From Actinobacteria bacterium HGW-Actinobacteria-7 (GTDB lineage: Bacteria > Actinomycetota > Coriobacteriia > Anaerosomatales > PHET01), in the NCBI GenBank assembly GCA_002841275.1, contig PHET01000004.1, positions 11,873 through 75,872 of the forward strand: 64,000 bases of DNA, written 5' to 3'. Position 1 is the first letter of the stretch. Every line of letters starts with the position of its first letter. This document shows positions 1 to 64,000 of this stretch, piece by piece. The position numbers and the translations under genes were made by a program. The notes beneath the pieces were generated by a model, which did no database searches, was not told the origin of the DNA, and was given only the letters and a program-made list of their open reading frames with translations.

Positions 1-446
1 TGTATGCGGATAAGGGCCGAAACGTCATCTTCGGAGAGCACAGACAGGTACCTGCGCATATGCTCTCGCCGCTCCGCCTCGACGGCAGCGAGCTCTGCCG
101 CGCCCTCATCGGTGAGTCGGACCAGCGTCACACGCCGATCGTCGACGTCCGCCTCGCGTCTGATGTGACCGCGCTTGTCGAGCGCATCCACCATCGCGGA
201 CGCAGCGGGCGCCTTCACGCCCACGTGCATGGCAAGGTCGCTGATCTTCATGGGCCCGGCCTCGCCCAATACCCGAAGCGTGAGCATCTGTGACGCGCTG
301 AGGCCCGATTCGCTGCACATCTCGCCATGCCTCGCCGAGAACAGGCGTCCCAACGTCACGACGGTGGAATCGAGTTCGTCAGCGAGCTCGTCTCCGCGTG
401 CTACGTCGGGTGCTGACGCAGGCTTCTCATGCATAGGTTGATCCAT
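1..446 (-). CDS. MarR-family transcriptional regulator (3' end outside window)
   Basis: Manual minus-strand translation from ATG at 446: ...LSASQMLTLRVLGEAGPMKISDLAMHVGVKAPAASAMVDALDKRGHIRREADVDDRRVTLVRLTDEG, a winged-HTH with the DRR motif. Not in the ORF track because it runs off the edge. Confidence 0.9.
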   Translation of the reverse strand, partial: MDQPMHEKPASAPDVARGDELADELDSTVVTLGRLFSARHGEMCSESGLSASQMLTLRVLGEAGPMKISDLAMHVGVKAPAASAMVDALDKRGHIRREADVDDRRVTLVRLTDEGAAELAAVEAERREHMRRYLSVLSEDDVSALIRI

Positions 447-460
447 CGACGCACGAACCT

Positions 461-489
461 TTCGATTTACGAATCATTCGATTGACGAA
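461..489. promoter_or_regulatory. Tandem TTCG-N5-CGAA operator-like sites between divergent marR and kinase genes
   Basis: TTCGATTTACGAA (461-473) and TTCGATTGACGAA (477-489) directly upstream of marR. Confidence 0.55.
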
Positions 490-592
490 CTATATTCACG
501 AAGTGGCGTCAGGTCAACCGTTGAACGGCGCGATGTCGCGGTAGAATCAATGCGGCATCCGCGGGGGAGCAGACCACAGACCAGGGAGTGCG

Positions 593-2356
593 GTGGAGAA
601 CCAACTCATTCTCGAGCGATACCGGCCTCTGTCGTCGCTGGGCCACGGCGGATTCGGCACAGTGGTACTGGCTTGGGACACCCGCATGCAGCGAAGGGTC
701 GCGATCAAGCGGCTCCCGCTTCCTGTGGATTCTCGGGGCGTTCCACAACACCCCCCGGGTCTGGCCGAAGCCAGAACCGCTGCCATGTTGAATCACCCCA
801 ACATCGTCACCGTCTTCGACTTCGACACCGACGCCGATGAGGCGTTCCTCGTCATGGAGCACGTCGACGGAGCGCCCCTCTGCGACGTGCTCGACCATCT
901 CGACGGCCCGCTGACCGCCGATGAGGCCGCAGCCGTCATCGGGAGCGTCGCCGATGCGCTCGAGTTCGCGCACGACAACGGAGTGCTCCATCTCGACATC
1001 AAGCCCGACAACGTGCTCGTGACTCGCGACGGGCGCGTCAAGGTCGCTGACTTCGGTATGGCGGAACTCTCGTCACTCTCAGGTCACGGACCGGCCGAGG
1101 GAGGCACGCCGGGCTACATGCCGATCGAGCAGCTCGAAGGCGGTGCCGTCACCGAGAGAACCGACGTCTGGGCGTTCGCCGCCCTCGGGTTCGAATCGCT
1201 GACCGGTACCAACCCGTTCGCCGAGGATTCCTCGCAGTCTGCGGTAGTCCAGCTCGAAGTGCTCGCGGTCCCACGCGCGACGAGTTATCTGCCCGGCCTG
1301 GCGCCGGAGACCGACGAGGTGTTCGCCACCGCGCTCAGCCTGCGCGCACGTGATAGATACCCGGATGTCTGCACGTTCGCGGACGCTCTCCTACCATTGC
1401 TGGGCAACCCGGATGTCGGCCGTGCCTCACTTGCAGCCGTGGTCGATGAGTTCACCGACGAGGAAGCGGAATTCGAACCGAACCTGCGCGCACTGGGACT
1501 CTGGGACCGCCTGCAAGGTCGCTTGGGCGGGCTGCTGGTTCGTATGGCAGCAGGTGTGGAAGGCGGCTGGCTCGCGTGGTCGGGGCTCAGACCATTCTCA
1601 CTTGAGCCCCCCGCACTGATCGCTGCGGTTGCCCTGGTGGCCGTTGCCGGACTACTCGCCCCCTCACTAGGTGTAGGGCTGGGTCTGACGTTCCTGATCG
1701 CCGGGCTGTTCGCGGCCCACTCATGGGCCGCTGCGGTCGTCGTCCTAGTGTTCGGCTCGGCCTGGTGGTGGGTCTTCGCGCGCAGACATCCGGGGGCAGC
1801 GGTACTGCCGCTTGCCGCTCCGGTGCTCGCTGTGGCGCGGCTTTCACCGGCCCAACCTCTACTGGCCGGCTTCGCGCTTCGGCCGCTGTCCGCAGCGGTC
1901 ACAGGATTGCTGGGCGGAGTGCTTGCGATGCTCGCCTCGGCGGCTTCAGCCAACGGCGCACCGTTCCTGGGAGTCTGGGCACCTTACGCGCTCGACGTCT
2001 GGAACGTGGATCTCGCAGTGGCCGGGGTCCGAACACTCGTGAGCGCTCCTGACTCCTACGTCGCACTTGCAGCCTGGCCTCTCGCGGCCGTCATCATGTC
2101 GCTTGCCTGCAGCCGTGCGACGCGGTTGGGCGCATTTGTGGGCTCCCTGGGGGGCGCGGCGGCCTTCTGGGGCACCTACTACCTAGCCGATGAGGCCGCA
2201 AGGCTGGTGGGCACCAACGGAGGATGGACTACCGGCGAGACCGCGGTCTCTGTCGGCGTGTCACTTATACTGATGCTAGTGGTCGTGGTCCTTGGAGCGC
2301 CGCTGCGCCCCGAGGAGGACACTGTCTACGAAGAGGACGAGACACCGGAAGGCTGA
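593..2356 (+). CDS. Hanks-type Ser/Thr protein kinase with multi-pass membrane C-terminus
   Basis: GHGGFG, VAIK, HLDIKPDN, DFG motifs; about 280 aa hydrophobic C-terminal region. Confidence 0.93.
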   Translation: MENQLILERYRPLSSLGHGGFGTVVLAWDTRMQRRVAIKRLPLPVDSRGVPQHPPGLAEARTAAMLNHPNIVTVFDFDTDADEAFLVMEHVDGAPLCDVLDHLDGPLTADEAAAVIGSVADALEFAHDNGVLHLDIKPDNVLVTRDGRVKVADFGMAELSSLSGHGPAEGGTPGYMPIEQLEGGAVTERTDVWAFAALGFESLTGTNPFAEDSSQSAVVQLEVLAVPRATSYLPGLAPETDEVFATALSLRARDRYPDVCTFADALLPLLGNPDVGRASLAAVVDEFTDEEAEFEPNLRALGLWDRLQGRLGGLLVRMAAGVEGGWLAWSGLRPFSLEPPALIAAVALVAVAGLLAPSLGVGLGLTFLIAGLFAAHSWAAAVVVLVFGSAWWWVFARRHPGAAVLPLAAPVLAVARLSPAQPLLAGFALRPLSAAVTGLLGGVLAMLASAASANGAPFLGVWAPYALDVWNVDLAVAGVRTLVSAPDSYVALAAWPLAAVIMSLACSRATRLGAFVGSLGGAAAFWGTYYLADEAARLVGTNGGWTTGETAVSVGVSLILMLVVVVLGAPLRPEEDTVYEEDETPEG

Positions 2357-2366
2357 TCGATTCGCT

Positions 2367-3200
2367 GTGAGCATTCTTTCTGACTTCGAGGATCGCATGG
2401 CTCGTGCCGTCGAGGGCGTCTTCGCCGGCGTGTTCAAGGCGCCTGTCCAACCTGCCGAGCTCGCACGCGCCTGCGCCAAGGAGATGGATCGGCGCAAGAA
2501 GCTGGGGGTGGGCAAGGTCTACGCCCCAACGCTGTTCTCGGTACTGCTGTCACCCGCTGACGGTGCATCACTCGGCGGCTTCGCGGACACACTCGCTGGG
2601 GAGCTGTCGACTTACCTGATGGGCCACGCCCGCGAGCGCGACTATGTGTTGGCAACACGCCCAGTGGTGCGCTTCCTGGTCGATGACCAGCTGAAACTGG
2701 GTCGCTACGAGGTTATCGGCGAGTTGCTTTCTCCCGAGGAGATCGAGGCCGAGCTGGGGCACGGCACCGATGATGACGGGTACTTCGACCCTGAGAAGCC
2801 GGAACCACACTCGGCAGTACCGACCCCCGTCTCTCCGGTCGCGCACTCTACCGTCTTCGACGTGGAGGCCGAGGAATCGTCTCCCGCCGAGACGACCATC
2901 CTGTCCGCTCCGGTGACATCGACCATCACCATCCCCGGCGTCGCACACGATGTCGTTCTGCGTGGCGAGCGCATGGTGATGGGCCGGCTCAAGTCCTGCG
3001 ACCTGTGCCTGGGAGATGCCAACGCGTCGCGCAAGCATGCAGTGCTCGAGCGCGAGGGCACCGGGTGGGTCATGGTTGATCTGGGCTCTACCAACGGGAC
3101 TCTGGTCAACGGAGAGCGCGTCAGTCGTGTCCGGCTGCGCGACGGCGACGTGATCACTATCGGCATCTCTGAACTCATCTACCACGAACCAAGGGGCTGA
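2367..3200 (+). CDS. fhaA: FhaA (DUF3662 + FHA domain)
   Basis: VQPAELARA..KEMD N-terminal domain; GR..SRKHA..DLGSTNGT FHA motifs; GTG start at 2367 inferred. Confidence 0.9.
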   Translation: MSILSDFEDRMARAVEGVFAGVFKAPVQPAELARACAKEMDRRKKLGVGKVYAPTLFSVLLSPADGASLGGFADTLAGELSTYLMGHARERDYVLATRPVVRFLVDDQLKLGRYEVIGELLSPEEIEAELGHGTDDDGYFDPEKPEPHSAVPTPVSPVAHSTVFDVEAEESSPAETTILSAPVTSTITIPGVAHDVVLRGERMVMGRLKSCDLCLGDANASRKHAVLEREGTGWVMVDLGSTNGTLVNGERVSRVRLRDGDVITIGISELIYHEPRG

Positions 3201-3205
3201 GCCGG

Positions 3206-3622
3206 GTGATAGACGTCGCGCTGCTCGCGGGGCGGCTTCTCCTGCTTGCACTCCTCTACCTGTTCCTGTTCGCCGCCGTTCGCGCGGGCATCGGGCTCGT
3301 CTCCGGTCAGCGCACGGCGGTACCCGGCGCATTCAACCTGTCGGTCACGCAGGGCCCACCGGCACTCAAAGGTGTGGCGGTACCGGTCATCGGGCCGGTG
3401 GTGATCGGGCGCTCGCCAGGTGCCGATATCGTCATCGGCGACGACTTCGTCTCGGGCCGACACGCCCGGGTCACACCGGCCGGGAGCGAGGCCGTGCTCG
3501 AAGACCTGGGCTCCACCAACGGAACGCTCCTGAACGGCCAGCGGGTGCTGGGTTCGCAGTCGCTTCGCCCGGGAGACCTCATCGAGATAGGCGCCGTGAA
3601 GATCAAGGTGAATCGCGCATGA
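3206..3622 (+). CDS. fhaB: Membrane-anchored FHA protein FhaB/FipA
   Basis: N-terminal TM; IGR, VSGRHA, DLGSTNGT; conserved position in the pknB cluster. Confidence 0.88.
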   Translation: MIDVALLAGRLLLLALLYLFLFAAVRAGIGLVSGQRTAVPGAFNLSVTQGPPALKGVAVPVIGPVVIGRSPGADIVIGDDFVSGRHARVTPAGSEAVLEDLGSTNGTLLNGQRVLGSQSLRPGDLIEIGAVKIKVNRA

Positions 3623-4713
3623 CGCCCCGCAGCAAACAGACCTGGGCGTCACTCTCAGACATCGGTCGCGTCCGCACACATAACGAGGACTCGGTCATCG
3701 CACAACCGCCGCTGTTCGCGGTCGCGGACGGTCTGGGAGGCCACGAGGCCGGCGAGGTCGCGAGCGCGATCGCCGTCGAGACGCTGCGCGACCACGCACC
3801 CAGACGCGCGGACGCGAACGCTCTGGCTCGCGCCGTGCGTGCGGCCAACAGCGCCGTCATGCGAGCTGCTCGCGAAGGCGTCGGCCGGTCCGGCATGGGC
3901 ACGACGATGACCGCGGCACTGGTCGACGGCGGCCATATCGTGCTCGCGCACGTGGGCGACTCGCGCGCCTACCTCCTGCGAGGAGCGGTGCTCGAACCGC
4001 TCACAGACGACCACTCGATGGTTGCCGACATGATTCGCCGCGGACAGCTCAGCGAGGCCGACGCTCGCGTGCATCCCAACCGCAGCGTCATAACACGTGC
4101 TCTGGGCACGGACTCCAACATGGTCGCCGACACCTACGAGGTGCACGCCTCGGCCGGAGACCGGTTGCTTCTGTGCTCCGACGGTCTGAGCGGCATGCTG
4201 ACCGATGAGCGCATCACCGAACTGCTGGGTGCCTATCGCGACCCCTCCACCGCAGCGCACGCGCTCGTCGACGCCGCCAACGAGGCTGGTGGCCAGGACA
4301 ACGTCAGCGTCATTGTCGTTGACATCGAAGAGACCTCGGACGGCGTGCACGGCGAGCGTGAGGGCGATCGCCGGCTTCGCGGCAGCATCTCGGTCGTGCT
4401 CTGGATCCTGGCGTTTCTCGTGGTCGTCGCCGGCATCGGCTACGGCACCTACCGCTACGCCCGAAGCCGCGCCTATCTGATCGCCGAGAACGGCGTCGTA
4501 TCGGTGTACCAGGGCGTGCCGGGCGAGGTCGCCGGAGTCTCGTTGAACTGGCCTGTCCGCAAGACGACCGTTGCCGTCGACGCGCTGCCCCCCGCCGTGC
4601 AGGCTCGGCTGGCCGATGGCGAGACGGTGAGCGGGCTTCCCGAAGCGCTCCGTCTCGCCGAGTCGTATCAGCAGATGGCGATCCCTTCACCCGACACCAC
4701 GCTCACCCCCTAG
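3619..4713 (+). CDS. pstP: PP2C-type Ser/Thr phosphatase with C-terminal TM
   Basis: NEDS, ADGLGG, HVGDSRAY, CSDGL, GGQDN motifs. Confidence 0.95.
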   Translation: MTPRSKQTWASLSDIGRVRTHNEDSVIAQPPLFAVADGLGGHEAGEVASAIAVETLRDHAPRRADANALARAVRAANSAVMRAAREGVGRSGMGTTMTAALVDGGHIVLAHVGDSRAYLLRGAVLEPLTDDHSMVADMIRRGQLSEADARVHPNRSVITRALGTDSNMVADTYEVHASAGDRLLLCSDGLSGMLTDERITELLGAYRDPSTAAHALVDAANEAGGQDNVSVIVVDIEETSDGVHGEREGDRRLRGSISVVLWILAFLVVVAGIGYGTYRYARSRAYLIAENGVVSVYQGVPGEVAGVSLNWPVRKTTVAVDALPPAVQARLADGETVSGLPEALRLAESYQQMAIPSPDTTLTP

Positions 4714-4721
4714 GCGCCCGT

Positions 4722-7478
4722 ATGCGATCGCGCCGCACCACAGAACTCCTGCTCCTCCTGGCCGCAGCCCCGCCGGTGCTGCTGGTGTTCGCGCTCGTCG
4801 AGACCCAAGCATCGCGCGCGTTCTCGGCCGGAGCGCTTGCGGTGCCCGGAGCGCTGCTCGCCGCCTTCGTGATCGCGCACCTTGCGGTCCGCCGGTTCGC
4901 GGCAGGCGCCGACCCCGGCCTGATCCCGGTCGCGTTCGCCCTGTCGGGGCTGGGGCTCGCCTTCGTCACGCGGCTCGACCGCACACTGGCCGCGAGTCAA
5001 GTGACGTGGCTGTTCGTTGGCGTTGCCGCGTTGGTGGTCACACTGATCGCGGTCCCCTCGCTCGAACGACTCGCACGCTACAAGTACACGGTGATGCTCG
5101 CGGGTATCGTTCTGCTCGTGCTCCCCGCCTTCCTCGGCCGAGAGATCAACGGCGCGAAGCTGTGGATCAAGTTCGGAGGCTTCACCTTCCAGCCGGGCGA
5201 GATCGCCAAACTCGCCATCATCCTGTTCCTCGCCGCCTATCTTGCCGAGAACCGCGAGATGCTGAGCGTCTCGACGCGCAGGATGCTGGGAGTGCGGATG
5301 CCCGAGCCCCGCACCATGGGGCCGCTAGTGCTCATGTGGGCCGCATCGCTGTTCGTGCTGGTGTTCGAGCGCGACCTGGGCAGCTCGCTTCTGCTGTTCG
5401 GGATCTTCCTGGTGATGATCTACGTCGCAACCGGGCGGCCGTCCTACGTCGTCACCGGGCTGGTGCTCTTCGTCCTGGGCGCGACCGCCGCATGGCGTAT
5501 GTTCGACCACGTGCAATCGCGCGTCGCCATCTGGATCGACCCGTTCGCGGACGCATCGGGACGCGACTATCAGCTGGTGCAGTCGCTGTTCGCATTCGCA
5601 GCGGGCGGCACCATCGGTGTGGGGCCCGGACAGGGGTTGCCCACGCGAATACCATTCGTCGAGACGGACTTCATCTTCAGCGCCATCGGCGAAGAACTCG
5701 GACTGTTGGGCGCCTCGGCAATCATCCTGTGCTTCCTCGTGTTGTGTATCCGTGGTCTCGCAACGGCCGCGCGAGCCAAGACCGATATGGCCGCGTTCGT
5801 GGCCGTGGGGTTGGTCGCATCCATTGGATTGCAGACGTTCGTCATCATCGGCGGAGTGACGCGGCTGATTCCCCTCACCGGCGTCACGCTTCCCTTCATG
5901 AGCTACGGCGGGTCCTCCCTGCTCTCGACCTTCATCGCGCTGGGGCTCTTGCTCCGCGCCGGAGATGAGGGCACCGGACTGTCCACCGAGATGAAGACGA
6001 CCTCGATCGATTTGGGCGTGCTGGGTCGCCTCGCGTTGGGCCGACGGCTGACCCGGGTGGCCACGGTCCTCGGTGTGCTGCTTGCTGCCCTTGTGGTGAA
6101 CCTCACCTGGCTCCAAGTGATCGACGCGCGCGCGCTCAACAACTCTCCCGCCAACACTCGCAACCTGGCCGAGCAGGCACGAAGCGACCGCGGCTCGATC
6201 CTCACACGCGACGGCGTGGTGCTCGCACAGTCCGTGCGCGAGAGCCGCTCGTCATTCCGTCGCGAGTATCCCAAGGGCGACTTCGCTGCCCACACCGTCG
6301 GGTACTACTCGCTGCGCTACGGTCGCGCCGGCGTCGAGGCGGCCGCCAACGACGCGCTAGCTGGCAAACGCAGCTATCGGGACTTCTCGGACGTGATCGA
6401 CGCTGCTGCCGGCAGGCCGGTCGCCGGTGACGATGTCGCACTCACGATCGACTCCCGCGTCCAGAAGGCGGCCGAGAAGACCCTCTCGGGCCGCCGAGGT
6501 GCGGTGGTCGTGATCGATCCGCGGACCGGTGCGGTGCTCGCCAGCGCGTCGAATCCCGCATACCTGCCCGGCAAGGTCGATTCCAGCTGGGACGAGCTGT
6601 CCTCGGCCGCCTCGGCTCCGTTGATCGACCGAGCGCGCCAGGCGCTGTACCCGCCGGGCTCGACGTTCAAGGTGGTCACGCTCACCGGTGCCTACTCGGC
6701 TGGAATCGCGACCCCCAAGACCACCTATCCGGGTCCGGGTACGCTGCAGATCGGCAACGCTCCGGTCACCAACTTCGAAGGCGGCAGCTACGGGCGGGTC
6801 GATCTCGAGACCGCCACAGCGCGCTCGATCAACACCGTGTTCGCGCAGCTCGCCGTCGATCTGGGGTCGGACAAGCTTGTCGCGCAGGCCAAGCGATTCG
6901 GCTTCGACTCGAGCCTTGGCTACGAGCTGCCGGCTAAGACCTCGCTCATGCCGGACCCGACCCAGATGACCACGTGGGAGACCGCGTGGGCAGGCGTGGG
7001 CCAGCCGGTTGGTGAACACGACAGTCCGGCCGGACCGCAGGCGACCGTCATGCAGATGGCGCTCGTTGCTGCCGGCATAGGCAACGGCGGAGTAGTCATG
7101 CGTCCGTACGTGATCGACCGGGTCCTCGATCCGGCCGGTACCGCAAGCCTGACCGCCACCACCCGCCCGCGTCAGCTCATCCGCGCCACGGACCCCAACA
7201 CCGCAGCACTCGTTGCCGAAGCGATGCGCAAGGTCGTCTCGGCTGGAAGCGGTGCTCGCGCCCGTGTGAGCGGCGTGACCGTGGCTGGAAAGACCGGAAC
7301 GGCTGAAGTGGGCCAAGGTCAGCCCACCAATGCTTGGTTCATCGCCTTCGCACCGGCAGACCATCCCACGGTGGCGCTCGCGATACTGATCGAGGGCGGC
7401 GGAGTGGGCGGCCAGGTGGCGGCGCCAGCGGCACAACCGGTACTCGAGGCGGCGTTGAAGGCGCAGGGTAGCAAGTAG
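4722..7478 (+). CDS. rodA-pbpA: RodA/FtsW SEDS glycosyltransferase fused to a PbpA class B transpeptidase
   Basis: FQPGEIAK, DLGS, TDFIFS, IPLTGVTLPFMSYGGSS (SEDS), then PGSTFK, SIN, KTG (PBP) in one uninterrupted 918-aa ORF. Confidence 0.93.
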   Translation: MRSRRTTELLLLLAAAPPVLLVFALVETQASRAFSAGALAVPGALLAAFVIAHLAVRRFAAGADPGLIPVAFALSGLGLAFVTRLDRTLAASQVTWLFVGVAALVVTLIAVPSLERLARYKYTVMLAGIVLLVLPAFLGREINGAKLWIKFGGFTFQPGEIAKLAIILFLAAYLAENREMLSVSTRRMLGVRMPEPRTMGPLVLMWAASLFVLVFERDLGSSLLLFGIFLVMIYVATGRPSYVVTGLVLFVLGATAAWRMFDHVQSRVAIWIDPFADASGRDYQLVQSLFAFAAGGTIGVGPGQGLPTRIPFVETDFIFSAIGEELGLLGASAIILCFLVLCIRGLATAARAKTDMAAFVAVGLVASIGLQTFVIIGGVTRLIPLTGVTLPFMSYGGSSLLSTFIALGLLLRAGDEGTGLSTEMKTTSIDLGVLGRLALGRRLTRVATVLGVLLAALVVNLTWLQVIDARALNNSPANTRNLAEQARSDRGSILTRDGVVLAQSVRESRSSFRREYPKGDFAAHTVGYYSLRYGRAGVEAAANDALAGKRSYRDFSDVIDAAAGRPVAGDDVALTIDSRVQKAAEKTLSGRRGAVVVIDPRTGAVLASASNPAYLPGKVDSSWDELSSAASAPLIDRARQALYPPGSTFKVVTLTGAYSAGIATPKTTYPGPGTLQIGNAPVTNFEGGSYGRVDLETATARSINTVFAQLAVDLGSDKLVAQAKRFGFDSSLGYELPAKTSLMPDPTQMTTWETAWAGVGQPVGEHDSPAGPQATVMQMALVAAGIGNGGVVMRPYVIDRVLDPAGTASLTATTRPRQLIRATDPNTAALVAEAMRKVVSAGSGARARVSGVTVAGKTGTAEVGQGQPTNAWFIAFAPADHPTVALAILIEGGGVGGQVAAPAAQPVLEAALKAQGSK

Positions 7479-7578
7479 AAACGGCAGGTGCCCCGCGAAC
7501 GCCGCGGTTCATCGGCTAGAATGACAGGAGCGAGAGCGAGCAGTTCTCGCAGGTAGCCAGCACGGAGGCGGTCTAGCA

Positions 7579-9435
7579 GTGGAAGAAATGGTCTTCGGAC
7601 GCAGATACCGGGTGACCGAGAAGATCGGCACCGGCGGTATGGCCGAGGTCTACAAAGCGGTCGACGAGGTGTTGGGGCGTACCGTCGCGGTCAAGGTGAT
7701 GCACCCGCGCTACGCCGCCGACGCAAGCTACGCTGCGCGCTTCCGGCAGGAGGCCTCGGCCGCGGCCAACCTCCAGAGTCCCTACGTCGTCAACATCTAC
7801 GACTGGGGCCAGGAGAACGACACCTACTACATCGTCATGGAGCTCGTCCGCGGCACCGACTTGAAGTCGGTCATCCAGAACAAGGGCGCGCTCGACTCCC
7901 GCCGTGTGGCGGAGATCGGCGCTCAGGTCTGCTCGGCGCTCAGCATCGCGCACGGCTATGACGTGATCCACCGAGACGTCAAGCCGCACAATATCATGGT
8001 GACCCCGGACGGTTCGGCCAAGGTCATGGACTTCGGCATCGCGCGTGCGGGCAACTCGACCATGACGCAGACCGGCAGCGTGCTGGGCACCGCCCACTAC
8101 GTGTCGCCCGAGCAGGCGCAGGGGCGCGTACTCACGCCGGCCAGCGACCTCTACTCGCTGGGCGTGGTGCTCTTCGAGGCCGCGACAGGCAAGCTCCCCT
8201 TCGACGCCGATTCGCCCGTAGCGGTCGCGCTCAAGCAGGTCAACGAACCCGCTCCCCTGCCGCGCCAAATCAATCCCAATATCGACCCCGGACTCGAAGC
8301 CATCATCGTGACCGCGATGGCGAAGGACCCCTCGGCCCGCTACGACACAGCCGAAGAGATGCGCCGGGACCTGCTGCGCGTGGTGCAGGGCCGCGACGTG
8401 ACAACCACCCCCGCGGTCCCTGTCGAGGTTGGCGCTGCGGCGGCCGGCCCCCTGCAGCACACTGCGGTCATGCCACAGGTCTCTGGAGACTCCTACGAGG
8501 GCGCTACGCCATCTGCAGCGCGTCGGCCGCAGCCGCGTAGGCGCGCTGTCTGGCCGTGGGTACTGCTGGCCGTCCTGCTCGTGGCCGGCGGACTGGCTTT
8601 GGCCGCCTCCAACGGGCTTCTTGGCGCGCAAGGAGTGCCTGTCCCTGGGGTCGTCGGGCTGAGCCGCGCGGACGCCCAGATCGCCATCACCGAAGCCGGC
8701 TTCGTCGTAGGCGAGATCCAGGAGATCAACGACAAGACCGCGCCCACCGGGCAGGTCATCGACCAATCTCCGGTCCCCAACGCCACTGCCGAGAAAGGCT
8801 CGGCCATCGACCTGACGATCAGCATAGGGCCCAAGCAGGTCGAAGTCCCCAAGCTCGTCGGATTGACCCGAGACGAAGCGCAGCAGGCAATCACCGATCT
8901 GGGCTTCGTGCCCAGCGTCGATTACGAGTCAAGCGACAAGGTGCCGGTCGATGAGGTCATCAGTCAGCAGCCTGAGGCGGGCACACCCGTCGACGAGGGT
9001 TCGACCGTAGCGTTCGTCGTGTCTCGCGGCCCCAAGGTAGCGGAAGTCCCCGGAGTCGTTGGAATGAAGAAGTCATCCGCCGAGAAGACCCTGAAGAAGG
9101 CCGGCTTCAAGGTCTCCTCCTCCGAGCAGTACGACGAGACTGTCGCGGCTGGTCTCGTCATCTCGCAGAACCCGAACAAGGGATTCGAGGGGACCGAGGG
9201 CTCGACGGTCTCAATCGTGGTGTCGCTCGGACCCAAGCGCTCAACAGTGCCCAAAGTCATCGGCAAGACCGAGGCGGAGGCCCGACAGCTCATAGAGGAC
9301 GCTGGCCTGGTTGCTCAGGTCACCTACTTCCTCTCGGACGGCACGGGGAAGGTCGTCGAGCAGACGCCCGCCAAAGACACAAAGGTTACACCGGGGTCTT
9401 CTGTCGAGATTCTCATCGACGCGACTGCTCCGTAG
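7579..9435 (+). CDS. pknB: PASTA-domain Ser/Thr kinase (4 PASTA repeats)
   Basis: GTGGMA, HRDVKPHN, DFGIA, TM, four VP.VVG-type repeats. Confidence 0.96.
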   Translation: MEEMVFGRRYRVTEKIGTGGMAEVYKAVDEVLGRTVAVKVMHPRYAADASYAARFRQEASAAANLQSPYVVNIYDWGQENDTYYIVMELVRGTDLKSVIQNKGALDSRRVAEIGAQVCSALSIAHGYDVIHRDVKPHNIMVTPDGSAKVMDFGIARAGNSTMTQTGSVLGTAHYVSPEQAQGRVLTPASDLYSLGVVLFEAATGKLPFDADSPVAVALKQVNEPAPLPRQINPNIDPGLEAIIVTAMAKDPSARYDTAEEMRRDLLRVVQGRDVTTTPAVPVEVGAAAAGPLQHTAVMPQVSGDSYEGATPSAARRPQPRRRAVWPWVLLAVLLVAGGLALAASNGLLGAQGVPVPGVVGLSRADAQIAITEAGFVVGEIQEINDKTAPTGQVIDQSPVPNATAEKGSAIDLTISIGPKQVEVPKLVGLTRDEAQQAITDLGFVPSVDYESSDKVPVDEVISQQPEAGTPVDEGSTVAFVVSRGPKVAEVPGVVGMKKSSAEKTLKKAGFKVSSSEQYDETVAAGLVISQNPNKGFEGTEGSTVSIVVSLGPKRSTVPKVIGKTEAEARQLIEDAGLVAQVTYFLSDGTGKVVEQTPAKDTKVTPGSSVEILIDATAP

Positions 9436-9472
9436 ACAAGCACGGTACGCAAGCTCGAGGAGAAGAGGGGAC

Positions 9473-10564
9473 ATGAGTACAAACACTCGTGTACGGAGGG
9501 GTCTGGCAGCTGCTGCTGCCCTGTCACTGTTGGTCGCATTGGCAGTGCCGACAACGGCATTCGGAACCGACCGACCCGCGATCGGTCTCAAGGGGAACGT
9601 GCTGAGCGCGGCGACAGACGACACGTTTGATGACGCTACACCCATGTGGGACCTGGACGACAACGGATTGCAGACGGTCAATGACACCCTGGACGCCGGT
9701 GAGGGCGACTCGCTGGATGTTTACGCGATCTGGCTCGAGGCCGGAGAAGAGGTCAGCCTCTCGCTGGGCGCGTCGGGCAGTGGATCGTGGGGACTGCGTT
9801 TGTATGACCCGTACGGACAGCAAGTCGACCTGCAACAGGGTGATACCCGTGCCCCGGTGACCGCTACGTTGAAGTCGAAGTTCTCGTACTGGCACTTCGT
9901 CAGCGTCGAGACCAACGGCGCCGGACCGTACACCATGAGTGCGTCCATCACCCGCAAGGACTCGATCATCGAGCTCACCTCTGCTGCGCGAACGCTCAAG
10001 TACGATACCTACCCCACCATGACCGGCTACGTGATGGACCGGTTCGGAGGCACGCCTAGCGGCGACCTCTACTTCTTCTACTCGTTCGACGGACTGAGCT
10101 GGATGCCGCTCGAGTCGCAGGCATACTCCGGCGGGGAGTTCTCGTTTGATGGCTGGTACCAGTGGCGCAAGACCTACTATCTGGCCACCTTCGAGGGCAA
10201 CGACAGCTACACCACCGGCTCGCAAGGGGCCGTGTACGGCACCTACGCGAAGCTCACCAATCCCATCGCGCCCACCACTATGTACAAGCGCAAGTACAAG
10301 ACGGTATACGGCTATATCGAGCCCAAGCACACCGCTGGCTCGTATCCGGTGCGCATCTACAAGTACAAGAAGGTCAGCGGCAAGTGGAAGAGCTACGGCT
10401 ATGTGAGTGCCAAGGCGTACACAATCAATGACGGGAAGTCGAAGTACGCGCGCTCGCTGTACCTGCCAAGCACAGGCAGCTGGCGTCTGCGTGCCTACGC
10501 GCCCGCCGATTCGCAGCACGCGGCAACGTGGTCATCCGGCTACGACTACGTGACTGTCAAGTAA
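9473..10564 (+). CDS. Secreted protein with PPC-like domain and conserved basic C-terminal domain
   Basis: RBS GAGGGG then ATG 9473; signal peptide; DVYAIWLEAGEEV; C-terminal WRLRAYAPAD..HAATWSSGYDYVTVK. Confidence 0.8.
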   Translation: MSTNTRVRRGLAAAAALSLLVALAVPTTAFGTDRPAIGLKGNVLSAATDDTFDDATPMWDLDDNGLQTVNDTLDAGEGDSLDVYAIWLEAGEEVSLSLGASGSGSWGLRLYDPYGQQVDLQQGDTRAPVTATLKSKFSYWHFVSVETNGAGPYTMSASITRKDSIIELTSAARTLKYDTYPTMTGYVMDRFGGTPSGDLYFFYSFDGLSWMPLESQAYSGGEFSFDGWYQWRKTYYLATFEGNDSYTTGSQGAVYGTYAKLTNPIAPTTMYKRKYKTVYGYIEPKHTAGSYPVRIYKYKKVSGKWKSYGYVSAKAYTINDGKSKYARSLYLPSTGSWRLRAYAPADSQHAATWSSGYDYVTVK

Positions 10565-10684
10565 CGCCTGCTTCTCACTAGAACGCCTGCCATCGGCGCT
10601 GCTCTCACCTAATAGGGTGTGCGCGGTACCGGTGGCAGGCTGCATTTCGGGGGGACTTCGAGTATTCCGCAGTACCTCGAGCGG

Positions 10685-11401
10685 CTACTGAGGCGGTGTC
10701 TGGGTAGCCGCCAGGATCTCTCCTTGGCGCCCGATTTTGATCCAGAACCACGTGCTCTGCCAGCGTCGTGCGGCGTCGTCGTTACGACCGAGCACGCGGG
10801 CGAGATCGGCGGCGGTTATCTTCGCTGACTTGCTTGCGGCCGCACCGTTCCACCCGTATACCGTCACCTCTGCGCCGCGAAGCAGTTTCGCCTCGACGGT
10901 TCTGGTGCTCTCGTCCACGTAGTAGTCGCCTTGGAACACATCGCCTTTGGACACGGCGACGCTGTAGCCAACTGTGCCGTCAAGGTAGTTGCCGTAGCGG
11001 ATGGTGGCCGGTGTGCCGGACGTCGTGGTACTGCCCGTCTTTGTGAACCGTGCGACTGCGACGTTGATGCCCAAACCGGCCTCGGTGGCCGACCTGCTGA
11101 AGGGCACGACCGACTCCGCGGTCGGAGCGGCCTTTGTCGGCACCGCAGCCGTGGGCGCGGTCCCCGTCGCGACCTTCTCGGCCCCGAGCTGTGCCACGAT
11201 GAGCTTCTGACTCTCGGTGAGCGCGTCGATTCGCGCGCTGAGTTCGCCGATCTGCTTGTCGCTGCGCTTGGAGACTCCGCTCGTGTAGGTTGCGAGGACG
11301 AACATCGTTCCCAAGACGATGACCGCGAGCGCGAATAGGGCCACCGTCGCGGCAAACTGCCGGAACGCGGGTGTGCGACTATCTGGGCTCTGGTCGGTCA
11401 C
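10685..11401 (-). CDS. Membrane-anchored hypothetical protein (TM + short coiled coil)
   Basis: N-terminal hydrophobic helix; 4-nt overlap with the upstream gene. Confidence 0.7.
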   Translation of the reverse strand: MTDQSPDSRTPAFRQFAATVALFALAVIVLGTMFVLATYTSGVSKRSDKQIGELSARIDALTESQKLIVAQLGAEKVATGTAPTAAVPTKAAPTAESVVPFSRSATEAGLGINVAVARFTKTGSTTTSGTPATIRYGNYLDGTVGYSVAVSKGDVFQGDYYVDESTRTVEAKLLRGAEVTVYGWNGAAASKSAKITAADLARVLGRNDDAARRWQSTWFWIKIGRQGEILAATQTPPQ

Positions 11402-12024
11402 TCGGCTGCCTCGTCACTCGCGTCGGCCGAGAGCGGGACGACGCGTCGCGACCTCGCGCGCCAGATCATCAGCCAGGCGACTGCCACCAGGAGCACGACG
11501 ACGACCAGCACGACGATCGCTGACCACGGCATCCACCCCTTGAAGGCGTAGTACAGCCGCTGCCACTGATTTGGCTGGACGACCGTGAATGAAAGACGGG
11601 GGCCGACGCCCACGTTCATATGCCCACCCGGGGCGAGATCTCCGGGAAGCTTCGGAACGCCGAGAAGGAGTACTTGGTAGACCCCGGGCGTCGCGTCAAC
11701 CGAGACGTGCAGCGTCGGACGGACGTTGATGCCCTGCTTCGGGTCGAGATAGAAGGCGCTGGGGTTGAACGAGAGCCACGACGTCGGCACACGCAGGCCA
11801 GGCTTTGAGGTCGGTGACGTCTGGATCCCGAAACCCGACGGCTGCGAGCCGGTGTTGATGATGGTGAAGTCGTGGAGCTGGTAGGTGCCTCCGGCGACGA
11901 GCGGCTGAGTCACTTCGATGCTCCGCATGTCAGTGCCTACGCCAATCGAGGCGAACGCTGGCGTGACTGCGCCCAACATGGCGGCGGCGACCAGTGCTCC
12001 CAGAGCCAAGAACCGTCTCATCAT
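11398..12024 (-). CDS. Secreted Ig-fold protein with C-terminal TM (DUF916/WxL-partner-like)
   Basis: Signal peptide; IINTG..SWLSF..F.L.P..DATPGVY..VGVGPRLSFTV pattern; C-terminal TM with basic tail. Confidence 0.6.
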   Translation of the reverse strand: MMRRFLALGALVAAAMLGAVTPAFASIGVGTDMRSIEVTQPLVAGGTYQLHDFTIINTGSQPSGFGIQTSPTSKPGLRVPTSWLSFNPSAFYLDPKQGINVRPTLHVSVDATPGVYQVLLLGVPKLPGDLAPGGHMNVGVGPRLSFTVVQPNQWQRLYYAFKGWMPWSAIVVLVVVVLLVAVAWLMIWRARSRRVVPLSADASDEAAE

Positions 12025-12112
12025 CAACCTCTCGCTCGAATTCGTGCTGCCCATACTAGTCGTGCGGCTGGCGGGCTCCAAACCAGACTCCGTGCCCGAC
12101 GGCCGGACACCG

Positions 12113-12143
12113 CGGCGGGGGTCCCGAGTCAGGACCCCCGCCG
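12113..12143 (-). terminator. GC-rich stem-loop between the paralog array and the DUF916-like gene
   Basis: CGGCGGGGGTCC / GGACCCCCGCCG 12-bp perfect stem. Confidence 0.65.
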
Positions 12144-12191
12144 ATTAAGATGAGGTACCGCTACCAACGATCCCACGGCGTGGCCGCCGTG

Positions 12192-12782
12192 CTAGAGCGT
12201 GTCGGCAATGATGAGCGCCTGCATGTTATAGGTTCCTCCGTGAAAGTCCGCAGGGAACATGAAGAACGAGTGGAACGGCACCGACGTCCCGGGGGTGAAC
12301 CCCCGCATGTACGGATCGGCTTGCTGTGTCCCGTAGAGGAACTGCGGTGCTGTTCCGTCCGGGGGCACGATTGCAGTACCTGCATCGTACGCATTGACCG
12401 GATCCTGATACGCGAAGAGCCAGGCGCACGCCGTACCATCTCCTGGGTACTCCGCCTCTTCAGTGGTGTACTTCCAAGAGTCAACGCCGTTCGTGGGACT
12501 CGAGCCATAGCCGAGATAGAGCATCGCGGACGCATCACCCTCGTTCGTGACGACGAGTTCTGCTCCGTTCTCGGCGAGACCGGGGATGCCCGGAGCACCG
12601 TTGTAGATCAACGGGGTACCCACGTCACTGCCCACGCCGCTGATCGAGATCGCAACAGTCGGCTGCATGGTGGCCTCGCCGTAGACCGTCCCCCCTGCGG
12701 GGAACGCGTATGCCGATGTGGCGGTTGCGAATACCACGGCTACGACCATCGCCAACAGGGTTATGAGCTTCGTGCGCTTCAT
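12192..12782 (-). CDS. Secreted acidic protein, paralog 3 (TasA/WxL-like fibre subunit candidate)
   Basis: MKRTKLITL..AYA signal; GGTVYGEATMQPTV; V.NEGD; C-terminal MQALIIA. Confidence 0.8.
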   Translation of the reverse strand: MKRTKLITLLAMVVAVVFATATSAYAFPAGGTVYGEATMQPTVAISISGVGSDVGTPLIYNGAPGIPGLAENGAELVVTNEGDASAMLYLGYGSSPTNGVDSWKYTTEEAEYPGDGTACAWLFAYQDPVNAYDAGTAIVPPDGTAPQFLYGTQQADPYMRGFTPGTSVPFHSFFMFPADFHGGTYNMQALIIADTL

Positions 12783-12816
12783 CGCAGGTCCTTTCCGAGC
12801 CTCCCGCAGCTGACTG

Positions 12817-13356
12817 CTAGAAGACGTCGGCGATGATGAGGGCGGTCATGGTATGAGGCGTGCCGTCGTAGCTGGTGGGGAAGGTGAAGAAGGTGTCGAG
12901 CTGAACCGAGTCTCCGACGAGGAGAGGCTCTGGCGACAGGAGATTCGGGGATCCCATGCTGTCAGGAACGCGGGCTCCCCCGAAGAGCGGCGGACCAGAC
13001 ATGAACTCCCACATGCAGTGCGTGTCGTCCACGCTGTTGGCGAAGTACCACGTATTCTCACCGTCGGTCGGGTCCGAGCCGTAGCCCAGACTGAGCGGCA
13101 CGTTCACGTCGCCGTTGTTCGTGACCGTGACGCGATCCCAGTCCGCCTCAGGGGCCCACTCGCCGGCGGTAGCACTGTAGACGAGCGGCCATCCGGAATC
13201 GGAGCCTGCACCGCCCAGAACGATCGATACCGTGGGCTGCATGGTGGCTTGGCCGTAGACCGTTCCGCCTGGAGCACCCGCATATGCCGATGCGGCGGTT
13301 GCGAGCACCATGGCAGCAACCATGGCGAACAGGGTGATGAGCTTCGAGCGTTTCAT
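12817..13356 (-). CDS. Secreted acidic protein, paralog 2
   Basis: MKRSKLITL..AYA; GGTVYGQATMQPTV; PHTMTALIIA. Confidence 0.8.
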   Translation of the reverse strand: MKRSKLITLFAMVAAMVLATAASAYAGAPGGTVYGQATMQPTVSIVLGGAGSDSGWPLVYSATAGEWAPEADWDRVTVTNNGDVNVPLSLGYGSDPTDGENTWYFANSVDDTHCMWEFMSGPPLFGGARVPDSMGSPNLLSPEPLLVGDSVQLDTFFTFPTSYDGTPHTMTALIIADVF

Positions 13357-13361
13357 GACGG

Positions 13362-14038
13362 TCTCCCTCTGGTTGTGAAGGACTGGCCCTGAAGGTGATG
13401 CATGAGCGAACGATCCGCCCTCGTGTTCTAGGAGCCCGCGATGATGAGCGCGGTCATGGTGTGCGGGCTGCCGTCATAGGTGGCCGGGAAGAAGAAGTGC
13501 GAATCAAAGAACGCGGTGTCACCTGGCATCAGCGGATCTGGGCCAAAGGAGACCGGCGGCTCGCCGCTGGCGGGGACTTGGGTGATAGACATGAACGGGG
13601 GCGACATGGCGTCGAGGTTCCACATGCAGTGCGTTGCATCCGAGTAACTGCCGAGGCTCCACGTAGTCACGCCATCGGTCGGATCGGAGCCGAAGCCCAG
13701 ACTGAGCTGAGCCGCCGTATCACCGTCGTTCGTGATCGTGAGCGGGCCGTTGAAGTTCATCGCCCACTGGTCCTTTGGACCCTCGTAGACAAGCGGCATG
13801 CCCGAATCGGAACCGGCTCCGCCCACTACGATCGATATCGTCGGCTGCATGGTGGCCTGGCCGTAGACCGTGCCGCCTGGCGCCGCATATGCCGCAGCCG
13901 CGCTTGCGAACACCATGGCAGCAACCATGGCGAACAATGTGACGAGCTTCGAGCGTTTCATTTCGATCTCCCCTCGGTTGTGAAGCACTGACCCAGCAGG
14001 TGATGCGTGAGCGAGCAATCCGCCCTCGTGTTCTAGGA
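13362..14038. repeat. About 72-bp duplicated intergenic unit (13362-13433 and 13967-14038)
   Basis: TCTCCC..GGTTGTGAAG.ACTG.CC...AGGTGATGC.TGAGCGA...ATCCGCCCTCGTGTTCTAGGA in both copies. Confidence 0.85.
13428..13961 (-). CDS. Secreted acidic protein, paralog 1
   Basis: True start MKRSKLVTL at 13961 by homology to its neighbours; PHTMTALIIA. Confidence 0.8.
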   Translation of the reverse strand: MKRSKLVTLFAMVAAMVFASAAAAYAAPGGTVYGQATMQPTISIVVGGAGSDSGMPLVYEGPKDQWAMNFNGPLTITNDGDTAAQLSLGFGSDPTDGVTTWSLGSYSDATHCMWNLDAMSPPFMSITQVPASGEPPVSFGPDPLMPGDTAFFDSHFFFPATYDGSPHTMTALIIAGS

Positions 14039-14089
14039 AACGACGATGGTGAGCGCCGTCGTGGTGCGGGGATTGCGAGTCGAAAGCAT
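14033..14089 (-). pseudogene. C-terminal remnant of a fourth paralog
   Basis: Translates to ...NPRTTTALTIVVS*, matching SPHTMTALIIAGS* of paralog 1, with the stop at the same position in the repeat unit. Confidence 0.6.
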
Positions 14090-14309
14090 TCATGTGGAGT
14101 CCCCCCGGTTGTTTGAAAAATCTCCTTAGTGGCTCATCGGGTTGCTCCTGTAGCGTCTGAACGCTCCATAGGCCTCGGTGTAGCGCTCCATTGGCGCATC
14201 GTGCCTTCGACCACGTTCGCCGATGCGGCGGGGTAGGTATCCTTTGTGCGCATGCGATGCGATAGTGTCGTTCGTGCTCGCCAGCTGTGTAGGGATTGAG
14301 GTTCGTTGA

Positions 14310-16100
14310 GTGGCATATCTGCTCGGATGTGAGAACGTCCACCTGGAGTATCCGGCGAAGAAGATCTTCGACTCGGTCACGCTTGGCATCGATGAGGGTG
14401 ACCGCATCGGCATCGTCGGCGGCAACGGCGATGGCAAGTCATCGCTTCTTTCGCTACTTGCGGGCTCAAGCGAACCCGATGACGGCCGCATCATGATGCG
14501 CGGCGGAACCACCGTGGGCGCGCTTCAGCAGATGGATGCGCTCGATCCGGAAGCCACCATCGCCCACGCGATTGTCGGGGACGTACCCGAGCACACGTGG
14601 GCATCGGATCCGCGGATCCGCAGCATCCTTCGCGGCCTCATCGCGGACCTCCCCTGGGACGGCCGAATCGGCGAGCTGTCCGGTGGGCAGCGGCGACGGG
14701 TAGATCTGGCCCGCGTGCTTGTGGGCGACTTCGACGTGCTCATGCTCGACGAGCCCACCAACCATCTCGATGTCCACGCCATCGCGTGGCTGGCCGACCA
14801 CCTCAAGCAGCGCTGGCCCAAGAAGTCGGGCGCGCTGCTGGTCGTCACGCACGATCGCTGGTTTCTCGATGAAGTCTGCCTGGAGATGTGGGAGGTGCAC
14901 CACGGGCAGGTGGAGCAGTTCGAAGGCGGATACTCAGCCTACGTGCTCCAACGCGTCGAGCGCGCGGAAGCAGCGCAGACGGCCGAGCAGAAACGCCAGA
15001 ACCTCATGCGCAAGGAACTCGCTTGGCTCTCGCGCGGCGCGCGCGCCCGAGCGACCAAACCCAAGTTCCATGTCGCGGCTGCTGAAGCGCTCATCGCCGA
15101 TGAACCGCCGGTCCGCAACTCCATCGAGTTGAAGCGATCCGCGATGTCCCGTCTGGGCAAGCAGGTCGTCGACCTTCTCGGCGTGACCGAACGCTTTGGC
15201 GACAAGACCGTCATCGACGATGTCACCTGGCTCATCGGCCCGGGAGACCGATTTGGCATCCTGGGAGAGAACGGCTCGGGCAAGACAACGCTCCTGAAGG
15301 TGATCCTAGGCTCGCTCGAACCGACCTCCGGCCACGTGAAGATCGGCAAGAGCGTCAAGTTCGCCGTCTTGTCGCAGCATCTCGATGAACTCAACGAGAT
15401 CGGAAACCTCCGCGTCCGAGAGGTGCTCTCTCGATACAGCATGCGCTACGAGATCGATGGCAAGGAGCTGACTCCCGCGCAGCTGCTGGAACGTCTCGGA
15501 TTCGAGGCTGTCCAGCTTTCCACACCGGTGTCCGATCTGTCCGGCGGAGAAAAGCGCCGCCTCCAACTGATGCTCATCCTCCTGGACAAGCCGAACGTGC
15601 TGATCCTGGACGAGCCAGACAACGACCTGGATATCGACATGCTCGCGGTCGTGGAGAGTCTGCTGGACACGTGGCCCGGCACTCTTCTGCTCATCACCCA
15701 CGACCGACATCTGATGGAACGGGTCACCGATGATCAGTTTGCCCTGGTCGACGGGAAGATTCGCCATGTCCCCGGCGGCGTCGACGAGTACCTGCGGCTT
15801 CTCGACCAACGCAACAACGTACGGGTGGAGGCGAAGGCCGGGAAGGTCAAGGCCAAGACAAGCGTTCCCCAAGCGGAAGAGCGTGCCCTGAAGAAGGAGC
15901 TCGCGTCCACCGAGCGCAAGCTCGAGACGCTCAGCGGCAAGGCCGACGCCATCCGTGCCGAGATGAAGGAGACGGATCCTTCCGACTACGAGGCCCTACT
16001 GGACGTCCAAGGGCGGCTGCAGGGCATCGAACAAGAGGTCTCTGACCTCGAGGACAAGTGGATGGAGCTGTCGGAGAGGCTCTCATCGCATCTCCCCTAG
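14310..16100 (+). CDS. ABC-F family ATPase (Uup-like, C-terminal coiled coil)
   Basis: Two NBDs (GGNGDGKS, LSGGQ, LDEPTNHLD; GENGSGKT, LSGGE), no TM. Confidence 0.93.
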   Translation: MAYLLGCENVHLEYPAKKIFDSVTLGIDEGDRIGIVGGNGDGKSSLLSLLAGSSEPDDGRIMMRGGTTVGALQQMDALDPEATIAHAIVGDVPEHTWASDPRIRSILRGLIADLPWDGRIGELSGGQRRRVDLARVLVGDFDVLMLDEPTNHLDVHAIAWLADHLKQRWPKKSGALLVVTHDRWFLDEVCLEMWEVHHGQVEQFEGGYSAYVLQRVERAEAAQTAEQKRQNLMRKELAWLSRGARARATKPKFHVAAAEALIADEPPVRNSIELKRSAMSRLGKQVVDLLGVTERFGDKTVIDDVTWLIGPGDRFGILGENGSGKTTLLKVILGSLEPTSGHVKIGKSVKFAVLSQHLDELNEIGNLRVREVLSRYSMRYEIDGKELTPAQLLERLGFEAVQLSTPVSDLSGGEKRRLQLMLILLDKPNVLILDEPDNDLDIDMLAVVESLLDTWPGTLLLITHDRHLMERVTDDQFALVDGKIRHVPGGVDEYLRLLDQRNNVRVEAKAGKVKAKTSVPQAEERALKKELASTERKLETLSGKADAIRAEMKETDPSDYEALLDVQGRLQGIEQEVSDLEDKWMELSERLSSHLP

Positions 16101-16306
16101 CAGCAGACGACCTCGGTAGTCTGATTCTCAGTTCCTGTGTGCCATTCATTCAAGGATCCTGATTGCCAAGGCGCCGTGATCAGGGCGAAGGGCGTAGAAT
16201 CCGGGGCGGGAAGTACTTGGGGGTCTATTTGTGCCGAGACCGGGTAGCCTACTCTACATGGGCCCGGCTTCGACCTGTCACGGTGGTCGATATCAGAGGA
16301 GTCCGA

Positions 16307-19300
16307 ATGGCGAGATCCAGGTTGGCGCTGCGCCTGATGCTGTCTGCGGCGCTCGGACTCACTCTGGCCTCGAGCGCAAGCACTGCGAGCGCCTTGAACT
16401 CATCACTTGCTACAAGTTGCGTGAGCGTGGACTCGGCGGAAGTGCCGGGCGACTATCACCGTATCCTCGGCCGTGTCATGTGGAACGCCAACGGTCAGGG
16501 AGACGTTCTCGTCCACAACTCCGGTGAACCCGCGCCTGATGGCGCAGGCATCCCGTACCCTCTGCCCGAAAGCAGTACTAGCGCCGTCAAGCCGGCCATC
16601 GTACTGGTAGGCGGAGTGAACGAGGACTATGGCTTCGACAGTCCCGACAACAACAACCACCCTTGGCACGACGTATACGCGTACTTGAAGCATGCGCACG
16701 GGTACGACGTGTACGTGGTGCCCAGCCAGAAGAACGCCGCCTGGCCGGGTGTCGTCGACTCACTTGGTGGCTACGCTGGTGACAATGCCGAACAGATCCA
16801 ACGCTATCTACAGGGCCAGGGGCTGCAGAACAGGGACGTCATCATCATCGGTCACTCGATGGGCGGCCTGATTGCTCGCAAGTGGGCCGGGTCTCCGTGG
16901 CTCTGGCGGTCGAACGCGTTGTCTCCAAGAGCGATTATCCAACTGGGCACTCCGAACGCGGGGTCCCCGATCACAGTCATCGAGCAGATGTGGGGTCGCA
17001 ACACAAACAAGTCCAACTACGAGCTCGACGACCATGCGAGCACGATTGCCAACTTCAATTCTGCATTCCAGAACGAGGGTGGTGGCATCCCGATTCTGCG
17101 CCTAGGCGGTGAGTTCTTCCCCTGGAGCGCTGGTCTGTCGGCACTGACGCCGCTCAGCCCCGTAGAGGCCTTCGCCGCCGAGTCCCTACGGTGGAATTTC
17201 GGGTTCTCCACGCCAAACGACGGGGTTGTCTCGGCCCCGAGTCTTCTCGCAGGTCCCACTAGCGGCAATGGGGGATCGGACTTCTATCCGGTCATGCAAT
17301 CCCGCGGCGGTTTGTTGGGTGCATTCGACACCGCATCCACCGGTTTCATCCTTCCCCGACACGACACCGCCGTTGAGAATCAGATACTCGCCCGGATCCT
17401 CAGGTTCTGTGAGGACACTCGGCTTGGGAACATCAGAGCGACTCCGCTGGCGGGTGCGCAGTCGAGCGCGACAGGACATGCCAGCTCCGGGGCGCCTGTG
17501 CGGTCGGTCGCCCCAGCCGCCCTTCCTGAGGGCGGCAGCTCATTTGCCACGGTTGTCGACAACCAGTACAACCTGTCTGCGGGGGTCACGTCCACGATTG
17601 ATTTCTCAGTTGAGGGCACCTGGGCCTTGGCGCAGATCGCGTGTGCTGATCCGGGCCTGAAGATAGACATCAAAGGGGCGAGCGGAGCCGTCTTCTCCGA
17701 GAAGCGCGCCACGTCAGACGGAGTACTACTCGCGTTTCCGACCAACGCACGTGGAGCCTCGCTCGAACTCCGATCCGCCTTGACGACATCTGCTACCGTC
17801 AGCATCCTCGATAGTGGCTGGACGGTTCTCGTTGTAGACACTCAGGCTTCGGGTGTCAGCGGGAGCGATGTACTCGTGGCCGCTCGGCTGAAGCGTGACT
17901 CGTCGAATCTACCTGGGTCGTTCGTTGCCCGTGTCGATGACGGATTCAGTACGGCCATGTCAGACGACGGTTCTGGAGCGGATGCCACCGCTTCCGATGG
18001 CGTGTACTCTGCTTCGGTTCATCTACCGGATAGTGGGATGGCCGCTCGTGTCACAGTCGATGCAAGTGCTGCCGGTGGAGTCCAGCGAACTGGATTCCAC
18101 TTGACCGAAGTCGTCGAGCCTCGAGCGACGATCAGCGATACGCCAGCACTTTCGACAGGTCTCACAGCTTCGGGCAAGATCGGACAGGTCCTAGTGGACG
18201 TGCCCGTGAACGCTTCGACGGATTGCACGGTTCAGGTAGCGGCAAACCTCGGTTCGGCCAGCGGCATGATTGCGCAGTCGATGCCGCAGCAGGCCTTTGC
18301 CGCCGGTTCGTCCTCTGTCGTCCGTGTGACCTTCGACGCTGAGGACCTGAATGCCCTGTCCGATGATGCAACCGCACTCGTCGCGTCCATCAAGCTCTAC
18401 GACTCCACTGATGGCGGACTGTCTCTGCTTGATGCCGCAACGTCCGATTCTCTGTCGATCGCGAAGACGGATCTGGCGCTTGCCGCATGCACCATCGACC
18501 CATTCGGCAAACCGGTCAATATGGACCCGGTTATCATCACTGGTTCGGCATCCTGCACTTCCGAGACCATCTCCGGGATAGACATCTCGCTCGACGGTGG
18601 CAACGAGTGGCTGGTGGCGCCTGAGCCTGCCGGCGGATGGGGATCGAAAGAAACGACGTGGTCGTGTGCGTTCACACTGCCCGAAGGCGAGTACGGGGCT
18701 TCAGTCCGACTTCGTGGTGCGAGCGGTCTGATTGCGGGGGCGACGGATTCGCTCGTGTTCTCGGTCGATAGGACGGCGCCCTCCGGCATGATGAATATCG
18801 CCAACGGAGCACCTTTCGCAGCGCCATCGTTCACAATCGACTCGGCTGTCGTCGGCGCCGTCGAGATGCGGATGAGAGCGTCGCTGAACGGTGCGACATG
18901 GGGCAGCTGGAGTGGCTGGTCCTCATACGACGCATCGATCGATGTGGGCGTCGCACGCACAAGCCAGATGTGGTGGTATCAGCTCGAGTACCGTGACGAG
19001 GCCGGAAACGTCCTCGCCCTGACCGACGACGTCATGGTGGATGCCACCGCACCTTCTACGAAGTCGAATGGGAAGTCCGTCTACGACCTGTCCGCAGCCA
19101 TCAAGCTGACTGCGAGTGACGGCCCAATGGCCGGGGTGGCCAAGACTGAGTGGCGTTTGGACGGCGGCGCTTGGATGAACGGTACGGTCGCAAGTACATC
19201 AAAAGCTGGTGACCGGGTGCTGCAGTTCCGCTCCAACGACAAGGTCGGCAATGTCGAAACGACGCGCGTCCTCAAGTTCCGTGTGCGACCAAGAGCGAGC

Positions 19301-19654
19301 CTCGGCACTCCCAGGGCGCCGTCGAAGATGTCGCAGTCTAGGTCCTACACTGTTTACGGCTACCTGAAGCCGAGACACACGAGCGGCAGCTATCCCGTTC
19401 GCATCTACAGATGGTCGAAGGTCACAATGCTTTCGGGAATCGTCGTGTGGATTCCTCACGGCTATGTAAAAGCCAAGGCGTCGAACTACTCCAGCAACGG
19501 ACAGTCGTACACGAAGTATTCGGCGAAGATCAGCGTGCCGAAGTCTAGTCACCCCCTGCCGCAGAGCACATGGCGGCTGAGAGCATACGCACCGGCCGAT
19601 TCGTGGCATGCGGCCACGTGGTCGAGCGGGAGTGACTACGTAACGGTGAAGTAG
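16307..19654 (+). CDS. Large secreted alpha/beta hydrolase (lipase/PGAP1-like) with Ig-like domains and the shared basic C-terminal domain
   Basis: RBS GAGGA then ATG 16307; signal peptide; GHSMGG, LGTPNAGS, NDGVV; DDGSGADATASDGVYSA; D.TAP Ig motifs. Confidence 0.85.
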   Translation: MARSRLALRLMLSAALGLTLASSASTASALNSSLATSCVSVDSAEVPGDYHRILGRVMWNANGQGDVLVHNSGEPAPDGAGIPYPLPESSTSAVKPAIVLVGGVNEDYGFDSPDNNNHPWHDVYAYLKHAHGYDVYVVPSQKNAAWPGVVDSLGGYAGDNAEQIQRYLQGQGLQNRDVIIIGHSMGGLIARKWAGSPWLWRSNALSPRAIIQLGTPNAGSPITVIEQMWGRNTNKSNYELDDHASTIANFNSAFQNEGGGIPILRLGGEFFPWSAGLSALTPLSPVEAFAAESLRWNFGFSTPNDGVVSAPSLLAGPTSGNGGSDFYPVMQSRGGLLGAFDTASTGFILPRHDTAVENQILARILRFCEDTRLGNIRATPLAGAQSSATGHASSGAPVRSVAPAALPEGGSSFATVVDNQYNLSAGVTSTIDFSVEGTWALAQIACADPGLKIDIKGASGAVFSEKRATSDGVLLAFPTNARGASLELRSALTTSATVSILDSGWTVLVVDTQASGVSGSDVLVAARLKRDSSNLPGSFVARVDDGFSTAMSDDGSGADATASDGVYSASVHLPDSGMAARVTVDASAAGGVQRTGFHLTEVVEPRATISDTPALSTGLTASGKIGQVLVDVPVNASTDCTVQVAANLGSASGMIAQSMPQQAFAAGSSSVVRVTFDAEDLNALSDDATALVASIKLYDSTDGGLSLLDAATSDSLSIAKTDLALAACTIDPFGKPVNMDPVIITGSASCTSETISGIDISLDGGNEWLVAPEPAGGWGSKETTWSCAFTLPEGEYGASVRLRGASGLIAGATDSLVFSVDRTAPSGMMNIANGAPFAAPSFTIDSAVVGAVEMRMRASLNGATWGSWSGWSSYDASIDVGVARTSQMWWYQLEYRDEAGNVLALTDDVMVDATAPSTKSNGKSVYDLSAAIKLTASDGPMAGVAKTEWRLDGGAWMNGTVASTSKAGDRVLQFRSNDKVGNVETTRVLKFRVRPRASLGTPRAPSKMSQSRSYTVYGYLKPRHTSGSYPVRIYRWSKVTMLSGIVVWIPHGYVKAKASNYSSNGQSYTKYSAKISVPKSSHPLPQSTWRLRAYAPADSWHAATWSSGSDYVTVK

Positions 19655-19917
19655 GGCTGAAGCAGCTGAGCTGCCCTACCGCGAAGCCCAGACCATGGGC
19701 GACTTTCCGATGCTAGAAGGAGAAGTAGGAGCACTTGTCATCCATTCCTCCTTCTCGCACTGGAGAGGTACCCACGAGTCGGATACCATGAACGAATGCT
19801 CATCCGCGTATTCAGTGGGCATGTGAGTCCTGACCGCGGCTACACAGTCGCCCGACGGCAGCGCCACCCCGGCGGCGAATGACCAGCAAGCCTGGCCCCT
19901 GCCGAAATGCACTACAC

Positions 19918-19955
19918 GCCCTCGTAGCTCAGGGGATAGAGCACAGGTTTCCTAA
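19918..19955 (+). tRNA. 5' half of tRNA-Arg(CCT), disrupted (attL of island 1)
   Basis: GCCCTCG TA GCTC AGGGGATA GAGC A CAGGT TTCCTAA; the expected ACCTG and T-arm do not follow. Confidence 0.85.
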
Positions 19956-20053
19956 CCAGCCAGAACACCGTCTTCTCAGGTCATTCTAGGTGCTCTCAAG
20001 CACGAGCGATGTGTTCTCAGTTGCGCTTAGATGACGCCGGTCTTTCCCGCTCG

Positions 20054-20073
20054 CAGGTGCCATACAGGTGCCA
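20054..20073 (+). repeat. Integrase arm-type sites, left end
   Basis: CAGGTGCCATACAGGTGCCA, identical to 42476-42495. Confidence 0.75.
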
Positions 20074-20524
20074 GCAAATGCACAGCCTTGATCCATCATC
20101 CGGGTCGCTTGTCGCACGCATGCGGTGCACCGGCGATACATTCGTGGAAGTGCGTTGGAGGCCGTGCAAGAGGTGAAGCATCGGGGCACAAGTCCCGATA
20201 TCGGGACGTCCGAGTACGAGAAGTGGCTCGGTTCTTAGCGGCCCAATGCACCTTCTGCTGGGCTGGTCTTGACCACATGGAACTACCGAACTACAGAATA
20301 GAAAGCAGGCCGGAGAGCATAGACACCCGGTGGCAGTGCGGTTGTCATTGTGGAGACGAAGGGGCTCTAACCCTCGACCCGCGGCTTGCAAAGCGCGCCG
20401 GGCGGTAGGACGTGGTAGGACGACAGGATCGCTGGGCTGCAGGTTTTCGGCTCCCTCTAGACCCAATGGGACGTCCTAGGACATCCTCACTGCAGAGAAA
20501 CTACAGACCTGCGGCGCTTGTCGC

Positions 20525-21595
20525 CTAGTAGAAGTCCATCTCGATGTTGTCAAATACCAAGTCTGGATCTCCTAAGTCCCAGTGACCGCTTACGGCGCGG
20601 GTTCCCACCGCAGGCCAGTACGTTGTGAACGTGAAAGTAGCTGTAGCACCTGGACCGATAGGAAACACGTGGGGCTTCTTGTCGTTCCAAATGTCGCCCT
20701 TCGTGATCAGCGGGGAGAGCCGCGCCCGGGGCCTAGCATCAGATGATAGCCACCAGTCGCCTGGCATCCCGCCCGGATCGCCGATCACCTGGCCGGCCCA
20801 AACCGCGTTGTTGGCGAAGAGCGTACGGCCTGTGTGGTTCGTGATGGTGGCCGTGTAGCGGACTTGCCGTATACGGGACTTCGCCGCCTTTCCCTTCTTG
20901 GTCGGATCTACCAACTCGATCTCCTCGGCCTTACCTACCCTCAGGGTCGAACGGCCCGTCGTAGAGTTCACTTTGGTGTCAAGGGCGAAGGGCGCGGATG
21001 GTAGTACCCAGTGGATCTTCACCTGGGCTCTTGTGTTGATCGGTACTTCCGATCCGGGGGCCAGGCCAACGTCGTCGACGACGGCTTCGCCGGGGCGAAC
21101 TGGTCCGTTCTCGTCAACCACCTCATACTCCAGCGTCGCGTCACGCAGGTCGCTCAGGACTTCATGTGCGTCCTCGCCGACAGCCCAAGAGGGGACGATG
21201 CTGTTGAGGTGGACACCTATGTGTTCGCCGGTGATCCCAATGGGGTAAGGGCGCGTCTCGTCGCGGATCGTGTACTTCTCCGGATGCTTCTCGTCCCAGC
21301 CTTTGTCGAGTACCCGGACGTTCATGAAGTAGCGCCCCGCCTTCACTTGCGCTGTGTCGAGGCGGAGTCCGGTGAGCGGAGGTTTGTACATCGGAAGCCG
21401 TCCGGCGTGGGCAAGCGCCGGGACCGCCACCGTCAAGAAGAGCGTAAGGACTATCGCATGGTAGAAACCGCGCAGCGTCCATTTGGCAGGTTTGTCACCG
21501 ATGAGTCCGCTAAGCCACTTGCGCAGACGCCGATGAGTCGTGTCGAGGAACCATTTCGACACCAACTTGAGCGCCTGGACAAGGTCCTGAAACAT
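20525..21595 (-). CDS. Hypothetical membrane-anchored protein
   Basis: Long ORF, start MFQDLV inferred; one TM (AIVLTLFLTVAVPALA). Confidence 0.6.
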   Translation of the reverse strand: MFQDLVQALKLVSKWFLDTTHRRLRKWLSGLIGDKPAKWTLRGFYHAIVLTLFLTVAVPALAHAGRLPMYKPPLTGLRLDTAQVKAGRYFMNVRVLDKGWDEKHPEKYTIRDETRPYPIGITGEHIGVHLNSIVPSWAVGEDAHEVLSDLRDATLEYEVVDENGPVRPGEAVVDDVGLAPGSEVPINTRAQVKIHWVLPSAPFALDTKVNSTTGRSTLRVGKAEEIELVDPTKKGKAAKSRIRQVRYTATITNHTGRTLFANNAVWAGQVIGDPGGMPGDWWLSSDARPRARLSPLITKGDIWNDKKPHVFPIGPGATATFTFTTYWPAVGTRAVSGHWDLGDPDLVFDNIEMDFY

Positions 21596-21623
21596 GCCTT
21601 CGCCCCAACTGTTGAGCCGGACG

Positions 21624-22283
21624 TCATCGGGTTGAGCAAGCCTTCTCTCGGGTGTCCTTTGCGGCAGCGTGGAAGTAGTTCGAGTAGTCCAACAACGCAT
21701 ACAACCTGTAGCTGGCCTTGCCAGGGGCCACACGCCTCTCCTTCTTGAGCAAGCCGAACTGATGAAGTCGCGAAAGCAGGACGTGGGCGTTCTGAAGGCT
21801 CGAACCTATGTTGTGCTCCTTCAGAAAAGGCTGCAGATCCGTCGCCGTGGTCTCCCTAACATCGAGAAGATGCTCGTAGACTCGGCGAACGGGGGCCTGC
21901 CGGTCCTCGAAGGGAGCGCCCAAGAACTCCACATGACCTTCGTCGTCGGCGAATGCGACAACGTCCTTGATCTCGTCCAGGGCGCGGAGGATACCTCTGC
22001 GATGGCGTGGGTCGACGTGGGAGAAGACCAGTCCCTTGCCGGCTCGTTCCCGACAGAAGCGGTCATGTTCGCCGCGTTGCATCGCAGTATAGACAGCGGC
22101 TGCGAAGTCGGCGTCGAGAACCCGGACCCCTGACAGATCGACCTCAACTAGGCCACCTTCGTCAATGCCGGCAAGTGAGTCGAGGATGGTCGCTGCAAGC
22201 TTCTGGGCTCCGGGATGGTCGAAGCCGTACAGCATCCCCTCGTCGTTGTCGTCGAAGTCCCTCGCGTGGATGACCATATGCAT
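21624..22283 (-). CDS. STAS-like (DUF4325-like) + winged-HTH protein
   Basis: VEVDLSGVRVLDADFA (STAS-like); SLQNAHVLLSRLHQFGLLKKER (wHTH). Confidence 0.55.
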   Translation of the reverse strand: MHMVIHARDFDDNDEGMLYGFDHPGAQKLAATILDSLAGIDEGGLVEVDLSGVRVLDADFAAAVYTAMQRGEHDRFCRERAGKGLVFSHVDPRHRRGILRALDEIKDVVAFADDEGHVEFLGAPFEDRQAPVRRVYEHLLDVRETTATDLQPFLKEHNIGSSLQNAHVLLSRLHQFGLLKKERRVAPGKASYRLYALLDYSNYFHAAAKDTREKACSTR

Positions 22284-22773
22284 GAGGCCCGCCCCCTAAT
22301 GAGACTCATATGAGATGACTGTGAACACTGTACATGATCTGCGCTTTAAAGACAACGCTCGCGCGTGGCACAAGGCGTCGGATGCATGCAAGTTGTTGGC
22401 AGCAAGAACGCGCCGGAAGGTGTTGTAGCCAGTTGATCATCTTGGAAACACGGCGTCGACCTATCCACAAGATCGCTCACACACGCTCGGCGCACTGGCG
22501 ATGCATCCGTGAAAGTGCGCTGGAGCCGAGTAAGAGGTGAAGCAGTTCGTCTCAAGTTGCGGCAACACCGCTTCCGAGGCTGAGAAGTAGCTCAGCGAGC
22601 AGACGCGGGTGACTGCGGTCGAAGTAGGCTATGGCGTGCCACGGGAGACGCCTCGTCAGGCCATTCACCGTGAGTAGCTTGTGATATGCGCAGTTGGCGC
22701 CTCACGCGTCGGAGCCTTTTGCTATAAGTATCGGTGGAGCTTCGCATCGGCACCGCACGAGTTGGGGGGACTA

Positions 22774-24492
22774 GTGTCCAGTCCGAATGATCTGCGCATC
22801 CACTATCAGGCGGTGTTCGATCTCAGACCGCACGATAACGAGCGCGACTGCGCATCAGATGTCGTGAGGTTGGTCCGATCCTGGGTCAAAGCCAAGGAGT
22901 CGGCGAAAGACCACGAGATGGACACTCTTGGGCGCGGCTGGCTCTCCGGTCACTGCGACTGGCAGTGCAAGGGGTCGACGGTCGAAGTCCGCAGCGAGCC
23001 CGGCCGCCTCGAGCCAGGCAAGCCCGAGTTCTGGGCGTTGCGCTACGACGAAGTGTGCGGCGAAGAGCGCCATCGGCGTTGGCGCACAGATGTCGCTCTC
23101 ACCAGGCTCGACGAAGTTGTGCGAGTGGCGGTTCGCGTGAGCCACTATCTGACGCCGGAGTTCATCGGCGAGGAGCCGGAACGGCCCACTGCAACGTCCC
23201 CGAAGGTAGTGAAGACGATACTGCAGGATCGACGATGGCGTGCTTCTGCTGGGACGCAGGAACTGAAGGTGGCTCCCACCGCGATAAGGGTGGGGCACTT
23301 GCCGACCCTCGTAGACGGGCTTGCGGATACGGAACGTACGGTTCCCATCATCGTGGTCTCGGCACTCAGACAGACGAATGAAGAGCCTCTTTCCCCGACG
23401 GATCTGGCTTGGCATGCGGCCGGGGCTGCATCCGTGTTCACTCTGCCAGCCGACGAGGACGTGATCCAGGAGGCCAACTACTACCTGCCGCGTGAGTACC
23501 GCTGCTTCAACGGTCTGGTTCGGGTGTTCATGCCTGGCGTCGATCTGAGTAGCGGTAGCGACTGGCGCAGGCACAGGTTCTTTACGCCCGACTACATCAG
23601 CCAGAGCGGCCCTAGCGCGGTTCTCGGCATGATCTACCGAGGCTTGGCTCGGCGACCGATGGCAACACAAAGGCAGTGTGTCCTCGACGTGGACGATGTG
23701 GCGATGAGGCACATGGATCACGAGAGAGGGCGGCTGCGTCAACTGCTTGAGGGGGCCGCGGACTCCGACGATTTGCAGGCGCAGAAGGAGTGGGCCGAGT
23801 TCCTTCTCGAAGAGAACGCCCGCGCGACAAGTCAAGCGAGTGCACGTGCGAGTGAACTCGACGAAGTTCGACGCCACCTGGATGATCGTGACACCGAACT
23901 GCTCACGGAGATGCAGGCTCACGATGATGACAACAGCGAGTATGAGTACCGGTTGAGGTTCTCCGACGAACGCTTGCGGCGCCTCGAGGGCGAGCTGGCC
24001 AACACGCAGGCCGCAGTGGCTGTGTTGGCCAAGCTCGATACGTTTCCTGGGGATCTCGTCGCGGTGCTGCGTTTGGTCCAAGACCTGTATCCGTCCTCAG
24101 TGGTAGTGCTCGACGACGCGTTCTCGTCTGCAGACGGCTGGCCGTTTGATGTCGACAGGGCGTGGAGGGTCCTCCGGAGCATGGCAGTCTACCTGCCAAG
24201 GCTCCACTTCGAGGAGACCGGCGTCGACATAGAGAAGGAGTTCGAGAGTGCGACTGGCTTCAAGCTGGCGATGACTGAGACGAAGCTCACTAAAGAGGAC
24301 AAGCGGGCTGCCGCGCAACGCCAGCGTGTCCTTGACGGCAACACGATCGATATAACTCCGCACGTGAAGGTCGGTAGCTCGAAGCCGAACATGCTGCGCG
24401 TCCACTACTACGCAGAGCACGAACACAAGCGGATCGTTATCGGACACTGCGGTGATCATCTCGACACTGCCGGGACCCGCAGAAGAAAGTGA
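22774..24492 (+). CDS. Hypothetical defence-island protein with coiled coil and C-terminal RelE-like fold
   Basis: Acidic coiled-coil middle; C-terminal PHVKVG..LRVHYY..KRIVIGHCGDHL; GTG start inferred from RBS. Confidence 0.55.
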   Translation: MSSPNDLRIHYQAVFDLRPHDNERDCASDVVRLVRSWVKAKESAKDHEMDTLGRGWLSGHCDWQCKGSTVEVRSEPGRLEPGKPEFWALRYDEVCGEERHRRWRTDVALTRLDEVVRVAVRVSHYLTPEFIGEEPERPTATSPKVVKTILQDRRWRASAGTQELKVAPTAIRVGHLPTLVDGLADTERTVPIIVVSALRQTNEEPLSPTDLAWHAAGAASVFTLPADEDVIQEANYYLPREYRCFNGLVRVFMPGVDLSSGSDWRRHRFFTPDYISQSGPSAVLGMIYRGLARRPMATQRQCVLDVDDVAMRHMDHERGRLRQLLEGAADSDDLQAQKEWAEFLLEENARATSQASARASELDEVRRHLDDRDTELLTEMQAHDDDNSEYEYRLRFSDERLRRLEGELANTQAAVAVLAKLDTFPGDLVAVLRLVQDLYPSSVVVLDDAFSSADGWPFDVDRAWRVLRSMAVYLPRLHFEETGVDIEKEFESATGFKLAMTETKLTKEDKRAAAQRQRVLDGNTIDITPHVKVGSSKPNMLRVHYYAEHEHKRIVIGHCGDHLDTAGTRRRK

Positions 24493-24684
24493 CAATGCTT
24501 AGTTGGTACCACAACCACTGGCATGTGGGTCGTGAGTGTTCACGTCGGGCTCACGGCCTCAGACCACGCGCAAACGCCGGCGGGGGACGCTTGCGAAGAG
24601 ACCCCTTTGGCGAGCGGTATCTGGTGGCACTCGAAGGGTGATGACACGGCACTGATCGGCGGGTTCATCATTGAGGGATACGCA

Positions 24685-24996
24685 ATGACGATCACGACCG
24701 AGGGCGAGCGCGAGTGCCCCGTTGCCGAGAGTGTTGACATCATTGATAGGGCTACCAGAGCGATCGCTTCTCAGTATGAGGGTGCTGAGATCGTGGATAC
24801 GGGGTTGTTCAAGTTCATTGCCCCCGCAGGAGAGAAGCCGGTCCGTGTAGTTGTCACCCGTGACCATAGGGTTCGTCGACCGCAGGACATTCTGGATCCC
24901 GGTGAATGCGAGTTGCTCGACGCGGACTCTCTGGGGCTGTCGATCGTGCAACTCGTCGGTGGCGAGAAAGCGCTAGTGATCAAGCACTCGTTCTGA
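24685..24996 (+). CDS. Small hypothetical protein
   Basis: RBS GAGGG then ATG 24685. Confidence 0.45.
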   Translation: MTITTEGERECPVAESVDIIDRATRAIASQYEGAEIVDTGLFKFIAPAGEKPVRVVVTRDHRVRRPQDILDPGECELLDADSLGLSIVQLVGGEKALVIKHSF

Positions 24997-24999
24997 CTC

Positions 25000-26007
25000 T
25001 CAGCCGGCCCGGCGTCTCGTCTTCCGGTGTAGCTGGTCTCGTAGCGCTTCGCCCATTATGCGGCCCAGTACAGGAGGAACCGCGTTGCCGACCTGACGGT
25101 AACGCGAACTCTGGGGACCGACGAACTCGAACTCATCCGGGAAACACTGCAGGCGAGCGGACTCTCGAACGGTCAACCGGCGGACACCTGGCACTATGCC
25201 TTGCAAGGGGGACCCCCCAGCAACGAGATACTCGTGGTACTTCGACAACTCGCCGTGAACATCAACTATGTGCGTCCGGTTACCACCGGCAGATGCGGGA
25301 ATGGTCTGCGAAGGCTGGGACAAGTCGATCGGCCTTCCGCCTCCGTTGACCAGCATTCCAGCGAACGGGCTTGGTCGCATAACCGGTCGCTTGGCATAGG
25401 TGATCTTTGCGCGGTTTGGCTCATCCTCGGGTGCGCCTTCAAGTGCCATCGCCGCACTCATATGAGGCGTGGCTCGCCCCGGGCCGTGCGTCGGTTCAGG
25501 AAAGATGAATGCGCTCTCGCGCATGCCGACAATGATCAGTCGACGACGATGCTGAGGAGCACCGTAGTCGGCTGCGTCAACTATCTGGCGCTCCACAAAG
25601 TATCCAAGGTCAGCCAACTGCCTTAGTACGAACTCAAGATATAGTGCGTGACGGCGTGAGGCCAAGCCCGCAACGTTCTCCATCATGAACGCCGGCGGTG
25701 CCATTTCGCTGACGGCACGAACGAACGCGGGAATGCAGTCGCGTGGATCGTCATGCGCCCGCTGGTTGCCGGCAACCGAAAAGGGCTGGCAAGGAGGTCC
25801 TCCAGCCACGAGATCAACTTCGTAGGCAAACTCACTGAAGTCAACCGCCCTTATGTCACCAGGGATGAGATGGACTTCAGGGAAGTTACGCGAGTAGGTG
25901 AGACAGGCGGCAGCGTCGAACTCAACGGCAGCAGCCGTGTCCCAACCAGCCTGTCGAAGGCCATGCGTAAGGCCGCCGGCCCCGCAGAACAGGTCAACGC
26001 TGCGCAC
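25000..26007 (-). CDS. dcm: DNA (cytosine-5)-methyltransferase
   Basis: LFCGAGG, GGPPCQPFS, MENV, QHRRR, RLQCFP, QVGNAVPP motifs. Confidence 0.96.
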   Translation of the reverse strand: MRSVDLFCGAGGLTHGLRQAGWDTAAAVEFDAAACLTYSRNFPEVHLIPGDIRAVDFSEFAYEVDLVAGGPPCQPFSVAGNQRAHDDPRDCIPAFVRAVSEMAPPAFMMENVAGLASRRHALYLEFVLRQLADLGYFVERQIVDAADYGAPQHRRRLIIVGMRESAFIFPEPTHGPGRATPHMSAAMALEGAPEDEPNRAKITYAKRPVMRPSPFAGMLVNGGGRPIDLSQPSQTIPASAGGNRTHIVDVHGELSKYHEYLVAGGSPLQGIVPGVRRLTVRESARLQCFPDEFEFVGPQSSRYRQVGNAVPPVLGRIMGEALRDQLHRKTRRRAG

Positions 26008-26082
26008 GATCCCTCGTCTCCCGAATGCGAATATGCCTTGACCGACAGTGTAGACAGCATCGCCAAAGAGCGACAGATATGT

Positions 26083-26108
26083 GACGTATTGTCCGTGGAC
26101 TTATAGTA
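26083..26108 (+). promoter_or_regulatory. Tandem C-boxes (controller protein operators)
   Basis: GACG-TAT-TGTC CGTG GACT-TAT-AGTA, matching the GACT-N3-AGTC pair with GTG spacer. Confidence 0.8.
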
Positions 26109-26130
26109 CGCAAATGAGTTCACTGGGGCA

Positions 26131-26358
26131 ATGGACGTAGAGGAGATCAAGAAGCAGTTTGGCGTTCGCTTGCACGAGTTGCGGCGACGCCGTGGCCTAT
26201 CTCAGGAGCAGCTGGCCAGTCTAGCCGGCATGGACCGCACATACGTGAGCAGTTGCGAGCGTGGTGCACGCAATATCTCCTTGGTCAACATAGGCAAGCT
26301 GGCAACGGCGTTGGGTGTGGAGCCTTGCGAGCTGTTGCGCACAACAGAGGAGTCCTAG
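26131..26358 (+). CDS. RM controller (C) protein, XRE HTH
   Basis: FGVRLHELRRRRGLSQEQLA..DRTYVSSCERGARNISL; lies between M and R, downstream of C-boxes. Confidence 0.9.
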   Translation: MDVEEIKKQFGVRLHELRRRRGLSQEQLASLAGMDRTYVSSCERGARNISLVNIGKLATALGVEPCELLRTTEES

Positions 26359-27441
26359 TTGCTCAACTCGAGACAGCTCATCGCGAATGAGATCGCCAAC
26401 GATCTTCTGACGTCCGCCACCACCGTGGCACCACCAGCCAGCAATATCGAACGCTCGCTTGTCACAGTCACTGCCTCCAAGTCGCGTGGTCTTCGCGAGT
26501 TGTTGATGATCGTGATCGTCGCTCGGTTGATGGACCCCACATTCAGGGCATCCCGTGACTACGGAGCTTGCAGTCCACGCGGACTGTACCCGGGCATCAA
26601 GCAGGCATTGGCCGCTGCTGGCATCCCGCATGGCAAGGATGGCGCCCTTAACGTCGCCAAAGGCAACCCGCCTATCGATCGACAGTGGGCTGGTGCCCGG
26701 GATGACCAAGCTGCCGCCGACGAAGTGGTTCGTCTCGTGGGCGGACTCGAGGGAATGAACCCGAACGAGGTGCGAGAACTGGGTGCACAGCTCGCCAAGC
26801 TCCTTCTGTTGGAGGCGACTCGAGTGGCGGACCTCACCGTCACGATCTCGCCATCCGAAGACCCCGACTGGCTTGCCACGGCATCGAGACTGCTCATCGA
26901 GAAGGCGCCCGATCGTGGCAACACGCCGCAGGTGATCGCGGGACTCCTTCTGGAAGCGAAGGCTGCAGCACTCGAGGCACCGGTGCGGGTGGACGGTATA
27001 GGGGACTCCGCTTGTGTGACCACGAGCACCAGCAACAAACTCGGAGACCTGTGCGTCCTAGACCCGCGAGGTGCGCCACTGATCGCTTACGAGGTGACCG
27101 TAAAACCCTTCGGGGCCGAGCGAGTTACCGACTGTACTGCGGCGATACACGACTACGGCGCCTCATCAGGTTCTTCCGTCACTGAAATGACGGTCTTGTG
27201 CAGGCCCGAAGACCTGCATCCCGAGGCGATCGGCGGCAACGGCCGGTCCGCGTACCTCGGCGCAGTAGATGATCAAGACGTCCGGTATCTATTCGTCGAT
27301 CTCTTCGAATGGATCCGCCTGGAGTTACTCGGGATGCCGCCCTCTGCCCGCGCGGGGTTCCACTCCTCACTCTCGGAACATGTGAATGACCCGAACACTG
27401 CTGAAGGCGTGAAGGTCGCTTGGGCCGAGATCAACGCGTAG
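26359..27441 (+). CDS. Type II restriction endonuclease (SacI-family-like)
   Basis: Abuts the C gene; GD..AYEVTVKP nuclease-like motif; divergent cognate MTase. Subfamily is tentative. Confidence 0.7.
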   Translation: MLNSRQLIANEIANDLLTSATTVAPPASNIERSLVTVTASKSRGLRELLMIVIVARLMDPTFRASRDYGACSPRGLYPGIKQALAAAGIPHGKDGALNVAKGNPPIDRQWAGARDDQAAADEVVRLVGGLEGMNPNEVRELGAQLAKLLLLEATRVADLTVTISPSEDPDWLATASRLLIEKAPDRGNTPQVIAGLLLEAKAAALEAPVRVDGIGDSACVTTSTSNKLGDLCVLDPRGAPLIAYEVTVKPFGAERVTDCTAAIHDYGASSGSSVTEMTVLCRPEDLHPEAIGGNGRSAYLGAVDDQDVRYLFVDLFEWIRLELLGMPPSARAGFHSSLSEHVNDPNTAEGVKVAWAEINA

Positions 27442-27554
27442 AACTTCGTTGGGTGGAACTGACCTGGCGAGTCGTACGGATCCGGAACACGCGTCCGGAA
27501 CCGATGCCGCAACGATGCGCTGGTTGGCCGCCGTGAGTCGGGACAGCAGGCCAT

Positions 27555-29270
27555 CTACGCAACCGTGAAGGTCTTCTCCCAAGCGTTCGATGAGAGCCAC
27601 GCTGTTCGCGCTTCCACACATTCCGGCGTCCACCGACGCGTGCTGGCGAGTATAGGATCGAGGGGGTAGTTCGCAGCGCGGAGTATCCGCTTCTTCTGGG
27701 TAAACGACTTGTCGGAAAGCGTCCCGTTGAGCTCTTTCGAAACTAGGATCAGGTTGCCTGGCGAGGCGATCACGTCGTCCGTCATGCCATCGTCCACACT
27801 TGGCTTCGACTGAGGCCACAAGTGCTCAACCGTGACGCTGGATAGGTCTACCGGCAGCGGAAACCCTTCGACTTCGAGCATCCGACGCAGTGCGTATTTC
27901 AGAACAGGCGCACTGTCGGGATACCGGTTCGAGCACCTGAGACCCGCGAAGTACGGCTCGAACTCAGCCTGCGTCGGCAGCTTTCGCTTGAGGCTGGTGG
28001 CAAACGAGCTGATCAGGACGGCTCTTGCGTTTGCATCTGGCGCTTGATAGATGAGGCGCCCAGTTCTCGCGTACATGGACGCGACGCCGCCCGAGGAGGA
28101 TCGAGACATGACTGCGGTGATGATGAAGTGAAAGTCCTCGACGGCGCGGAATGCCTTCAGTTCGCTCCTCGCGGTCAAGCCGTCAGCCTCTCTGGCCCGC
28201 ATCACGGACAGCAGAAATGGCAGGGGCACCGCAAGCCTGAGTGACCGAAGGGCGTCGAGACCCCGCTTCACATCGCGCTGCTTGCTGGGCCACTGGCGGT
28301 AACTGGTCTCCAGCATCGAGCGGTAGAGCTCGACGTCTCCACCGATGAGTGTGAGGTAGCTCTCTACTGATGTCTTTGTGAGGAGCTGGTTACGGATAGC
28401 CCGGTAAAGCTGCTTCTTGCCAGTGTAGTCATTCGTCGATAGCCATTGATGGAGCAGGAAGGTGTCGAAGCCAATGGGGACGGGCGCCTTCTCGAGCTTC
28501 TGGACTGCCGCGGTCCATCGGATGCGTGCACCATCAACACTGCCCCTTTTCGCCTTCAGGACCTTGAGCACGTGGTTCTTGACCATGTCCTGCGTGCGGA
28601 GGTTCATCCCTCGGGTATTGAGAGTTTCGAAAACCATATACGCCTCGTCTTGGTCCTCCATCCCCACATGGATGACCTGCAGATCCAGGACCTTGTCGCG
28701 CATGCGCTTAAGTGCCGTCTCGATCGCCTTTGAACTCCCAAGACACGCCTCGAGCTCAGCATCCACCTTCGCGCGTAGGAACTTGAAGGCGTTGTCCACA
28801 CTCAGCTCTTCGAGGCCCGGCTTGCACTCCTCCCGCTTAAGCTCCGGTTCGACGAAACTCAGAATATGGTCCTCGAAGTACGGGGATGACGTCTCGCTGC
28901 GTAGGACGTAGTCCGGCTGGCCGTCGCGGTTGGTCCGTTTGACGTAGGCGTGCACCTTCTTCGCGAGTTCGGCTAACCCGTGCGATGCCATGCTGTCGCG
29001 GACTACGCAAAGAAATAGGACGATCGTGGTCAGCCGCTGTTGACCGTCCACGATCGCCCGTCGTTTTGCCGGGGTTGTGAATGTGACCATCGAGCCAAGA
29101 AAGTGATCGACGGACTGCTCGGAAATGAGGTCCTGCCAGAAGTCAGTCAGGTGCTCGTCTCTCCACATGTACGGGCGCTGAAACCGAGGGATCTCGTAGA
29201 AAGCGGATGTAAGCAGCGTCTCAACCTGCGTTTCCTCGAGCTTCGAGATATTCAAGCTGCGCCTCCCCAA
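27555..29270 (-). CDS. DUF262 + DUF1524(HNH) protein, GmrSD/SspE-like
   Basis: IPRFQRPYMW, VDGQQRLTT, FETLNTRG, VEHLWPQ, GNLILV..N. Confidence 0.92.
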   Translation of the reverse strand: MGRRSLNISKLEETQVETLLTSAFYEIPRFQRPYMWRDEHLTDFWQDLISEQSVDHFLGSMVTFTTPAKRRAIVDGQQRLTTIVLFLCVVRDSMASHGLAELAKKVHAYVKRTNRDGQPDYVLRSETSSPYFEDHILSFVEPELKREECKPGLEELSVDNAFKFLRAKVDAELEACLGSSKAIETALKRMRDKVLDLQVIHVGMEDQDEAYMVFETLNTRGMNLRTQDMVKNHVLKVLKAKRGSVDGARIRWTAAVQKLEKAPVPIGFDTFLLHQWLSTNDYTGKKQLYRAIRNQLLTKTSVESYLTLIGGDVELYRSMLETSYRQWPSKQRDVKRGLDALRSLRLAVPLPFLLSVMRAREADGLTARSELKAFRAVEDFHFIITAVMSRSSSGGVASMYARTGRLIYQAPDANARAVLISSFATSLKRKLPTQAEFEPYFAGLRCSNRYPDSAPVLKYALRRMLEVEGFPLPVDLSSVTVEHLWPQSKPSVDDGMTDDVIASPGNLILVSKELNGTLSDKSFTQKKRILRAANYPLDPILASTRRWTPECVEARTAWLSSNAWEKTFTVA

Positions 29271-29392
29271 GCGACACCGTACCTACTTCAAGTACTCTCC
29301 GTTGAGTGGATGCTAGCAGACTCGAAACGAGGCGAAGGGGGAGGAGGGGCGTCAGACCGTACGATGGCTCCCCGGGCAGGTACTCTGTTTGG

Positions 29393-29776
29393 TCATCCGC
29401 CCTCTCGAGTGTCAAGTGTGTGCTCCAGGAACTGCCCAAAGCGTACGCCGCTGGCAACCGGAGCAACATTCTCGAACAGGCAACGCAGGTTGGCGCTCAA
29501 CTCAAGCTGAATGACCTCCGCCTTCTTCTTCCTGACAGTCAGGCCGTCAAGGTGTGCAAGCAAGTACCCGCTCGGCACGCGCAGATGGTGCAGCTCATGG
29601 CGGCGGTGATCGAACAAGAGCAACTCGATGCAAGTGGCCTTGTCCGCGTCCACCTTTGAGAGTGGGACATCGATCCACCAGATGTTTCGGCGCCAGTTGA
29701 TATTCGCAAAGTGGGTGTACAACGGGTCGAGGTCAGCAACGGCGCTGGCACGTCGCTTCGCTTCACTCTTCAGCAT
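29393..29776 (-). CDS. Hypothetical protein
   Basis: Globular-looking ORF co-oriented with the DUF262 gene. Confidence 0.5.
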   Translation of the reverse strand: MLKSEAKRRASAVADLDPLYTHFANINWRRNIWWIDVPLSKVDADKATCIELLLFDHRRHELHHLRVPSGYLLAHLDGLTVRKKKAEVIQLELSANLRCLFENVAPVASGVRFGQFLEHTLDTREGG

Positions 29777-30357
29777 TGCGGCCTCATTCGTGGGATGAGA
29801 TGCGCCCAGTCGGACTGAACCCATCGTAGTCGCCTCACATTGTACGGCCGAGAGGACGACATCGTCGCCCCGAGCGTGCGAGGGGCATCGCCACAGCGTT
29901 ATCCCCGTCGAAAATGGGTTTTCAGCATCGAGAAGTGGCCCAAATACGCAGACGGGGTCTAGTACTGCTAGAACTCCGTATTGTCAGAATAGTGCCCCCT
30001 ACCCCCTCGGGTAGGTCGTCGAGAAGCGCATCTCCCTGGAGGTGGGCTTCTTTGACGTTCAGGGGCCTCGCCCAGCCAAGGCAGAAGGAGGTGATACGTC
30101 AGGAGGTACTACACGCGTCACGTTTGCAGTGGGTAGAAGATGCGGTGCTCGGTGACCCAATACCCGAAAAGGAGGTGGTTGTGCTCGTGAAGTAGCAGCT
30201 GAATAGCAGGTCATGAATGGTGCTCTAAGGCGTTGTGGCGCCGACTGAGACCCGTTCGAACCAAGGAGGCCACCCAGAGAGGTGGCTTCTTCATTTCCGT
30301 AGCCGGGATCCCAACAGGGGTCTCGGCTTTCTGTGTTTCTGGAGAGGATGATCGACC

Positions 30358-30825
30358 ATGCCACAGGTATATGCACATCTGGATGACCACGCTTTGCTCA
30401 ACCGTCTCGCTGACATGTCGCCCACCAATGCGAAGGCAGCCATGGCCTATCAGGCACTGTGCGATGACGACTGGTTCGCTGCCGTCGCCGAGCTTCGTCG
30501 TCGCTTCCGTTCTCGTGCGACCGAGAAGGCTCTCACCGTGGAAGAGACGTCCTACACTCCTACCGGTCGGCTGCGCCTGGCTACCAGCATCGAGATAGAT
30601 GCCCTCCGGTGGCGTGCCTACTGGAACCGCCAGAGGATGACCTTGGTCTCGGTTTCGAGAATGATCGATCGCTGCGACGCCTGGGCCAGCATCGTGGCTA
30701 CTAAGCGTCGTGCCGGCATGGCAGCTCTTGAGGAGATAGCGGTGGCGATGGAGATCTCACTTGCTGATCTGATCGAGGCTGTCGGTACCGACGGCGAGCG
30801 TGAGCGTTCTGGGCTCCTCAAATAG
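30358..30825 (+). CDS. Hypothetical protein with C-terminal XRE-like HTH
   Basis: RBS GAGGA; RMTLVSVSRMIDRCDAW..ALEEIAVAMEISLADLI. Confidence 0.55.
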   Translation: MPQVYAHLDDHALLNRLADMSPTNAKAAMAYQALCDDDWFAAVAELRRRFRSRATEKALTVEETSYTPTGRLRLATSIEIDALRWRAYWNRQRMTLVSVSRMIDRCDAWASIVATKRRAGMAALEEIAVAMEISLADLIEAVGTDGERERSGLLK

Positions 30826-31095
30826 CCCGGAACGCGGACTATCGGCACCCACCGTTACTTGTCTTGCCCTCACAGAAGCACCGTAGAAGAGCGCATCCGC
30901 TATGAAAGCGTCCACCTGCAGGATCCCTGCATAAATATTTTGGACGCGTATCAGGATGCTCTCGTATCCGGTACGACCGCTGATGAGCGCCGGCCTTGTC
31001 CGTGTATTGCGGATCAGGCCGTTTCATCGGCAGGTGTGAGGGCTCTCTACGTGTGGTGCCGTTTCCTATCCCCGCTGTTTCAAGGAGGTGTCGCC

Positions 31096-32001
31096 GTGTC
31101 GCGACCACCTACGTTCGCGTCGTTCGCTGCTGACTTCATGGCGGACTACGCACCGCTTCGGTTCAAGAGCACGACCGTGCTCCAGCTGGAGTCGATGCTC
31201 CGGGTGCATATGGTTCCAGTACTAGGTGATCTTCCTCTTGGTGAGATCGGTACTCGTGAGTTACAGGGATACCTGGCCGACAGAAGGAAAGCGGGGTTGA
31301 ACCCTCGGACACTGCGAAACCACGTCGTTGCGCTTCGACAGCTGTTCTCCGTGGCATTGACCTGGGGTCTTGTGGACGCCGATCCGTCTTCTGGGCTGCA
31401 GTCTCCCAGACAACCGAAGAGAGATATCCCGTTTCTCAAGCCGGATGAGCTTCATCGTCTGGTCGAGGCAACGCCGATCCACCTTCGACTTGTGACCGCG
31501 CTGCCGGCGTATCTCGGACTTAGACGTGGGGAGGTTCTGTCCTTGCGTTTTGACCACGTGGATCTCGTAGCGCGGACGCTGCTCATCGAGTACTCCAAGC
31601 GTGGTGACACGATCCACGAGCCAAAGAGCCGGGCAGCAGTGGCTACTGTGCCGTTCCCTTCGTCACTGGTGCCGATGTTCGAGCATCGTCGAGATCTGGT
31701 GGCTGACAAGTCTGGGTTGGTGCTCTGCAAGAAGGATGGCAGCCTGCTGGCTGACTCGTTCGCTAACCGGGTTCTGAAGGCTGCACTCATCCGGGCCGGT
31801 CTACCAACAGTGACGTACCACGGACTTCGCGGATCGTGGGTTTATGCCCACCTGGAGGCAGGAACGCCACTGCCCGTGATCCAGCAGCTCGGGCGCTGGG
31901 CCAATGTCGAGACACTTATCCGAAGCTATGGTCGGTGGCTGCCCAACGCAGGTGGTGATGCCGCCGAAGCGCTTGATGTTTTGCTACGTGATCAGGGGTG
32001 A
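31096..32001 (+). CDS. Tyrosine recombinase/integrase lacking the arm-binding domain
   Basis: AAGGAGG then GTG 31096; GLRRGE, PKS, YHGLR, LGRW, SY catalytic pattern. Confidence 0.88.
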   Translation: MSRPPTFASFAADFMADYAPLRFKSTTVLQLESMLRVHMVPVLGDLPLGEIGTRELQGYLADRRKAGLNPRTLRNHVVALRQLFSVALTWGLVDADPSSGLQSPRQPKRDIPFLKPDELHRLVEATPIHLRLVTALPAYLGLRRGEVLSLRFDHVDLVARTLLIEYSKRGDTIHEPKSRAAVATVPFPSSLVPMFEHRRDLVADKSGLVLCKKDGSLLADSFANRVLKAALIRAGLPTVTYHGLRGSWVYAHLEAGTPLPVIQQLGRWANVETLIRSYGRWLPNAGGDAAEALDVLLRDQG

Positions 32002-33053
32002 CGAGCACATGTTGCTTGGAGACCGGCTCATTTGACGTTAGGCCGCGACTCCGGTTGATCCCACGGCAAGTCGTTGCCTTCGGCGTCGACGAACACGAAG
32101 GCTCCGCACTCGAAGAGTCCTAGGAGCGTACGTACGAACTGACGGCTCTCCTCGAGCGTCATCTCACATCCACGGGCGGCCATCGCCTCTTGTATGGCCT
32201 GTCCCCACACGTAGTTGTCGTCTGAGCGCGTCGTGCTCATCGGGTCTCCTTGTCCGTCGGCGTCATCCACGGTGAGGAGCTACCCGTCTGAGTGCATTTC
32301 GTTGTCCATGAACCCGGTCGTGTTGGTGGCGGCTGGGTTCTTCGTTGTCTCGGTCTCTGTGGCCGAGCAGAAGAAGGGAGTTGGCCGTCATGGCTAACCA
32401 TTTTGATGTGTTGGGCATTTCAACCACAGCGAAGCCATAGGAGGTTCAGGTTGCGTTCGACGAGCTGCTCGCTGTACGAAAAGCGAAGCGACAGAAGACC
32501 AGTGATCTGCATCAAGCGATCGCGGTCGTCGGAGATCCAGTTCTCCGGAAGGCGTACACAGCTGTTCTGCTGACTGAGGCTGCCGGCGGCAAGATCGTGC
32601 ACGCGAAGGCCGTCACGCTCGACTTTGCCAGGGACAACATCCCCGAGGTCGACATCCGGGAGATGGCTTCCGAGGCGTGGCAGCTCACTCTCAAGGCGAC
32701 GGTTCTCGGTACCGGTTGGACGGCCAAGGTCGCCGAGACGACCGCGGTTGTATCACGCAGGGTGCAGGCGGCCGCAGCAGGTGCCCTGAAGCTCACGAGT
32801 ACATCAGTCAAGTAGTTGCCAAAGATGCACAGCGTGCCACCTTGAAGGTCGTGATCCTGTCGAGCGGGTTCATCGTCAGCGCCGCCGATACGGTCGCTTC
32901 CGTGGCGCGTACAGGACGCAGTCTGCCGCCCTGGCTGCACTACGAAGCTGAGTAACCGGGCGGGTGGGGTGATGATGCCTCGCCCGCCTTCAGCTCGTGC
33001 TTGTGAGGTGTGTCACCTAAGATGTAACCACTGGCGCCTGGGAGGAGCGCAAG

Positions 33054-35222
33054 ATGTCTGATGCTACACGGCGCGTGATCGAATACGACCCCTTCGAAGA
33101 CTGGTCGTTCTCTCAAAGACGCTGTTTTCTCTGCGGAAGCCAGAAGAATGTCACGGCGTCGCCGGTGTTTCCCGACTGGATCGCACCGGGGCAGCGGGAG
33201 CTCTTGGGGTCCGTTCGAAATGCTATGGGAGCTGAGAGGCCAGCTTCGTCGTTGATCCTGTACACATGTGCGGTGTGCTATCCGGCGGTCTCAGCCAACG
33301 ACAAGCAGGTACGTCAGTCGTGGCCGGCGCTCCCGACTCGAGTACTCGAGCGTGATCTGCCCGTGCGAACCAGCGGACGGGGCTCGAAGGATACGCCCCT
33401 TAGCGGGACGGATGCGAAGCGGAGTGCGCAGCGAGAGGCTAACGAGTACAGGACTATCGTCTACTACAAGGACTGGGCAACCGGTCGCAGGACGGCCTAT
33501 GCGCCGGATGCGCTAGCGAACCGCAATGCGACAGGGGGTACGGTCGCGAGACTCCGCAACCACGAGGACGCGCTCTACTTGTGGATGCTCCGGCTCTACT
33601 GGGGTCTTCTTGCGAACTTCGTTGGTGATGTACCGCCATCGAGGCGGCCGCAGCTCAGCATGTTCGCCGGCGAAGAGGTTCTCGACTATCAGCAGCTTCA
33701 CGTGTTTCTCTCTGGGATGCTGGAGGGAGTCATCGTCAATGGTGGGCCGCCGCCATGGTCTATCTTCGTGACTGAGACTCAGTTCCTGGGTGATACTGGC
33801 GCACTCGATCCGATCGACGTCGGATGGCATTTCCAGCAGGGCTTGAAAGCGGTCGCTTTTCGCTATGGCGGGGCCGGTGTCGTGTGTTGCCTAGAGGACA
33901 ACGGGGCCGAGCGTCTGCTCTTGGACACGACATTTAGGAAGCTGGTGAGCGCAAGCCTGCACCCCGTCCAGTTTGAGGAGTGGTGGGCCACGATCGTCAT
34001 GCGTGAGTACACGCGTCTTTGGCATCACCCGTCCCACATGGTTCCTGTCAACCAGCCTGAGGCAGGACTGCTCATCAAGTCGTTCGGGTCAGAGCAGATC
34101 ACTGCGAGCGTCAGCCACCAGATACCGGATCGTGACACCTGGGCCAAGCACCTGCATTCGTATCTGGTGCAGTACGATCCATCGCTAGCCGTCGAGGATC
34201 TGCAGCACGGCGGTGTGCTCTTCGGTGCCGACGGTCAAGTCGCGTCCGTAGAGTTCGCACGACCTGAGGACTCCCAACCAACCGACGTCCCTGACTTTGA
34301 CCTCGCCAGGCGCATCAGAGCGCTCTACGAGCACGAATACGATGGAGTTGATGAGTTACTCGCCGCACTTGATGACCCCATTGAAGACGTTCGAGAAGCT
34401 GCTGCGCACACACTTCGTGATGAAGATGATCGACGCGCGTTTCTTGCGCTAGCACGCGTGATCGACCATGAGTCCTCGGCTACCGTGCGGCATCAGGCGT
34501 ACGAGTCGTTGTCAGAGTGGGGCAAGTTCGGTGATGAGCACAACGCGGTGCTCGCGTTGTTCGTATCCGCGTTCCGCACGGAGAGCGACCCTCAGTGCCG
34601 TGCGGACATCCTGTTCAGTATCGACTGGTTCTCGGAGATCTCGGGTGTGCCGGATCTCGTTCGGGCGGCGCTTGCAGACTCTGAGCCAGTAGTTCGACTC
34701 GCTGGTATCAACTTCATCGACGACGCGGGCATTGATGACGCCTATGAGGCACTGGCTTCAATGCTGGACGACGATGACGAGGGCGTCCGTGCCAAGGCCA
34801 AGGAACGGCTTCGATACGTCCCGAAACCTGACACGTTTGGAAGCGTACCGCTTGACAGCAAGGTGAGTGAGCCGGAGCCGACCATACAGCATATGCAGGT
34901 ACCTGCGCCCCCGATCATCAGTGCCGCAACCCCTCCGCCAGTTGGGGAGAGATGTGAGCACTGTGGGGTGTACGTCGACTTCACGGGCTCCGGTGCCTGC
35001 CCAACCTGTGGCAGCTTCCAGGGATGGCCTGCGGGCATCGGGCCTCGTGAGGAAGAGCATTGGATCGAGGCTCAGAAGGCAGGCGAGCGGGTGCAGCAAC
35101 GTCAGGATGCCGAGCGACCCTTCGTCGAGAGCACGACGAAGCAGGAGAACTTCATGGGCTGGGTGATCGGAGTCTCACTCGTCGTCGGAGTGTTGGCGAC
35201 GCTTGCCCGCTGTTCGTCGTAG
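33054..35222 (+). CDS. Multidomain protein: degenerate HNH-like N-terminus, HEAT/PBS-lyase repeats, Zn ribbon, C-terminal TM
   Basis: CFLCG..VFPDW..CAVC; LDDPIEDVREAAA, LADSEPVVRLAG, LDDDDEGVRAKA; CEHCG..CPTCG; terminal hydrophobic helix. Confidence 0.7.
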   Translation: MSDATRRVIEYDPFEDWSFSQRRCFLCGSQKNVTASPVFPDWIAPGQRELLGSVRNAMGAERPASSLILYTCAVCYPAVSANDKQVRQSWPALPTRVLERDLPVRTSGRGSKDTPLSGTDAKRSAQREANEYRTIVYYKDWATGRRTAYAPDALANRNATGGTVARLRNHEDALYLWMLRLYWGLLANFVGDVPPSRRPQLSMFAGEEVLDYQQLHVFLSGMLEGVIVNGGPPPWSIFVTETQFLGDTGALDPIDVGWHFQQGLKAVAFRYGGAGVVCCLEDNGAERLLLDTTFRKLVSASLHPVQFEEWWATIVMREYTRLWHHPSHMVPVNQPEAGLLIKSFGSEQITASVSHQIPDRDTWAKHLHSYLVQYDPSLAVEDLQHGGVLFGADGQVASVEFARPEDSQPTDVPDFDLARRIRALYEHEYDGVDELLAALDDPIEDVREAAAHTLRDEDDRRAFLALARVIDHESSATVRHQAYESLSEWGKFGDEHNAVLALFVSAFRTESDPQCRADILFSIDWFSEISGVPDLVRAALADSEPVVRLAGINFIDDAGIDDAYEALASMLDDDDEGVRAKAKERLRYVPKPDTFGSVPLDSKVSEPEPTIQHMQVPAPPIISAATPPPVGERCEHCGVYVDFTGSGACPTCGSFQGWPAGIGPREEEHWIEAQKAGERVQQRQDAERPFVESTTKQENFMGWVIGVSLVVGVLATLARCSS

Positions 35223-35287
35223 CGTTAGGCAACTGGTCTGGTGCCATTCAAGACAGACGGCAGTAGTCCCGAAGTGGAGGTACGTCC

Positions 35288-35941
35288 ATGGGTCTGCGTG
35301 AGCGAATGTTCGAGGTTCTCGTTGAGGCTGGACAGCCGCTGTGTGACGACTGTGTCGCAACACCATCAGGGATGAAACGCCGTCAGCAGGCCAACGAGCG
35401 TGGCAGAGAGTTAGAGGACATGGGACTCGTCCGTCGAGGTCAGGGCACGTGTTCGAGCTGTCGCAAATACAAGACCGTCAGTGTTCCTACTGGCGTCGAA
35501 CTCCCAGCCTCACCGGAGCCTGATCACGACGAGAAGCCATGGCACTGGGAGGGCAACGTCCAAGGAACGCTCATCACATACCTCGAGGCTGCTGGTTGGA
35601 CGCTGATCTCGTCTGCGAATACCGCGAGCAAAGAAACCGGGGTGGACGTGAAGGCCGTCGATCCTGACGGCGCCGAGTGGTGGATCACGGTGAAGGGTTT
35701 TCCAGAGCGAAAGCCGGGGAAGACGACGAACCCTTCGACTCAGGCACGTCATTGGTTTTCTCACGCGATGTTTGACGTCGCTATGTACAGGACTTCGCGT
35801 CCCGACGTGATGATCGGAGTTGCGATCCCCGGTCCGTTCCAGACCTATGAGGGGCTGACCATCAAGTCGTCGTGGCTGAAGGAGTCAGCACCCTTCACGT
35901 TGTTCACTATTGACGAGCACGGCCATGTCGATGCTGAGTGA
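35288..35941 (+). CDS. Zn-finger + PD-(D/E)xK-like nuclease
   Basis: CDDC..CSSC; WEGNVQ, GVDVKA, WITVKGFP (Thr in place of the usual Glu). Confidence 0.65.
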   Translation: MGLRERMFEVLVEAGQPLCDDCVATPSGMKRRQQANERGRELEDMGLVRRGQGTCSSCRKYKTVSVPTGVELPASPEPDHDEKPWHWEGNVQGTLITYLEAAGWTLISSANTASKETGVDVKAVDPDGAEWWITVKGFPERKPGKTTNPSTQARHWFSHAMFDVAMYRTSRPDVMIGVAIPGPFQTYEGLTIKSSWLKESAPFTLFTIDEHGHVDAE

Positions 35942-36421
35942 GCGCGGGTCGACGAGAAGCTGGCTCATGCGATGGCGGAACCTGTTGTCCAGCGTGGTCG
36001 CGTAGCGGCCGGCAGACAGACTCTCTTCCACACCGTATTCCAGTCCGCTGATCGGGTGGATCTTGGGTCTTGTGAAGCCTTCCTTGGCGACGAGAGCGCT
36101 TAGCCTTTGGCGTTGTAGTTCGACGATGGCGAGTTCGTGGATGGTGGTCTTGAAGTCGGACTCTGCGAGCCATCCCCGGGAAAAGGAGAATGTGGCAGCA
36201 GCGTCCTCAATGAACGCGTTGTAGAAAGCACGTTCAGCTGGACATTCACCACCTGGCCTACACGCTGAGACGAGCTCGTCGTTGCGGATGACGTTGCAGG
36301 ACACCCGGTGCGGGCACCGCTCGGGTCCGCGAGACATCATGATCCCGGCAGCTGTCACATTGTGTATGGCCGCATTGAACCTGCTGACTTTGTAGCCATT
36401 CTCGCTTCGTACCCTGCCCAT
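35885..36421 (-). CDS. Cys-rich hypothetical protein with a terminase-small-subunit-like N-terminus
   Basis: SRFNAAIHNVTA resembles the NA..HG motif; CP..C..C..ECP.E. Confidence 0.45.
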   Translation of the reverse strand: MGRVRSENGYKVSRFNAAIHNVTAAGIMMSRGPERCPHRVSCNVIRNDELVSACRPGGECPAERAFYNAFIEDAAATFSFSRGWLAESDFKTTIHELAIVELQRQRLSALVAKEGFTRPKIHPISGLEYGVEESLSAGRYATTLDNRFRHRMSQLLVDPRSLSIDMAVLVNSEQREGC

Positions 36422-36731
36422 GTACTTCCGTTTCGCAGTCGTGTCTTAGGGGGCCTCTCGTGGCCCGGGGGAGCTATTCATCTAGCGGTTTTGGCTTGGT
36501 TCCGAGGTCGAGGTTTCACTTGCTGAGACGTCCTGTGTCGTCTTCATCCGCTGGAACGGGCAGATGCCGGAGTGCACACAGTTCGTGGCTGAGATCGCAT
36601 CCCGTTGCGTCTGGGCTGCCAACTCCGAGGCCGGCAACAGGTCCTCTGTCATCATCTTGAGGAATGCCCGTCTGCCTGTTGGGCGGGGGTTGTCTGTATC
36701 GCACATTTCCGTACTCCGATCGTGGCTGTGT

Positions 36732-36890
36732 CTACAGGTGCGTGAGCAGCGTGGCCGACAGGTTCAATGCCCCGAGCAGAAGGAGGAGCAGCACCATCAA
36801 CTTGATCTCGGACACCGCCTTGCTCAGCTGGCCGTCGAGCTCTGCCCAGCATGCGGCGTCGGCTTCCTTGCGGGCGTCTTCCTCGGTCAT
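36732..36890 (-). CDS. Small membrane peptide (52 aa)
   Basis: RBS AGGAG; MTEEDARKEAD..EIKLMVLLLLLGALNLSATLLTHL; manual translation. Confidence 0.45.
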   Translation of the reverse strand: MTEEDARKEADAACWAELDGQLSKAVSEIKLMVLLLLLLGALNLSATLLTHL

Positions 36891-36960
36891 CCGTCGCTCC
36901 TGAGTCGCTGTGGTTACCTACATATCTAGTACCGGTTCCGAGTAGCAAAAGCTCCGACTA

Positions 36961-37494
36961 TCAGGCACGTGTTTCGGAATGCCCGCGCCCATGTCCACGT
37001 GATCCGCGAGGCCGGCGCTTCTTGTGTTCGCCCATGAAGTCAAACTCCCACATATCGGAGTTATAGCCCCGCTCACACGCACGCATCGCCATGTAGCCAG
37101 CACACGAGCCGAGGTCCTTGACCGGGCCTGCACTGGCGTACGTGACATCCGCGAACGTGAACAGCGAGCGTTTCACCTTGTTGAACTGGTCGTTACGGCC
37201 ATCGAGCAGCATGTGCGGGTGCCACAGCGTCGAGCCCATCTTGTCGTGGACCACAATGACGTAGTAGCCGCGATATCCTGCGCGTTCGAGTCTCCCACGT
37301 GTGAAGTTGCGCACCTTGATCGCTGTGGTGAGGTCGTACTTCTCGATGATGTCGTTCGGGTAGTACGCGCCAAGCGTCATATCGAACGGTTTGCGCATGA
37401 AGTAGTCGCGCAACTCATCGTCTACCATGCGAGGCCGCCTCATCTTGCTCGGGCTGATGTCCTGCTCAAACTGCATGTATCTCATCTCCTCCAT
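36961..37494 (-). CDS. Small HUH endonuclease / rolling-circle Rep candidate
   Basis: FDMTL (motif I), WHPHMLL (HUH), GYMAMR (Tyr motif III) in the correct order. Confidence 0.6.
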   Translation of the reverse strand: MEEMRYMQFEQDISPSKMRRPRMVDDELRDYFMRKPFDMTLGAYYPNDIIEKYDLTTAIKVRNFTRGRLERAGYRGYYVIVVHDKMGSTLWHPHMLLDGRNDQFNKVKRSLFTFADVTYASAGPVKDLGSCAGYMAMRACERGYNSDMWEFDFMGEHKKRRPRGSRGHGRGHSETRA

Positions 37495-37997
37495 TGGTAC
37501 TGGACTCTCCCATTGCCTTCATCTCGGACCGCCTGTGAGGGAACTGCGTCAGCCCCTACACGCCCCGGGGCTGCAGTGGTATCGACCGCTTCTTCATGAC
37601 CGTCCGTTCGCGCCGTGAGATCAAGCTCCGGCTGCTGTGTACTCCGACGGATCCGCTGACGGAGAGACCTGTCGATCGTCCCCGTCCCTATATCAGTACG
37701 CAGTTGAACCGTCGGAACGCCCGACGTTCGCCAAGTTCATTACGCACTTTGTTGGTGCGGTTACTGGAAGAGGCGGTCGCCTTGGCGGGCGTCTCACTCT
37801 TTGAGGAGGAAGTCATGTCGATCAAGAAGGTCGACCACGCGTGGCAGGTCTACCCGTTCAACGCAGCGACTCGGAAGAACGTCTGAGTCAGCACGCAGCG
37901 CCTGGGAGAAGAAGGTTTTAGAAAACCCTTGCACGGGCACATACACTTTGATAGTGTGCATATTTATCGGACACCAAGTTCTGCGGAAGGAGGCGAG

Positions 37998-38774
37998 ATG
38001 ATCGACCAAAGTGCAAACGGCTACGACTACATGAGCGAAGCGTACGAATGGACTCACGCCACGGTCACGCTGGAGAAGGTCCGCGATGAACTCGAGGCCG
38101 GCTTCGGAATAGAGCTCGCCCGTAACTCGCTACGTAACCTTCTCGTGGACCTCGGTATCGGACCCATAGTCAAACTGGGTTCGCCGGACAGCGGACGCGG
38201 TCGAGTCGGTTACTACGATCCGCTCGTGTGCTGGGTCGTCTATGTCGCGCATCGCTGCCAGGTGGCGACACGGGCAGCGCTCGGTGCACGGATCGATGAC
38301 TATCGCGACATCGCCCGCAAAGAGGTCTGGGGACGGCTGGCCAACACCCCAAAGAAGCGTGATCGCTACGACGACGCTGCGTGGGACTGGAGAGTCGAGT
38401 CAACCTCCTATCACTTGTTCATTAGCGATGCCGAGTTCGGACCAGAACCCAGGGCATTGCACGACCTGCTGGCGCCTAACCCTCGCCTGCTGTACCACAC
38501 GCTCGACAGCAACAGGTGCCTAGAGAGCGTCCTTCGCGTCTACGTCGCAAACTACGTCACTCGCAGTACTGGGATCGAGACCGACCCCAACCAAGTCAAC
38601 CTTCTGGCGGGGTCACTCTCACCCTTGTTCAGCGGCAAGATCGCCGGAACCGACACGCTCGCAGTCCTGGAGCAGTTCAAGGTGCTCCGTCACGGCGGAT
38701 CAAGGCTGTCTGAACCCGACCATTTCTACTTTGACCACCCGGATGTCCACGACTACCTGGAGCAGACGCTATGA
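37998..38774 (+). CDS. Hypothetical DNA-binding protein
   Basis: AAGGAGG then ATG 37998; N-terminal wHTH-like segment ending GRGRVGYY. Confidence 0.55.
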   Translation: MIDQSANGYDYMSEAYEWTHATVTLEKVRDELEAGFGIELARNSLRNLLVDLGIGPIVKLGSPDSGRGRVGYYDPLVCWVVYVAHRCQVATRAALGARIDDYRDIARKEVWGRLANTPKKRDRYDDAAWDWRVESTSYHLFISDAEFGPEPRALHDLLAPNPRLLYHTLDSNRCLESVLRVYVANYVTRSTGIETDPNQVNLLAGSLSPLFSGKIAGTDTLAVLEQFKVLRHGGSRLSEPDHFYFDHPDVHDYLEQTL

Positions 38775-38851
38775 CGACACGTAGCACGGCCACTCGCCTG
38801 CGAGCCTAGGGGACAACAGGTCCCCTGGCAGTAGGTAGGAGGCAAAGCGTA

Positions 38852-39271
38852 ATGAGTGAATGCAAGTCGGTTATCAGTGAGGCCCAGTGCAAGATCAACA
38901 GGCAAGAAGGTATCCGCACGACGCTCGAACAGATCGAACAATGCGTGAGCGGTGTATCGACGGTTTGCGACCGGCTACATGTCATTGTGGACGGTTCACG
39001 CGGGTATCTCACGATCGCCATCCTCACCGATCAGTGCTGTCGTGCGGACTGGGGAGTCGAAGCGAGTCAGGCGGTGCTCTACTGCCTGCTCAACTATGAC
39101 TGGGTCAGCCTGGCCACGGTCGTCGAGGCGGAGTCCGAACTCAAGTCCGGACTGTCCCGGATACTCGGGATCACCGACGAGGAGTGGGACTACCTGCGCG
39201 ATGGAGAGCCAGGGACGAACGATCTGTACCGGGCAGTGGACGACTTCGTCGACCGCTTGCTGAAGATGTAG
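38852..39271 (+). CDS. Hypothetical protein, paralog of 40200-40751
   Basis: AVLYCLLNYDW motif. Confidence 0.6.
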   Translation: MSECKSVISEAQCKINRQEGIRTTLEQIEQCVSGVSTVCDRLHVIVDGSRGYLTIAILTDQCCRADWGVEASQAVLYCLLNYDWVSLATVVEAESELKSGLSRILGITDEEWDYLRDGEPGTNDLYRAVDDFVDRLLKM

Positions 39272-39471
39272 TTGCTCTAGAACTACCGACCGGACAGTGG
39301 GCCCCTCTTAGGCCACCGTACCCCTGAATGAGGTGGGGCCTGACCTCCTCTTGCACGGCCTGAACGACCGTTCTACTTCATGACCAACGTTCACATCGAG
39401 AAACCGATCAACGCGAGCCAGGAGGAGAACGCCTATGACATTGGATATCTAGAGAAAGCGCAGGTAGAACT

Positions 39472-40203
39472 ATGAGCAAGAGCAAGATCAAGTGGACCGA
39501 GTCCACATGGAACCCGGCGACTGGCTGCACCAAGTACAGTGCCGGCTGCAAGAACTGCTACGCGGAGCGTCTGGCGAAGCGTCTTAGGGCGATGGGCCAG
39601 AGCAAGTACGCCAACGGCTTCGAGGTCACCGTTCATCCCGAGTGCCTCGACGAGCCAAGGGGTTGGACCAAGCCAAAACTGATCTTCGTATGTAGCATGG
39701 CCGACCTCTTCCACAACGACGTTCCGGACGAGTTCATCAAGGCCGTGTTCGCCGTGATGGCGGAGACGCCACAACACACGTATCAGGTCCTCACCAAGCG
39801 GTCCGATCGCCTGGCTGCGTTGGCGTCGGAGTTGCCGTTCACGCCCAACATCTGGGTCGGGGTCACGGTCGAGAACAACGACTACGTGTACCGCACCGAT
39901 CATCTGCGCGAAGCCCCGGCTGCGGTCCGCTTCATCAGCGCAGAACCCTTGCTCGGACCGCTTCCCGATCTCGATCTGACCGGCATCGACCAGCTCATCG
40001 TGGGCGGCGAGTCTGGACAAGGTTGGCGTCCCATGGATCCCGACCGGGTGCGTGAACTCCGTGATCGCTGCGTGGACGAGCGCGTCGCCTTCTTCTTCAA
40101 GCAATATCCAGGCTACCAGCCGAAGAAGCTGGGGCGCGAACTCGATGGCGTGGTCTGGGATCAGATGCCTCGTGAGCTTCGTGCATCCGAGGAGGTGGCG
40201 TGA
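39472..40203 (+). CDS. DUF5131 / phage Gp37-Gp68 family protein
   Basis: IKWTESTWNP.TGC..S.GC.NCYA, SMADLFH, QVLTKR, ISAEPLLG, VGGESG, FFFKQ. Confidence 0.93.
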   Translation: MSKSKIKWTESTWNPATGCTKYSAGCKNCYAERLAKRLRAMGQSKYANGFEVTVHPECLDEPRGWTKPKLIFVCSMADLFHNDVPDEFIKAVFAVMAETPQHTYQVLTKRSDRLAALASELPFTPNIWVGVTVENNDYVYRTDHLREAPAAVRFISAEPLLGPLPDLDLTGIDQLIVGGESGQGWRPMDPDRVRELRDRCVDERVAFFFKQYPGYQPKKLGRELDGVVWDQMPRELRASEEVA

Positions 40204-40751
40204 TGACCAAGTACAAGAGTCTCGACGTGGCCACCATTATCCGTATCCGTACCGGCGACATGTCTGCCATGAAGAGCCGGAGTAGTAAGACTCCCAAGGA
40301 ACGCGCCATTGAGACCACTCTGGCCTGCAAACCCTCAGAACCCGAGCTCTCGTCTTCAGCCGATGAGGCGTGGGACAGCCAGGGTGAGTTCGCCAAGACT
40401 ATTCTGCGGATCGAGGCCGCTGTTGGACGTCCGACAACGCTCGAGTCACGGCTATGCGCGATGGTCGAGCACGCCCGCGCCCCTCTAACAGGAATACTCG
40501 TGGCGACAGAGTTCCTCCGCACCAAGAGAGCAGCTGACACCTGCAGAGCGGTGGTTTACTGCCTGCTGACTCATGACTGGGGGAACCTTTCCAAGGTAGG
40601 CGGCGAGAATGCCGGCACCCAGCTAAGTCTGATGCATGTGTTCGGACTGGGACTCAATGACTGGGCAACACTCAAGCGCGTACCCCCGCTTGTGGACTGT
40701 CCGTACTCAGCATCAGTCGACTTCGTCGAAAGCCTCAGGCAGGCCAGGTAG
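40200..40751 (+). CDS. Hypothetical protein, paralog of 38852-39271
   Basis: AVVYCLLTHDW motif; overlaps the DUF5131 stop. Confidence 0.6.
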   Translation: MMTKYKSLDVATIIRIRTGDMSAMKSRSSKTPKERAIETTLACKPSEPELSSSADEAWDSQGEFAKTILRIEAAVGRPTTLESRLCAMVEHARAPLTGILVATEFLRTKRAADTCRAVVYCLLTHDWGNLSKVGGENAGTQLSLMHVFGLGLNDWATLKRVPPLVDCPYSASVDFVESLRQAR

Positions 40752-41030
40752 AGGCGCAAGCAACGAACAATGAACCCATCGCTGACAGCCCGGCACTCAT
40801 GGCCGGGAACTTCAACAGGACTCGAGAGGATGAGAAGGGCGCACAAGTTCGACTCGGTGAGACACGTCAGGTCTCTGAGGCGTCACCCAAAGCCGTAGGT
40901 CCCCCATACAAGCACCAACCCAGCTACATGAGCCCATTCGCACCACTCGGCTGGGGGGCCACCACCCTTAGAACAGCGCCATGATGGCGCGACTTCTCGG
41001 AGCAGAGGCTCCAGGGAGGCAGGCTTTGCC

Positions 41031-41279
41031 ATGCTCGAACTCAACATGAACACTCCAGCGCCCAAGCTCGCGACCGCCGAAGAGGCCGCCGAGGCTATGG
41101 GTGTCCCCGTCACCCAGGTGCGTAACCTGGTACGTCAGGGCAAGATGCCGCACTACCGTCTCGGCCACTATATCCGCATCGACATCGAAGAGGCGCTCAG
41201 CTGGCTGCGCCAGGAACCGCACACGTCAGTCGAAGTTGCGCCCAAGATCATCCACCACAACGCCCGCAGGAAGGGGTGA
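41031..41279 (+). CDS. xis: Excisionase / HTH_17 protein
   Basis: TAEEAAEAMGV..VRNLVRQGKMPHYRLGHYIRI; overlaps int. Confidence 0.85.
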   Translation: MLELNMNTPAPKLATAEEAAEAMGVPVTQVRNLVRQGKMPHYRLGHYIRIDIEEALSWLRQEPHTSVEVAPKIIHHNARRKG

Positions 41280-42424
41280 ACGATATGGCCAAGGTTCGTG
41301 TGAAGACTCTCAAGGACGGCACCAAACGCTACAGCTGCAAGCTCTCGATCGACGGCGAGTACGTGTACACCCACACATGGCCTACCGCGCGTGACGCGAA
41401 GAGGGAGGCGGATGAGATCCGCAAGCGGCACCTGCTCGGCGAGCCGCTCAAGCCGAAGTCGGTGCGCTTCGATGCGTTCGTTGAGACGTGGTACCTCACG
41501 CTGAAGGTCAAGGAGTCAACTCGGCAGGACTACCAGAACACGTGCCGTCATCTGATCGCCTACTTCGGCAAGATGCCGATCGGACAGATCGGTGCGCAGG
41601 ACATCGAGATGTTCATCGCTAAGATGTCGCGCGAGTACTCTGCGAACTCCGTGCATAAGGCAAAGACCCGTCTGCAGCAGATCCTGTTGCGGGCCGAGGC
41701 GTACGGGGTCATCCGCCGTTCGCCCATGCATCTCACGAAGCGCAACCTGACCACGCCAGAGCGCGAGAAGGACATCGTGTTCCTGGAAGCCGAACAGATC
41801 GGCGACTTCATCGACGCGGCGCCCGAGTTCTATCGCCCGCTCTTCACCGTCTGGTTCGCTACCGGGATGCGCATCGCCGAGATCGCGGCCGTGACCTGGG
41901 ACTGCGTCAGTTGGAACGGCAACTCGATCCGGGTGAAGCAGCAGCTCAAGTGCCAGAAGATCGAGCCGTATGCCAAGACGAACGCCGGCCTGAGGACGAT
42001 CGGCCTCGACGCCGGAGTCATGGACGTGCTCCGCGAGCACCGGAAGACGTGCCCGCTCAGCGAGTTCAACCTCGTGTTCCCCACTGTCACGGGTCGCCCG
42101 CTCCACATGAGCAACTTCGGCTCGCGCATCCTGCGTCCGATCACCAAGGAACTCGGTGTCCAGGGGTTCACGGCTCACTCCATCCGTCACACGTTCGCCA
42201 CGGTCTTGCTGTCTGACGGTATCAACCCGAAGAAGGTCGCGCAGATGATGGGCCACAGCGACAAGAGCGGCGACTTGCTGTGGAGGACGTACGCCCACGT
42301 TCTGAAGGCGGACCATGACCGTGCCTCGGCAGCGATCGGCAAGTACGTCGTGCGTGAAGGTGACGGGCCGACCGACGGCATCGTCATCGAGTTTCCAGCC
42401 CGCCGTTTGAGAAGCGTTTCGTAG
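41276..42424 (+). CDS. int: Tyrosine integrase of island 1
   Basis: Arm-binding N-terminus; TGMRIAE, KT, HSIRH, MGH, TY; next to attR. Confidence 0.95.
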   Translation: MNDMAKVRVKTLKDGTKRYSCKLSIDGEYVYTHTWPTARDAKREADEIRKRHLLGEPLKPKSVRFDAFVETWYLTLKVKESTRQDYQNTCRHLIAYFGKMPIGQIGAQDIEMFIAKMSREYSANSVHKAKTRLQQILLRAEAYGVIRRSPMHLTKRNLTTPEREKDIVFLEAEQIGDFIDAAPEFYRPLFTVWFATGMRIAEIAAVTWDCVSWNGNSIRVKQQLKCQKIEPYAKTNAGLRTIGLDAGVMDVLREHRKTCPLSEFNLVFPTVTGRPLHMSNFGSRILRPITKELGVQGFTAHSIRHTFATVLLSDGINPKKVAQMMGHSDKSGDLLWRTYAHVLKADHDRASAAIGKYVVREGDGPTDGIVIEFPARRLRSVS

Positions 42425-42475
42425 GCGTTGTTGGTACCATGGACACCGCTTCCGACTCTGGTGACGGAAGAGGCT

Positions 42476-42506
42476 CAGGTGCCATACAGGTGCCAACCAG
42501 ATGCCA
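42476..42506 (+). repeat. Integrase arm-type sites, right end
   Basis: CAGGTGCCA TA CAGGTGCCA AC CAGATGCCA, 11-bp period. Confidence 0.75.
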
Positions 42507-42572
42507 AAGCCGGCTCTTCACCTTCTGCCGGCAAAGCTCTTGAGCTTCTTACCAGCGGAAACAGCACTACAC

Positions 42573-42610
42573 GCCCTCGTAGCTCAGGGGATAGAGCACA
42601 GGTTTCCTAA
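42573..42610 (+). tRNA. 5' half of tRNA-Arg(CCT), second copy (attR of island 1 / attL of element 2)
   Basis: Identical to 19918-19955 and again broken right after the anticodon loop. Confidence 0.85.
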
Positions 42611-42708
42611 TACTTCTACTATCTGATAGTGGAATTCTGCACTATGCCTCTCACCTGCGGGTCTATCGTATCTCGTCGGTTCGTCAAATCCCCTGTAGGC
42701 ACGCACTT

Positions 42709-42730
42709 TAGCCACGGATTAGCCACGGAT
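42709..42730 (+). repeat. Tandem 11-bp repeat, arm-type site candidate for element 2
   Basis: TAGCCACGGAT x2, about 100 bp inside the junction (same offset as island 1 arm sites). Confidence 0.65.
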
Positions 42731-43028
42731 TTGACTATTCTGCATAGAGTGGTAGGCGTTCTGAGTAGTCCGAGGTCAGGGACGGTTAAGCGCCTGTTTG
42801 GGTTCTGGTAAGACCACCGTGGGATAATCGCCTGTATGGACAATGAGTTGACCAATACAGCCCAGCAGTTCTACACAGTTCGCCTTATCAATAGAGCCAT
42901 TCCTGAAGTCTGGGGAGGTGGCGCACTTGATGGCTTGTCATACTTCACACTTACACTAGACGGCGTTGACTACTGGCTCACCGAATGTGGATTGTTCACC
43001 CCACCGATAGATACCGAAGGGCACACCG

Positions 43029-43373
43029 ATGTCGGCTAAGAAGACAGTGAACCAACTACGCGGCGTGACTATCACTGCCGATGGTGTGGTATCCGCCGTT
43101 GAGGTAGACAACACCCTGCAAGCACTACAGACCGCTGTTGGTGGATATGTAGAACGTCTACCTCTTCGTGACGGTGTTGATATGTTCGTGAACGAAGAAG
43201 GGCTGCTGTTGAGCCTACCGAGGAACGAACTCGCAACCAGACTTGCCGAGGGTTATCAGGTTCATCCTCAGCAAGTAGCCATCGTCGGTGATGCTCTCGT
43301 TCTTGGTGAAGTGAACACATCGGGAGATAGTACCGATGTTCCTGATTGGGTCTACGAATACCTCGTGAGATAA
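43029..43373 (+). CDS. DUF3846 domain protein
   Basis: LQALQTAVGGYVE, VNEEGL..LPRN..AT, IVGD. Confidence 0.85.
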   Translation: MSAKKTVNQLRGVTITADGVVSAVEVDNTLQALQTAVGGYVERLPLRDGVDMFVNEEGLLLSLPRNELATRLAEGYQVHPQQVAIVGDALVLGEVNTSGDSTDVPDWVYEYLVR

Positions 43374-43410
43374 TCAGCCGTCCCCGATGCCCCCTCGGAT
43401 GGACATCACG

Positions 43411-43443
43411 CAGCCCGACCTCTTCCCCTAGATGGTCGGGCTG
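43411..43443. terminator. Stem-loop between convergent genes
   Basis: CAGCCCGACC / GGTCGGGCTG. Confidence 0.6.
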
Positions 43444-43466
43444 TTCTATATCTAGCGTTCGTTGGT

Positions 43467-43796
43467 TTACTTCTGTGCCAACCAAATCGTGTGGAACTCA
43501 GCACGTAGTTGGTCGTTCAGTTCTGGATTGTTGGTGATTTGCGCAGCAGTAAGACCTCTTGGCTCTACCCAGTCCCAGAAGGCGTCGGACTCCGCTTGAT
43601 AGTCCGTGCCTTGATACCAGCAGCCGAACATCCCCATCCAAGTATCTTCTGACCACTCTTGGACTACAGATGCGTCGGTAACATCCATCTCTTCAATGAG
43701 CCACTCAGCAAACTCAGTGGTCTGTTCGTTCTTCTCGCTGACGATGTAATCAGGTACCGCGTCAACTAGTTCCTGAACTCGCTGTGTGTCGTCCAA
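43467..43796 (-). CDS. Acidic hypothetical protein
   Basis: RBS GGGAGAG; Trp/acid-rich ORF. Confidence 0.55.
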   Translation of the reverse strand: MDDTQRVQELVDAVPDYIVSEKNEQTTEFAEWLIEEMDVTDASVVQEWSEDTWMGMFGCWYQGTDYQAESDAFWDWVEPRGLTAAQITNNPELNDQLRAEFHTIWLAQK

Positions 43797-43850
43797 AGTT
43801 CTCTCCCGCCATCAGTGACAAATCCAGTCTAGCGCCTCAGCACGATTACC

Positions 43851-44975
43851 CTATGCCGTTTGCGCGAACTCGCTGGTGGTATCGCTTGAAGCCGTAGTCA
43901 TACTCGCGGCAAGACGCTGCATTGCAGCAACGGTGTCTTCCTGCCGCACCTTCGTATACGTCCGAAGTATCTGTTGCGCACTAGAGCCAACCAACAGCGC
44001 AACTAAAGATGGCGAGGCTCCCTGACTAATCATCAGAGAGATGAAGGTTTTGCGAGCGAGATAATTGACCGCACTTCCTTCTGGCACCCGAAGACCAGAC
44101 CTCGTCAGCGAGGGGCGCAGAATATCTTTTGCGAACCGCTGCATATCACGACGCCGACCTCTGATAGTCGGGAAGACGAGGTCATCTACACCAGCGTTCA
44201 TCACTCGCTTTTGTTCTTGTAGTTCGTGCCGAAGGTCGGGCGTCATAGGAACCACCCTAGTAAGACCGTTCTTCGTGCCGTTACTGCCGTTCTTCGTGGC
44301 TGTTCGGCTGATAGTTATCGTTCCAGCGTTCCAGTCACAGTCGCCAAACCGCAACTCGCTACATTCAGAGGGACGCGCTCCCGTAGTGAACATCATTCGC
44401 ATCAGAGCGCGGTCACACCCTTTTGGGGTGCGGTTGATAAGTAGCGCCACCTGTTCGGCAGACAACACATAATCCACGCCAGTCGCGCCATCGCTAGTTC
44501 TAATGGTCTTCACTCTCGCTACTGGGTTCTGGCTGACGAGGTTGATTGCCACGGCATAGGACATCACAGCACCAAGGGTTACCAAGCATCGTTTTATAGT
44601 CAGGTCGCTTGAGCCAAGGTGCTTTTTGTAGGCAATCCAGCGCCCGATTGCTTCTGTCGTCACGCCACGACGAACCTTCGTATCCGAGAAGAACGGCAAC
44701 AGGTGGTTGTCCAACCGCGACTTGTAAGTAGTAATCGTCTGCTCACGAAGGTGATGCGTTCCGTTGACCAAATAGCGGTCAACCAACTCAGAGAACTTGA
44801 TGTCACGAGCCGTGGGTAGTTGGTTCTCTCGCCCTTTGGTGGCAAGACGGTCGTGAAGTTCTTGTGCTGCTCTCTTCTGGTGTCCACCGTTCACCCATAC
44901 TTGCTTGCCGTTCTGACGGACGACACACCAGAAGGTCTTGGTTCCATCCCTGTGTTCGCGCTCAACGATAGCCAT
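43851..44975 (-). CDS. int: Tyrosine integrase with non-canonical catalytic box II
   Basis: Start MAIVERE; TGARPSE, TKNG, NYLARKTF, VGSS, RTY. Confidence 0.88.
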   Translation of the reverse strand: MAIVEREHRDGTKTFWCVVRQNGKQVWVNGGHQKRAAQELHDRLATKGRENQLPTARDIKFSELVDRYLVNGTHHLREQTITTYKSRLDNHLLPFFSDTKVRRGVTTEAIGRWIAYKKHLGSSDLTIKRCLVTLGAVMSYAVAINLVSQNPVARVKTIRTSDGATGVDYVLSAEQVALLINRTPKGCDRALMRMMFTTGARPSECSELRFGDCDWNAGTITISRTATKNGSNGTKNGLTRVVPMTPDLRHELQEQKRVMNAGVDDLVFPTIRGRRRDMQRFAKDILRPSLTRSGLRVPEGSAVNYLARKTFISLMISQGASPSLVALLVGSSAQQILRTYTKVRQEDTVAAMQRLAASMTTASSDTTSEFAQTA

Positions 44976-45154
44976 TCCTGACCGTCCAATCCGTTGACCC
45001 GTGATTGACCGTAGGTCAACTACCTGCACTTTGTTCACATACAGAGACCATTGCGGTCTCACGCATTTGCCTACGACAGACGTCTTACCATTGCGTCATC
45101 GGAGATATCCAGTCTCTGTTGGGCGGCGTCAGAGACGACAGGTAGAATGACGGT

Positions 45155-45613
45155 ATGGCTAACTCACTAGATAGAGACATAGAGTTCTGCGAAGTTGTCC
45201 TCGGGCGCGAGTTCTACCCCGATGACGAACCATCTTGGGATACCGAAGAGAACCGCACCGTGTTCTGTTACGGGGGCTTCGGAAGTTCCTCAGAGGCAAA
45301 TGGCAGCGCATTGTTCGTCCGTGACCACAAAGGCAATACGTGGCAAGCCAGAGGGCATATGGTTGAGCGTCTGGTTCGTGAGGTTCCTGAAGACGAACGA
45401 GCGATTACTTATATCGTCACGGTGATGTCACCAGCAGGCGTTGAGACCTACGAGGTATCTGCTATCACACCGAATAGTGCCAACACCGAGGTGCTGAAGA
45501 TGAAGGGCTGGGAGCATCTGACCCACACTCTCGGTGATAAGGCAGACGGCGTCCTAATAGATATTGAAGGCATCAACCACATCTTGTCGGCGAAGATGAA
45601 GGGCGTCTCGTGA
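45155..45613 (+). CDS. Phage-like hypothetical protein
   Basis: ORF with GGFGS..G motif, coupled to the next gene. Confidence 0.6.
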   Translation: MANSLDRDIEFCEVVLGREFYPDDEPSWDTEENRTVFCYGGFGSSSEANGSALFVRDHKGNTWQARGHMVERLVREVPEDERAITYIVTVMSPAGVETYEVSAITPNSANTEVLKMKGWEHLTHTLGDKADGVLIDIEGINHILSAKMKGVS

Positions 45614-46353
45614 GATTGTTGAGCGTTGATTGGGACTTCTTCTTCCCATCAGGCGAGAAGACTGATTACTGGGCGCTCTGGGATTGGGGTCATTCAGAGA
45701 AGCACGGCGGTGAACTACTACAAGTGCTGTGGCAATCCCGTGCTGTTGGCTTCCGTCATTACAAGATGGACTTGCCTACTACCTCTGGCGAAGAACTGAC
45801 CTTCTGGAAGCGCTTCACCTTCTCTGACGATTGCGAACTGTATTTGGGCGACAGTCACAAGGGAGCCATTCGTCCTGAGATAGCCGAAGGCATCACCGCT
45901 GTATATAACTACGACGCACACGCAGATTGCGGATATCACAAGGATGCTCTCAAGAACGCCAAGAGAGACCAGAGAGTTGCGTGCGAGGATTGGATGCTCG
46001 GCTATCACATCGTGAATGGTCTGAAGGGTTCTGACCTTCACGTCAGGTATCCATCGTGGCGTTCCTACGCTATGACCGACGAACCTAATCCGTCATTGAA
46101 GAACGTCGACCGTCAGGTTGATGACGACAAGCCCGTTGATGTCATCTTTGACCGTATCTTCATCGCCCGTTCTGGTGCTTGGGTTCCACCGTGGCTGGAT
46201 GATAAGTGGGAGCAGTTCATTCAGGATTGTCCTGTGGAAGTCACGGACATTTTGGGCGAACTCACGATGGTTCGGGACTGGGATTTATCCCTTGTTCAAC
46301 AAGAACTGGACGCTCGTAAGCAACTGATGAAGATGCACGAAGAAGCACAATAA
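45610..46353 (+). CDS. UPF0489 / arginase-deacetylase-fold protein
   Basis: LLSVDWDFF, DSH, NYDAHAD, CEDW, FIARSGAWVPP..D. Confidence 0.7.
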   Translation: MRLLSVDWDFFFPSGEKTDYWALWDWGHSEKHGGELLQVLWQSRAVGFRHYKMDLPTTSGEELTFWKRFTFSDDCELYLGDSHKGAIRPEIAEGITAVYNYDAHADCGYHKDALKNAKRDQRVACEDWMLGYHIVNGLKGSDLHVRYPSWRSYAMTDEPNPSLKNVDRQVDDDKPVDVIFDRIFIARSGAWVPPWLDDKWEQFIQDCPVEVTDILGELTMVRDWDLSLVQQELDARKQLMKMHEEAQ

Positions 46354-46398
46354 ACGGAATAACTACCAGACGTTCTCTGGTGTATTTAGAGAACGACA

Positions 46399-46428
46399 AA
46401 CCCCTCGGCGTAAGTCTCCCGAGGGGTT
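46399..46428. terminator. Bidirectional terminator-like hairpin
   Basis: AACCCCTCGG / CCGAGGGGTT between convergent genes. Confidence 0.7.
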
Positions 46429-46746
46429 GATTATTGCCGTGATGCTTGATGACTTACTTCGCCTCTTCAACCGCCTTGCCATACTCGTTCAACGCAACGA
46501 GATGACGAGCAAACGAAGCGTTCACGGTGTTTATGACACGCGATGTGTAGGTGTCATCCAGTTCGTTCATCGCTGACTTGGACTTCAGGTCACTGATGAG
46601 GGTCTGAACACCGTCCAAATCAAGCGCTAGGTCAGATGCGACCTTCTCAAGTATCGCAAGATGTCCCACAGTCGGTTCCATGAATGGGTTCCCCCTTGAT
46701 GATTGGATGCTAGTTACAGGATACCTCAGAGGTGTGACAGCGTTGC

Positions 46747-47589
46747 TCACGCCTTGTGGATTGACCCGTCTACATCACAGGTCTCGCAGTCCTTCGGACA
46801 ACTTCTTAGGTCGTAGCAATTACAGACAGGCACCTCAAGATACTTGTAGTAGACCTGCTTGTAGCCCTCGTCTAGCGAGAGTTCATACAAGGGCTTCAAT
46901 ACCAGCGCCCCCTGCTTCGCCTCAACGGTCACATTCTCTGTCTTGAACGAGGCAGCGAGCAAGTCAATTACGGTCTGCGAGAACCAGTCTATAGGCTGTG
47001 TCACGCTCTCAAGAACCTTGTAGTAACACTGGTCTTTGTCGCTGTCATAGAGGAATGCCTTATATCGTTCCATCGCTTCGGCATTGAACGGGTCGTAGCG
47101 TGGAAGCGGTTTATCGGGCGCGGGCACAACTACCTTGCGATGCTTGGCTCTGGCACCGTTGAGGGTGTGCTGCTTCATATCAATACGCCATTGGGTGAAT
47201 ACGGGCACGTCGTAGAGGCGGTCTTCTAGCACCACCCAAATCTGGGCGTCTAGGTTTGTGGCGTAGTTCTCGCAGCCTTCTTCGCAGGTCTCGTGGTAGT
47301 CATCAGGCATCCCTATGTATTCGTAGCGAGCAACCCAACGGATTAGGTTGTCAACGCCCCTTTGTTGAGGATATCTCTGATGCGGGTTCTCGCAGTCGCG
47401 GCAGACTTCATCGACAATCCTGCGGTAATCACTCTCGCTGATGATACGGGTCTCGGTGTGCTTCTGACGTTCCTGCTCTGCGAGGTGCTGCTTACTGATA
47501 ACGCTCTTCTTAGGGAAGGGCATTGGGTCAACGGCATTCTGCGAACGAAGACCGAGAGGAATGTCGGGAGACTTGTCCTTGTCGGTCAT
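46747..47589 (-). CDS. Cys-containing hypothetical protein
   Basis: 280-aa ORF with Cys clusters; 4-nt overlap with the upstream gene. Confidence 0.6.
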   Translation of the reverse strand: MTDKDKSPDIPLGLRSQNAVDPMPFPKKSVISKQHLAEQERQKHTETRIISESDYRRIVDEVCRDCENPHQRYPQQRGVDNLIRWVARYEYIGMPDDYHETCEEGCENYATNLDAQIWVVLEDRLYDVPVFTQWRIDMKQHTLNGARAKHRKVVVPAPDKPLPRYDPFNAEAMERYKAFLYDSDKDQCYYKVLESVTQPIDWFSQTVIDLLAASFKTENVTVEAKQGALVLKPLYELSLDEGYKQVYYKYLEVPVCNCYDLRSCPKDCETCDVDGSIHKA

Positions 47590-48035
47590 CTTGGTGCCTT
47601 ACTCGCGGCAATGACCTTCTCGCCGCGCTCATCGGTGGCAAGACCCCAGCCGCGCTCAAACATCACTTCGGCTACCAGTTCGCCCGCTTCTGACACCCTC
47701 AACCATTCAGTGAGTTGTAGTTGGTGTTTATCATCAATCAGACCGTTGAGAACGATGTCTGCTGCTATAACCGAGGGTATCTCGCTGACCCGAATACTGA
47801 ATTGACTGCTGCCTTGGTTATCCGCCATCAGTTCGGTGAACTCGGCTTCCAGAAGTCCAATCCATCCATTCATAAACTCTGGGGTCACCGTAGCGGTGAA
47901 GAGGTTCTGCAACTCAACCAAACCCATCTCGGGCTTAGGAACAACGAGTGGATGCTTCTTGGTGGGAACGTGTGGTTGTTCGTTGTCGTACCGAAGCGCC
48001 GACACAGTTCTCTTTGCACTCTTGCTCCAACTCAT
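47586..48035 (-). CDS. Hypothetical protein
   Basis: Part of the minus-strand operon. Confidence 0.6.
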   Translation of the reverse strand: MSWSKSAKRTVSALRYDNEQPHVPTKKHPLVVPKPEMGLVELQNLFTATVTPEFMNGWIGLLEAEFTELMADNQGSSQFSIRVSEIPSVIAADIVLNGLIDDKHQLQLTEWLRVSEAGELVAEVMFERGWGLATDERGEKVIAASKAPR

Positions 48036-48076
48036 ACTGTTAAGACCCCCAAGTTACTCATCGTTGCTCTTACTAG

Positions 48077-49045
48077 TTATTGCTTCTTTGGTCGTCCACC
48101 ACTACGAGGCTTCTTGGCGAATGCCTCTACTTCCGCCTTACTCAGAACATACTGGTTGCCGACCTTGTAACCCTTAAGCCGCTCTTCTTTGATGAATTCA
48201 AGAACCCTGTGTGCGCCTACGGGTGTGCCTGACTTGGCACTGATAATCTCTGCCGCTTGTCTGGTAGAGATACCGTCTCGCACCTTCGGGTCTTTGAATG
48301 TGATGACATCACCATCAGTGGGTGAGGATGGCTGCTGGACGCCTTTGTCAACATCCTTGCCCCACGGCTCCCAGCCGACAAATCTATTGCGGGCAAACAA
48401 CTCTAACTTCGGCTCTGAGGTGTAAAGGCGCTCTATCCGCCGACGCACCTCTTCTGGTTTGGCGCTGTGTTCCTTGTCAAGTTCGGCGAATACAATCTGG
48501 CGCACTCTCTTGTCCTTGCGCACGGGTGCCTTACCAGAGACACCGAGCAGCACAATCTCGGCGTTAGGATTGGTGTAAGAACCTCTGCCGACATACAGCA
48601 GCGGGTTGTCGTCAGCGTCCTCGCCCTTGCTCTTGACCCAGACAAAGGCAACCGTCTTGTATTGATAGCCCCAATTCCCCATCAACCGCAGCGCATCAGG
48701 GAGCAGCGGTAAGGTTGCCCACATAAAGTGGACGGTTCCTTCGGGGTGGTTGCGTGAAGGAACTTCCAACTGGGACATCTGCGCAACAGACAGGGTTGGG
48801 TAATCGGGCGCGTTCACGTTGCCTTTGTCGTCATATGACCACGCAGGGTCAGAATAAATGACTGGGAAGTGCCCCTCGGGTAGCGGTGGGGTGTCTGGAG
48901 GCATCTGCGGTGTCGCAACGAGGCAAGACTTTGCTCGCTGATTGCGGCTTCTACGAGTGATTGCTCTTGGCTTGTTGACCTCATTCCAGACGGACGAGAC
49001 GTGAGCCTCAAGCCCATCTAGGAATTCAGAGTAATCCGCCGCCAT
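48077..49045 (-). CDS. MT-A70 family N6-adenine methyltransferase fused to a C-terminal HTH_17
   Basis: IYSDPAWSY, FMWAT, WGYQYKT.AFVWVK, HSAKP, LELFAR; tail ISTRQAAEII..LKGYKVGNQYVL..GRPKK. Confidence 0.88.
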   Translation of the reverse strand: MAADYSEFLDGLEAHVSSVWNEVNKPRAITRRSRNQRAKSCLVATPQMPPDTPPLPEGHFPVIYSDPAWSYDDKGNVNAPDYPTLSVAQMSQLEVPSRNHPEGTVHFMWATLPLLPDALRLMGNWGYQYKTVAFVWVKSKGEDADDNPLLYVGRGSYTNPNAEIVLLGVSGKAPVRKDKRVRQIVFAELDKEHSAKPEEVRRRIERLYTSEPKLELFARNRFVGWEPWGKDVDKGVQQPSSPTDGDVITFKDPKVRDGISTRQAAEIISAKSGTPVGAHRVLEFIKEERLKGYKVGNQYVLSKAEVEAFAKKPRSGGRPKKQ

Positions 49046-49120
49046 TCGTTCCCCCGTCTCGCACGACCCTATTTGTGCCTGAGACAAGGATATCGGACGA
49101 GGGTGATAAGAGACAGGGGA

Positions 49121-49264
49121 TTAGTTGGCTCCCGTGGCAATTACAACGAATAGAACAATCACGAACAAGATAAATAGCCATCCCGAGCAACACGATAAAT
49201 CGTTCGGTTGGCTCATTATTGCTAGTCCTACGAGAATGCCGATGATTACTAGTATCAAGACCAT
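49121..49264 (-). CDS. Small two-TM membrane protein (47 aa)
   Basis: RBS GAGGTG; MVLILVIIGILVGLAIMSQPNDLSCCSGWLFILFVIVLFVVIATGAN; manual translation. Confidence 0.55.
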   Translation of the reverse strand: MVLILVIIGILVGLAIMSQPNDLSCCSGWLFILFVIVLFVVIATGAN

Positions 49265-49319
49265 TTAGACCACCTCACGACGTGGTCTTCCCGTGTCAGT
49301 CAGAGTAATCACACGGTGA

Positions 49320-49769
49320 TTACTGTCTGTGCCAACCGTATGTCTGAATGACATCGCGCAACAGCGCCTTGTTCTCGGTAATCGCCTGCTGGTCGTCGTC
49401 GGCTTCAACGAGCATCGGTAGATACGACATCACGCGATATTGAAGGGCTTTGTGACAATCTAACAGCGCCTTCTTACTAGCCCAACGACGCCAGCGTGTC
49501 TGCATATCATCCGTGTGCTTGCAGGTGCCACGCTTCTCGGCGATATCCAACAGCACCCTGAGCATCTTGCGGAACTCTTGTATCGCCTCGGTTATGTCAC
49601 CAGCGACCGCACGATAGTAAATGCGCTCCTGCTCTTGGGTCTTCAGAACGACAGAGACGCCAGCAATCCACTCGCATAGTTCATCAGCAGCAGCACGAGT
49701 GATGTTGTGTTTGCTCACCTGTTTATCCAACCATTCAGGACACTCAGGCTCTATATATGGTGATGCCAT
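49320..49769 (-). CDS. Hypothetical helical protein
   Basis: RBS GAGGA; 149-aa ORF. Confidence 0.55.
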   Translation of the reverse strand: MASPYIEPECPEWLDKQVSKHNITRAAADELCEWIAGVSVVLKTQEQERIYYRAVAGDITEAIQEFRKMLRVLLDIAEKRGTCKHTDDMQTRWRRWASKKALLDCHKALQYRVMSYLPMLVEADDDQQAITENKALLRDVIQTYGWHRQ

Positions 49770-49794
49770 CGTCCTCGCCCCCAGATTAAGAATG

Positions 49795-49835
49795 CCTACG
49801 GGTGGGGATGTTGGGGGGACATCCCCACCCGTAGG
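49795..49835. terminator. 17-bp perfect inverted repeat downstream of the pilin-like genes
   Basis: CCTACGGGTGGGGATGT / ACATCCCCACCCGTAGG. Confidence 0.65.
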
Positions 49836-49910
49836 ACTTCAACAAACTCACTCTGGGAACCCGTGGCATTGGGCTACAACCGTCGTGAGAGAGTCTTTAT
49901 AGGTTGTCAA

Positions 49911-50891
49911 CTAAGGCGTTACCGCCATCATCGACGGCGTGTTGTCGATGACCATACTCGGCAGGGTTATGCCAGATGTCATTGACCACTTCACTCTGGT
50001 CGGAACTCTGCCCGCGACCCCTAATGCAGACCACGGAACTCGGCACTCAATAGCACTTCTGTCAGCGGCGTAGCCCGTTGTGGTTGATGCTGCCACGGAT
50101 GAACCGAGGCTACCGACGGTCTTGCTGCCGTCACCGTTGATTGGGTCATCCACACCGCCATAGCGATACAGCGTCGTAGACAGAACCGATGACATTCGTG
50201 TGTTTACTACGAGGACGAAGTCGGTCGCGGCTTCCATTCGCCCGTCTGCGTCTATATCCAAATACATCGTCCAGAAGGCGTTCGCTGAACCGCCAGCAAC
50301 CCTAGTGGCGTGTAGATATAGATATGAAGTGTCACCGTAGGCAGAGAGTAGATACAGGTCGTCAGAAGGTTGACCATTCGGGTCTGGGTCAGTCGGCTCA
50401 ATGGTGTCAGTGATATGTCCTGTTGGGCTACTCACAAGCGGTGCCCAGTCGGTCATAGTGCCGTCAATCACGATATTGGCGGCTGGCAGCGATACGACAA
50501 CGGGCAACGAGGTATGCCCTGCGGCGTCACGGACTTCGTATGTGCCGTTGGTCTTTGGCACGATGAATACTGGCGCGTTATCCTCGGCGACCTGAACATC
50601 GTCTTTGATGAGGCTGTATGGCGGGACACCCGAGCCACTGACAGCGATAGTTATACTGCCATTGCCGTTGTCGGTAATCGTGGACTCGGCACTCTCAAAG
50701 GTGCTGGCTACCTCTTGTGTGCCGACAGCAACAGCGCTCAGTGCCTCGGCGACTTGGATGTGCTTGAGCATCATTGCGTTGCTCAATACGCTCACACCGA
50801 GAGTGACCGCGAGAGCGGCGCAAATCATCAACAGGATGTATTCGACGTTGGTCGCGCCTCTTCGTTGTCGTGCGATTGGATAAACCATCAT
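49911..50891 (-). CDS. Flp/Tad-type prepilin N-terminus fused to Ig-like and carbohydrate-binding-like domains
   Basis: RQRRG/ATNVEYILL class III signal with EY; IVIDG..DW..YLYL..YLDID..IECRVPWSALG (DOMON/CBM9-like). Confidence 0.75.
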   Translation of the reverse strand: MMVYPIARQRRGATNVEYILLMICAALAVTLGVSVLSNAMMLKHIQVAEALSAVAVGTQEVASTFESAESTITDNGNGSITIAVSGSGVPPYSLIKDDVQVAEDNAPVFIVPKTNGTYEVRDAAGHTSLPVVVSLPAANIVIDGTMTDWAPLVSSPTGHITDTIEPTDPDPNGQPSDDLYLLSAYGDTSYLYLHATRVAGGSANAFWTMYLDIDADGRMEAATDFVLVVNTRMSSVLSTTLYRYGGVDDPINGDGSKTVGSLGSSVAASTTTGYAADRSAIECRVPWSALGVAGRVPTRVKWSMTSGITLPSMVIDNTPSMMAVTP

Positions 50892-50907
50892 TCAGTCCCC
50901 TTATTTG

Positions 50908-51231
50908 TCAGACCAAGTCGTCCTCAGTCAGTTCACCTAAAGCGTCTAGATACTCAATACGATGCTTGTCAGCCTGCTCGTAGATACTTGCTAGTAATCC
51001 AGCGACTACGACGGCTTGTTGCTGGATGTCGACCATCGCGTCGGCAAAGTCCTCGCGGTCATCTGCTATGCCAGCAGCCAATTTGCCGAGTTCTGCGACA
51101 GCGACAGCAAGCAGTAGGCTCGGCAGTTTGTTGTTCTCAAAGTCGTCACCCCATTTGGCAAGTGCTTCTAGACGCTCTTGTTCTACAAGAGCCAAGAACT
51201 CTTCAAGGATTGGCGAGTATGTGTCAGTCAT
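50908..51231 (-). CDS. MazG-like all-alpha NTP pyrophosphatase, degenerate
   Basis: ER..A..KWG..LLLAVAVAELGKLA..QAVVVAG; usual EE.GE acidic residues partly lost. Confidence 0.5.
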   Translation of the reverse strand: MTDTYSPILEEFLALVEQERLEALAKWGDDFENNKLPSLLLAVAVAELGKLAAGIADDREDFADAMVDIQQQAVVVAGLLASIYEQADKHRIEYLDALGELTEDDLV

Positions 51232-51245
51232 CGTTCTCACTCTCT

Positions 51246-52157
51246 CTACTCGTAGACGTAATCTAGGTAGATGCTCTCAACATCAAATAGACCGCTAGCA
51301 ACGCACTCTGCTTCCAATCGCACAGCCAAAGCGTCTCTAACGGATGGGTTAGACAAATCAAATCCAGCGTCAGAAGGGATGGTCATTCTGTAGGTGTGAT
51401 ACAGCGCGTCACTAGGAACATCCAAGAACCACCACGCGATAACATCCGTAGATGTCTCGGCGCTGACAGTCAGGGTTCGTGAAGGCAATGGTGCGACGGC
51501 AGCACGAACGACCACGACAATATCTAGTCTGCGGAATGCGCCTGGGTAGCCTGCTGGAATGACGTCTGGGTCACTCGCAAAATCTAATGTTAGGTTGCCG
51601 CCGAGTTCACGGGCGCGAACCTTGACGTTATCTGTTGTCCACAGCAACGGTGCCCAGTCATTGACATTCCAGTTGTCTGTAAGCGTCGGGGCAAACCACA
51701 GGCTCGTGCCGAGTTCATCAGGTATTAGTTGTGATGCTGGGCTACCCGTAACCCGTAGTTCAGAGTGATATTCAACGACGGTCACCGTAATCTCGTTCAA
51801 TACAGAGTCGGTAATCGTGTAGGTATTCACTCCCTGTTCTGGCGTCACGATTAGGTAGTAATCCTCAATCGCATCAGCGAGAGTATTAGTTCCATCCGTG
51901 ACCGTGAATGGTGCTATACCACCAGACCACGAGATTGTGTAAGTGCCATCACCGTTGTCTACGGGCGCATCACTAACAAGAGTTCCGCCAACATTGTCTG
52001 TGGCTGCTGTTGTAATAAGTGCCTCTGCGACTTGGATATGCTTGGCGTTCATCGTATTGCCGAGGTAGCCAAGACCTAGAGTCACAGCCAGCGCTCCAGC
52101 CACAATCAAGATGATGTATTCAACATTGACGGCTGCCCTGCGTTCTACATAAAACAT
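51246..52157 (-). CDS. Second Flp-type prepilin fusion protein with a different C-terminal domain
   Basis: ERRA/AVNVEYIIL..ALAVTLG..KHIQVAEAL; DNGDGTYTISWSGG. Confidence 0.75.
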   Translation of the reverse strand: MFYVERRAAVNVEYIILIVAGALAVTLGLGYLGNTMNAKHIQVAEALITTAATDNVGGTLVSDAPVDNGDGTYTISWSGGIAPFTVTDGTNTLADAIEDYYLIVTPEQGVNTYTITDSVLNEITVTVVEYHSELRVTGSPASQLIPDELGTSLWFAPTLTDNWNVNDWAPLLWTTDNVKVRARELGGNLTLDFASDPDVIPAGYPGAFRRLDIVVVVRAAVAPLPSRTLTVSAETSTDVIAWWFLDVPSDALYHTYRMTIPSDAGFDLSNPSVRDALAVRLEAECVASGLFDVESIYLDYVYE

Positions 52158-52182
52158 CACGAACATCCCCCTTGCTCGGCAG

Positions 52183-52689
52183 TTACTCACTGCGTTTGTC
52201 CTGTATCTCAATCACGACTGTCGCGTGTTGTTCATCAGAGGTAACGACCGTCACCTCTAGGTCGGCATCAATGAATGACGGGAACTTGAAGCCAATCATC
52301 TGAGAGACTGCCATTCCGATACGACGGGTTGCGAGGTCAACTACCTGCTTCACAACACGCTCGTCATAGATGGTCTGGGCGGCACCCGACGAATACCAGA
52401 CACGGCACAAGCGGTCGGCTTTGAGGTGGTATTCAAAGCGGTAGTGTCCGTCAGAGACAGTCGGTGGCTCACCATCAATACCTATGGTCTGACCGTTGTA
52501 GGGTTTGCCATTGGCATCAACGAGAATATGGGCACCCGCACCGAATGCATCGTGAAGGTCTTCCTTCAGACGACGACCGATATTCAGGTGGTTGCTGACA
52601 TAGTCGCCACTGATTGAAGTAGCATAGAGATAGACCTTACTCTTTACAGTCTTATCTTTTATAACTGGTTTGATAATCGCAGTTGCCAT
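52183..52689 (-). CDS. Hypothetical protein heading the pilin operon
   Basis: AAGGGG RBS, start MATAII at 52689; AT-rich promoter region upstream. Confidence 0.6.
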   Translation of the reverse strand: MATAIIKPVIKDKTVKSKVYLYATSISGDYVSNHLNIGRRLKEDLHDAFGAGAHILVDANGKPYNGQTIGIDGEPPTVSDGHYRFEYHLKADRLCRVWYSSGAAQTIYDERVVKQVVDLATRRIGMAVSQMIGFKFPSFIDADLEVTVVTSDEQHATVVIEIQDKRSE

Positions 52690-52877
52690 CGGTGTTACCC
52701 CCTTAAGAGTAACCCTACTACGATAATATACTATAGCAAGTATATGCAAGTGTTTATCGCTATACGGTATGATTATTCGGTGAGTGGTAGGAGTACGTTA
52801 AGTGATTAGATAGCACACTACTTTGATTGTTCAATTGAATACCGCTATTTGCCGTGCGATAATGAGAACAGCAACAA

Positions 52878-53035
52878 AGAAGGGCTGTAGCGGTAACTAC
52901 AACCCTTCTCGTAGTCCCAGCGAGGGGACTTATTCCGACGGCTCGGTCTTTTCAGCGGCACCACCCCTCGCGGGGCTACTCACTTCGTCGGGTAGTGAGC
53001 CTTTATCGTCTGGTCGTGCCGACCATCGACGTCTT
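52878..53035 (-). ncRNA. Putative TnpB omegaRNA (reRNA) plus terminator
   Basis: Overlaps the tnpB 3' end; CTCACT/AGTGAG hairpin whose loop (52986-52991) is complementary to 52935-52940 (pseudoknot); hairpin 52913-52930; terminator-like hairpin 52878-52909 with U-rich tail on minus. Boundaries approximate. Confidence 0.6.
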
Positions 53036-54199
53036 ACCTCTGACAGCGATGTTCTTGGCGCTGTTCAAATCCCTATCCATCACCAACCCACACTTCGGGC
53101 ATTCATAGACCCTGTCTTGCTTCGCCATCTCTTTGATATGACCGCACGAGGAACAAGTCATCGTGGTGTAAGCAGGGTTTACTGTCTTGACCGTCGCCCC
53201 GTTGTCAGCCGCTCTTCCTCTGTCGGTCAACGCCCTTCTCAGGTTGTTCACGGCTACCTTCTTCCAGCCGTGGTAATCCTTGAAGCCGTCCCGCAAGTCC
53301 ATATCCTCAAAGAAGATGTGTTTGGCACCCAGCGACACGACGAAGCGAACAATCACAAGGTGGTGTTCCTTGATGATATTGGCTCTGCGTCCCTTCGCTC
53401 TCTCAAGCAATCGCAGTAGTTCACGATGCCTACGGCTTCCGTAAGTGATGTTGCCTTCGTCCAGCAGCCGCCTGTAATAGCGTATGTCTCTGTCGGCTGC
53501 TGATGTATCAGGAAGGTCAAAGACCATTCCTTCGCCAGTGCCATCGTCAGCAAGGTAGTAGACCGCACAAGTGTTACTAGTGTTGATGTCTATCCCGATG
53601 ACCCCAGAACCCTTCTTGGTTATCTGTGCCTTCGATATCTCATACGACACGGACACATCCCAGCGACCCTCTTCAATCCTCTGGATGACAACCGCCTTGG
53701 CTGTGAATTCACCAGATAATCCACCGAAGTCAAAGTCCTTGATGCGGGAACGCAGGACTCCAACAATCGGGACTTCTATGAACCCGACACCGAGAACACA
53801 GTCACTCGCTTTGAACTGGATGCTCGGATGCTCAACCTTCGGCTTGCGTTTGGGCGTTCTCGCTTTGGTGCTGTGGCTCTTGGAATATCTGTTATAGGCA
53901 TCGCGGCATCTCTCAACACCGACGCTCACCTCTTCACGACAAACAAGAAGACCCTCGTCTGATTTGATTAACTCAGCGAGGGTCTCATTCTTGGCGCGGG
54001 CAGCAAGAGTAGGAACCTCGGCTAATCGTGCCTCTAGGTCTCTATTGCTCTGGAACCTCTGCTCGGCATCCCACAACTTCACGCGATTATCGTGGGCGAA
54101 GTTATAGCCAAGGCGAACAAGATAGGACAACGCGAGCAGTTGTCTATCCTGCGTGCGGTTCACTCGCACTCTCACTGATTGTTGATGTCGTCTTGCCAT
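53003..54199 (-). CDS. tnpB: RNA-guided endonuclease TnpB family
   Basis: RuvC I GIDIN, RuvC II FFEDM, VNPAYTT.TCSSCG..CPKCG Zn finger, RuvC III DRDLNSAKNI; all three acidic residues present. Confidence 0.93.
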   Translation of the reverse strand: MARRHQQSVRVRVNRTQDRQLLALSYLVRLGYNFAHDNRVKLWDAEQRFQSNRDLEARLAEVPTLAARAKNETLAELIKSDEGLLVCREEVSVGVERCRDAYNRYSKSHSTKARTPKRKPKVEHPSIQFKASDCVLGVGFIEVPIVGVLRSRIKDFDFGGLSGEFTAKAVVIQRIEEGRWDVSVSYEISKAQITKKGSGVIGIDINTSNTCAVYYLADDGTGEGMVFDLPDTSAADRDIRYYRRLLDEGNITYGSRRHRELLRLLERAKGRRANIIKEHHLVIVRFVVSLGAKHIFFEDMDLRDGFKDYHGWKKVAVNNLRRALTDRGRAADNGATVKTVNPAYTTMTCSSCGHIKEMAKQDRVYECPKCGLVMDRDLNSAKNIAVRGKTSMVGTTRR

Positions 54200-54252
54200 T
54201 TGTGACCGCCCCTTCCCCCGAAGTCCTCGGTCACGAGGAATGTTGGAAGAGG

Positions 54253-54852
54253 TTACTTCTGCTGCTTCTTCTCGGTGTCCACGACCGCGACAATCACGAA
54301 CTTTGGTTCACCATCCGAGCCGATGTTCAGCATCTTCGTTTGACCTGTATGGACGCCGTAATTCCTGTCGTCCGCTGTTGGAACACACGGGACACCCAGA
54401 CGAACGCCGACACCAGAGCGGAAGGTCTTCACCGTCATCTGGATGTTCAGAGGCTCGCTCACCTTGTTTATCTTCGGTGTCGCCAAATCCTCGTCCAAAT
54501 CCACGCCGTCACCGAGTGAATACTGAACATCGATGTCTGCTGCGATATCAGACATCACGCGGTTTATCGCCAAATAGATGTAGCGACGCGGGATAGCAGC
54601 CGCCTGCTGCTTCTTGCCTTTGTGCTTCCCGCTCTCGGGGACATAGTCAACTTGCTCATTGAAGCGCTCATTCTCTTTATCTAGAACGGCAGAGGTTACT
54701 GCCTTCTCATCTGGTAGACCCGTTTGCGCCATCTTACGAACCAAATCCGCTATGTCATTACACAGGTTCCTATAATCACTTTGTAATCCAGTGAGCGCGA
54801 ATAAGTCCTCATACTTCTGAGGTTCCAACTTGTAATGAACGATACTAGTCAT
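54253..54852 (-). CDS. TnpB/Cas12f N-terminal-lobe-like protein (WED-REC) without RuvC
   Basis: MTSIVHYKLEP..L..LQSDYRNLCN; IPRRYIYLAINRV; terminal beta strands KFVIVAVVDTE; resemblance judged by eye. Confidence 0.5.
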   Translation of the reverse strand: MTSIVHYKLEPQKYEDLFALTGLQSDYRNLCNDIADLVRKMAQTGLPDEKAVTSAVLDKENERFNEQVDYVPESGKHKGKKQQAAAIPRRYIYLAINRVMSDIAADIDVQYSLGDGVDLDEDLATPKINKVSEPLNIQMTVKTFRSGVGVRLGVPCVPTADDRNYGVHTGQTKMLNIGSDGEPKFVIVAVVDTEKKQQK

Positions 54853-54921
54853 TGTCGTTATCCTATCCTCTTGTGCCTACGCTTAAAGGTATCGGCAACT
54901 GTTGAGATAACTTGACAGGTA

Positions 54922-55120
54922 TTTTGCCGCAGTAGAGGAAGCCCGCTAAAGACCTTAAGGTCTTAAGACCCTTAATATTTAGAACGTTATGAGAGAACCA
55001 AAGGTTCTCTCTCATAAAGATGTCTTGATATATAGAGACTGCGGCAAAACGCTTTAAGCGTCTTTGCCGCAACAGAATGTTCCTATGCTTCGCGCCCGTT
55101 TGTTGCTTCGCAACGGGCGC
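54922..55120. other. Dense cluster of inverted repeats (structured leader/ncRNA or origin)
   Basis: IRs at 54922-33/55038-49, 54949-64 (perfect palindrome), 54987-55017, 55041-70, 55092-55120. Confidence 0.6.
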
Positions 55121-55620
55121 TTGTGATGAGCAGATGTGGATAGATAATGTCACCGCTGAATTCCTACAAGAATGTCATCCACCGATACGAACTATCTAGC
55201 AGGGCGTGGGTTACGACTTCCTATGGACGGACATCACACCTACGAACTATTTGTTGTGGATAGATAGAACGTCAGAATGACCTTCCCTGATATACACGGG
55301 CGCGGGAATGCCAACTCTTCTCTCACTACAAAGGTCTTAAGGGATTGAACGGGTGAACCGCCAGAGCATCCCAGTGGAACTCTGTTCTACGTTCTTAGTC
55401 TGCGGCGGCGGAATTCTGTTGCGGCTGGGTCGGTGGCGGCTCGTATTGGCAAATCGCTTACGAACCTTGTTCGGACGAGCATTTGTCCACCGAACCGCTT
55501 ACCTCAAGGATTTACTAATAGGAACGCTTGAACACGGGGACATTTGCTGCTGCCTAACAACCGCGTCGTCACCGTAGCCCGATTATCACCAGATATCTGA
55601 TGGGTTCTGGATGGTTCGGT

Positions 55621-55660
55621 GAAGGCTCCACGTCATCAAGGAAGGCACCACATCATCAAG
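55621..55660 (+). repeat. Tandem 20-bp direct repeat
   Basis: GAAGGCTCCACGTCATCAAG / GAAGGCACCACATCATCAAG (2 mismatches). Confidence 0.7.
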
Positions 55661-56332
55661 AACCGTCTGGTAGTTATCCGTCCTCTTGCTAGTAGAACGG
55701 GCGGAAGGCAAACACCGTGTAGTTGATGAATGGGCTTCACTCGTCTTGATGACCCGATGTCTCTTGCCGTTACTAGAACGCGCTACCTCAGAAGTTCCTT
55801 ATCTATCGTGTCGTTCTAGTGGTTCGTGGGCGGATATACCGACCGCACCACCTAACTCAAGGAATTCCCAATACAGAACAAGCCACAGAGCCTATTAGAT
55901 GTGGGCTGCTGTCGGGTTGTGTGGAATGACTGGGTACTCTCGCTGACCCTAAAGTCTTGAACGAGGGTGACCACTATCATCCATCGTTCGTCTGACTACT
56001 TCTCCGCTGACTTCAGAGTGCCGAATTCCGCGACCTCACCAAATCCGCTGTCTCGTTCTGACCTAACAGATGCGTCCTCGTCTCGCTGGATGACCTAAAC
56101 GGGGCGGACGTGACACCACGCGATGCGACAACCAGGTCTACCTCATCGGCGTTATCTCTACATCGCTGTGTTGATAGATAACACACGTATCTATGTTGTC
56201 TACTAGACATTATCCCAACGCTGTATTACACCCTCATGCTGTACTTTACCGTTTAGCAGATTATACTACCGTTCAGCATATCACTATACAGTTATATACA
56301 GAATATGCCGATTAAGAAGGTACAAGGCAAGA

Positions 56333-56998
56333 ATGAGTGTGGGGACACTTACGATGGCGAAGAGGGTACGGGTTTACGGCGTAGCGATAATGGTAGTAGT
56401 AATCACTATCGTCGTTATCAACAGCATCTTGACAACAGTAAAGACGCACGACGCGGCAATGACCATCAAAAGCAATATGACGGGTGTTCCTGCCTACCAA
56501 GTAGCGAACCTCGGTCGTTGGCACGGAAGTCTTCCAATGGCGAGAACCACCATCACCACAACCACCGTTGATATGAAGAACAACGATTACGCGGCTGCGT
56601 ATGACGAAGAAGCCGTTGGTGGCTACCTCTGGGGAACTGGCGAGATTGTAGTGAAGCCGCAAGCCTCACAAATGGTTCTGGCGCACGAATACGGACACGC
56701 ACTCACAGCCGACGCACTTACGGTCTACGAGAACGGCGATATGACAGCCGCGACGAACGTTCTGTTTGACGAGGTTCTGGACTTCAACAGGACAAGCGAT
56801 GTGCGCGAACTACCAGCGCAACTGCGCGATGTCGCAGCCGAGTATCAATCGGTAGACCCAGACATCTACGGAAGCACCTACTACACCGAACGACTTACTG
56901 AATATCTCGCTCAATCATTTGCGCGTTACACAGCAGGGCAAACTGTTCCACCCGTCGTTGGGGAATGGCTGGCGGAACTTGATGGCGAGGGGCGATAA
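56333..56998 (+). CDS. Membrane-anchored Zn metallopeptidase (ATLF/Pro-Pro endopeptidase-like)
   Basis: N-terminal TM; GGY, VLAHEYGHA, Y..TEYLAQSFARY. Confidence 0.75.
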   Translation: MSVGTLTMAKRVRVYGVAIMVVVITIVVINSILTTVKTHDAAMTIKSNMTGVPAYQVANLGRWHGSLPMARTTITTTTVDMKNNDYAAAYDEEAVGGYLWGTGEIVVKPQASQMVLAHEYGHALTADALTVYENGDMTAATNVLFDEVLDFNRTSDVRELPAQLRDVAAEYQSVDPDIYGSTYYTERLTEYLAQSFARYTAGQTVPPVVGEWLAELDGEGR

Positions 56999-57000
56999 CG

Positions 57001-57111
57001 ATGGCGAAGTTCAACGCACGAGAAGCAATGCTGGCACTACGGGCAGACAAAGTGGCTGCTCGCTACGTCAACGAGAAGACCCTTCGCCGCTTGGCGAAGT
57101 TCTACCGATAG
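57001..57111 (+). CDS. Small basic peptide (36 aa)
   Basis: GAGGGG RBS; MAKFNAREAMLALRADKVAARYVNEKTLRRLAKFYR; fills the operon gap. Confidence 0.45.
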   Translation: MAKFNAREAMLALRADKVAARYVNEKTLRRLAKFYR

Positions 57112-57121
57112 GAGCAGGACA

Positions 57122-57406
57122 ATGAACACCAAGACCAACGAATACTACGACAGCACTCACGAGTGTGAGTTCGGCTATGTCGGTCACGACTACTTCCTCA
57201 AGACGACAGTGGATGCCGCGATAGCAGACGGACGTGATAGCAGCCGAGTGATGATTGGTTGTTCGGATTGTCATATGACTGGCTTCACCACTATGGCGAG
57301 TATCGCCGCATCTGACGTTGTAGCGCTGGAAGACAGCGAAGCCACGACGGGACTTGCGCGAGGTATTGGTGGGTTCTTCGCCACGATGTCCGAGTTCGAC
57401 AAATAG
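57122..57406 (+). CDS. Small hypothetical protein (possible Zn-binding)
   Basis: AGGAG RBS; HEC..H..CSDC. Confidence 0.55.
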   Translation: MNTKTNEYYDSTHECEFGYVGHDYFLKTTVDAAIADGRDSSRVMIGCSDCHMTGFTTMASIAASDVVALEDSEATTGLARGIGGFFATMSEFDK

Positions 57407-57416
57407 GAGCAGGACG

Positions 57417-57590
57417 ATGCAGGTCGACATCTTCAGCACTGAGGACAAGAAGGCAGTAGTGCCTGATATCTACGAGTGCGATGACTGTGGCGAGATATTC
57501 ACGCCAGAACAAGTTGCCGCCCGTGGCGTCAAGGACTGCCCCGATTGTATTGATGGTGAGTTACAGCCCAAATATTTGCCTGAACTGTAG
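57417..57590 (+). CDS. Small Zn-ribbon protein
   Basis: YECDDCGEIF..CPDC..GEL. Confidence 0.65.
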   Translation: MQVDIFSTEDKKAVVPDIYECDDCGEIFTPEQVAARGVKDCPDCIDGELQPKYLPEL

Positions 57591-57637
57591 ATACGGAACA
57601 ACTCGCCTCTTGGGGCGATAGAAGAAGGAGTAAGACA

Positions 57638-58573
57638 ATGAGTGGTTCAACCTACAAACAGCAACACAGCACTACATCACGACAAGACTTATCTGCTGCC
57701 AAGTCAACGGCAGAACTTCTCAGGGACATCTCTGACGAAGACCCGACTGTTCGGGCATTGGTCACCGCCCTCAATGACGGCGAATACAGAGACCGTATGC
57801 CGAACAACCGCACTCTGAGAGTGACGGCGCAGAAGATTGTTGATACCGCCGCTGAACTCAAGAAGTTCGGTCTGGCAGTCCAAGTCAAGAACTACCAGCC
57901 TTACCCGAACGCAGCCTACAAGCGTCTGTATCTGCGAACCACGGAAGACATCGCTCGTGATGAGGCTGCTGAGAATATCACCCTGAAGGAAGCCGCCAAG
58001 ATGGTCGGCACGAGCGTTCAGGGTCTCTTGGCTCAATACATCAATACCCGTCGTTGGGATTGCCCAGATGGGATTAAGGGCGAGAAGACTGACAAGGGCT
58101 GGCGTGTCAGTCGGTCGTCTGTTGAGGCATATCTCAAGAGGAACACGCCGACTGACGGGGATGCCGAGCAGGACAACCTAGCCGACGGATGTATTGACTT
58201 CGTTGAATACCAGTATCTTGACGGTCGCATCTACACCCCGATGAGCCATCGCACCTGTCGTGACTTGTGTGACGCGCTGCTCGTATCAGCACAAGAGCAT
58301 CACGCATCGCCAGACGAGCCTGTGTTGGCGAAGTTGGAATGGGACTTCAGGCAGGTAGAGCAGGATTACGACCGCTGGGAGAGAGGCGTCTATCGGACGG
58401 CGTCACAGGCGATACTGCCTGACGATGCTTCCTTTGAAGAGCATGACGCCGCGAGAGGACAAATATCCGCTGCCTACAAAGCCGCTCGGGATGCCGACCC
58501 TTACTACAAAGAGTATCTGGCGAAGAGTGCCGTGTTGAAGGCGGCTATCAATGCGAAGAACGGTCGTGACTAG
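57638..58573 (+). CDS. Hypothetical protein with internal HTH_17
   Basis: AAGGAG RBS; ITLKEAAKMVG..GEKTDKGWRVSRSSVEAYL. Confidence 0.7.
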   Translation: MSGSTYKQQHSTTSRQDLSAAKSTAELLRDISDEDPTVRALVTALNDGEYRDRMPNNRTLRVTAQKIVDTAAELKKFGLAVQVKNYQPYPNAAYKRLYLRTTEDIARDEAAENITLKEAAKMVGTSVQGLLAQYINTRRWDCPDGIKGEKTDKGWRVSRSSVEAYLKRNTPTDGDAEQDNLADGCIDFVEYQYLDGRIYTPMSHRTCRDLCDALLVSAQEHHASPDEPVLAKLEWDFRQVEQDYDRWERGVYRTASQAILPDDASFEEHDAARGQISAAYKAARDADPYYKEYLAKSAVLKAAINAKNGRD

Positions 58574-58575
58574 CG

Positions 58576-58758
58576 ATGGATAGGTCACAAGCCCGCTTCC
58601 TCATCGGTATCCTGCTCACCCTGTTCGTCATATTCGCCGGCGGATACTTCTTCGGTATCCCAAGTCTCGTCAGAGGCGCAGCAACCTCTATGACGGGCTT
58701 TGGTATCGGTATCCTCGGTATGGCGACACTCAAGGCCATAAGAGGTAGAGCGTCGTGA
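58576..58758 (+). CDS. Small two-TM membrane protein
   Basis: Two hydrophobic helices, basic tail. Confidence 0.55.
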   Translation: MDRSQARFLIGILLTLFVIFAGGYFFGIPSLVRGAATSMTGFGIGILGMATLKAIRGRAS

Positions 58759-58838
58759 GAACGACAACCAACATAGGAACAACGAGAACCCTCGACCACA
58801 CAGTCGGGGGTTCTCCACTATTCAGAGAGGTGAGAACG

Positions 58839-59027
58839 ATGAATGACAAACTAACTATCGCCGAAGCAGCCGCACTCAAAGGCGTGACCAGAGGTCGTGT
58901 GTATCAGTGGATTTGGGCTGGACGCCTTGCTGTGGAACATCACGGTGCGCAATGCACTCTTGTCAGTCGTGATGATGTTCTAGCAATAGAACCACGACCA
59001 GCAGGTCGCCCACGCAAGTCTGCGTAA
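58839..59027 (+). CDS. HTH_17/excisionase-like protein with GRPRK tail
   Basis: LTIAEAAALKGVTRGRVYQWI..GRL..AGRPRK. Confidence 0.8.
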   Translation: MNDKLTIAEAAALKGVTRGRVYQWIWAGRLAVEHHGAQCTLVSRDDVLAIEPRPAGRPRKSA

Positions 59028-59036
59028 ACAATAAAG

Positions 59037-59069
59037 CACCCATCACTTTGATTGTCATTGTGATGGGTG
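59037..59069. terminator. Bidirectional terminator-like hairpin
   Basis: CACCCATCAC / GTGATGGGTG with AT-rich flanks, between convergent genes. Confidence 0.7.
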
Positions 59070-59158
59070 ATTTATGTTGTCATTCAATCCTTTACAGTTA
59101 AACAACAGGGTTATCATTAACGGTGGTAAGTTTGCGCAGGTCAGGATGTCTTGACACT

Positions 59159-59926
59159 TCAACAACGAGAGCCGCAGACACCAATAAGTGCGCATATTGA
59201 ACATTCAGGGTCGCTAGCGTGGCAGTAGTCCAGCCCAATGATGAACAAGCCATCCCATTCAACAGGGGCATAGGGCGATAGTTCTCTCGCCTTGTCTATT
59301 ACTTCTTGTGGTGAGGCATCCTCGCTTACCAGCCCGAGGCGTGTCATTACTCTTGAACAATGCCTGTCGGGGCTAATGTCCAAGCCAGCGTAGTTGTCCC
59401 ACAGAGTTACTCCATGTGAGAGAACAGCCACACGGCAATACAAGCCCGAAGTCTTAGCCCCATAGCCGCCAAAGGACATCACCCTTTGTAGGAACTGTTG
59501 TCCCGTGGGTTCGTCGGCGTGTAGGAACCTAGCAGAGCCGCCCCACTCGTCTCGTATACGACACATCGCCTGATGGCAGTGTTCAACGGTGTATCTGTAT
59601 CGCAACAGGCTTCCGTTACGACCACCAGCCGCCGCGTAATCACCGTCATCATCAAAGGCAAGCCACTCTAGTAACACATCGTTGTTGATAGTAAAGAGCG
59701 TCAGTGTGTCGTGAATACCTGACCGCATCTTCATCTCGTTGACGAACCCGAGTTCAGTGGCGGAACCCATAGCACGCTCCCACTGAATACCTCTGTTGAC
59801 CAAACAGGATATGAATAGTGAGTTCCAGCCTTCGTCATCAAGAGGCTGTCTGTCCTGCGGTGACCTCGCCATATCACCCCAGAAGTTGTTGGCGGCAATC
59901 TTCCTGATGTAATCAATCCTGTTCAT
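59159..59926 (-). CDS. HhH-GPD / endonuclease III-like DNA glycosylase with [4Fe-4S] motif
   Basis: GYGAKTS (HhH Lys), PDRHCSRV..RLGL (Asp), C-x6-C-x2-C-x5-C. Confidence 0.82.
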   Translation of the reverse strand: MNRIDYIRKIAANNFWGDMARSPQDRQPLDDEGWNSLFISCLVNRGIQWERAMGSATELGFVNEMKMRSGIHDTLTLFTINNDVLLEWLAFDDDGDYAAAGGRNGSLLRYRYTVEHCHQAMCRIRDEWGGSARFLHADEPTGQQFLQRVMSFGGYGAKTSGLYCRVAVLSHGVTLWDNYAGLDISPDRHCSRVMTRLGLVSEDASPQEVIDKARELSPYAPVEWDGLFIIGLDYCHASDPECSICALIGVCGSRC

Positions 59927-60618
59927 CACACGAGACCTTCCACAAGCGCGGGACAAACCTGTTGGGCACAGCACGAAGTGCAACACTCTGGACATCTGTG
60001 GACGCCGTGCCACTCACTCATACACGCGATATCCAAGGGGTAGCGTTCTAATGCTCGCCGCGCCTCTTCCCTCAAAGCGTCATAGCCCGAGGACATAAAG
60101 AACTCGGGCTGGAATGGCTCAACGACAGAGAGCCGAGTAAGCAAGAGAGCGGCACCTGATGTTGGTGTCACGCGAGAATTCGGGTGTCCAAGTATCTTTA
60201 GTAGATAGTTGCCTACGGTCGGCTCGTGGGGTGCCAGTCGTTCCACATACTCACGGACATATCCGCTGTCAGCATCTCTCGCTTCCCGCAAGTCACCATC
60301 AGCAAGGGTCTTTAGGAACCCAAGGATTATCTTGCGGCACTCACTGACTTGCCGTTCTGGAACAGCCCGCAAAGTAGTCCAGATGGCGGTCTCAAGTTCG
60401 CTTCGTCCTACACCTCGGACTTCAGTCAGACTGCGGACGCCTAGATACTCCACCATCCCGCAAATGGCGTAATAGACACCGACTGCACTACCGAAGGCGA
60501 TAAAGTCACCAGAGAGAACAACCGCGAGACATAGCCTCGTCAATTCTTCTTTGTCGTCATAGTTGATTACGGGCAGTTGGATGTTGGAGGGTGGGATTAT
60601 TGCTTGGTAGGCAAGCAA
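59926..60618 (-). CDS. Divergent HhH-GPD-like protein with Cys-rich tail, catalytic motifs lost
   Basis: TVGNYLL.ILG, LLTRL.V, C-terminal CPECCTSCCAQQVCP; TGATG coupling to the downstream glycosylase. Confidence 0.5.
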   Translation of the reverse strand: MLAYQAIIPPSNIQLPVINYDDKEELTRLCLAVVLSGDFIAFGSAVGVYYAICGMVEYLGVRSLTEVRGVGRSELETAIWTTLRAVPERQVSECRKIILGFLKTLADGDLREARDADSGYVREYVERLAPHEPTVGNYLLKILGHPNSRVTPTSGAALLLTRLSVVEPFQPEFFMSSGYDALREEARRALERYPLDIACMSEWHGVHRCPECCTSCCAQQVCPALVEGLV

Positions 60619-61113
60619 GAGGGTTTGTAGTGCTTCCTCGCCTCTTCGTCTGATGGGAACCCCACCCTGTCAATGGAACCATAGTTCTGGTCGACGTCTG
60701 TCTTACCTCAAGTTGTCGGCTACAGCAATGCGAATGGATAGCCTAAATATGGCGACTGAATAAGTAGAGCGTCCTATTGAGAACTATTTGTTCTCTGGTG
60801 GATTAGGGTCTTGTGATTGTGACAAACCAATCCAACGTCTGATTACTAATATTGGGGCGAGCGAACGATACTGAAGGTAGAGTGAGCGAGCATCAAGAAG
60901 GAACAAGTATTGAACAAACAAGGGGCGAGGCTACTGCGCTAAAGAAGACGGTCGTTCGTGTCGCCAGAAGGAACAAATACATACAAATGTCAGGGGCATT
61001 ATTGCGTAACACGAATACCGCAATTCGTAGCACGCCACCTGCGGTTATTCCACCGTGAATATTGTGTGTAGCCTACACAACTAATACCGCGACTATGTTT
61101 ACACTGTAAACAC

Positions 61114-61141
61114 TTGACTGTAGATATGCGCGTGGTATGTT
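61114..61141 (+). promoter_or_regulatory. Sigma70-type promoter of the relaxase-like gene
   Basis: TTGACT-16 nt-TATGTT with TG extension; IR TGTTTACA-C-TGTAAACA just upstream. Confidence 0.5.
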
Positions 61142-61191
61142 TATTTAGTGTCCAGCAGTAACAATTTACTGCGGTATTTAGGGGGCACACG

Positions 61192-62529
61192 ATGGCACTA
61201 TATAACTATCCTGTCGGCGATATTCCTGATGAACTGTTCCAACTCATCAACCTCGGAATTCGCAACGCACGAGACCATTCTGTCGGCACACCTGACAAGA
61301 TAAAGATGACCCTCAAGCAAGCCGAGAAGATGCTTCCTGACGACTTCTCACGGTTCACCGCTTGCCTTCTCGGACGCTACAAACTACTCACCAAAGCAGA
61401 CTTGTTGGTCATCTATCTCACTATCTCTAACGGGTGCGCTGATGGACTGATTGCGTCACTACAACAGCAGTTCGGTATCCCCTTTGATGTCCAGAAGGCT
61501 GTCGGTGGGCTGACCAAGAAGACCTCTGCGAAGAACAAACTAGGGTTTGCGATAGACGACGGCGCGTTCCGCACGATGACCCCAAGCGCCGTGAATGTCC
61601 GTATCCAGACCCAGTTATATGACGAGGGTTTGTCACCCTTCGTTGCGCTCACTCGTCACGGTGTCAAAGCGATGACTTTGCTCGCCAAAGCCAATGGTAA
61701 GAAGTTGTCGGCGAAGGACATCCAGATACCGACGCAGAAGTCCGCTGTCCAAATCCCTAAGTGGTTGCACGAGCGTCAGGTCGGTGACCTCATCGCTATG
61801 ACAATCGCTGGCGCATCATTCACGCACGGCGGGGGCTACAAAGGGCTGAAGACATCTTGCGTTGTGGATGAACTGCTGACCGAGGTTCCCCTGAAGTTCA
61901 AGCACGCTGGAAGCGACCACTACTACAAACCTGACTTGGGGTTGACGCTCACCTATATGGTTGCCAGCGATAAGGGCGTCAAGAAGGACACTATCGTGGC
62001 GTGGGTTGAACACGACACCACGAGCAACGACAAAGATGCGATACAAGGCAAGATAAAGAACCACCTGCTGTATGTCCAAGACCAAGAGGGCAAGCCGCCG
62101 TATCTACTGCTGACATCCAGCAGCGATGAACGGATGCACCAGACAATCGAACCTGCCGTTAGAGACGCTCTCAAGGCTGTTGTCGGTATGTCCTTTGTGG
62201 ACTACACGGAGCAGGTCGGTCGTATCGCGTTCGCCTCTCACAACGATATATCCCTCGTCGGAATGCTCGGTAAGGGCGAAGTGGGGTTATGGCGTAAGTG
62301 GGACTTCAAGAACGAGTGCTTTGAAGACAAGAAGCACACTCTCGTCAGTCTCGACCGCGCTGAGAAGAAGAGTGCCACAACCAACAGCCAGACGGCGGAT
62401 AACCATCAATCGGTTGAGGATATTCGTGAACGTAAGGGTTCTTCGTGCGGTCTTGTCGGATACCGCGATAGCGACATAGAGATAACGCCCGTGAGTGCGC
62501 CGATTGGCTGGCGTGAGGAAGTGGCGTAG
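61192..62529 (+). CDS. Replication-relaxation (Replic_Relax/MOBL-like) family protein
   Basis: LT..G, WLHE..V, YKPD, WVEHDTTS..IQGKI..H, LLLTSS..R pattern. Confidence 0.62.
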   Translation: MALYNYPVGDIPDELFQLINLGIRNARDHSVGTPDKIKMTLKQAEKMLPDDFSRFTACLLGRYKLLTKADLLVIYLTISNGCADGLIASLQQQFGIPFDVQKAVGGLTKKTSAKNKLGFAIDDGAFRTMTPSAVNVRIQTQLYDEGLSPFVALTRHGVKAMTLLAKANGKKLSAKDIQIPTQKSAVQIPKWLHERQVGDLIAMTIAGASFTHGGGYKGLKTSCVVDELLTEVPLKFKHAGSDHYYKPDLGLTLTYMVASDKGVKKDTIVAWVEHDTTSNDKDAIQGKIKNHLLYVQDQEGKPPYLLLTSSSDERMHQTIEPAVRDALKAVVGMSFVDYTEQVGRIAFASHNDISLVGMLGKGEVGLWRKWDFKNECFEDKKHTLVSLDRAEKKSATTNSQTADNHQSVEDIRERKGSSCGLVGYRDSDIEITPVSAPIGWREEVA

Positions 62530-62871
62530 ATGTGCGTCAAACGGAAGTCTAAGTGGAGCATCGGAACACCAGACGAGTTCATTGAAGTCTGGCGAGAAGA
62601 CGACCTCGTCCAGCAGGCGTTGCCACAACTCATAGAGATAATCGCCCGACGCTACTTCGGTGGCGACATCCTCAAAGCGAGTGAATATATCGGGTGGTCG
62701 GTCGTTGAAGGTGCCAAGAACTCAATCGCAAATAGGATTGAGGCTGGCGAATGGGAAGCCTTTGAGGAACTCACACGGACGGACTACAACACCGATGAGG
62801 TCGTTATCCGTGAAGATGCCGAAGAACGAGCAGAACAGATACTTGCTCGGCTCGGTTATCTGGTGGAGTGA
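62530..62871 (+). CDS. Acidic hypothetical protein
   Basis: Abuts the relaxase stop. Confidence 0.55.
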   Translation: MCVKRKSKWSIGTPDEFIEVWREDDLVQQALPQLIEIIARRYFGGDILKASEYIGWSVVEGAKNSIANRIEAGEWEAFEELTRTDYNTDEVVIREDAEERAEQILARLGYLVE

Positions 62872-62883
62872 ACTACTTCGGTG

Positions 62884-64000
62884 CTACGTGCCGAACTTCC
62901 TTAACACAGCCCAAGAACCCTTTGCCCTCTTCACATCGCTCTCGGTAACGAGCAGATAGTGCCATTTGTTCTCAAACTTGCCTGAGTTGTTCACACGGTT
63001 GACCCAGCGCTTCGCCGCATCCCTCTTGGCTTGCACTTCGCCAGTCTTTACCTCGTTGTCCGCCTTTACCTCAATAACCCACTCATCACCGCAAGTCTCC
63101 CGCACGATGAAGTCGGCGTTGTATTGATTACCTTCGGCTGTCCACACGATACGAAGTTCACCCGTGTGCAGCCTGACCCAGCGCTCAATAGCGTCATCGG
63201 CATCAATCAGGTTGGCAAACGATAGTTCTGGGCTGCTGTCAAACCACTCAAGCGAGTAGAGCGACTTGTTCCAGCCCTCATAAGCAACCAACTTTGAGAA
63301 CACGCCATATCTGTCTTTGCTAGGTGGACGGGTGCAGAGCCTCTGCGAGTTGAACTGAACGACGTCGACCTCGTCAGCCATAGTCGGCATCGGCGCGACC
63401 TTCTTATATTCCTCGTTCACTTTGTTGCAGAGTTCAGCGGCTGCCCTGTCGTGGAACGCGGACAGCAGCCTCTCTGCGTCCTTACCAAGCCCAGTGATAA
63501 GGGCATCTACAATCGCTGCGGCAGCACGCTTCTGTGAGCCTTGTGTGTCTTCTCGTGCGGTGATGATAGACAAGGCAAGAACGATGTCTTGCAGGCTGGC
63601 ACGCGAGCCATCAAGGGGAAACGTCAACATTGATGCCGCCACCTTGTCAGCAGCGACTTCCGTAGTCATTACAACGTGCTTAAACCCGCTGTCGTCTTGA
63701 ACGATATGCGCCCCTACCAACACCCGACGCAACACACCATCTGGGTCGGCAGCGATACGCCGTCCGAGGTCAGTGAATACATTTAGGTCGGCGATATCGG
63801 AGAGCGAGAACTCTACCTTGATGCTCTTTGGACGAACCCGAGGAACAGAGATGCTCGTTGACGGCAAGACAGCGACTTTGAGGTTGTTCGCTTCCTCGGA
63901 TGCAGACTTATCACGACGTTCTTGCTGAACGAGCGTCGGCGTGCCTGCTGTTATTACTTCAGTGCCATCAGGCGTCTGCAAGCCGTTGTTGACTGGCTCT
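62884..64000 (-). CDS. Type III restriction enzyme Res subunit, C-terminal part
   Basis: FDSSPE..FA..ID, YNADFIV, IEVK, AKRDAAKRW, WHYLLV.E; ORF stays open to the window edge. Confidence 0.82.
   Translation of the reverse strand, partial: EPVNNGLQTPDGTEVITAGTPTLVQQERRDKSASEEANNLKVAVLPSTSISVPRVRPKSIKVEFSLSDIADLNVFTDLGRRIAADPDGVLRRVLVGAHIVQDDSGFKHVVMTTEVAADKVAASMLTFPLDGSRASLQDIVLALSIITAREDTQGSQKRAAAAIVDALITGLGKDAERLLSAFHDRAAAELCNKVNEEYKKVAPMPTMADEVDVVQFNSQRLCTRPPSKDRYGVFSKLVAYEGWNKSLYSLEWFDSSPELSFANLIDADDAIERWVRLHTGELRIVWTAEGNQYNADFIVRETCGDEWVIEVKADNEVKTGEVQAKRDAAKRWVNRVNNSGKFENKWHYLLVTESDVKRAKGSWAVLRKFGT

Follow-up and report, generated by a model that had tools for sequence, protein, structure and literature searches.

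Mobile elements that supply pilins to their hosts are already known for type IVa and archaeal pili. A constant N terminus joined to an exchanged C-terminal binding domain is likewise familiar from the PilV adhesins, which belong to a plasmid-encoded pilus and are switched by DNA inversion. These are the shufflon adhesins of IncI plasmids, as described in PMC9045228. In the F10-like prophages of Pseudomonas, the element-encoded minor pilin P-FimU is reported to be built into the host pilus tip, and the same report presents phage-receptor masking as a force that can drive such pilin diversity (10.1101/2024.03.29.587342). The SNJ2 provirus encodes pilins, PilA1-2, that are described as using the host assembly machine (PMC12426801). 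Bulky modular pilins are known from Streptococcus sanguinis, in which PilB and PilC are placed only at tips in the reported models (10.1101/2021.01.27.428410), and Tad tips (TadE/F/G and KilLMN of Myxococcus) are described as exposing variable domains (PMC12075869).

We analyzed a window (the whole stretch of DNA under study, 64,000 nucleotides long) in which an integrated element carries two genes, here called A and B. Their products are modular pilins: a pilin N terminus is fused to domains that are not pilus specific, namely, an FN3 stalk and varied tails. Our preferred reading, to which we assign a probability of about 0.55, is that A and B are element-encoded minor pilins that are cleaved by the host peptidase and displayed on the host Tad pilus, probably at its tip. 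Like P-FimU, they would be very diverse minor pilins whose integrated element has no assembly genes of its own. However, P-FimU imitates a minor pilin of type IVa, varying by its loops and a longer C terminus, whereas A and B have a Flp-like head and whole tails swapped on an FN3 stalk; their element, moreover, has no recognizable phage genes, and the defense role shown is that of P-FimU and not of A or B. As in SNJ2, two pilin genes lie in tandem on the integrated element and, as proposed here, a host machine is used, but PilA1-2 are major pilins of archaea that make up the entire filament and have no modular tails. S. sanguinis PilB and PilC also combine a class III signal with a grafted binding module; they are chromosomal type IVa pilins whose fold is that of a globular pilin and whose N terminus is of the Phe type, whereas A and B have a bare Flp-length helix followed by FN3 and lie on a mobile element. 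TadE/F/G and KilLMN provide interchangeable variable domains at a Tad pilus tip, as we propose for A and B, but they are host-encoded heterotrimers. Finally, the family of A and B resembles PilV in joining a constant N-terminal part to an exchanged C-terminal domain; in contrast to the shufflon, the element studied here gave no sign of invertible repeats next to its tails among the longest inverted pairs, or of rearrangement in the contigs compared. In a body of literature lying mostly outside the subscription journals, we found no description of an element-encoded Flp-headed modular pilin or of a Tad-pilus equivalent and no report of whole-domain exchange on an element-supplied pilin.

Table 1. 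Features of the pilin locus and its element (window positions unless contig C1 is named; domain folds are predictions).
Feature	Position	Strand	Remarks
Integrated element	42603..64000 in window, continues past window end	.	attL in tRNA-Arg(CCT) anticodon loop; attR at window-equivalent 69527 (C1 81399)
Tyrosine recombinase inside element	43851..45062	-	
Second tyrosine recombinase	C1 79539-81041		
149-aa ORF after pilin gene	49320..49769	-	Position kept in G075, 46%
Terminator-like hairpin, 17 pairs	49795..49835	-	Just 3' of pilin B
Modular pilin B, 326 aa	49911..50891	-	Leader, Flp-like head, FN3/Ig stalk, CBM9/glucodextranase-C-like tail
B tail	49911..50486	-	CBM9_1/Glucodextran_C look-alikes; common to P0041, P0066, P0067
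B stalk	50487..50738	-	Predicted FN3/Ig, Z 8.7, rmsd 2.7, 70 aligned
B head, mature +1 to +39	50739..50855	-	G/ATNVEY; Thr2, Glu5, Tyr6, no Pro22; 85% identity to G075 head
110-aa ORF between pilin genes	50908..51240	-	49% identical ortholog precedes pilin gene in G075; no family
Modular pilin A, 303 aa	51246..52157	-	Leader, Flp-like head, FN3/Ig stalk, jelly-roll tail
A tail	51246..51767	-	Predicted jelly-roll; common to G075 and P0005
A stalk	51768..52016	-	Predicted FN3/Ig beta-sandwich, Z 8.9, rmsd 2.4, 76 aligned
A head, mature +1 to +39	52017..52133	-	A/AVNVEY; Glu5, Tyr6, no Pro22
168-aa ORF X, first gene of putative operon	52183..52689	-	36% identical in G075; no family
Structured region after tnpB	52875..53002	-	z -5.1; ends with 15-pair terminator-like hairpin 52877-52910
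TnpB	53003..54199	-	Intact D-E-D and zinc ribbon; single genomic copy; same position in G075
199-aa ORF upstream of tnpB	54253..54852	-	Conserved in G075 (34%); no family

Both ORFs that the earlier note had described as having a class III signal are present on the minus strand (Table 1). The ATG at 52157 gives A its 303 aa, and the open frame extends to 52211. Each protein has a short polar leader ending in G/A/S, Glu5, and a long hydrophobic helix, with predicted prepilin cleavage sites RRA/AVNVEY in A and RRG/ATNVEY in B (slash marks the cleavage). A class III motif scan of all ORFs in the genome, run as a chance control, returned 11 in total: the host Flp, TadE, four type IVa pilins, A, B, and three doubtful ones. 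AlphaFold models both N termini as one unbroken helix, whose polar end, KHIQVAEAL, is common to the two proteins. BLASTP aligned A with B at 36% identity over 173 columns (E 2e-19), limited to the first ~150 residues; by part, identity is 67% for the 39-aa mature heads and 25% for the stalks, and the tails are unrelated (E about 1).

Position by position, the heads of A and B have Glu5 and Tyr6 of the flp motif and have neither Phe1 nor Pro22; Gly7 is missing, and Thr2 occurs in B only. Tyr6 and an absent Pro22 are given as marks of Tad pilins (PMC10710030) and favor our preferred reading. Profile searches did not name the proteins: neither matched Pfam Flp_Fap even at E<=1 or the Pfam TadE and Tad (TadG) models, which do match the host TadE and TadG, and no meaningful match was found in Pfam, PHROGs, or NCBIfam. 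Among solved structures, the best pilin match, Caulobacter Flp, was weak (E 1.2). We rejected identity with the Flp major pilin, a helix-only protein of ~45 mature residues, because of this missing Flp_Fap match and the 303- and 326-aa lengths with two globular domains. Identity with a TadE or TadG subunit was also rejected, given the missing Pfam matches and the location of the genes on a contig other than that of the tad locus.

The Ig-like module reported earlier as shared by the two proteins is borne out by the predicted FN3/Ig stalks, and the C termini diverge as described, since the tails do not align. The stalk models are confident (AlphaFold, pLDDT 70 to 90). The A tail model matched BcsB (Z 8.7) and, at Z 8.0 each, CBM15 and a satellite virus capsid protein; all three matches are middling. 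The fold of the B tail is based on an Atlas model (feature score, 0.92; TM, 0.60 to 0.84 over the matches listed), the AlphaFold model of this tail having a pLDDT of about 30; the Atlas result falls below the bar for naming and serves as a lead only. The predicted folds of both tails amount to middling matches (Z 8 to 8.7), which do not imply function.

The element measures 26.9 kb and splits tRNA-Arg(CCT) in the anticodon loop; the 5' half stops at 42603-42610 and the 3' half resumes at C1 81399, and the element carries its own complete tRNA-Arg(CCT). Near 42.6 kb, the GC content drops from about 60% to 52%. In addition to two tyrosine recombinases, the element carries a type III restriction-modification pair, an MT-A70 methylase, TnpB, and many orphan ORFs. 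The statements that the genes are element borne and are not accompanied by pilus machinery hold: no pilus ATPase, prepilin peptidase, relaxase, or other conjugation gene was found in the element, and this makes the earlier idea of mating-pair recognition unlikely. Marks of a prophage or of an integrative conjugative element (virion genes; relaxase plus type IV secretion genes) were not found, and most ORFs of the element have no family. Among the best 25 of 228 inverted pairs, ranked by length, no shufflon-type inverted repeats were evident around the tails, and neither variants nor inversion joints appeared at the pilin genes in contigs from three low-depth DNA runs of a single study; one 22-nt joint was set aside, its source contig matching only in two short pieces. 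The arrangement suggests that ORF X, A, the 110-aa ORF, and B likely form an operon flanked by the two hairpins of Table 1, both of which are called terminator-like from consensus matches alone. The pilin genes had been placed directly downstream of TnpB; in fact, a terminator-like hairpin and ORF X intervene between tnpB and A. The 110-aa ORF between the two pilin genes had been missed. Two by-eye resemblances among the other ORFs were dropped: the 199-aa ORF as a TnpB N terminus gave nothing by BLASTP or hhalign, and PF13814 did not match a 445-aa ORF that resembled a Replic_Relax protein.

Genomic context was available for only 4 genes in 3 genomes, and other family members may be chromosomal. 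These 4 full genes are what a head-plus-stalk profile found in 146 genomes of the order; the remaining 3 matches are head only and lie 2 to 2.6 kb from cpaB, and the one inspected is a tandem flp gene. At the same tRNA site, genome G075, from another family of the order, carries a syntenic element, with the gene order zincin-like ORF, 199-aa ORF, tnpB, X, 110-aa ORF, one pilin-like gene, and 149-aa ORF. Its pilin-like protein combines a B-type head (85% identical to that of B) with an A-type tail (39 to 42% identical, E 8e-38), and P0041 is the reverse, its head being A-like (by eye) and its tail grouping with that of B. These two combinations indicate that tails have been exchanged between head types, in line with the swapping that the earlier note had proposed. 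Between B and G075, the heads have a pN of 0.11 at a pS of 0.76 (synonymous sites near saturation), versus a pN of 0.22 to 0.52 for seven neighboring genes and of 0.39 to 0.50 for the stalks and tail; by this measure, the head is strongly constrained, above all seven neighbors. The G091 gene is more distant (G/GINLE) and has the same stalk with yet another tail; it lies 1.2 kb from a contig end, and its stretch seems to be inserted into a host gene. A scan of a genome collection gave one locus, L040, which is identical to the G075 locus and was counted once. No further loci were found in the viral contigs, metagenomes, or 50,697 phage records scanned, and a phylum sample of 400 other genomes yielded two head-only matches and no full head-plus-stalk gene.

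To place these genes in a wider family, we used word-indexed searches, which yielded 6 clusters of relatives, and a profile search of 1.84 billion representatives, which gave 491 matches at E<=0.001; the family analysis covers the best 150 of the 491. Of the matches listed, 42, including five query members, begin in the head and were kept as the head-bearing set. The other 108 have the stalk without an N-terminal head, mostly in many copies, and one that was scanned has SprB repeats. G/A/S at -1 and Glu5 were present in 41/42 of the head-bearing matches listed, the exception being a fragment, a count that is partly circular because this motif had itself been used to find the site. Phe1 and Pro22 each occurred in 0/41 heads among the matches listed and Tyr6 occurred in 20/41, with Leu or Met replacing it in the other 21. 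The 42 tails (two of <25 aa were dropped, and P0006 and P0008 were added) fell into about 24 clusters among the matches listed, a rough figure since some links may pass via a second stalk copy. Pfam searches of 36 head-bearing proteins identified BNR/YCF48 propellers in 4, carboxypeptidase-regulatory domains in 3 (one weak), RCC1 in 2, LRR in 1, and a five-heme cytochrome in 1; at least one CxxCH was present in 9/41 head-bearing proteins among the matches listed. The only relative to match Pfam Flp_Fap, P0025, did so below the cut-off (23.8 versus 32.2). As a separate observation, three pairs of members have longest contigs of identical size (5122, 4180, and 5460 bases), each pair consisting of an A-like and a B-like head, which hints that they are candidate tandem pairs; the candidate partners are P0002 with P0024, P0006 with P0029, and P0015 with P0037.

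The tad locus of the host (G000) is complete (contig C12: flp, tadE, tadG, cpaB, tadZ, tadA, tadB, and tadC); three of these genes we take to be tadZ, tadB, and tadC from sequence and gene order. The sole A24 prepilin peptidase of the host lies on C14, within the type IVa locus. In G000, the host therefore has the machinery that the pilin-carrying element lacks, as insertion into a host Tad pilus, the earlier note's proposal, presupposes. The cleavage site of the host Flp, EEG/ATAVEY, resembles the element heads, and a profile of seven family heads places this Flp at the top of the 7 host pilins (E 9e-5, versus 0.004 for the runner-up). If A and B are displayed on the Tad pilus, the single A24 peptidase would cleave both leaders, and the exported proteins would enter the pilus through their Flp-like helix, co-assembling with host Flp. 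They would occupy the tip because a globular part of ~250 aa would not fit the shaft. Through the tail, the carrier cell would then gain a new surface for ligand binding, with glycan-type folds here and heme-bearing ones in relatives; the tail might also mask a phage receptor. We favor adhesion or ligand binding over such masking because the propeller, lectin-like, and heme tails look functional.

The main result against display on a Tad pilus comes from G075. The expectation that Tad machinery would be found with these genes held in G000 but failed there: this genome (96% complete) carries the element and an intact pilin gene, and no Flp, TadA, CpaB, or TadE was detected in it. Also against it are the lack of a Flp_Fap or TadE match, the missing Gly7, the absence of Thr2 from A, the Leu or Met in place of Tyr6 in 21/41 heads among the matches listed, the weak pilin match among solved structures, the middling tail folds, and the few genomic contexts. 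A tad locus is present in G091, and the resulting 2/3 of carrier genomes, versus 65/146 across the order, are uninformative either way.

The intact gene in G075 would suit proteins whose helix is a membrane anchor only, i.e., single-pass surface adhesins, or inhibitors of pilus assembly, that never enter a filament. The stalk, too, is a repeat unit of large surface proteins (the 108 headless matches listed, mostly multicopy), and assembly inhibition has been raised for truncated phage pilins in the P-FimU report (10.1101/2024.03.29.587342). Nevertheless, the cleavage site, Glu5, and KHIQVAEAL are conserved beyond any neighboring gene, which is more than an anchor requires, and two dozen types of tail would be superfluous in a pure inhibitor; we consider this account rather unlikely. 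Alternatively, A and B could be processed pilins that are assembled by the host type IVa machine (PilB/PilC) or by any available type IV machine. G075 has PilB/PilT-like ATPases while lacking tad, the position of the sole host A24 peptidase in the type IVa locus fits, and SNJ2 pilins are described as using either of two host PilB-PilC pairs (PMC12426801). However, Phe1, which is present in all four host type IVa pilins, occurs in none of the 41 heads among the matches listed, and the head profile favors Flp; assembly by such a machine thus seems unlikely.

Hypervariable tails are typical of receptor-binding proteins, and an element with tRNA integration, integrases, and many orphan ORFs could be an unrecognized nontailed virus, in which case A and B would be spikes of the virion or proteins that bind receptors through variable tips. 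Jelly-roll capsid proteins and CBMs alike match the A tail (Z 7.5 to 8.0). We regard a viral origin as quite improbable, since no convincing structural or packaging family was found among the 28 element ORFs in PHROGs, the viral contigs and phage records scanned contained no relative, and the prepilin site indicates the cell envelope.

Display of A and B on Tad pili, if true, would extend the remodeling of host pili by mobile elements to this type of pilus. It would show that a single chain can stand in for the TadE/F/G tip and would offer a natural scaffold for domain display on Tad pili; the heme-bearing tails would make cytochrome-carrying pilus tips testable. More broadly, and only as a tentative idea that we think doubtful as it stands, small integrated elements in anaerobic Actinomycetota might spread plug-in Tad pilus tips built from one docking helix, an FN3 spacer, and at least 24 tails, among them glycan binders, beta-propellers, and multiheme cytochromes, often as an A-type plus B-type pair. 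With a single gene, such an element could then redirect pilus binding or add a redox-active tip.

A gene of the TnpB family next to a surface-filament gene that an element carries recalls the TldRs reported with prophage flagellin, a parallel that the earlier note had drawn; TldRs are defined in that report by RuvC decay (10.1101/2023.11.30.569447). In contrast, this TnpB passes the NCBIfam guided-TnpB cut-off, and its RuvC motifs (GIDIN/FFEDM/DRDLN in G000; GIDLG/VIEGM/DRDEA in G075) retain the D-E-D acids, as does its zinc ribbon its integrity, in both elements. Since the guide boundary is undefined, we slid the entire 411-nt region downstream of tnpB along the rest of the genome; the longest exact match was 14 nt, compared with 14 to 17 nt in 30 mononucleotide shuffles, and none of those matches lay in flp or its upstream region. 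We therefore rejected identity as a TldR, and the parallel with it does not hold. A TldR-like TnpB that silences host flp so that element pilins replace those of the host is very hard to credit, even though tnpB lies upstream of the pilin operon in 2/2 complete elements, stands without a transposase, and has a structured region after it, given the intact nuclease, the chance-level match, the terminator-like hairpin between tnpB and the operon, and the lack in G075 of any flp to repress. On sequence grounds, TnpB is a conserved neighbor and not a repressor of host flp, and it may serve in the maintenance or defense of the element itself. The co-occurrence of tnpB and pilin genes was confirmed, their linkage being kept in 2/2 complete elements, and most neighbors are kept equally. 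The 128 nt after the tnpB stop, including the terminator-like hairpin, fold well (z -5.1).

The TnpB locus occupied the same position in the window element and in the syntenic element (locus L019) of G075, a genome from another family of the same order, despite just 28% identity between the two TnpB proteins. In both elements, TnpB appeared from its sequence to be catalytically intact, had no accompanying transposase, and was preceded by a 199-aa orphan ORF. The two elements also shared a 30-nt motif, CAATTGA.CAATCAA.GT.G.GTGCTATCTA, within an intergenic stretch that has diverged elsewhere, and this motif resembles a promoter or an operator. Contigs from one sequencing run (X1) broke at window positions 52221-52246 and 55431-55458, and depth was slightly elevated between the breaks (11.2 versus 9.5), a stretch that includes tnpB. 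Contigs from run X2, of the same study, showed no break at either position.

Coordinates of features in the window and in the G075 element
Feature	Window	L019	Remarks
110-aa ORF between the pilin genes	50908-51240		
30-nt motif	52800-52840	about 8545-8580	
tnpB and 199-aa orphan	53003-54852	6460-8366	position common to both elements
HExxH metallopeptidase-like ORF	56333-56998		membrane anchored; 64% identical in G075
Two adjoining HhH-GPD/endonuclease III-like ORFs	59159-60618		C-terminal cysteine clusters; kept in G075
445-aa orphan	61192-62529		68% identical in G075
Neighbouring element	19955-42564		GmrSD, C5 methylase, DUF5131, HEAT-repeat protein, two integrases

The metallopeptidase-like ORF ranked among the best conserved genes of the element. 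For the 445-aa orphan, a family search returned nothing, and PF13814 was negative. The 110-aa ORF gave only a weak PHROG match (E 0.008); it is reminiscent of a helical MazG-like protein in which the acidic motif has degenerated.

Among the pilin-headed proteins, four relatives (P0006, P0024, P0026, and P0053) each carried two to five CxxCH motifs, from which they are predicted to be pilin-headed multiheme cytochromes. The class III site was preceded by a leader of 39 to 108 residues in 8 of the 41 family members, and the family gene of a third carrier genome (G091; L021 6896-7903) had a 78-residue leader.

Two elements were stacked at a tRNA-Arg(CCT) gene (window 19909-19955 and 42564-42610; contig C1 of the source genome, 81089-81164 and 81399). 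The first duplicates the gene's 5′ half (47 bp; window 19909-19955 and 42564-42610). The second is inserted at the anticodon loop, splitting the gene, and brings its own complete tRNA-Arg(CCT), which differs from the split one. The layout at tRNA-Arg(CCT) in G075 was alike, with a replacement tRNA that was different again.

Follow-up and report, generated by a model that had tools for sequence, protein, structure and literature searches.

The stretch of DNA analysed here (the window) comprises 64,000 nucleotides of a contig from Actinobacteria bacterium HGW-Actinobacteria-7. Two adjoining genes on its minus strand lie within a low-GC island (about 52% vs about 62%). The upstream gene (54253..54852) encodes a protein of 199 aa, which we refer to as the partner; the downstream gene is a tnpB (53003..54199), encoding a protein of 398 aa. 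The gap between them (54200..54252) is 53 nt long and holds a purine-rich stretch that resembles a ribosome-binding site. A separately assembled contig covers positions 52221-55458 with zero differing letters or gaps, and may come from the source sample itself. From the spacing of the two genes we infer that they are co-transcribed, and the Met start of tnpB, which is conserved in close TnpB homologs, suggests that translation of this gene is initiated separately.

The gene pair is part of an element of 26.9 kb that is integrated in the anticodon loop of a tRNA-Arg(CCT) gene. The left attachment core of 7 nt lies in the anticodon loop of the split tRNA gene at 42604..42610 (plus strand), its right counterpart is at G000:C1:81397, outside the window (G000 being the source genome), and a spare intact tRNA-Arg is present in the same genome. 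A tyrosine integrase is encoded near the left end of the element (43851..45062, minus strand; Pfam PF00589), and a second one, of 500 aa, at its right end (G000:C1:79539-81041). When the source genome was searched by tblastn and blastn, tnpB was found as a single copy and no tnpA was detected; the ORF upstream of tnpB matches no transposase family in Pfam or NCBIfam, in agreement with an earlier interpretation made from the letters of the DNA (the sequence-only reading), which had seen no HUH or serine-recombinase motif in it. We therefore reject the locus as an insertion sequence (IS): tnpB is single-copy, a tnpA is lacking, and the genes sit in a tRNA-integrated element. For the same reason it is misleading to say, as that reading did, that the partner lies where a TnpA would normally be, while its view that the pair has been domesticated is well supported. 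A scan for exact repeats, which degenerate arrays might escape, covered G000 and 60 kb of G061, the genome of the related element described below, and found no CRISPR array (at least three exact 16-mers at a spacing of 50-90 nt). We also considered whether the element's pilin-like genes replace a host pilin, comparable to TldR and flagellin, and rejected this; no host gene with the pilin pattern was found, using a pattern that recovered only one of the element's two pilin-like genes.

Both sequence and fold place the 398-aa protein in the TnpB family. It scores above the cut-off of the NCBIfam model guided_TnpB (NF040570; 115.9 bits vs 100) and contains Pfam PF07282, the zinc-ribbon TNB domain. 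All eight aligned element-type TnpBs share, without exception, the RuvC acids D204, E298 and D377 and four zinc cysteines. In an AlphaFold2 model (pLDDT 83.3), a complete WED/REC lobe precedes the RuvC domain, and the best structural matches are the TnpBs of ISDra2 and ISFba1. Since this TnpB has a complete WED/REC lobe of its own, the pair is not a split gene. About 40 REC residues are missing from two close homologs of the protein.

The partner, in turn, has no match in Pfam, NCBIfam, PHROGs or PADLOC. Compared with the adjoining TnpB, it shows no sequence similarity by BLASTP (best E 1.4); hhalign gave probabilities of 0.3% and 7%, the latter for a match with an E-value of 0.005 over 40 columns, and PF12323 was found on one partner homolog only, as a weak match (E 0.1). 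The similarity of the partner to TnpB at the level of sequence is thus at best marginal, and this has two consequences: the assignment of the partner to the WED/REC fold rests on structure, and the partner is not a recent duplicate of the tnpB next to it.

An AlphaFold2 model of the partner, built from an alignment of 9 sequences, reached a pLDDT of 88.5 and a pTM of 0.85. Foldseek gave 10 matches of this model at E<=0.001, every one an AsCas12f chain (TM by query 0.51-0.62), and ranked other Cas12f, Cas12k and TnpB below. In a comparison against 48,161 chains with VIA-align, TnpB, Cas12 and Fanzor entries fill the top 33 rows, with a best Z of 12.0, and the first unrelated fold appears only at Z 4.2. 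Here, AsCas12f and TnpB are tied: residues 1-195 of the partner superimpose on residues 1-211 of AsCas12f (Z 11.8, rmsd 3.2, 156 aligned), and residues 1-199 on residues 3-181 of ISDra2 TnpB (Z 11.0). The recognition lobes of TnpB, Cas12 and Fanzor cover the model over its whole length, and it ends before RuvC. An independent ESM Atlas model of a partner homolog, P0009, gave the same fold answer, whereas the Atlas model of the window's own partner is poor (pLDDT 0.43) and has no usable Atlas match. A BFVD search returned best matches that are all of the size of a full-length TnpB or Fanzor; a search of PDB sequences with the partner HMM profile produced chance helical matches only. The partner is thus predicted to be a stand-alone WED-REC-WED lobe of the TnpB/Cas12f type, and not a TnpB. 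The sequence-only reading had given the two ORFs and their 53-nt gap at the positions above, had taken tnpB to be catalytically complete and, with an N-terminus of its own, not to be half of a split gene, and had seen in the partner a WED/REC lobe that stops ahead of RuvC; the searches and models bear it out on each of these points.

A phmmer search with the partner against 1.84 billion representatives, with no length limit, identified 8 proteins at E<=0.001, its own included; the other homologs are 181-216 aa long, apart from a piece of 78 aa whose cluster has a 192-aa member, and no full-length TnpB was among the results. A profile search with the partner family, restricted to proteins of 42-378 aa, added two further members (6 matches among 6917 candidates). 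In the alignment of 12 chosen members (171-216 aa, 20-95% identity), 10 columns are invariant, and R90, Y91, K142, F144 and R151 are invariant or nearly so. All 12 members end at the last WED strand, and a RuvC lobe is absent from every one of them. The family also differs in charge from the N-lobes of TnpBs, of which we compared 8 element types and 33 others. While these N-lobes carry a net charge per 100 aa of +7.0 (element-type, n=8) and +8.0 (the 33 others, lowest +6.1), the value for the partner family is -1.3 +/- 1.1 (n=12), that is near neutral, with one member positive. The partner family has thus lost the basic charge typical of TnpB lobes.

The gene pair is kept in a related element. 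The second locus, L002, was the one obtained out of 15 pattern matches in genome_contigs, and belongs to Actinobacteria bacterium UBA2184, a member of another family of the same order. Its element (in G061) is 32.0 kb long, occupies the same tRNA-Arg(CCT) site with the same 7-nt core, and is syntenic with that of the window: the gene order is the same, and the common genes are 33-70% identical. In L002, a partner homolog (35% identity) lies directly upstream of a tnpB (24% identity) whose product retains the catalytic triad. Within the order, the partner is present in 2 of 146 genomes and adjoins tnpB in both; a 445-aa gene of the element is found in the same two genomes. The element-type TnpB profile (E<=1e-10) matches in 3 of the 146, with one match each in G000 and G079. 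The partner was absent from all 60 relatives searched, and among 401 sampled genomes of the class there was no third carrier. Further loci were found neither in metagenome_contigs and viral_contigs nor among phages and plasmids, in searches that more distant loci may have escaped. Plasmids likewise yielded no match to the element's 445-aa gene or to the upstream region. The one sign of a third pair is that P0005, a partner homolog, and P0016, a TnpB, have longest contigs of equal length (3702). As observed at the two loci, the gene pair is a core module of this element family.

The two genes of the pair have not diverged evenly. Relative to the window's proteins, P0005 and P0016 show 32% identity for the partner and 60% for TnpB, whereas the corresponding values for the L002 pair are 30-35% and 24-27%. 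The N-lobe of L002 TnpB scores 14.3 against the window's TnpB clade, where the maximum among 33 other TnpBs is 15.0, and it sits on a long branch (2.8), so that by sequence comparison it is not clearly closer to this clade than other TnpBs are. In a TnpB tree the two element types do fall on one side, yet this tree has a single outgroup clade and long branches, and we do not use it as support. The uneven divergence of the two genes, along with the unclear common descent of the TnpBs, counts against a tightly co-evolved interface.

The non-coding DNA around the pair contains three features. At the 3' end of tnpB, a structured region over and behind the stop codon (52877..53050, minus strand) is a candidate omega-RNA from its fold z and a terminator scan. 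The region 52860-53050 has a fold z of -3.56, with none of 200 shuffles equally stable, and the candidate ends in a terminator-like hairpin of 15 pairs (52877-52910, minus strand). The tnpB 3' region of L002 has a fold z of -0.87 and cannot be aligned with that of the window; in Rfam, nothing came near the gathering score. Upstream of the partner lies a conserved non-coding element of ~150 nt with three hairpins (54992..55144, minus strand), which ends about 140 nt before the partner start. It aligns to L002 9673-9831 with a local score of 57.5 (maximum of 100 shuffles 44), the best local alignment in the 1.2-1.5 kb of non-coding DNA ahead of the partner gene. At both loci the element lies 140-155 nt upstream of the partner, and three hairpins occur at matching places with differing stem sequences; the strand that is more stable with RNA parameters differs between window and L002. 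The element is a candidate guide scaffold, leader RNA, or DNA origin or operator. The third feature, a site at 52807..52863 behind the tnpB module that resembles two back-to-back promoters, was found by a promoter scan and by conservation; it has no assigned strand, and one of its arms points antisense into the candidate omega-RNA region. It is the sole stretch conserved between window and L002 behind the tnpB 3' region (a local score of 53, vs at most 31.5 in 100 shuffles), and is a putative promoter.

We also searched for guides. The flanking non-coding DNA had no match longer than 9 nt (window) or 11 nt (L002) to the reconstructed empty site or circle junction, and genome-wide the best matches were at chance level. 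Behind the tnpB hairpin of L002 there is a stretch of 14 nt that matches a conserved promoter-like site inside the element, and the window has no counterpart of this self-match at the same position. We considered the L002 stretch as a guide and rejected it; both copies look like extended -10 boxes, and we read them as a shared promoter motif.

TldR retains a full-length RuvC lobe that has been inactivated; here, unlike in TldR, RuvC is absent from the short protein and the triad is intact in the long one. What the two have in common is that TldR, as described in the available text of 10.1101/2023.11.30.569447, is likewise a domesticated TnpB derivative on mobile elements. Immobile TnpBs stably linked to a partner gene, as here, are also known as exapted modules, for which the available text of PMC10691335 lists RHH/MazE-, RpoE-, SpoIIE-, PrimPol- and GATase-TnpB as well as TnpBs linked to tyrosine recombinases. 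None of the partners named in the main text of that paper is a TnpB-derived lobe, and the tyrosine-recombinase-linked TnpBs described there are all inactivated, whereas those of the window and L002 keep the triad. In RHH/MazE-TnpB and Arc-TnpB the partner is a ribbon-helix-helix or AbrB protein; here its model is WED/REC over its whole length. The 398-aa protein itself resembles the TnpBs of IS200/IS605 and IS607 (ISDra2, 8H1J/8EXA; ISFba1, 8IAZ) by NF040570 and structure, and a structured region over the tnpB 3' end is seen in the window as well. Unlike in these IS, there is no tnpA, and tnpB is present in one copy, fixed in a tRNA-integrated element and accompanied by a dedicated upstream lobe gene.

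For the partner, the closest comparison is with the WED/REC lobe of Cas12f (8DZJ/7WJU/8J12; RhCas12f, 9NZP), which its model matches with the best Foldseek scores on AsCas12f. However, Cas12f is a homodimer encoded by one gene and accompanied by a CRISPR array, while the present pair consists of unlike genes, one of whose products, the partner, has no RuvC at all, and no array was found; we do not count the locus as type V-F CRISPR. Stand-alone N-lobes are also seen in the ESM Atlas, as the clusters Aq_aa04 (PF27142), MJ0013 (PF27234) and SSO2105_N (PF27229) and an unnamed phage cluster of 244 members. The similarity of P0009 to Atlas clusters of 174-226 aa (features 0.95-0.96, TM 0.66-0.67) was obtained without alignment and provides leads only. 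The word 'heterodimer' does not occur in the accessible part of a 2026 TnpB review (PMC13639567). Likewise, no pair of a TnpB with a RuvC-less lobe appears in the portions available of the Arc preprint (10.64898/2026.09.24.754181), the 2025 CRISPR classification (PMC12669027), a structure-led nuclease search (10.64898/2026.03.27.714800) or the ESM Atlas preprint (10.64898/2026.06.03.729735). Our literature search as a whole, which left most subscription papers and supplementary neighbourhood tables outside its coverage, found no TnpB with such a partner. The pairing is real and conserved, and apparently has not been described before.

How could a recognition lobe without a nuclease domain act next to a complete TnpB? 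The sequence-only reading had proposed a heterodimer, a TAM-specificity subunit or a built-in inhibitor of TnpB as possibilities, and none of the three findings that it had named as refuting came up: the predicted fold is WED/REC, a related element keeps the pair, and the family of the ORF is free of decay. In Cas12f, the protomers dimerise REC to REC, one RuvC cuts, and the WED/REC groove of the second protomer binds an RNA stem, according to the available text of 10.1101/2025.08.14.670346; the second protomer also reads the PAM-distal duplex, according to that of PMC10097598. The residues resolved in the second protomer number 200 in 7wju_B, 197 in 8dzj_B and 194 in 9nzp_B, which is about the extent of the partner. 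By analogy, we tentatively suggest that the partner is an accessory subunit of the TnpB-RNA complex, standing in for the second Cas12f protomer, although we rate this at somewhat under an even chance. Partner and tnpB would be expressed together; the partner would dock on TnpB via REC helices in the manner of the second Cas12f protomer, and its WED/REC groove would take up either a stem of the RNA or the distal end of the guide-DNA duplex, with the single RuvC of TnpB doing the cutting. The outcome would be a two-gene, asymmetric Cas12f-like dimer that has dropped the idle second RuvC. Competing mobile DNA would be a likelier target than the element's own empty site, because the latter is unmatched. 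That the pair amounts to a natural heterodimeric RNA-guided nuclease encoded by two genes, possibly guided by the upstream three-hairpin RNA, is a possibility that we hold with slightly more doubt. In favour of a subunit we count the pairing itself, which has survived at 35% (partner) and 24% (TnpB) identity and is seen in both genomes with the partner, in an order where matches to the element-type TnpB are rare. Given that the partner is near neutral while TnpB lobes are basic, docking on a basic protein fits better than binding nucleic acids on its own, and the loss of about 40 REC residues in two TnpB homologs might be tolerable if another chain supplies REC.

Several observations weigh against the partner as a subunit. 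The DNA context of the pair has been seen at two loci only, the uneven rates of the two genes are not what tight co-evolution predicts, and TnpB carries a complete lobe of its own. With its basic charge lost, the partner would hardly be expected to bind RNA strongly, there are other large clusters of stand-alone TnpB-like lobes (174-214 aa), and the guide and target searches gave no match. In addition, the characterised TnpBs are monomers in the available text of PMC10097598 and PMC13639567. A complex prediction for TnpB and partner with ESMFold2, made without RNA, gave 0.00 in two runs; the controls were unfolded, and the result is no evidence either way.

In Cas12f, one RuvC cuts and yet two copies are needed, and what the second copy contributes has been argued from structures. 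If in our pair the second chain has indeed shed its RuvC, it would be a direct natural test of this contribution, and would mean that recognition lobes are able to evolve into separate subunits that can be swapped within a very small editor and that might set its TAM range, specificity and on/off control. A true heterodimer would also add a third way for monomeric TnpB to arrive at longer target reading, the other two being homodimerisation and REC2 insertion; here it would be used by an integrative element without CRISPR.

The partner could instead bind DNA independently, putting the TAM-reading WED/REC groove to a use that needs no RNA, and share no more than an operon with tnpB; this possibility, which the sequence-only reading had not listed, we consider unlikely, if still a serious competitor. 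Its site might be, for example, the three-hairpin element ahead of the partner gene, as an operator or origin, and the conserved position of this element at both loci agrees with that, as do the few basic and aromatic residues that are (nearly) invariant in the family, the other stand-alone lobes in the Atlas and the discordant rates of partner and tnpB. A precedent is Arc, an upstream accessory repressor in IS605 elements in the available text of 10.64898/2026.09.24.754181. However, the net neutral charge of 11 of the 12 members is unusual for a protein that binds DNA alone, and the adjacency to tnpB at both loci is left unexplained, TnpB matches being rare in the order (3/146).

We regard it as improbable, on a broadly similar footing, that the partner serves as an inhibitor or timer built into the module. 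It would then bind to TnpB, to the RNA of TnpB or to TAM sites but not cut, so that the nuclease stays off as long as the element is integrated; it might act like an antitoxin, or make a repressor of the cutter. The order of a small gene followed by an intact nuclease is that of RHH/MazE-TnpB, proposed as toxin-antitoxin pairs in the available text of PMC10691335, and a neutral-to-acidic copy of a basic lobe would suit a decoy. The 14-nt self-match of L002 would need muting if it were a guide, but the window is without one, and the shared promoter motif explains the L002 copies; moreover, an entire conserved lobe exceeds what inhibition needs. If the partner does inhibit, the pair would contain a native TnpB off-switch, none of which was found described in the literature searched. 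Whether it turns out to be heterodimer or inhibitor, the pair offers an assayable setting for RuvC-less TnpB lobes.

A programmed -1 frameshift that fuses both ORFs, giving a single-chain pseudo-dimer of two recognition lobes and one RuvC, seems to us barely credible. The tnpB frame is indeed -1 to that of the partner at both loci and open across the partner's last codons, and in the window 36 open codons precede the tnpB ATG; yet the same frame is expected by chance in one case out of three, and conservation of the partner's codons accounts for the open overlap. No classical slippery heptamer was seen by eye, and the Met start shared by the close TnpB homologs is preceded by the ribosome-binding-like site. 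Finally, truncated TnpB fragments are common in databases, where clusters are named 'Transposase (Fragment)', but it is very unlikely that the partner ORF is the decaying, functionless front half of an older tnpB, as the family shows no decay (12/12 aligned members open, at 171-216 aa, with the same end strand and the 10 invariant columns), the model is confident (pLDDT 88.5), no RuvC remnant was found elsewhere in the genome, and the codon-position GC of the partner gene resembles that of its neighbours.

The element, which lies integrated in tRNA-Arg(CCT), interrupts its host tRNA in the anticodon loop, both in the genome of the window (G000) and in G061, the second genome with a related element. 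In both, the element carries a complete replacement tRNA-Arg(CCT) close to its right end, and the two replacement copies are clearly unlike each other in sequence (split and replacement tRNA at window 42574-42610 and G000:C1:81089-81460, on the window's contig, and at 14900-15330 of the G061 locus L004). Just beyond the left attachment site, a further tyrosine integrase is found in each genome (window 41276-42424; L005 6977-8056, in G061; 35% identity between the two), which suggests that a second element is stacked at the same locus.

The best-conserved gene of the element encodes a 445-aa protein (window 61192-62529) with 70% identity to its counterpart in the G061 locus L002 (959-2206), and its promoter region is almost identical between the two elements. 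Family searches returned no match for it; its C-terminal motifs are reminiscent of replication-relaxation proteins. Two adjacent conserved genes (window 59159-60013 and 59926-60618; 51% and 33% identity to their L002 counterparts) end in cysteine clusters and are likewise without a family match; they are reminiscent of endonuclease III-type helix-hairpin-helix glycosylases.

The non-coding gap upstream of the partner gene holds three copies of a 12-nt motif (window 55135-55146, 55255-55266 and 56169-56180), which is similar to a DnaA box apart from a single change. Palindromes are also present at 54949-54964, and in combination the two features hint at an origin, although the motif is absent from L002 at the aligned place.

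Two homologs of the window TnpB, P0017 and P0018, are close (54-55% identical) and retain the RuvC triad, yet their REC domain is shorter by about 40 residues. For P0009, a homolog of the 199-aa partner, the Atlas comparison gave a score of 0.96 with a cluster of 244 members, all of them viral proteins of about 180 aa; the cluster carries the automatic name 'putative Appendage', and it may consist of stand-alone TnpB lobes wrongly labelled as structural proteins.

Behind the tnpB module lie pilin-signal-like genes, two in the window (49911-50891 and 51246-52211) and one in L002 (13035-13991), all without a family match. Their N-termini, short and basic and then hydrophobic, resemble a Flp/type IV pilin signal, and are followed by domains of about 300 aa.

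The cargo is variable, with different genes in the two elements. That of the window comprises a methyltransferase of the MT-A70 family that carries an HTH tail (48077-49087, from the family search) and, read by eye, a type III restriction-modification-like gene pair (G000:C1:74756-78945), while the G061 element carries Vsr (L002 235-639) and a cytosine-methyltransferase-like gene (L004 18018-19220), the latter also read by eye.
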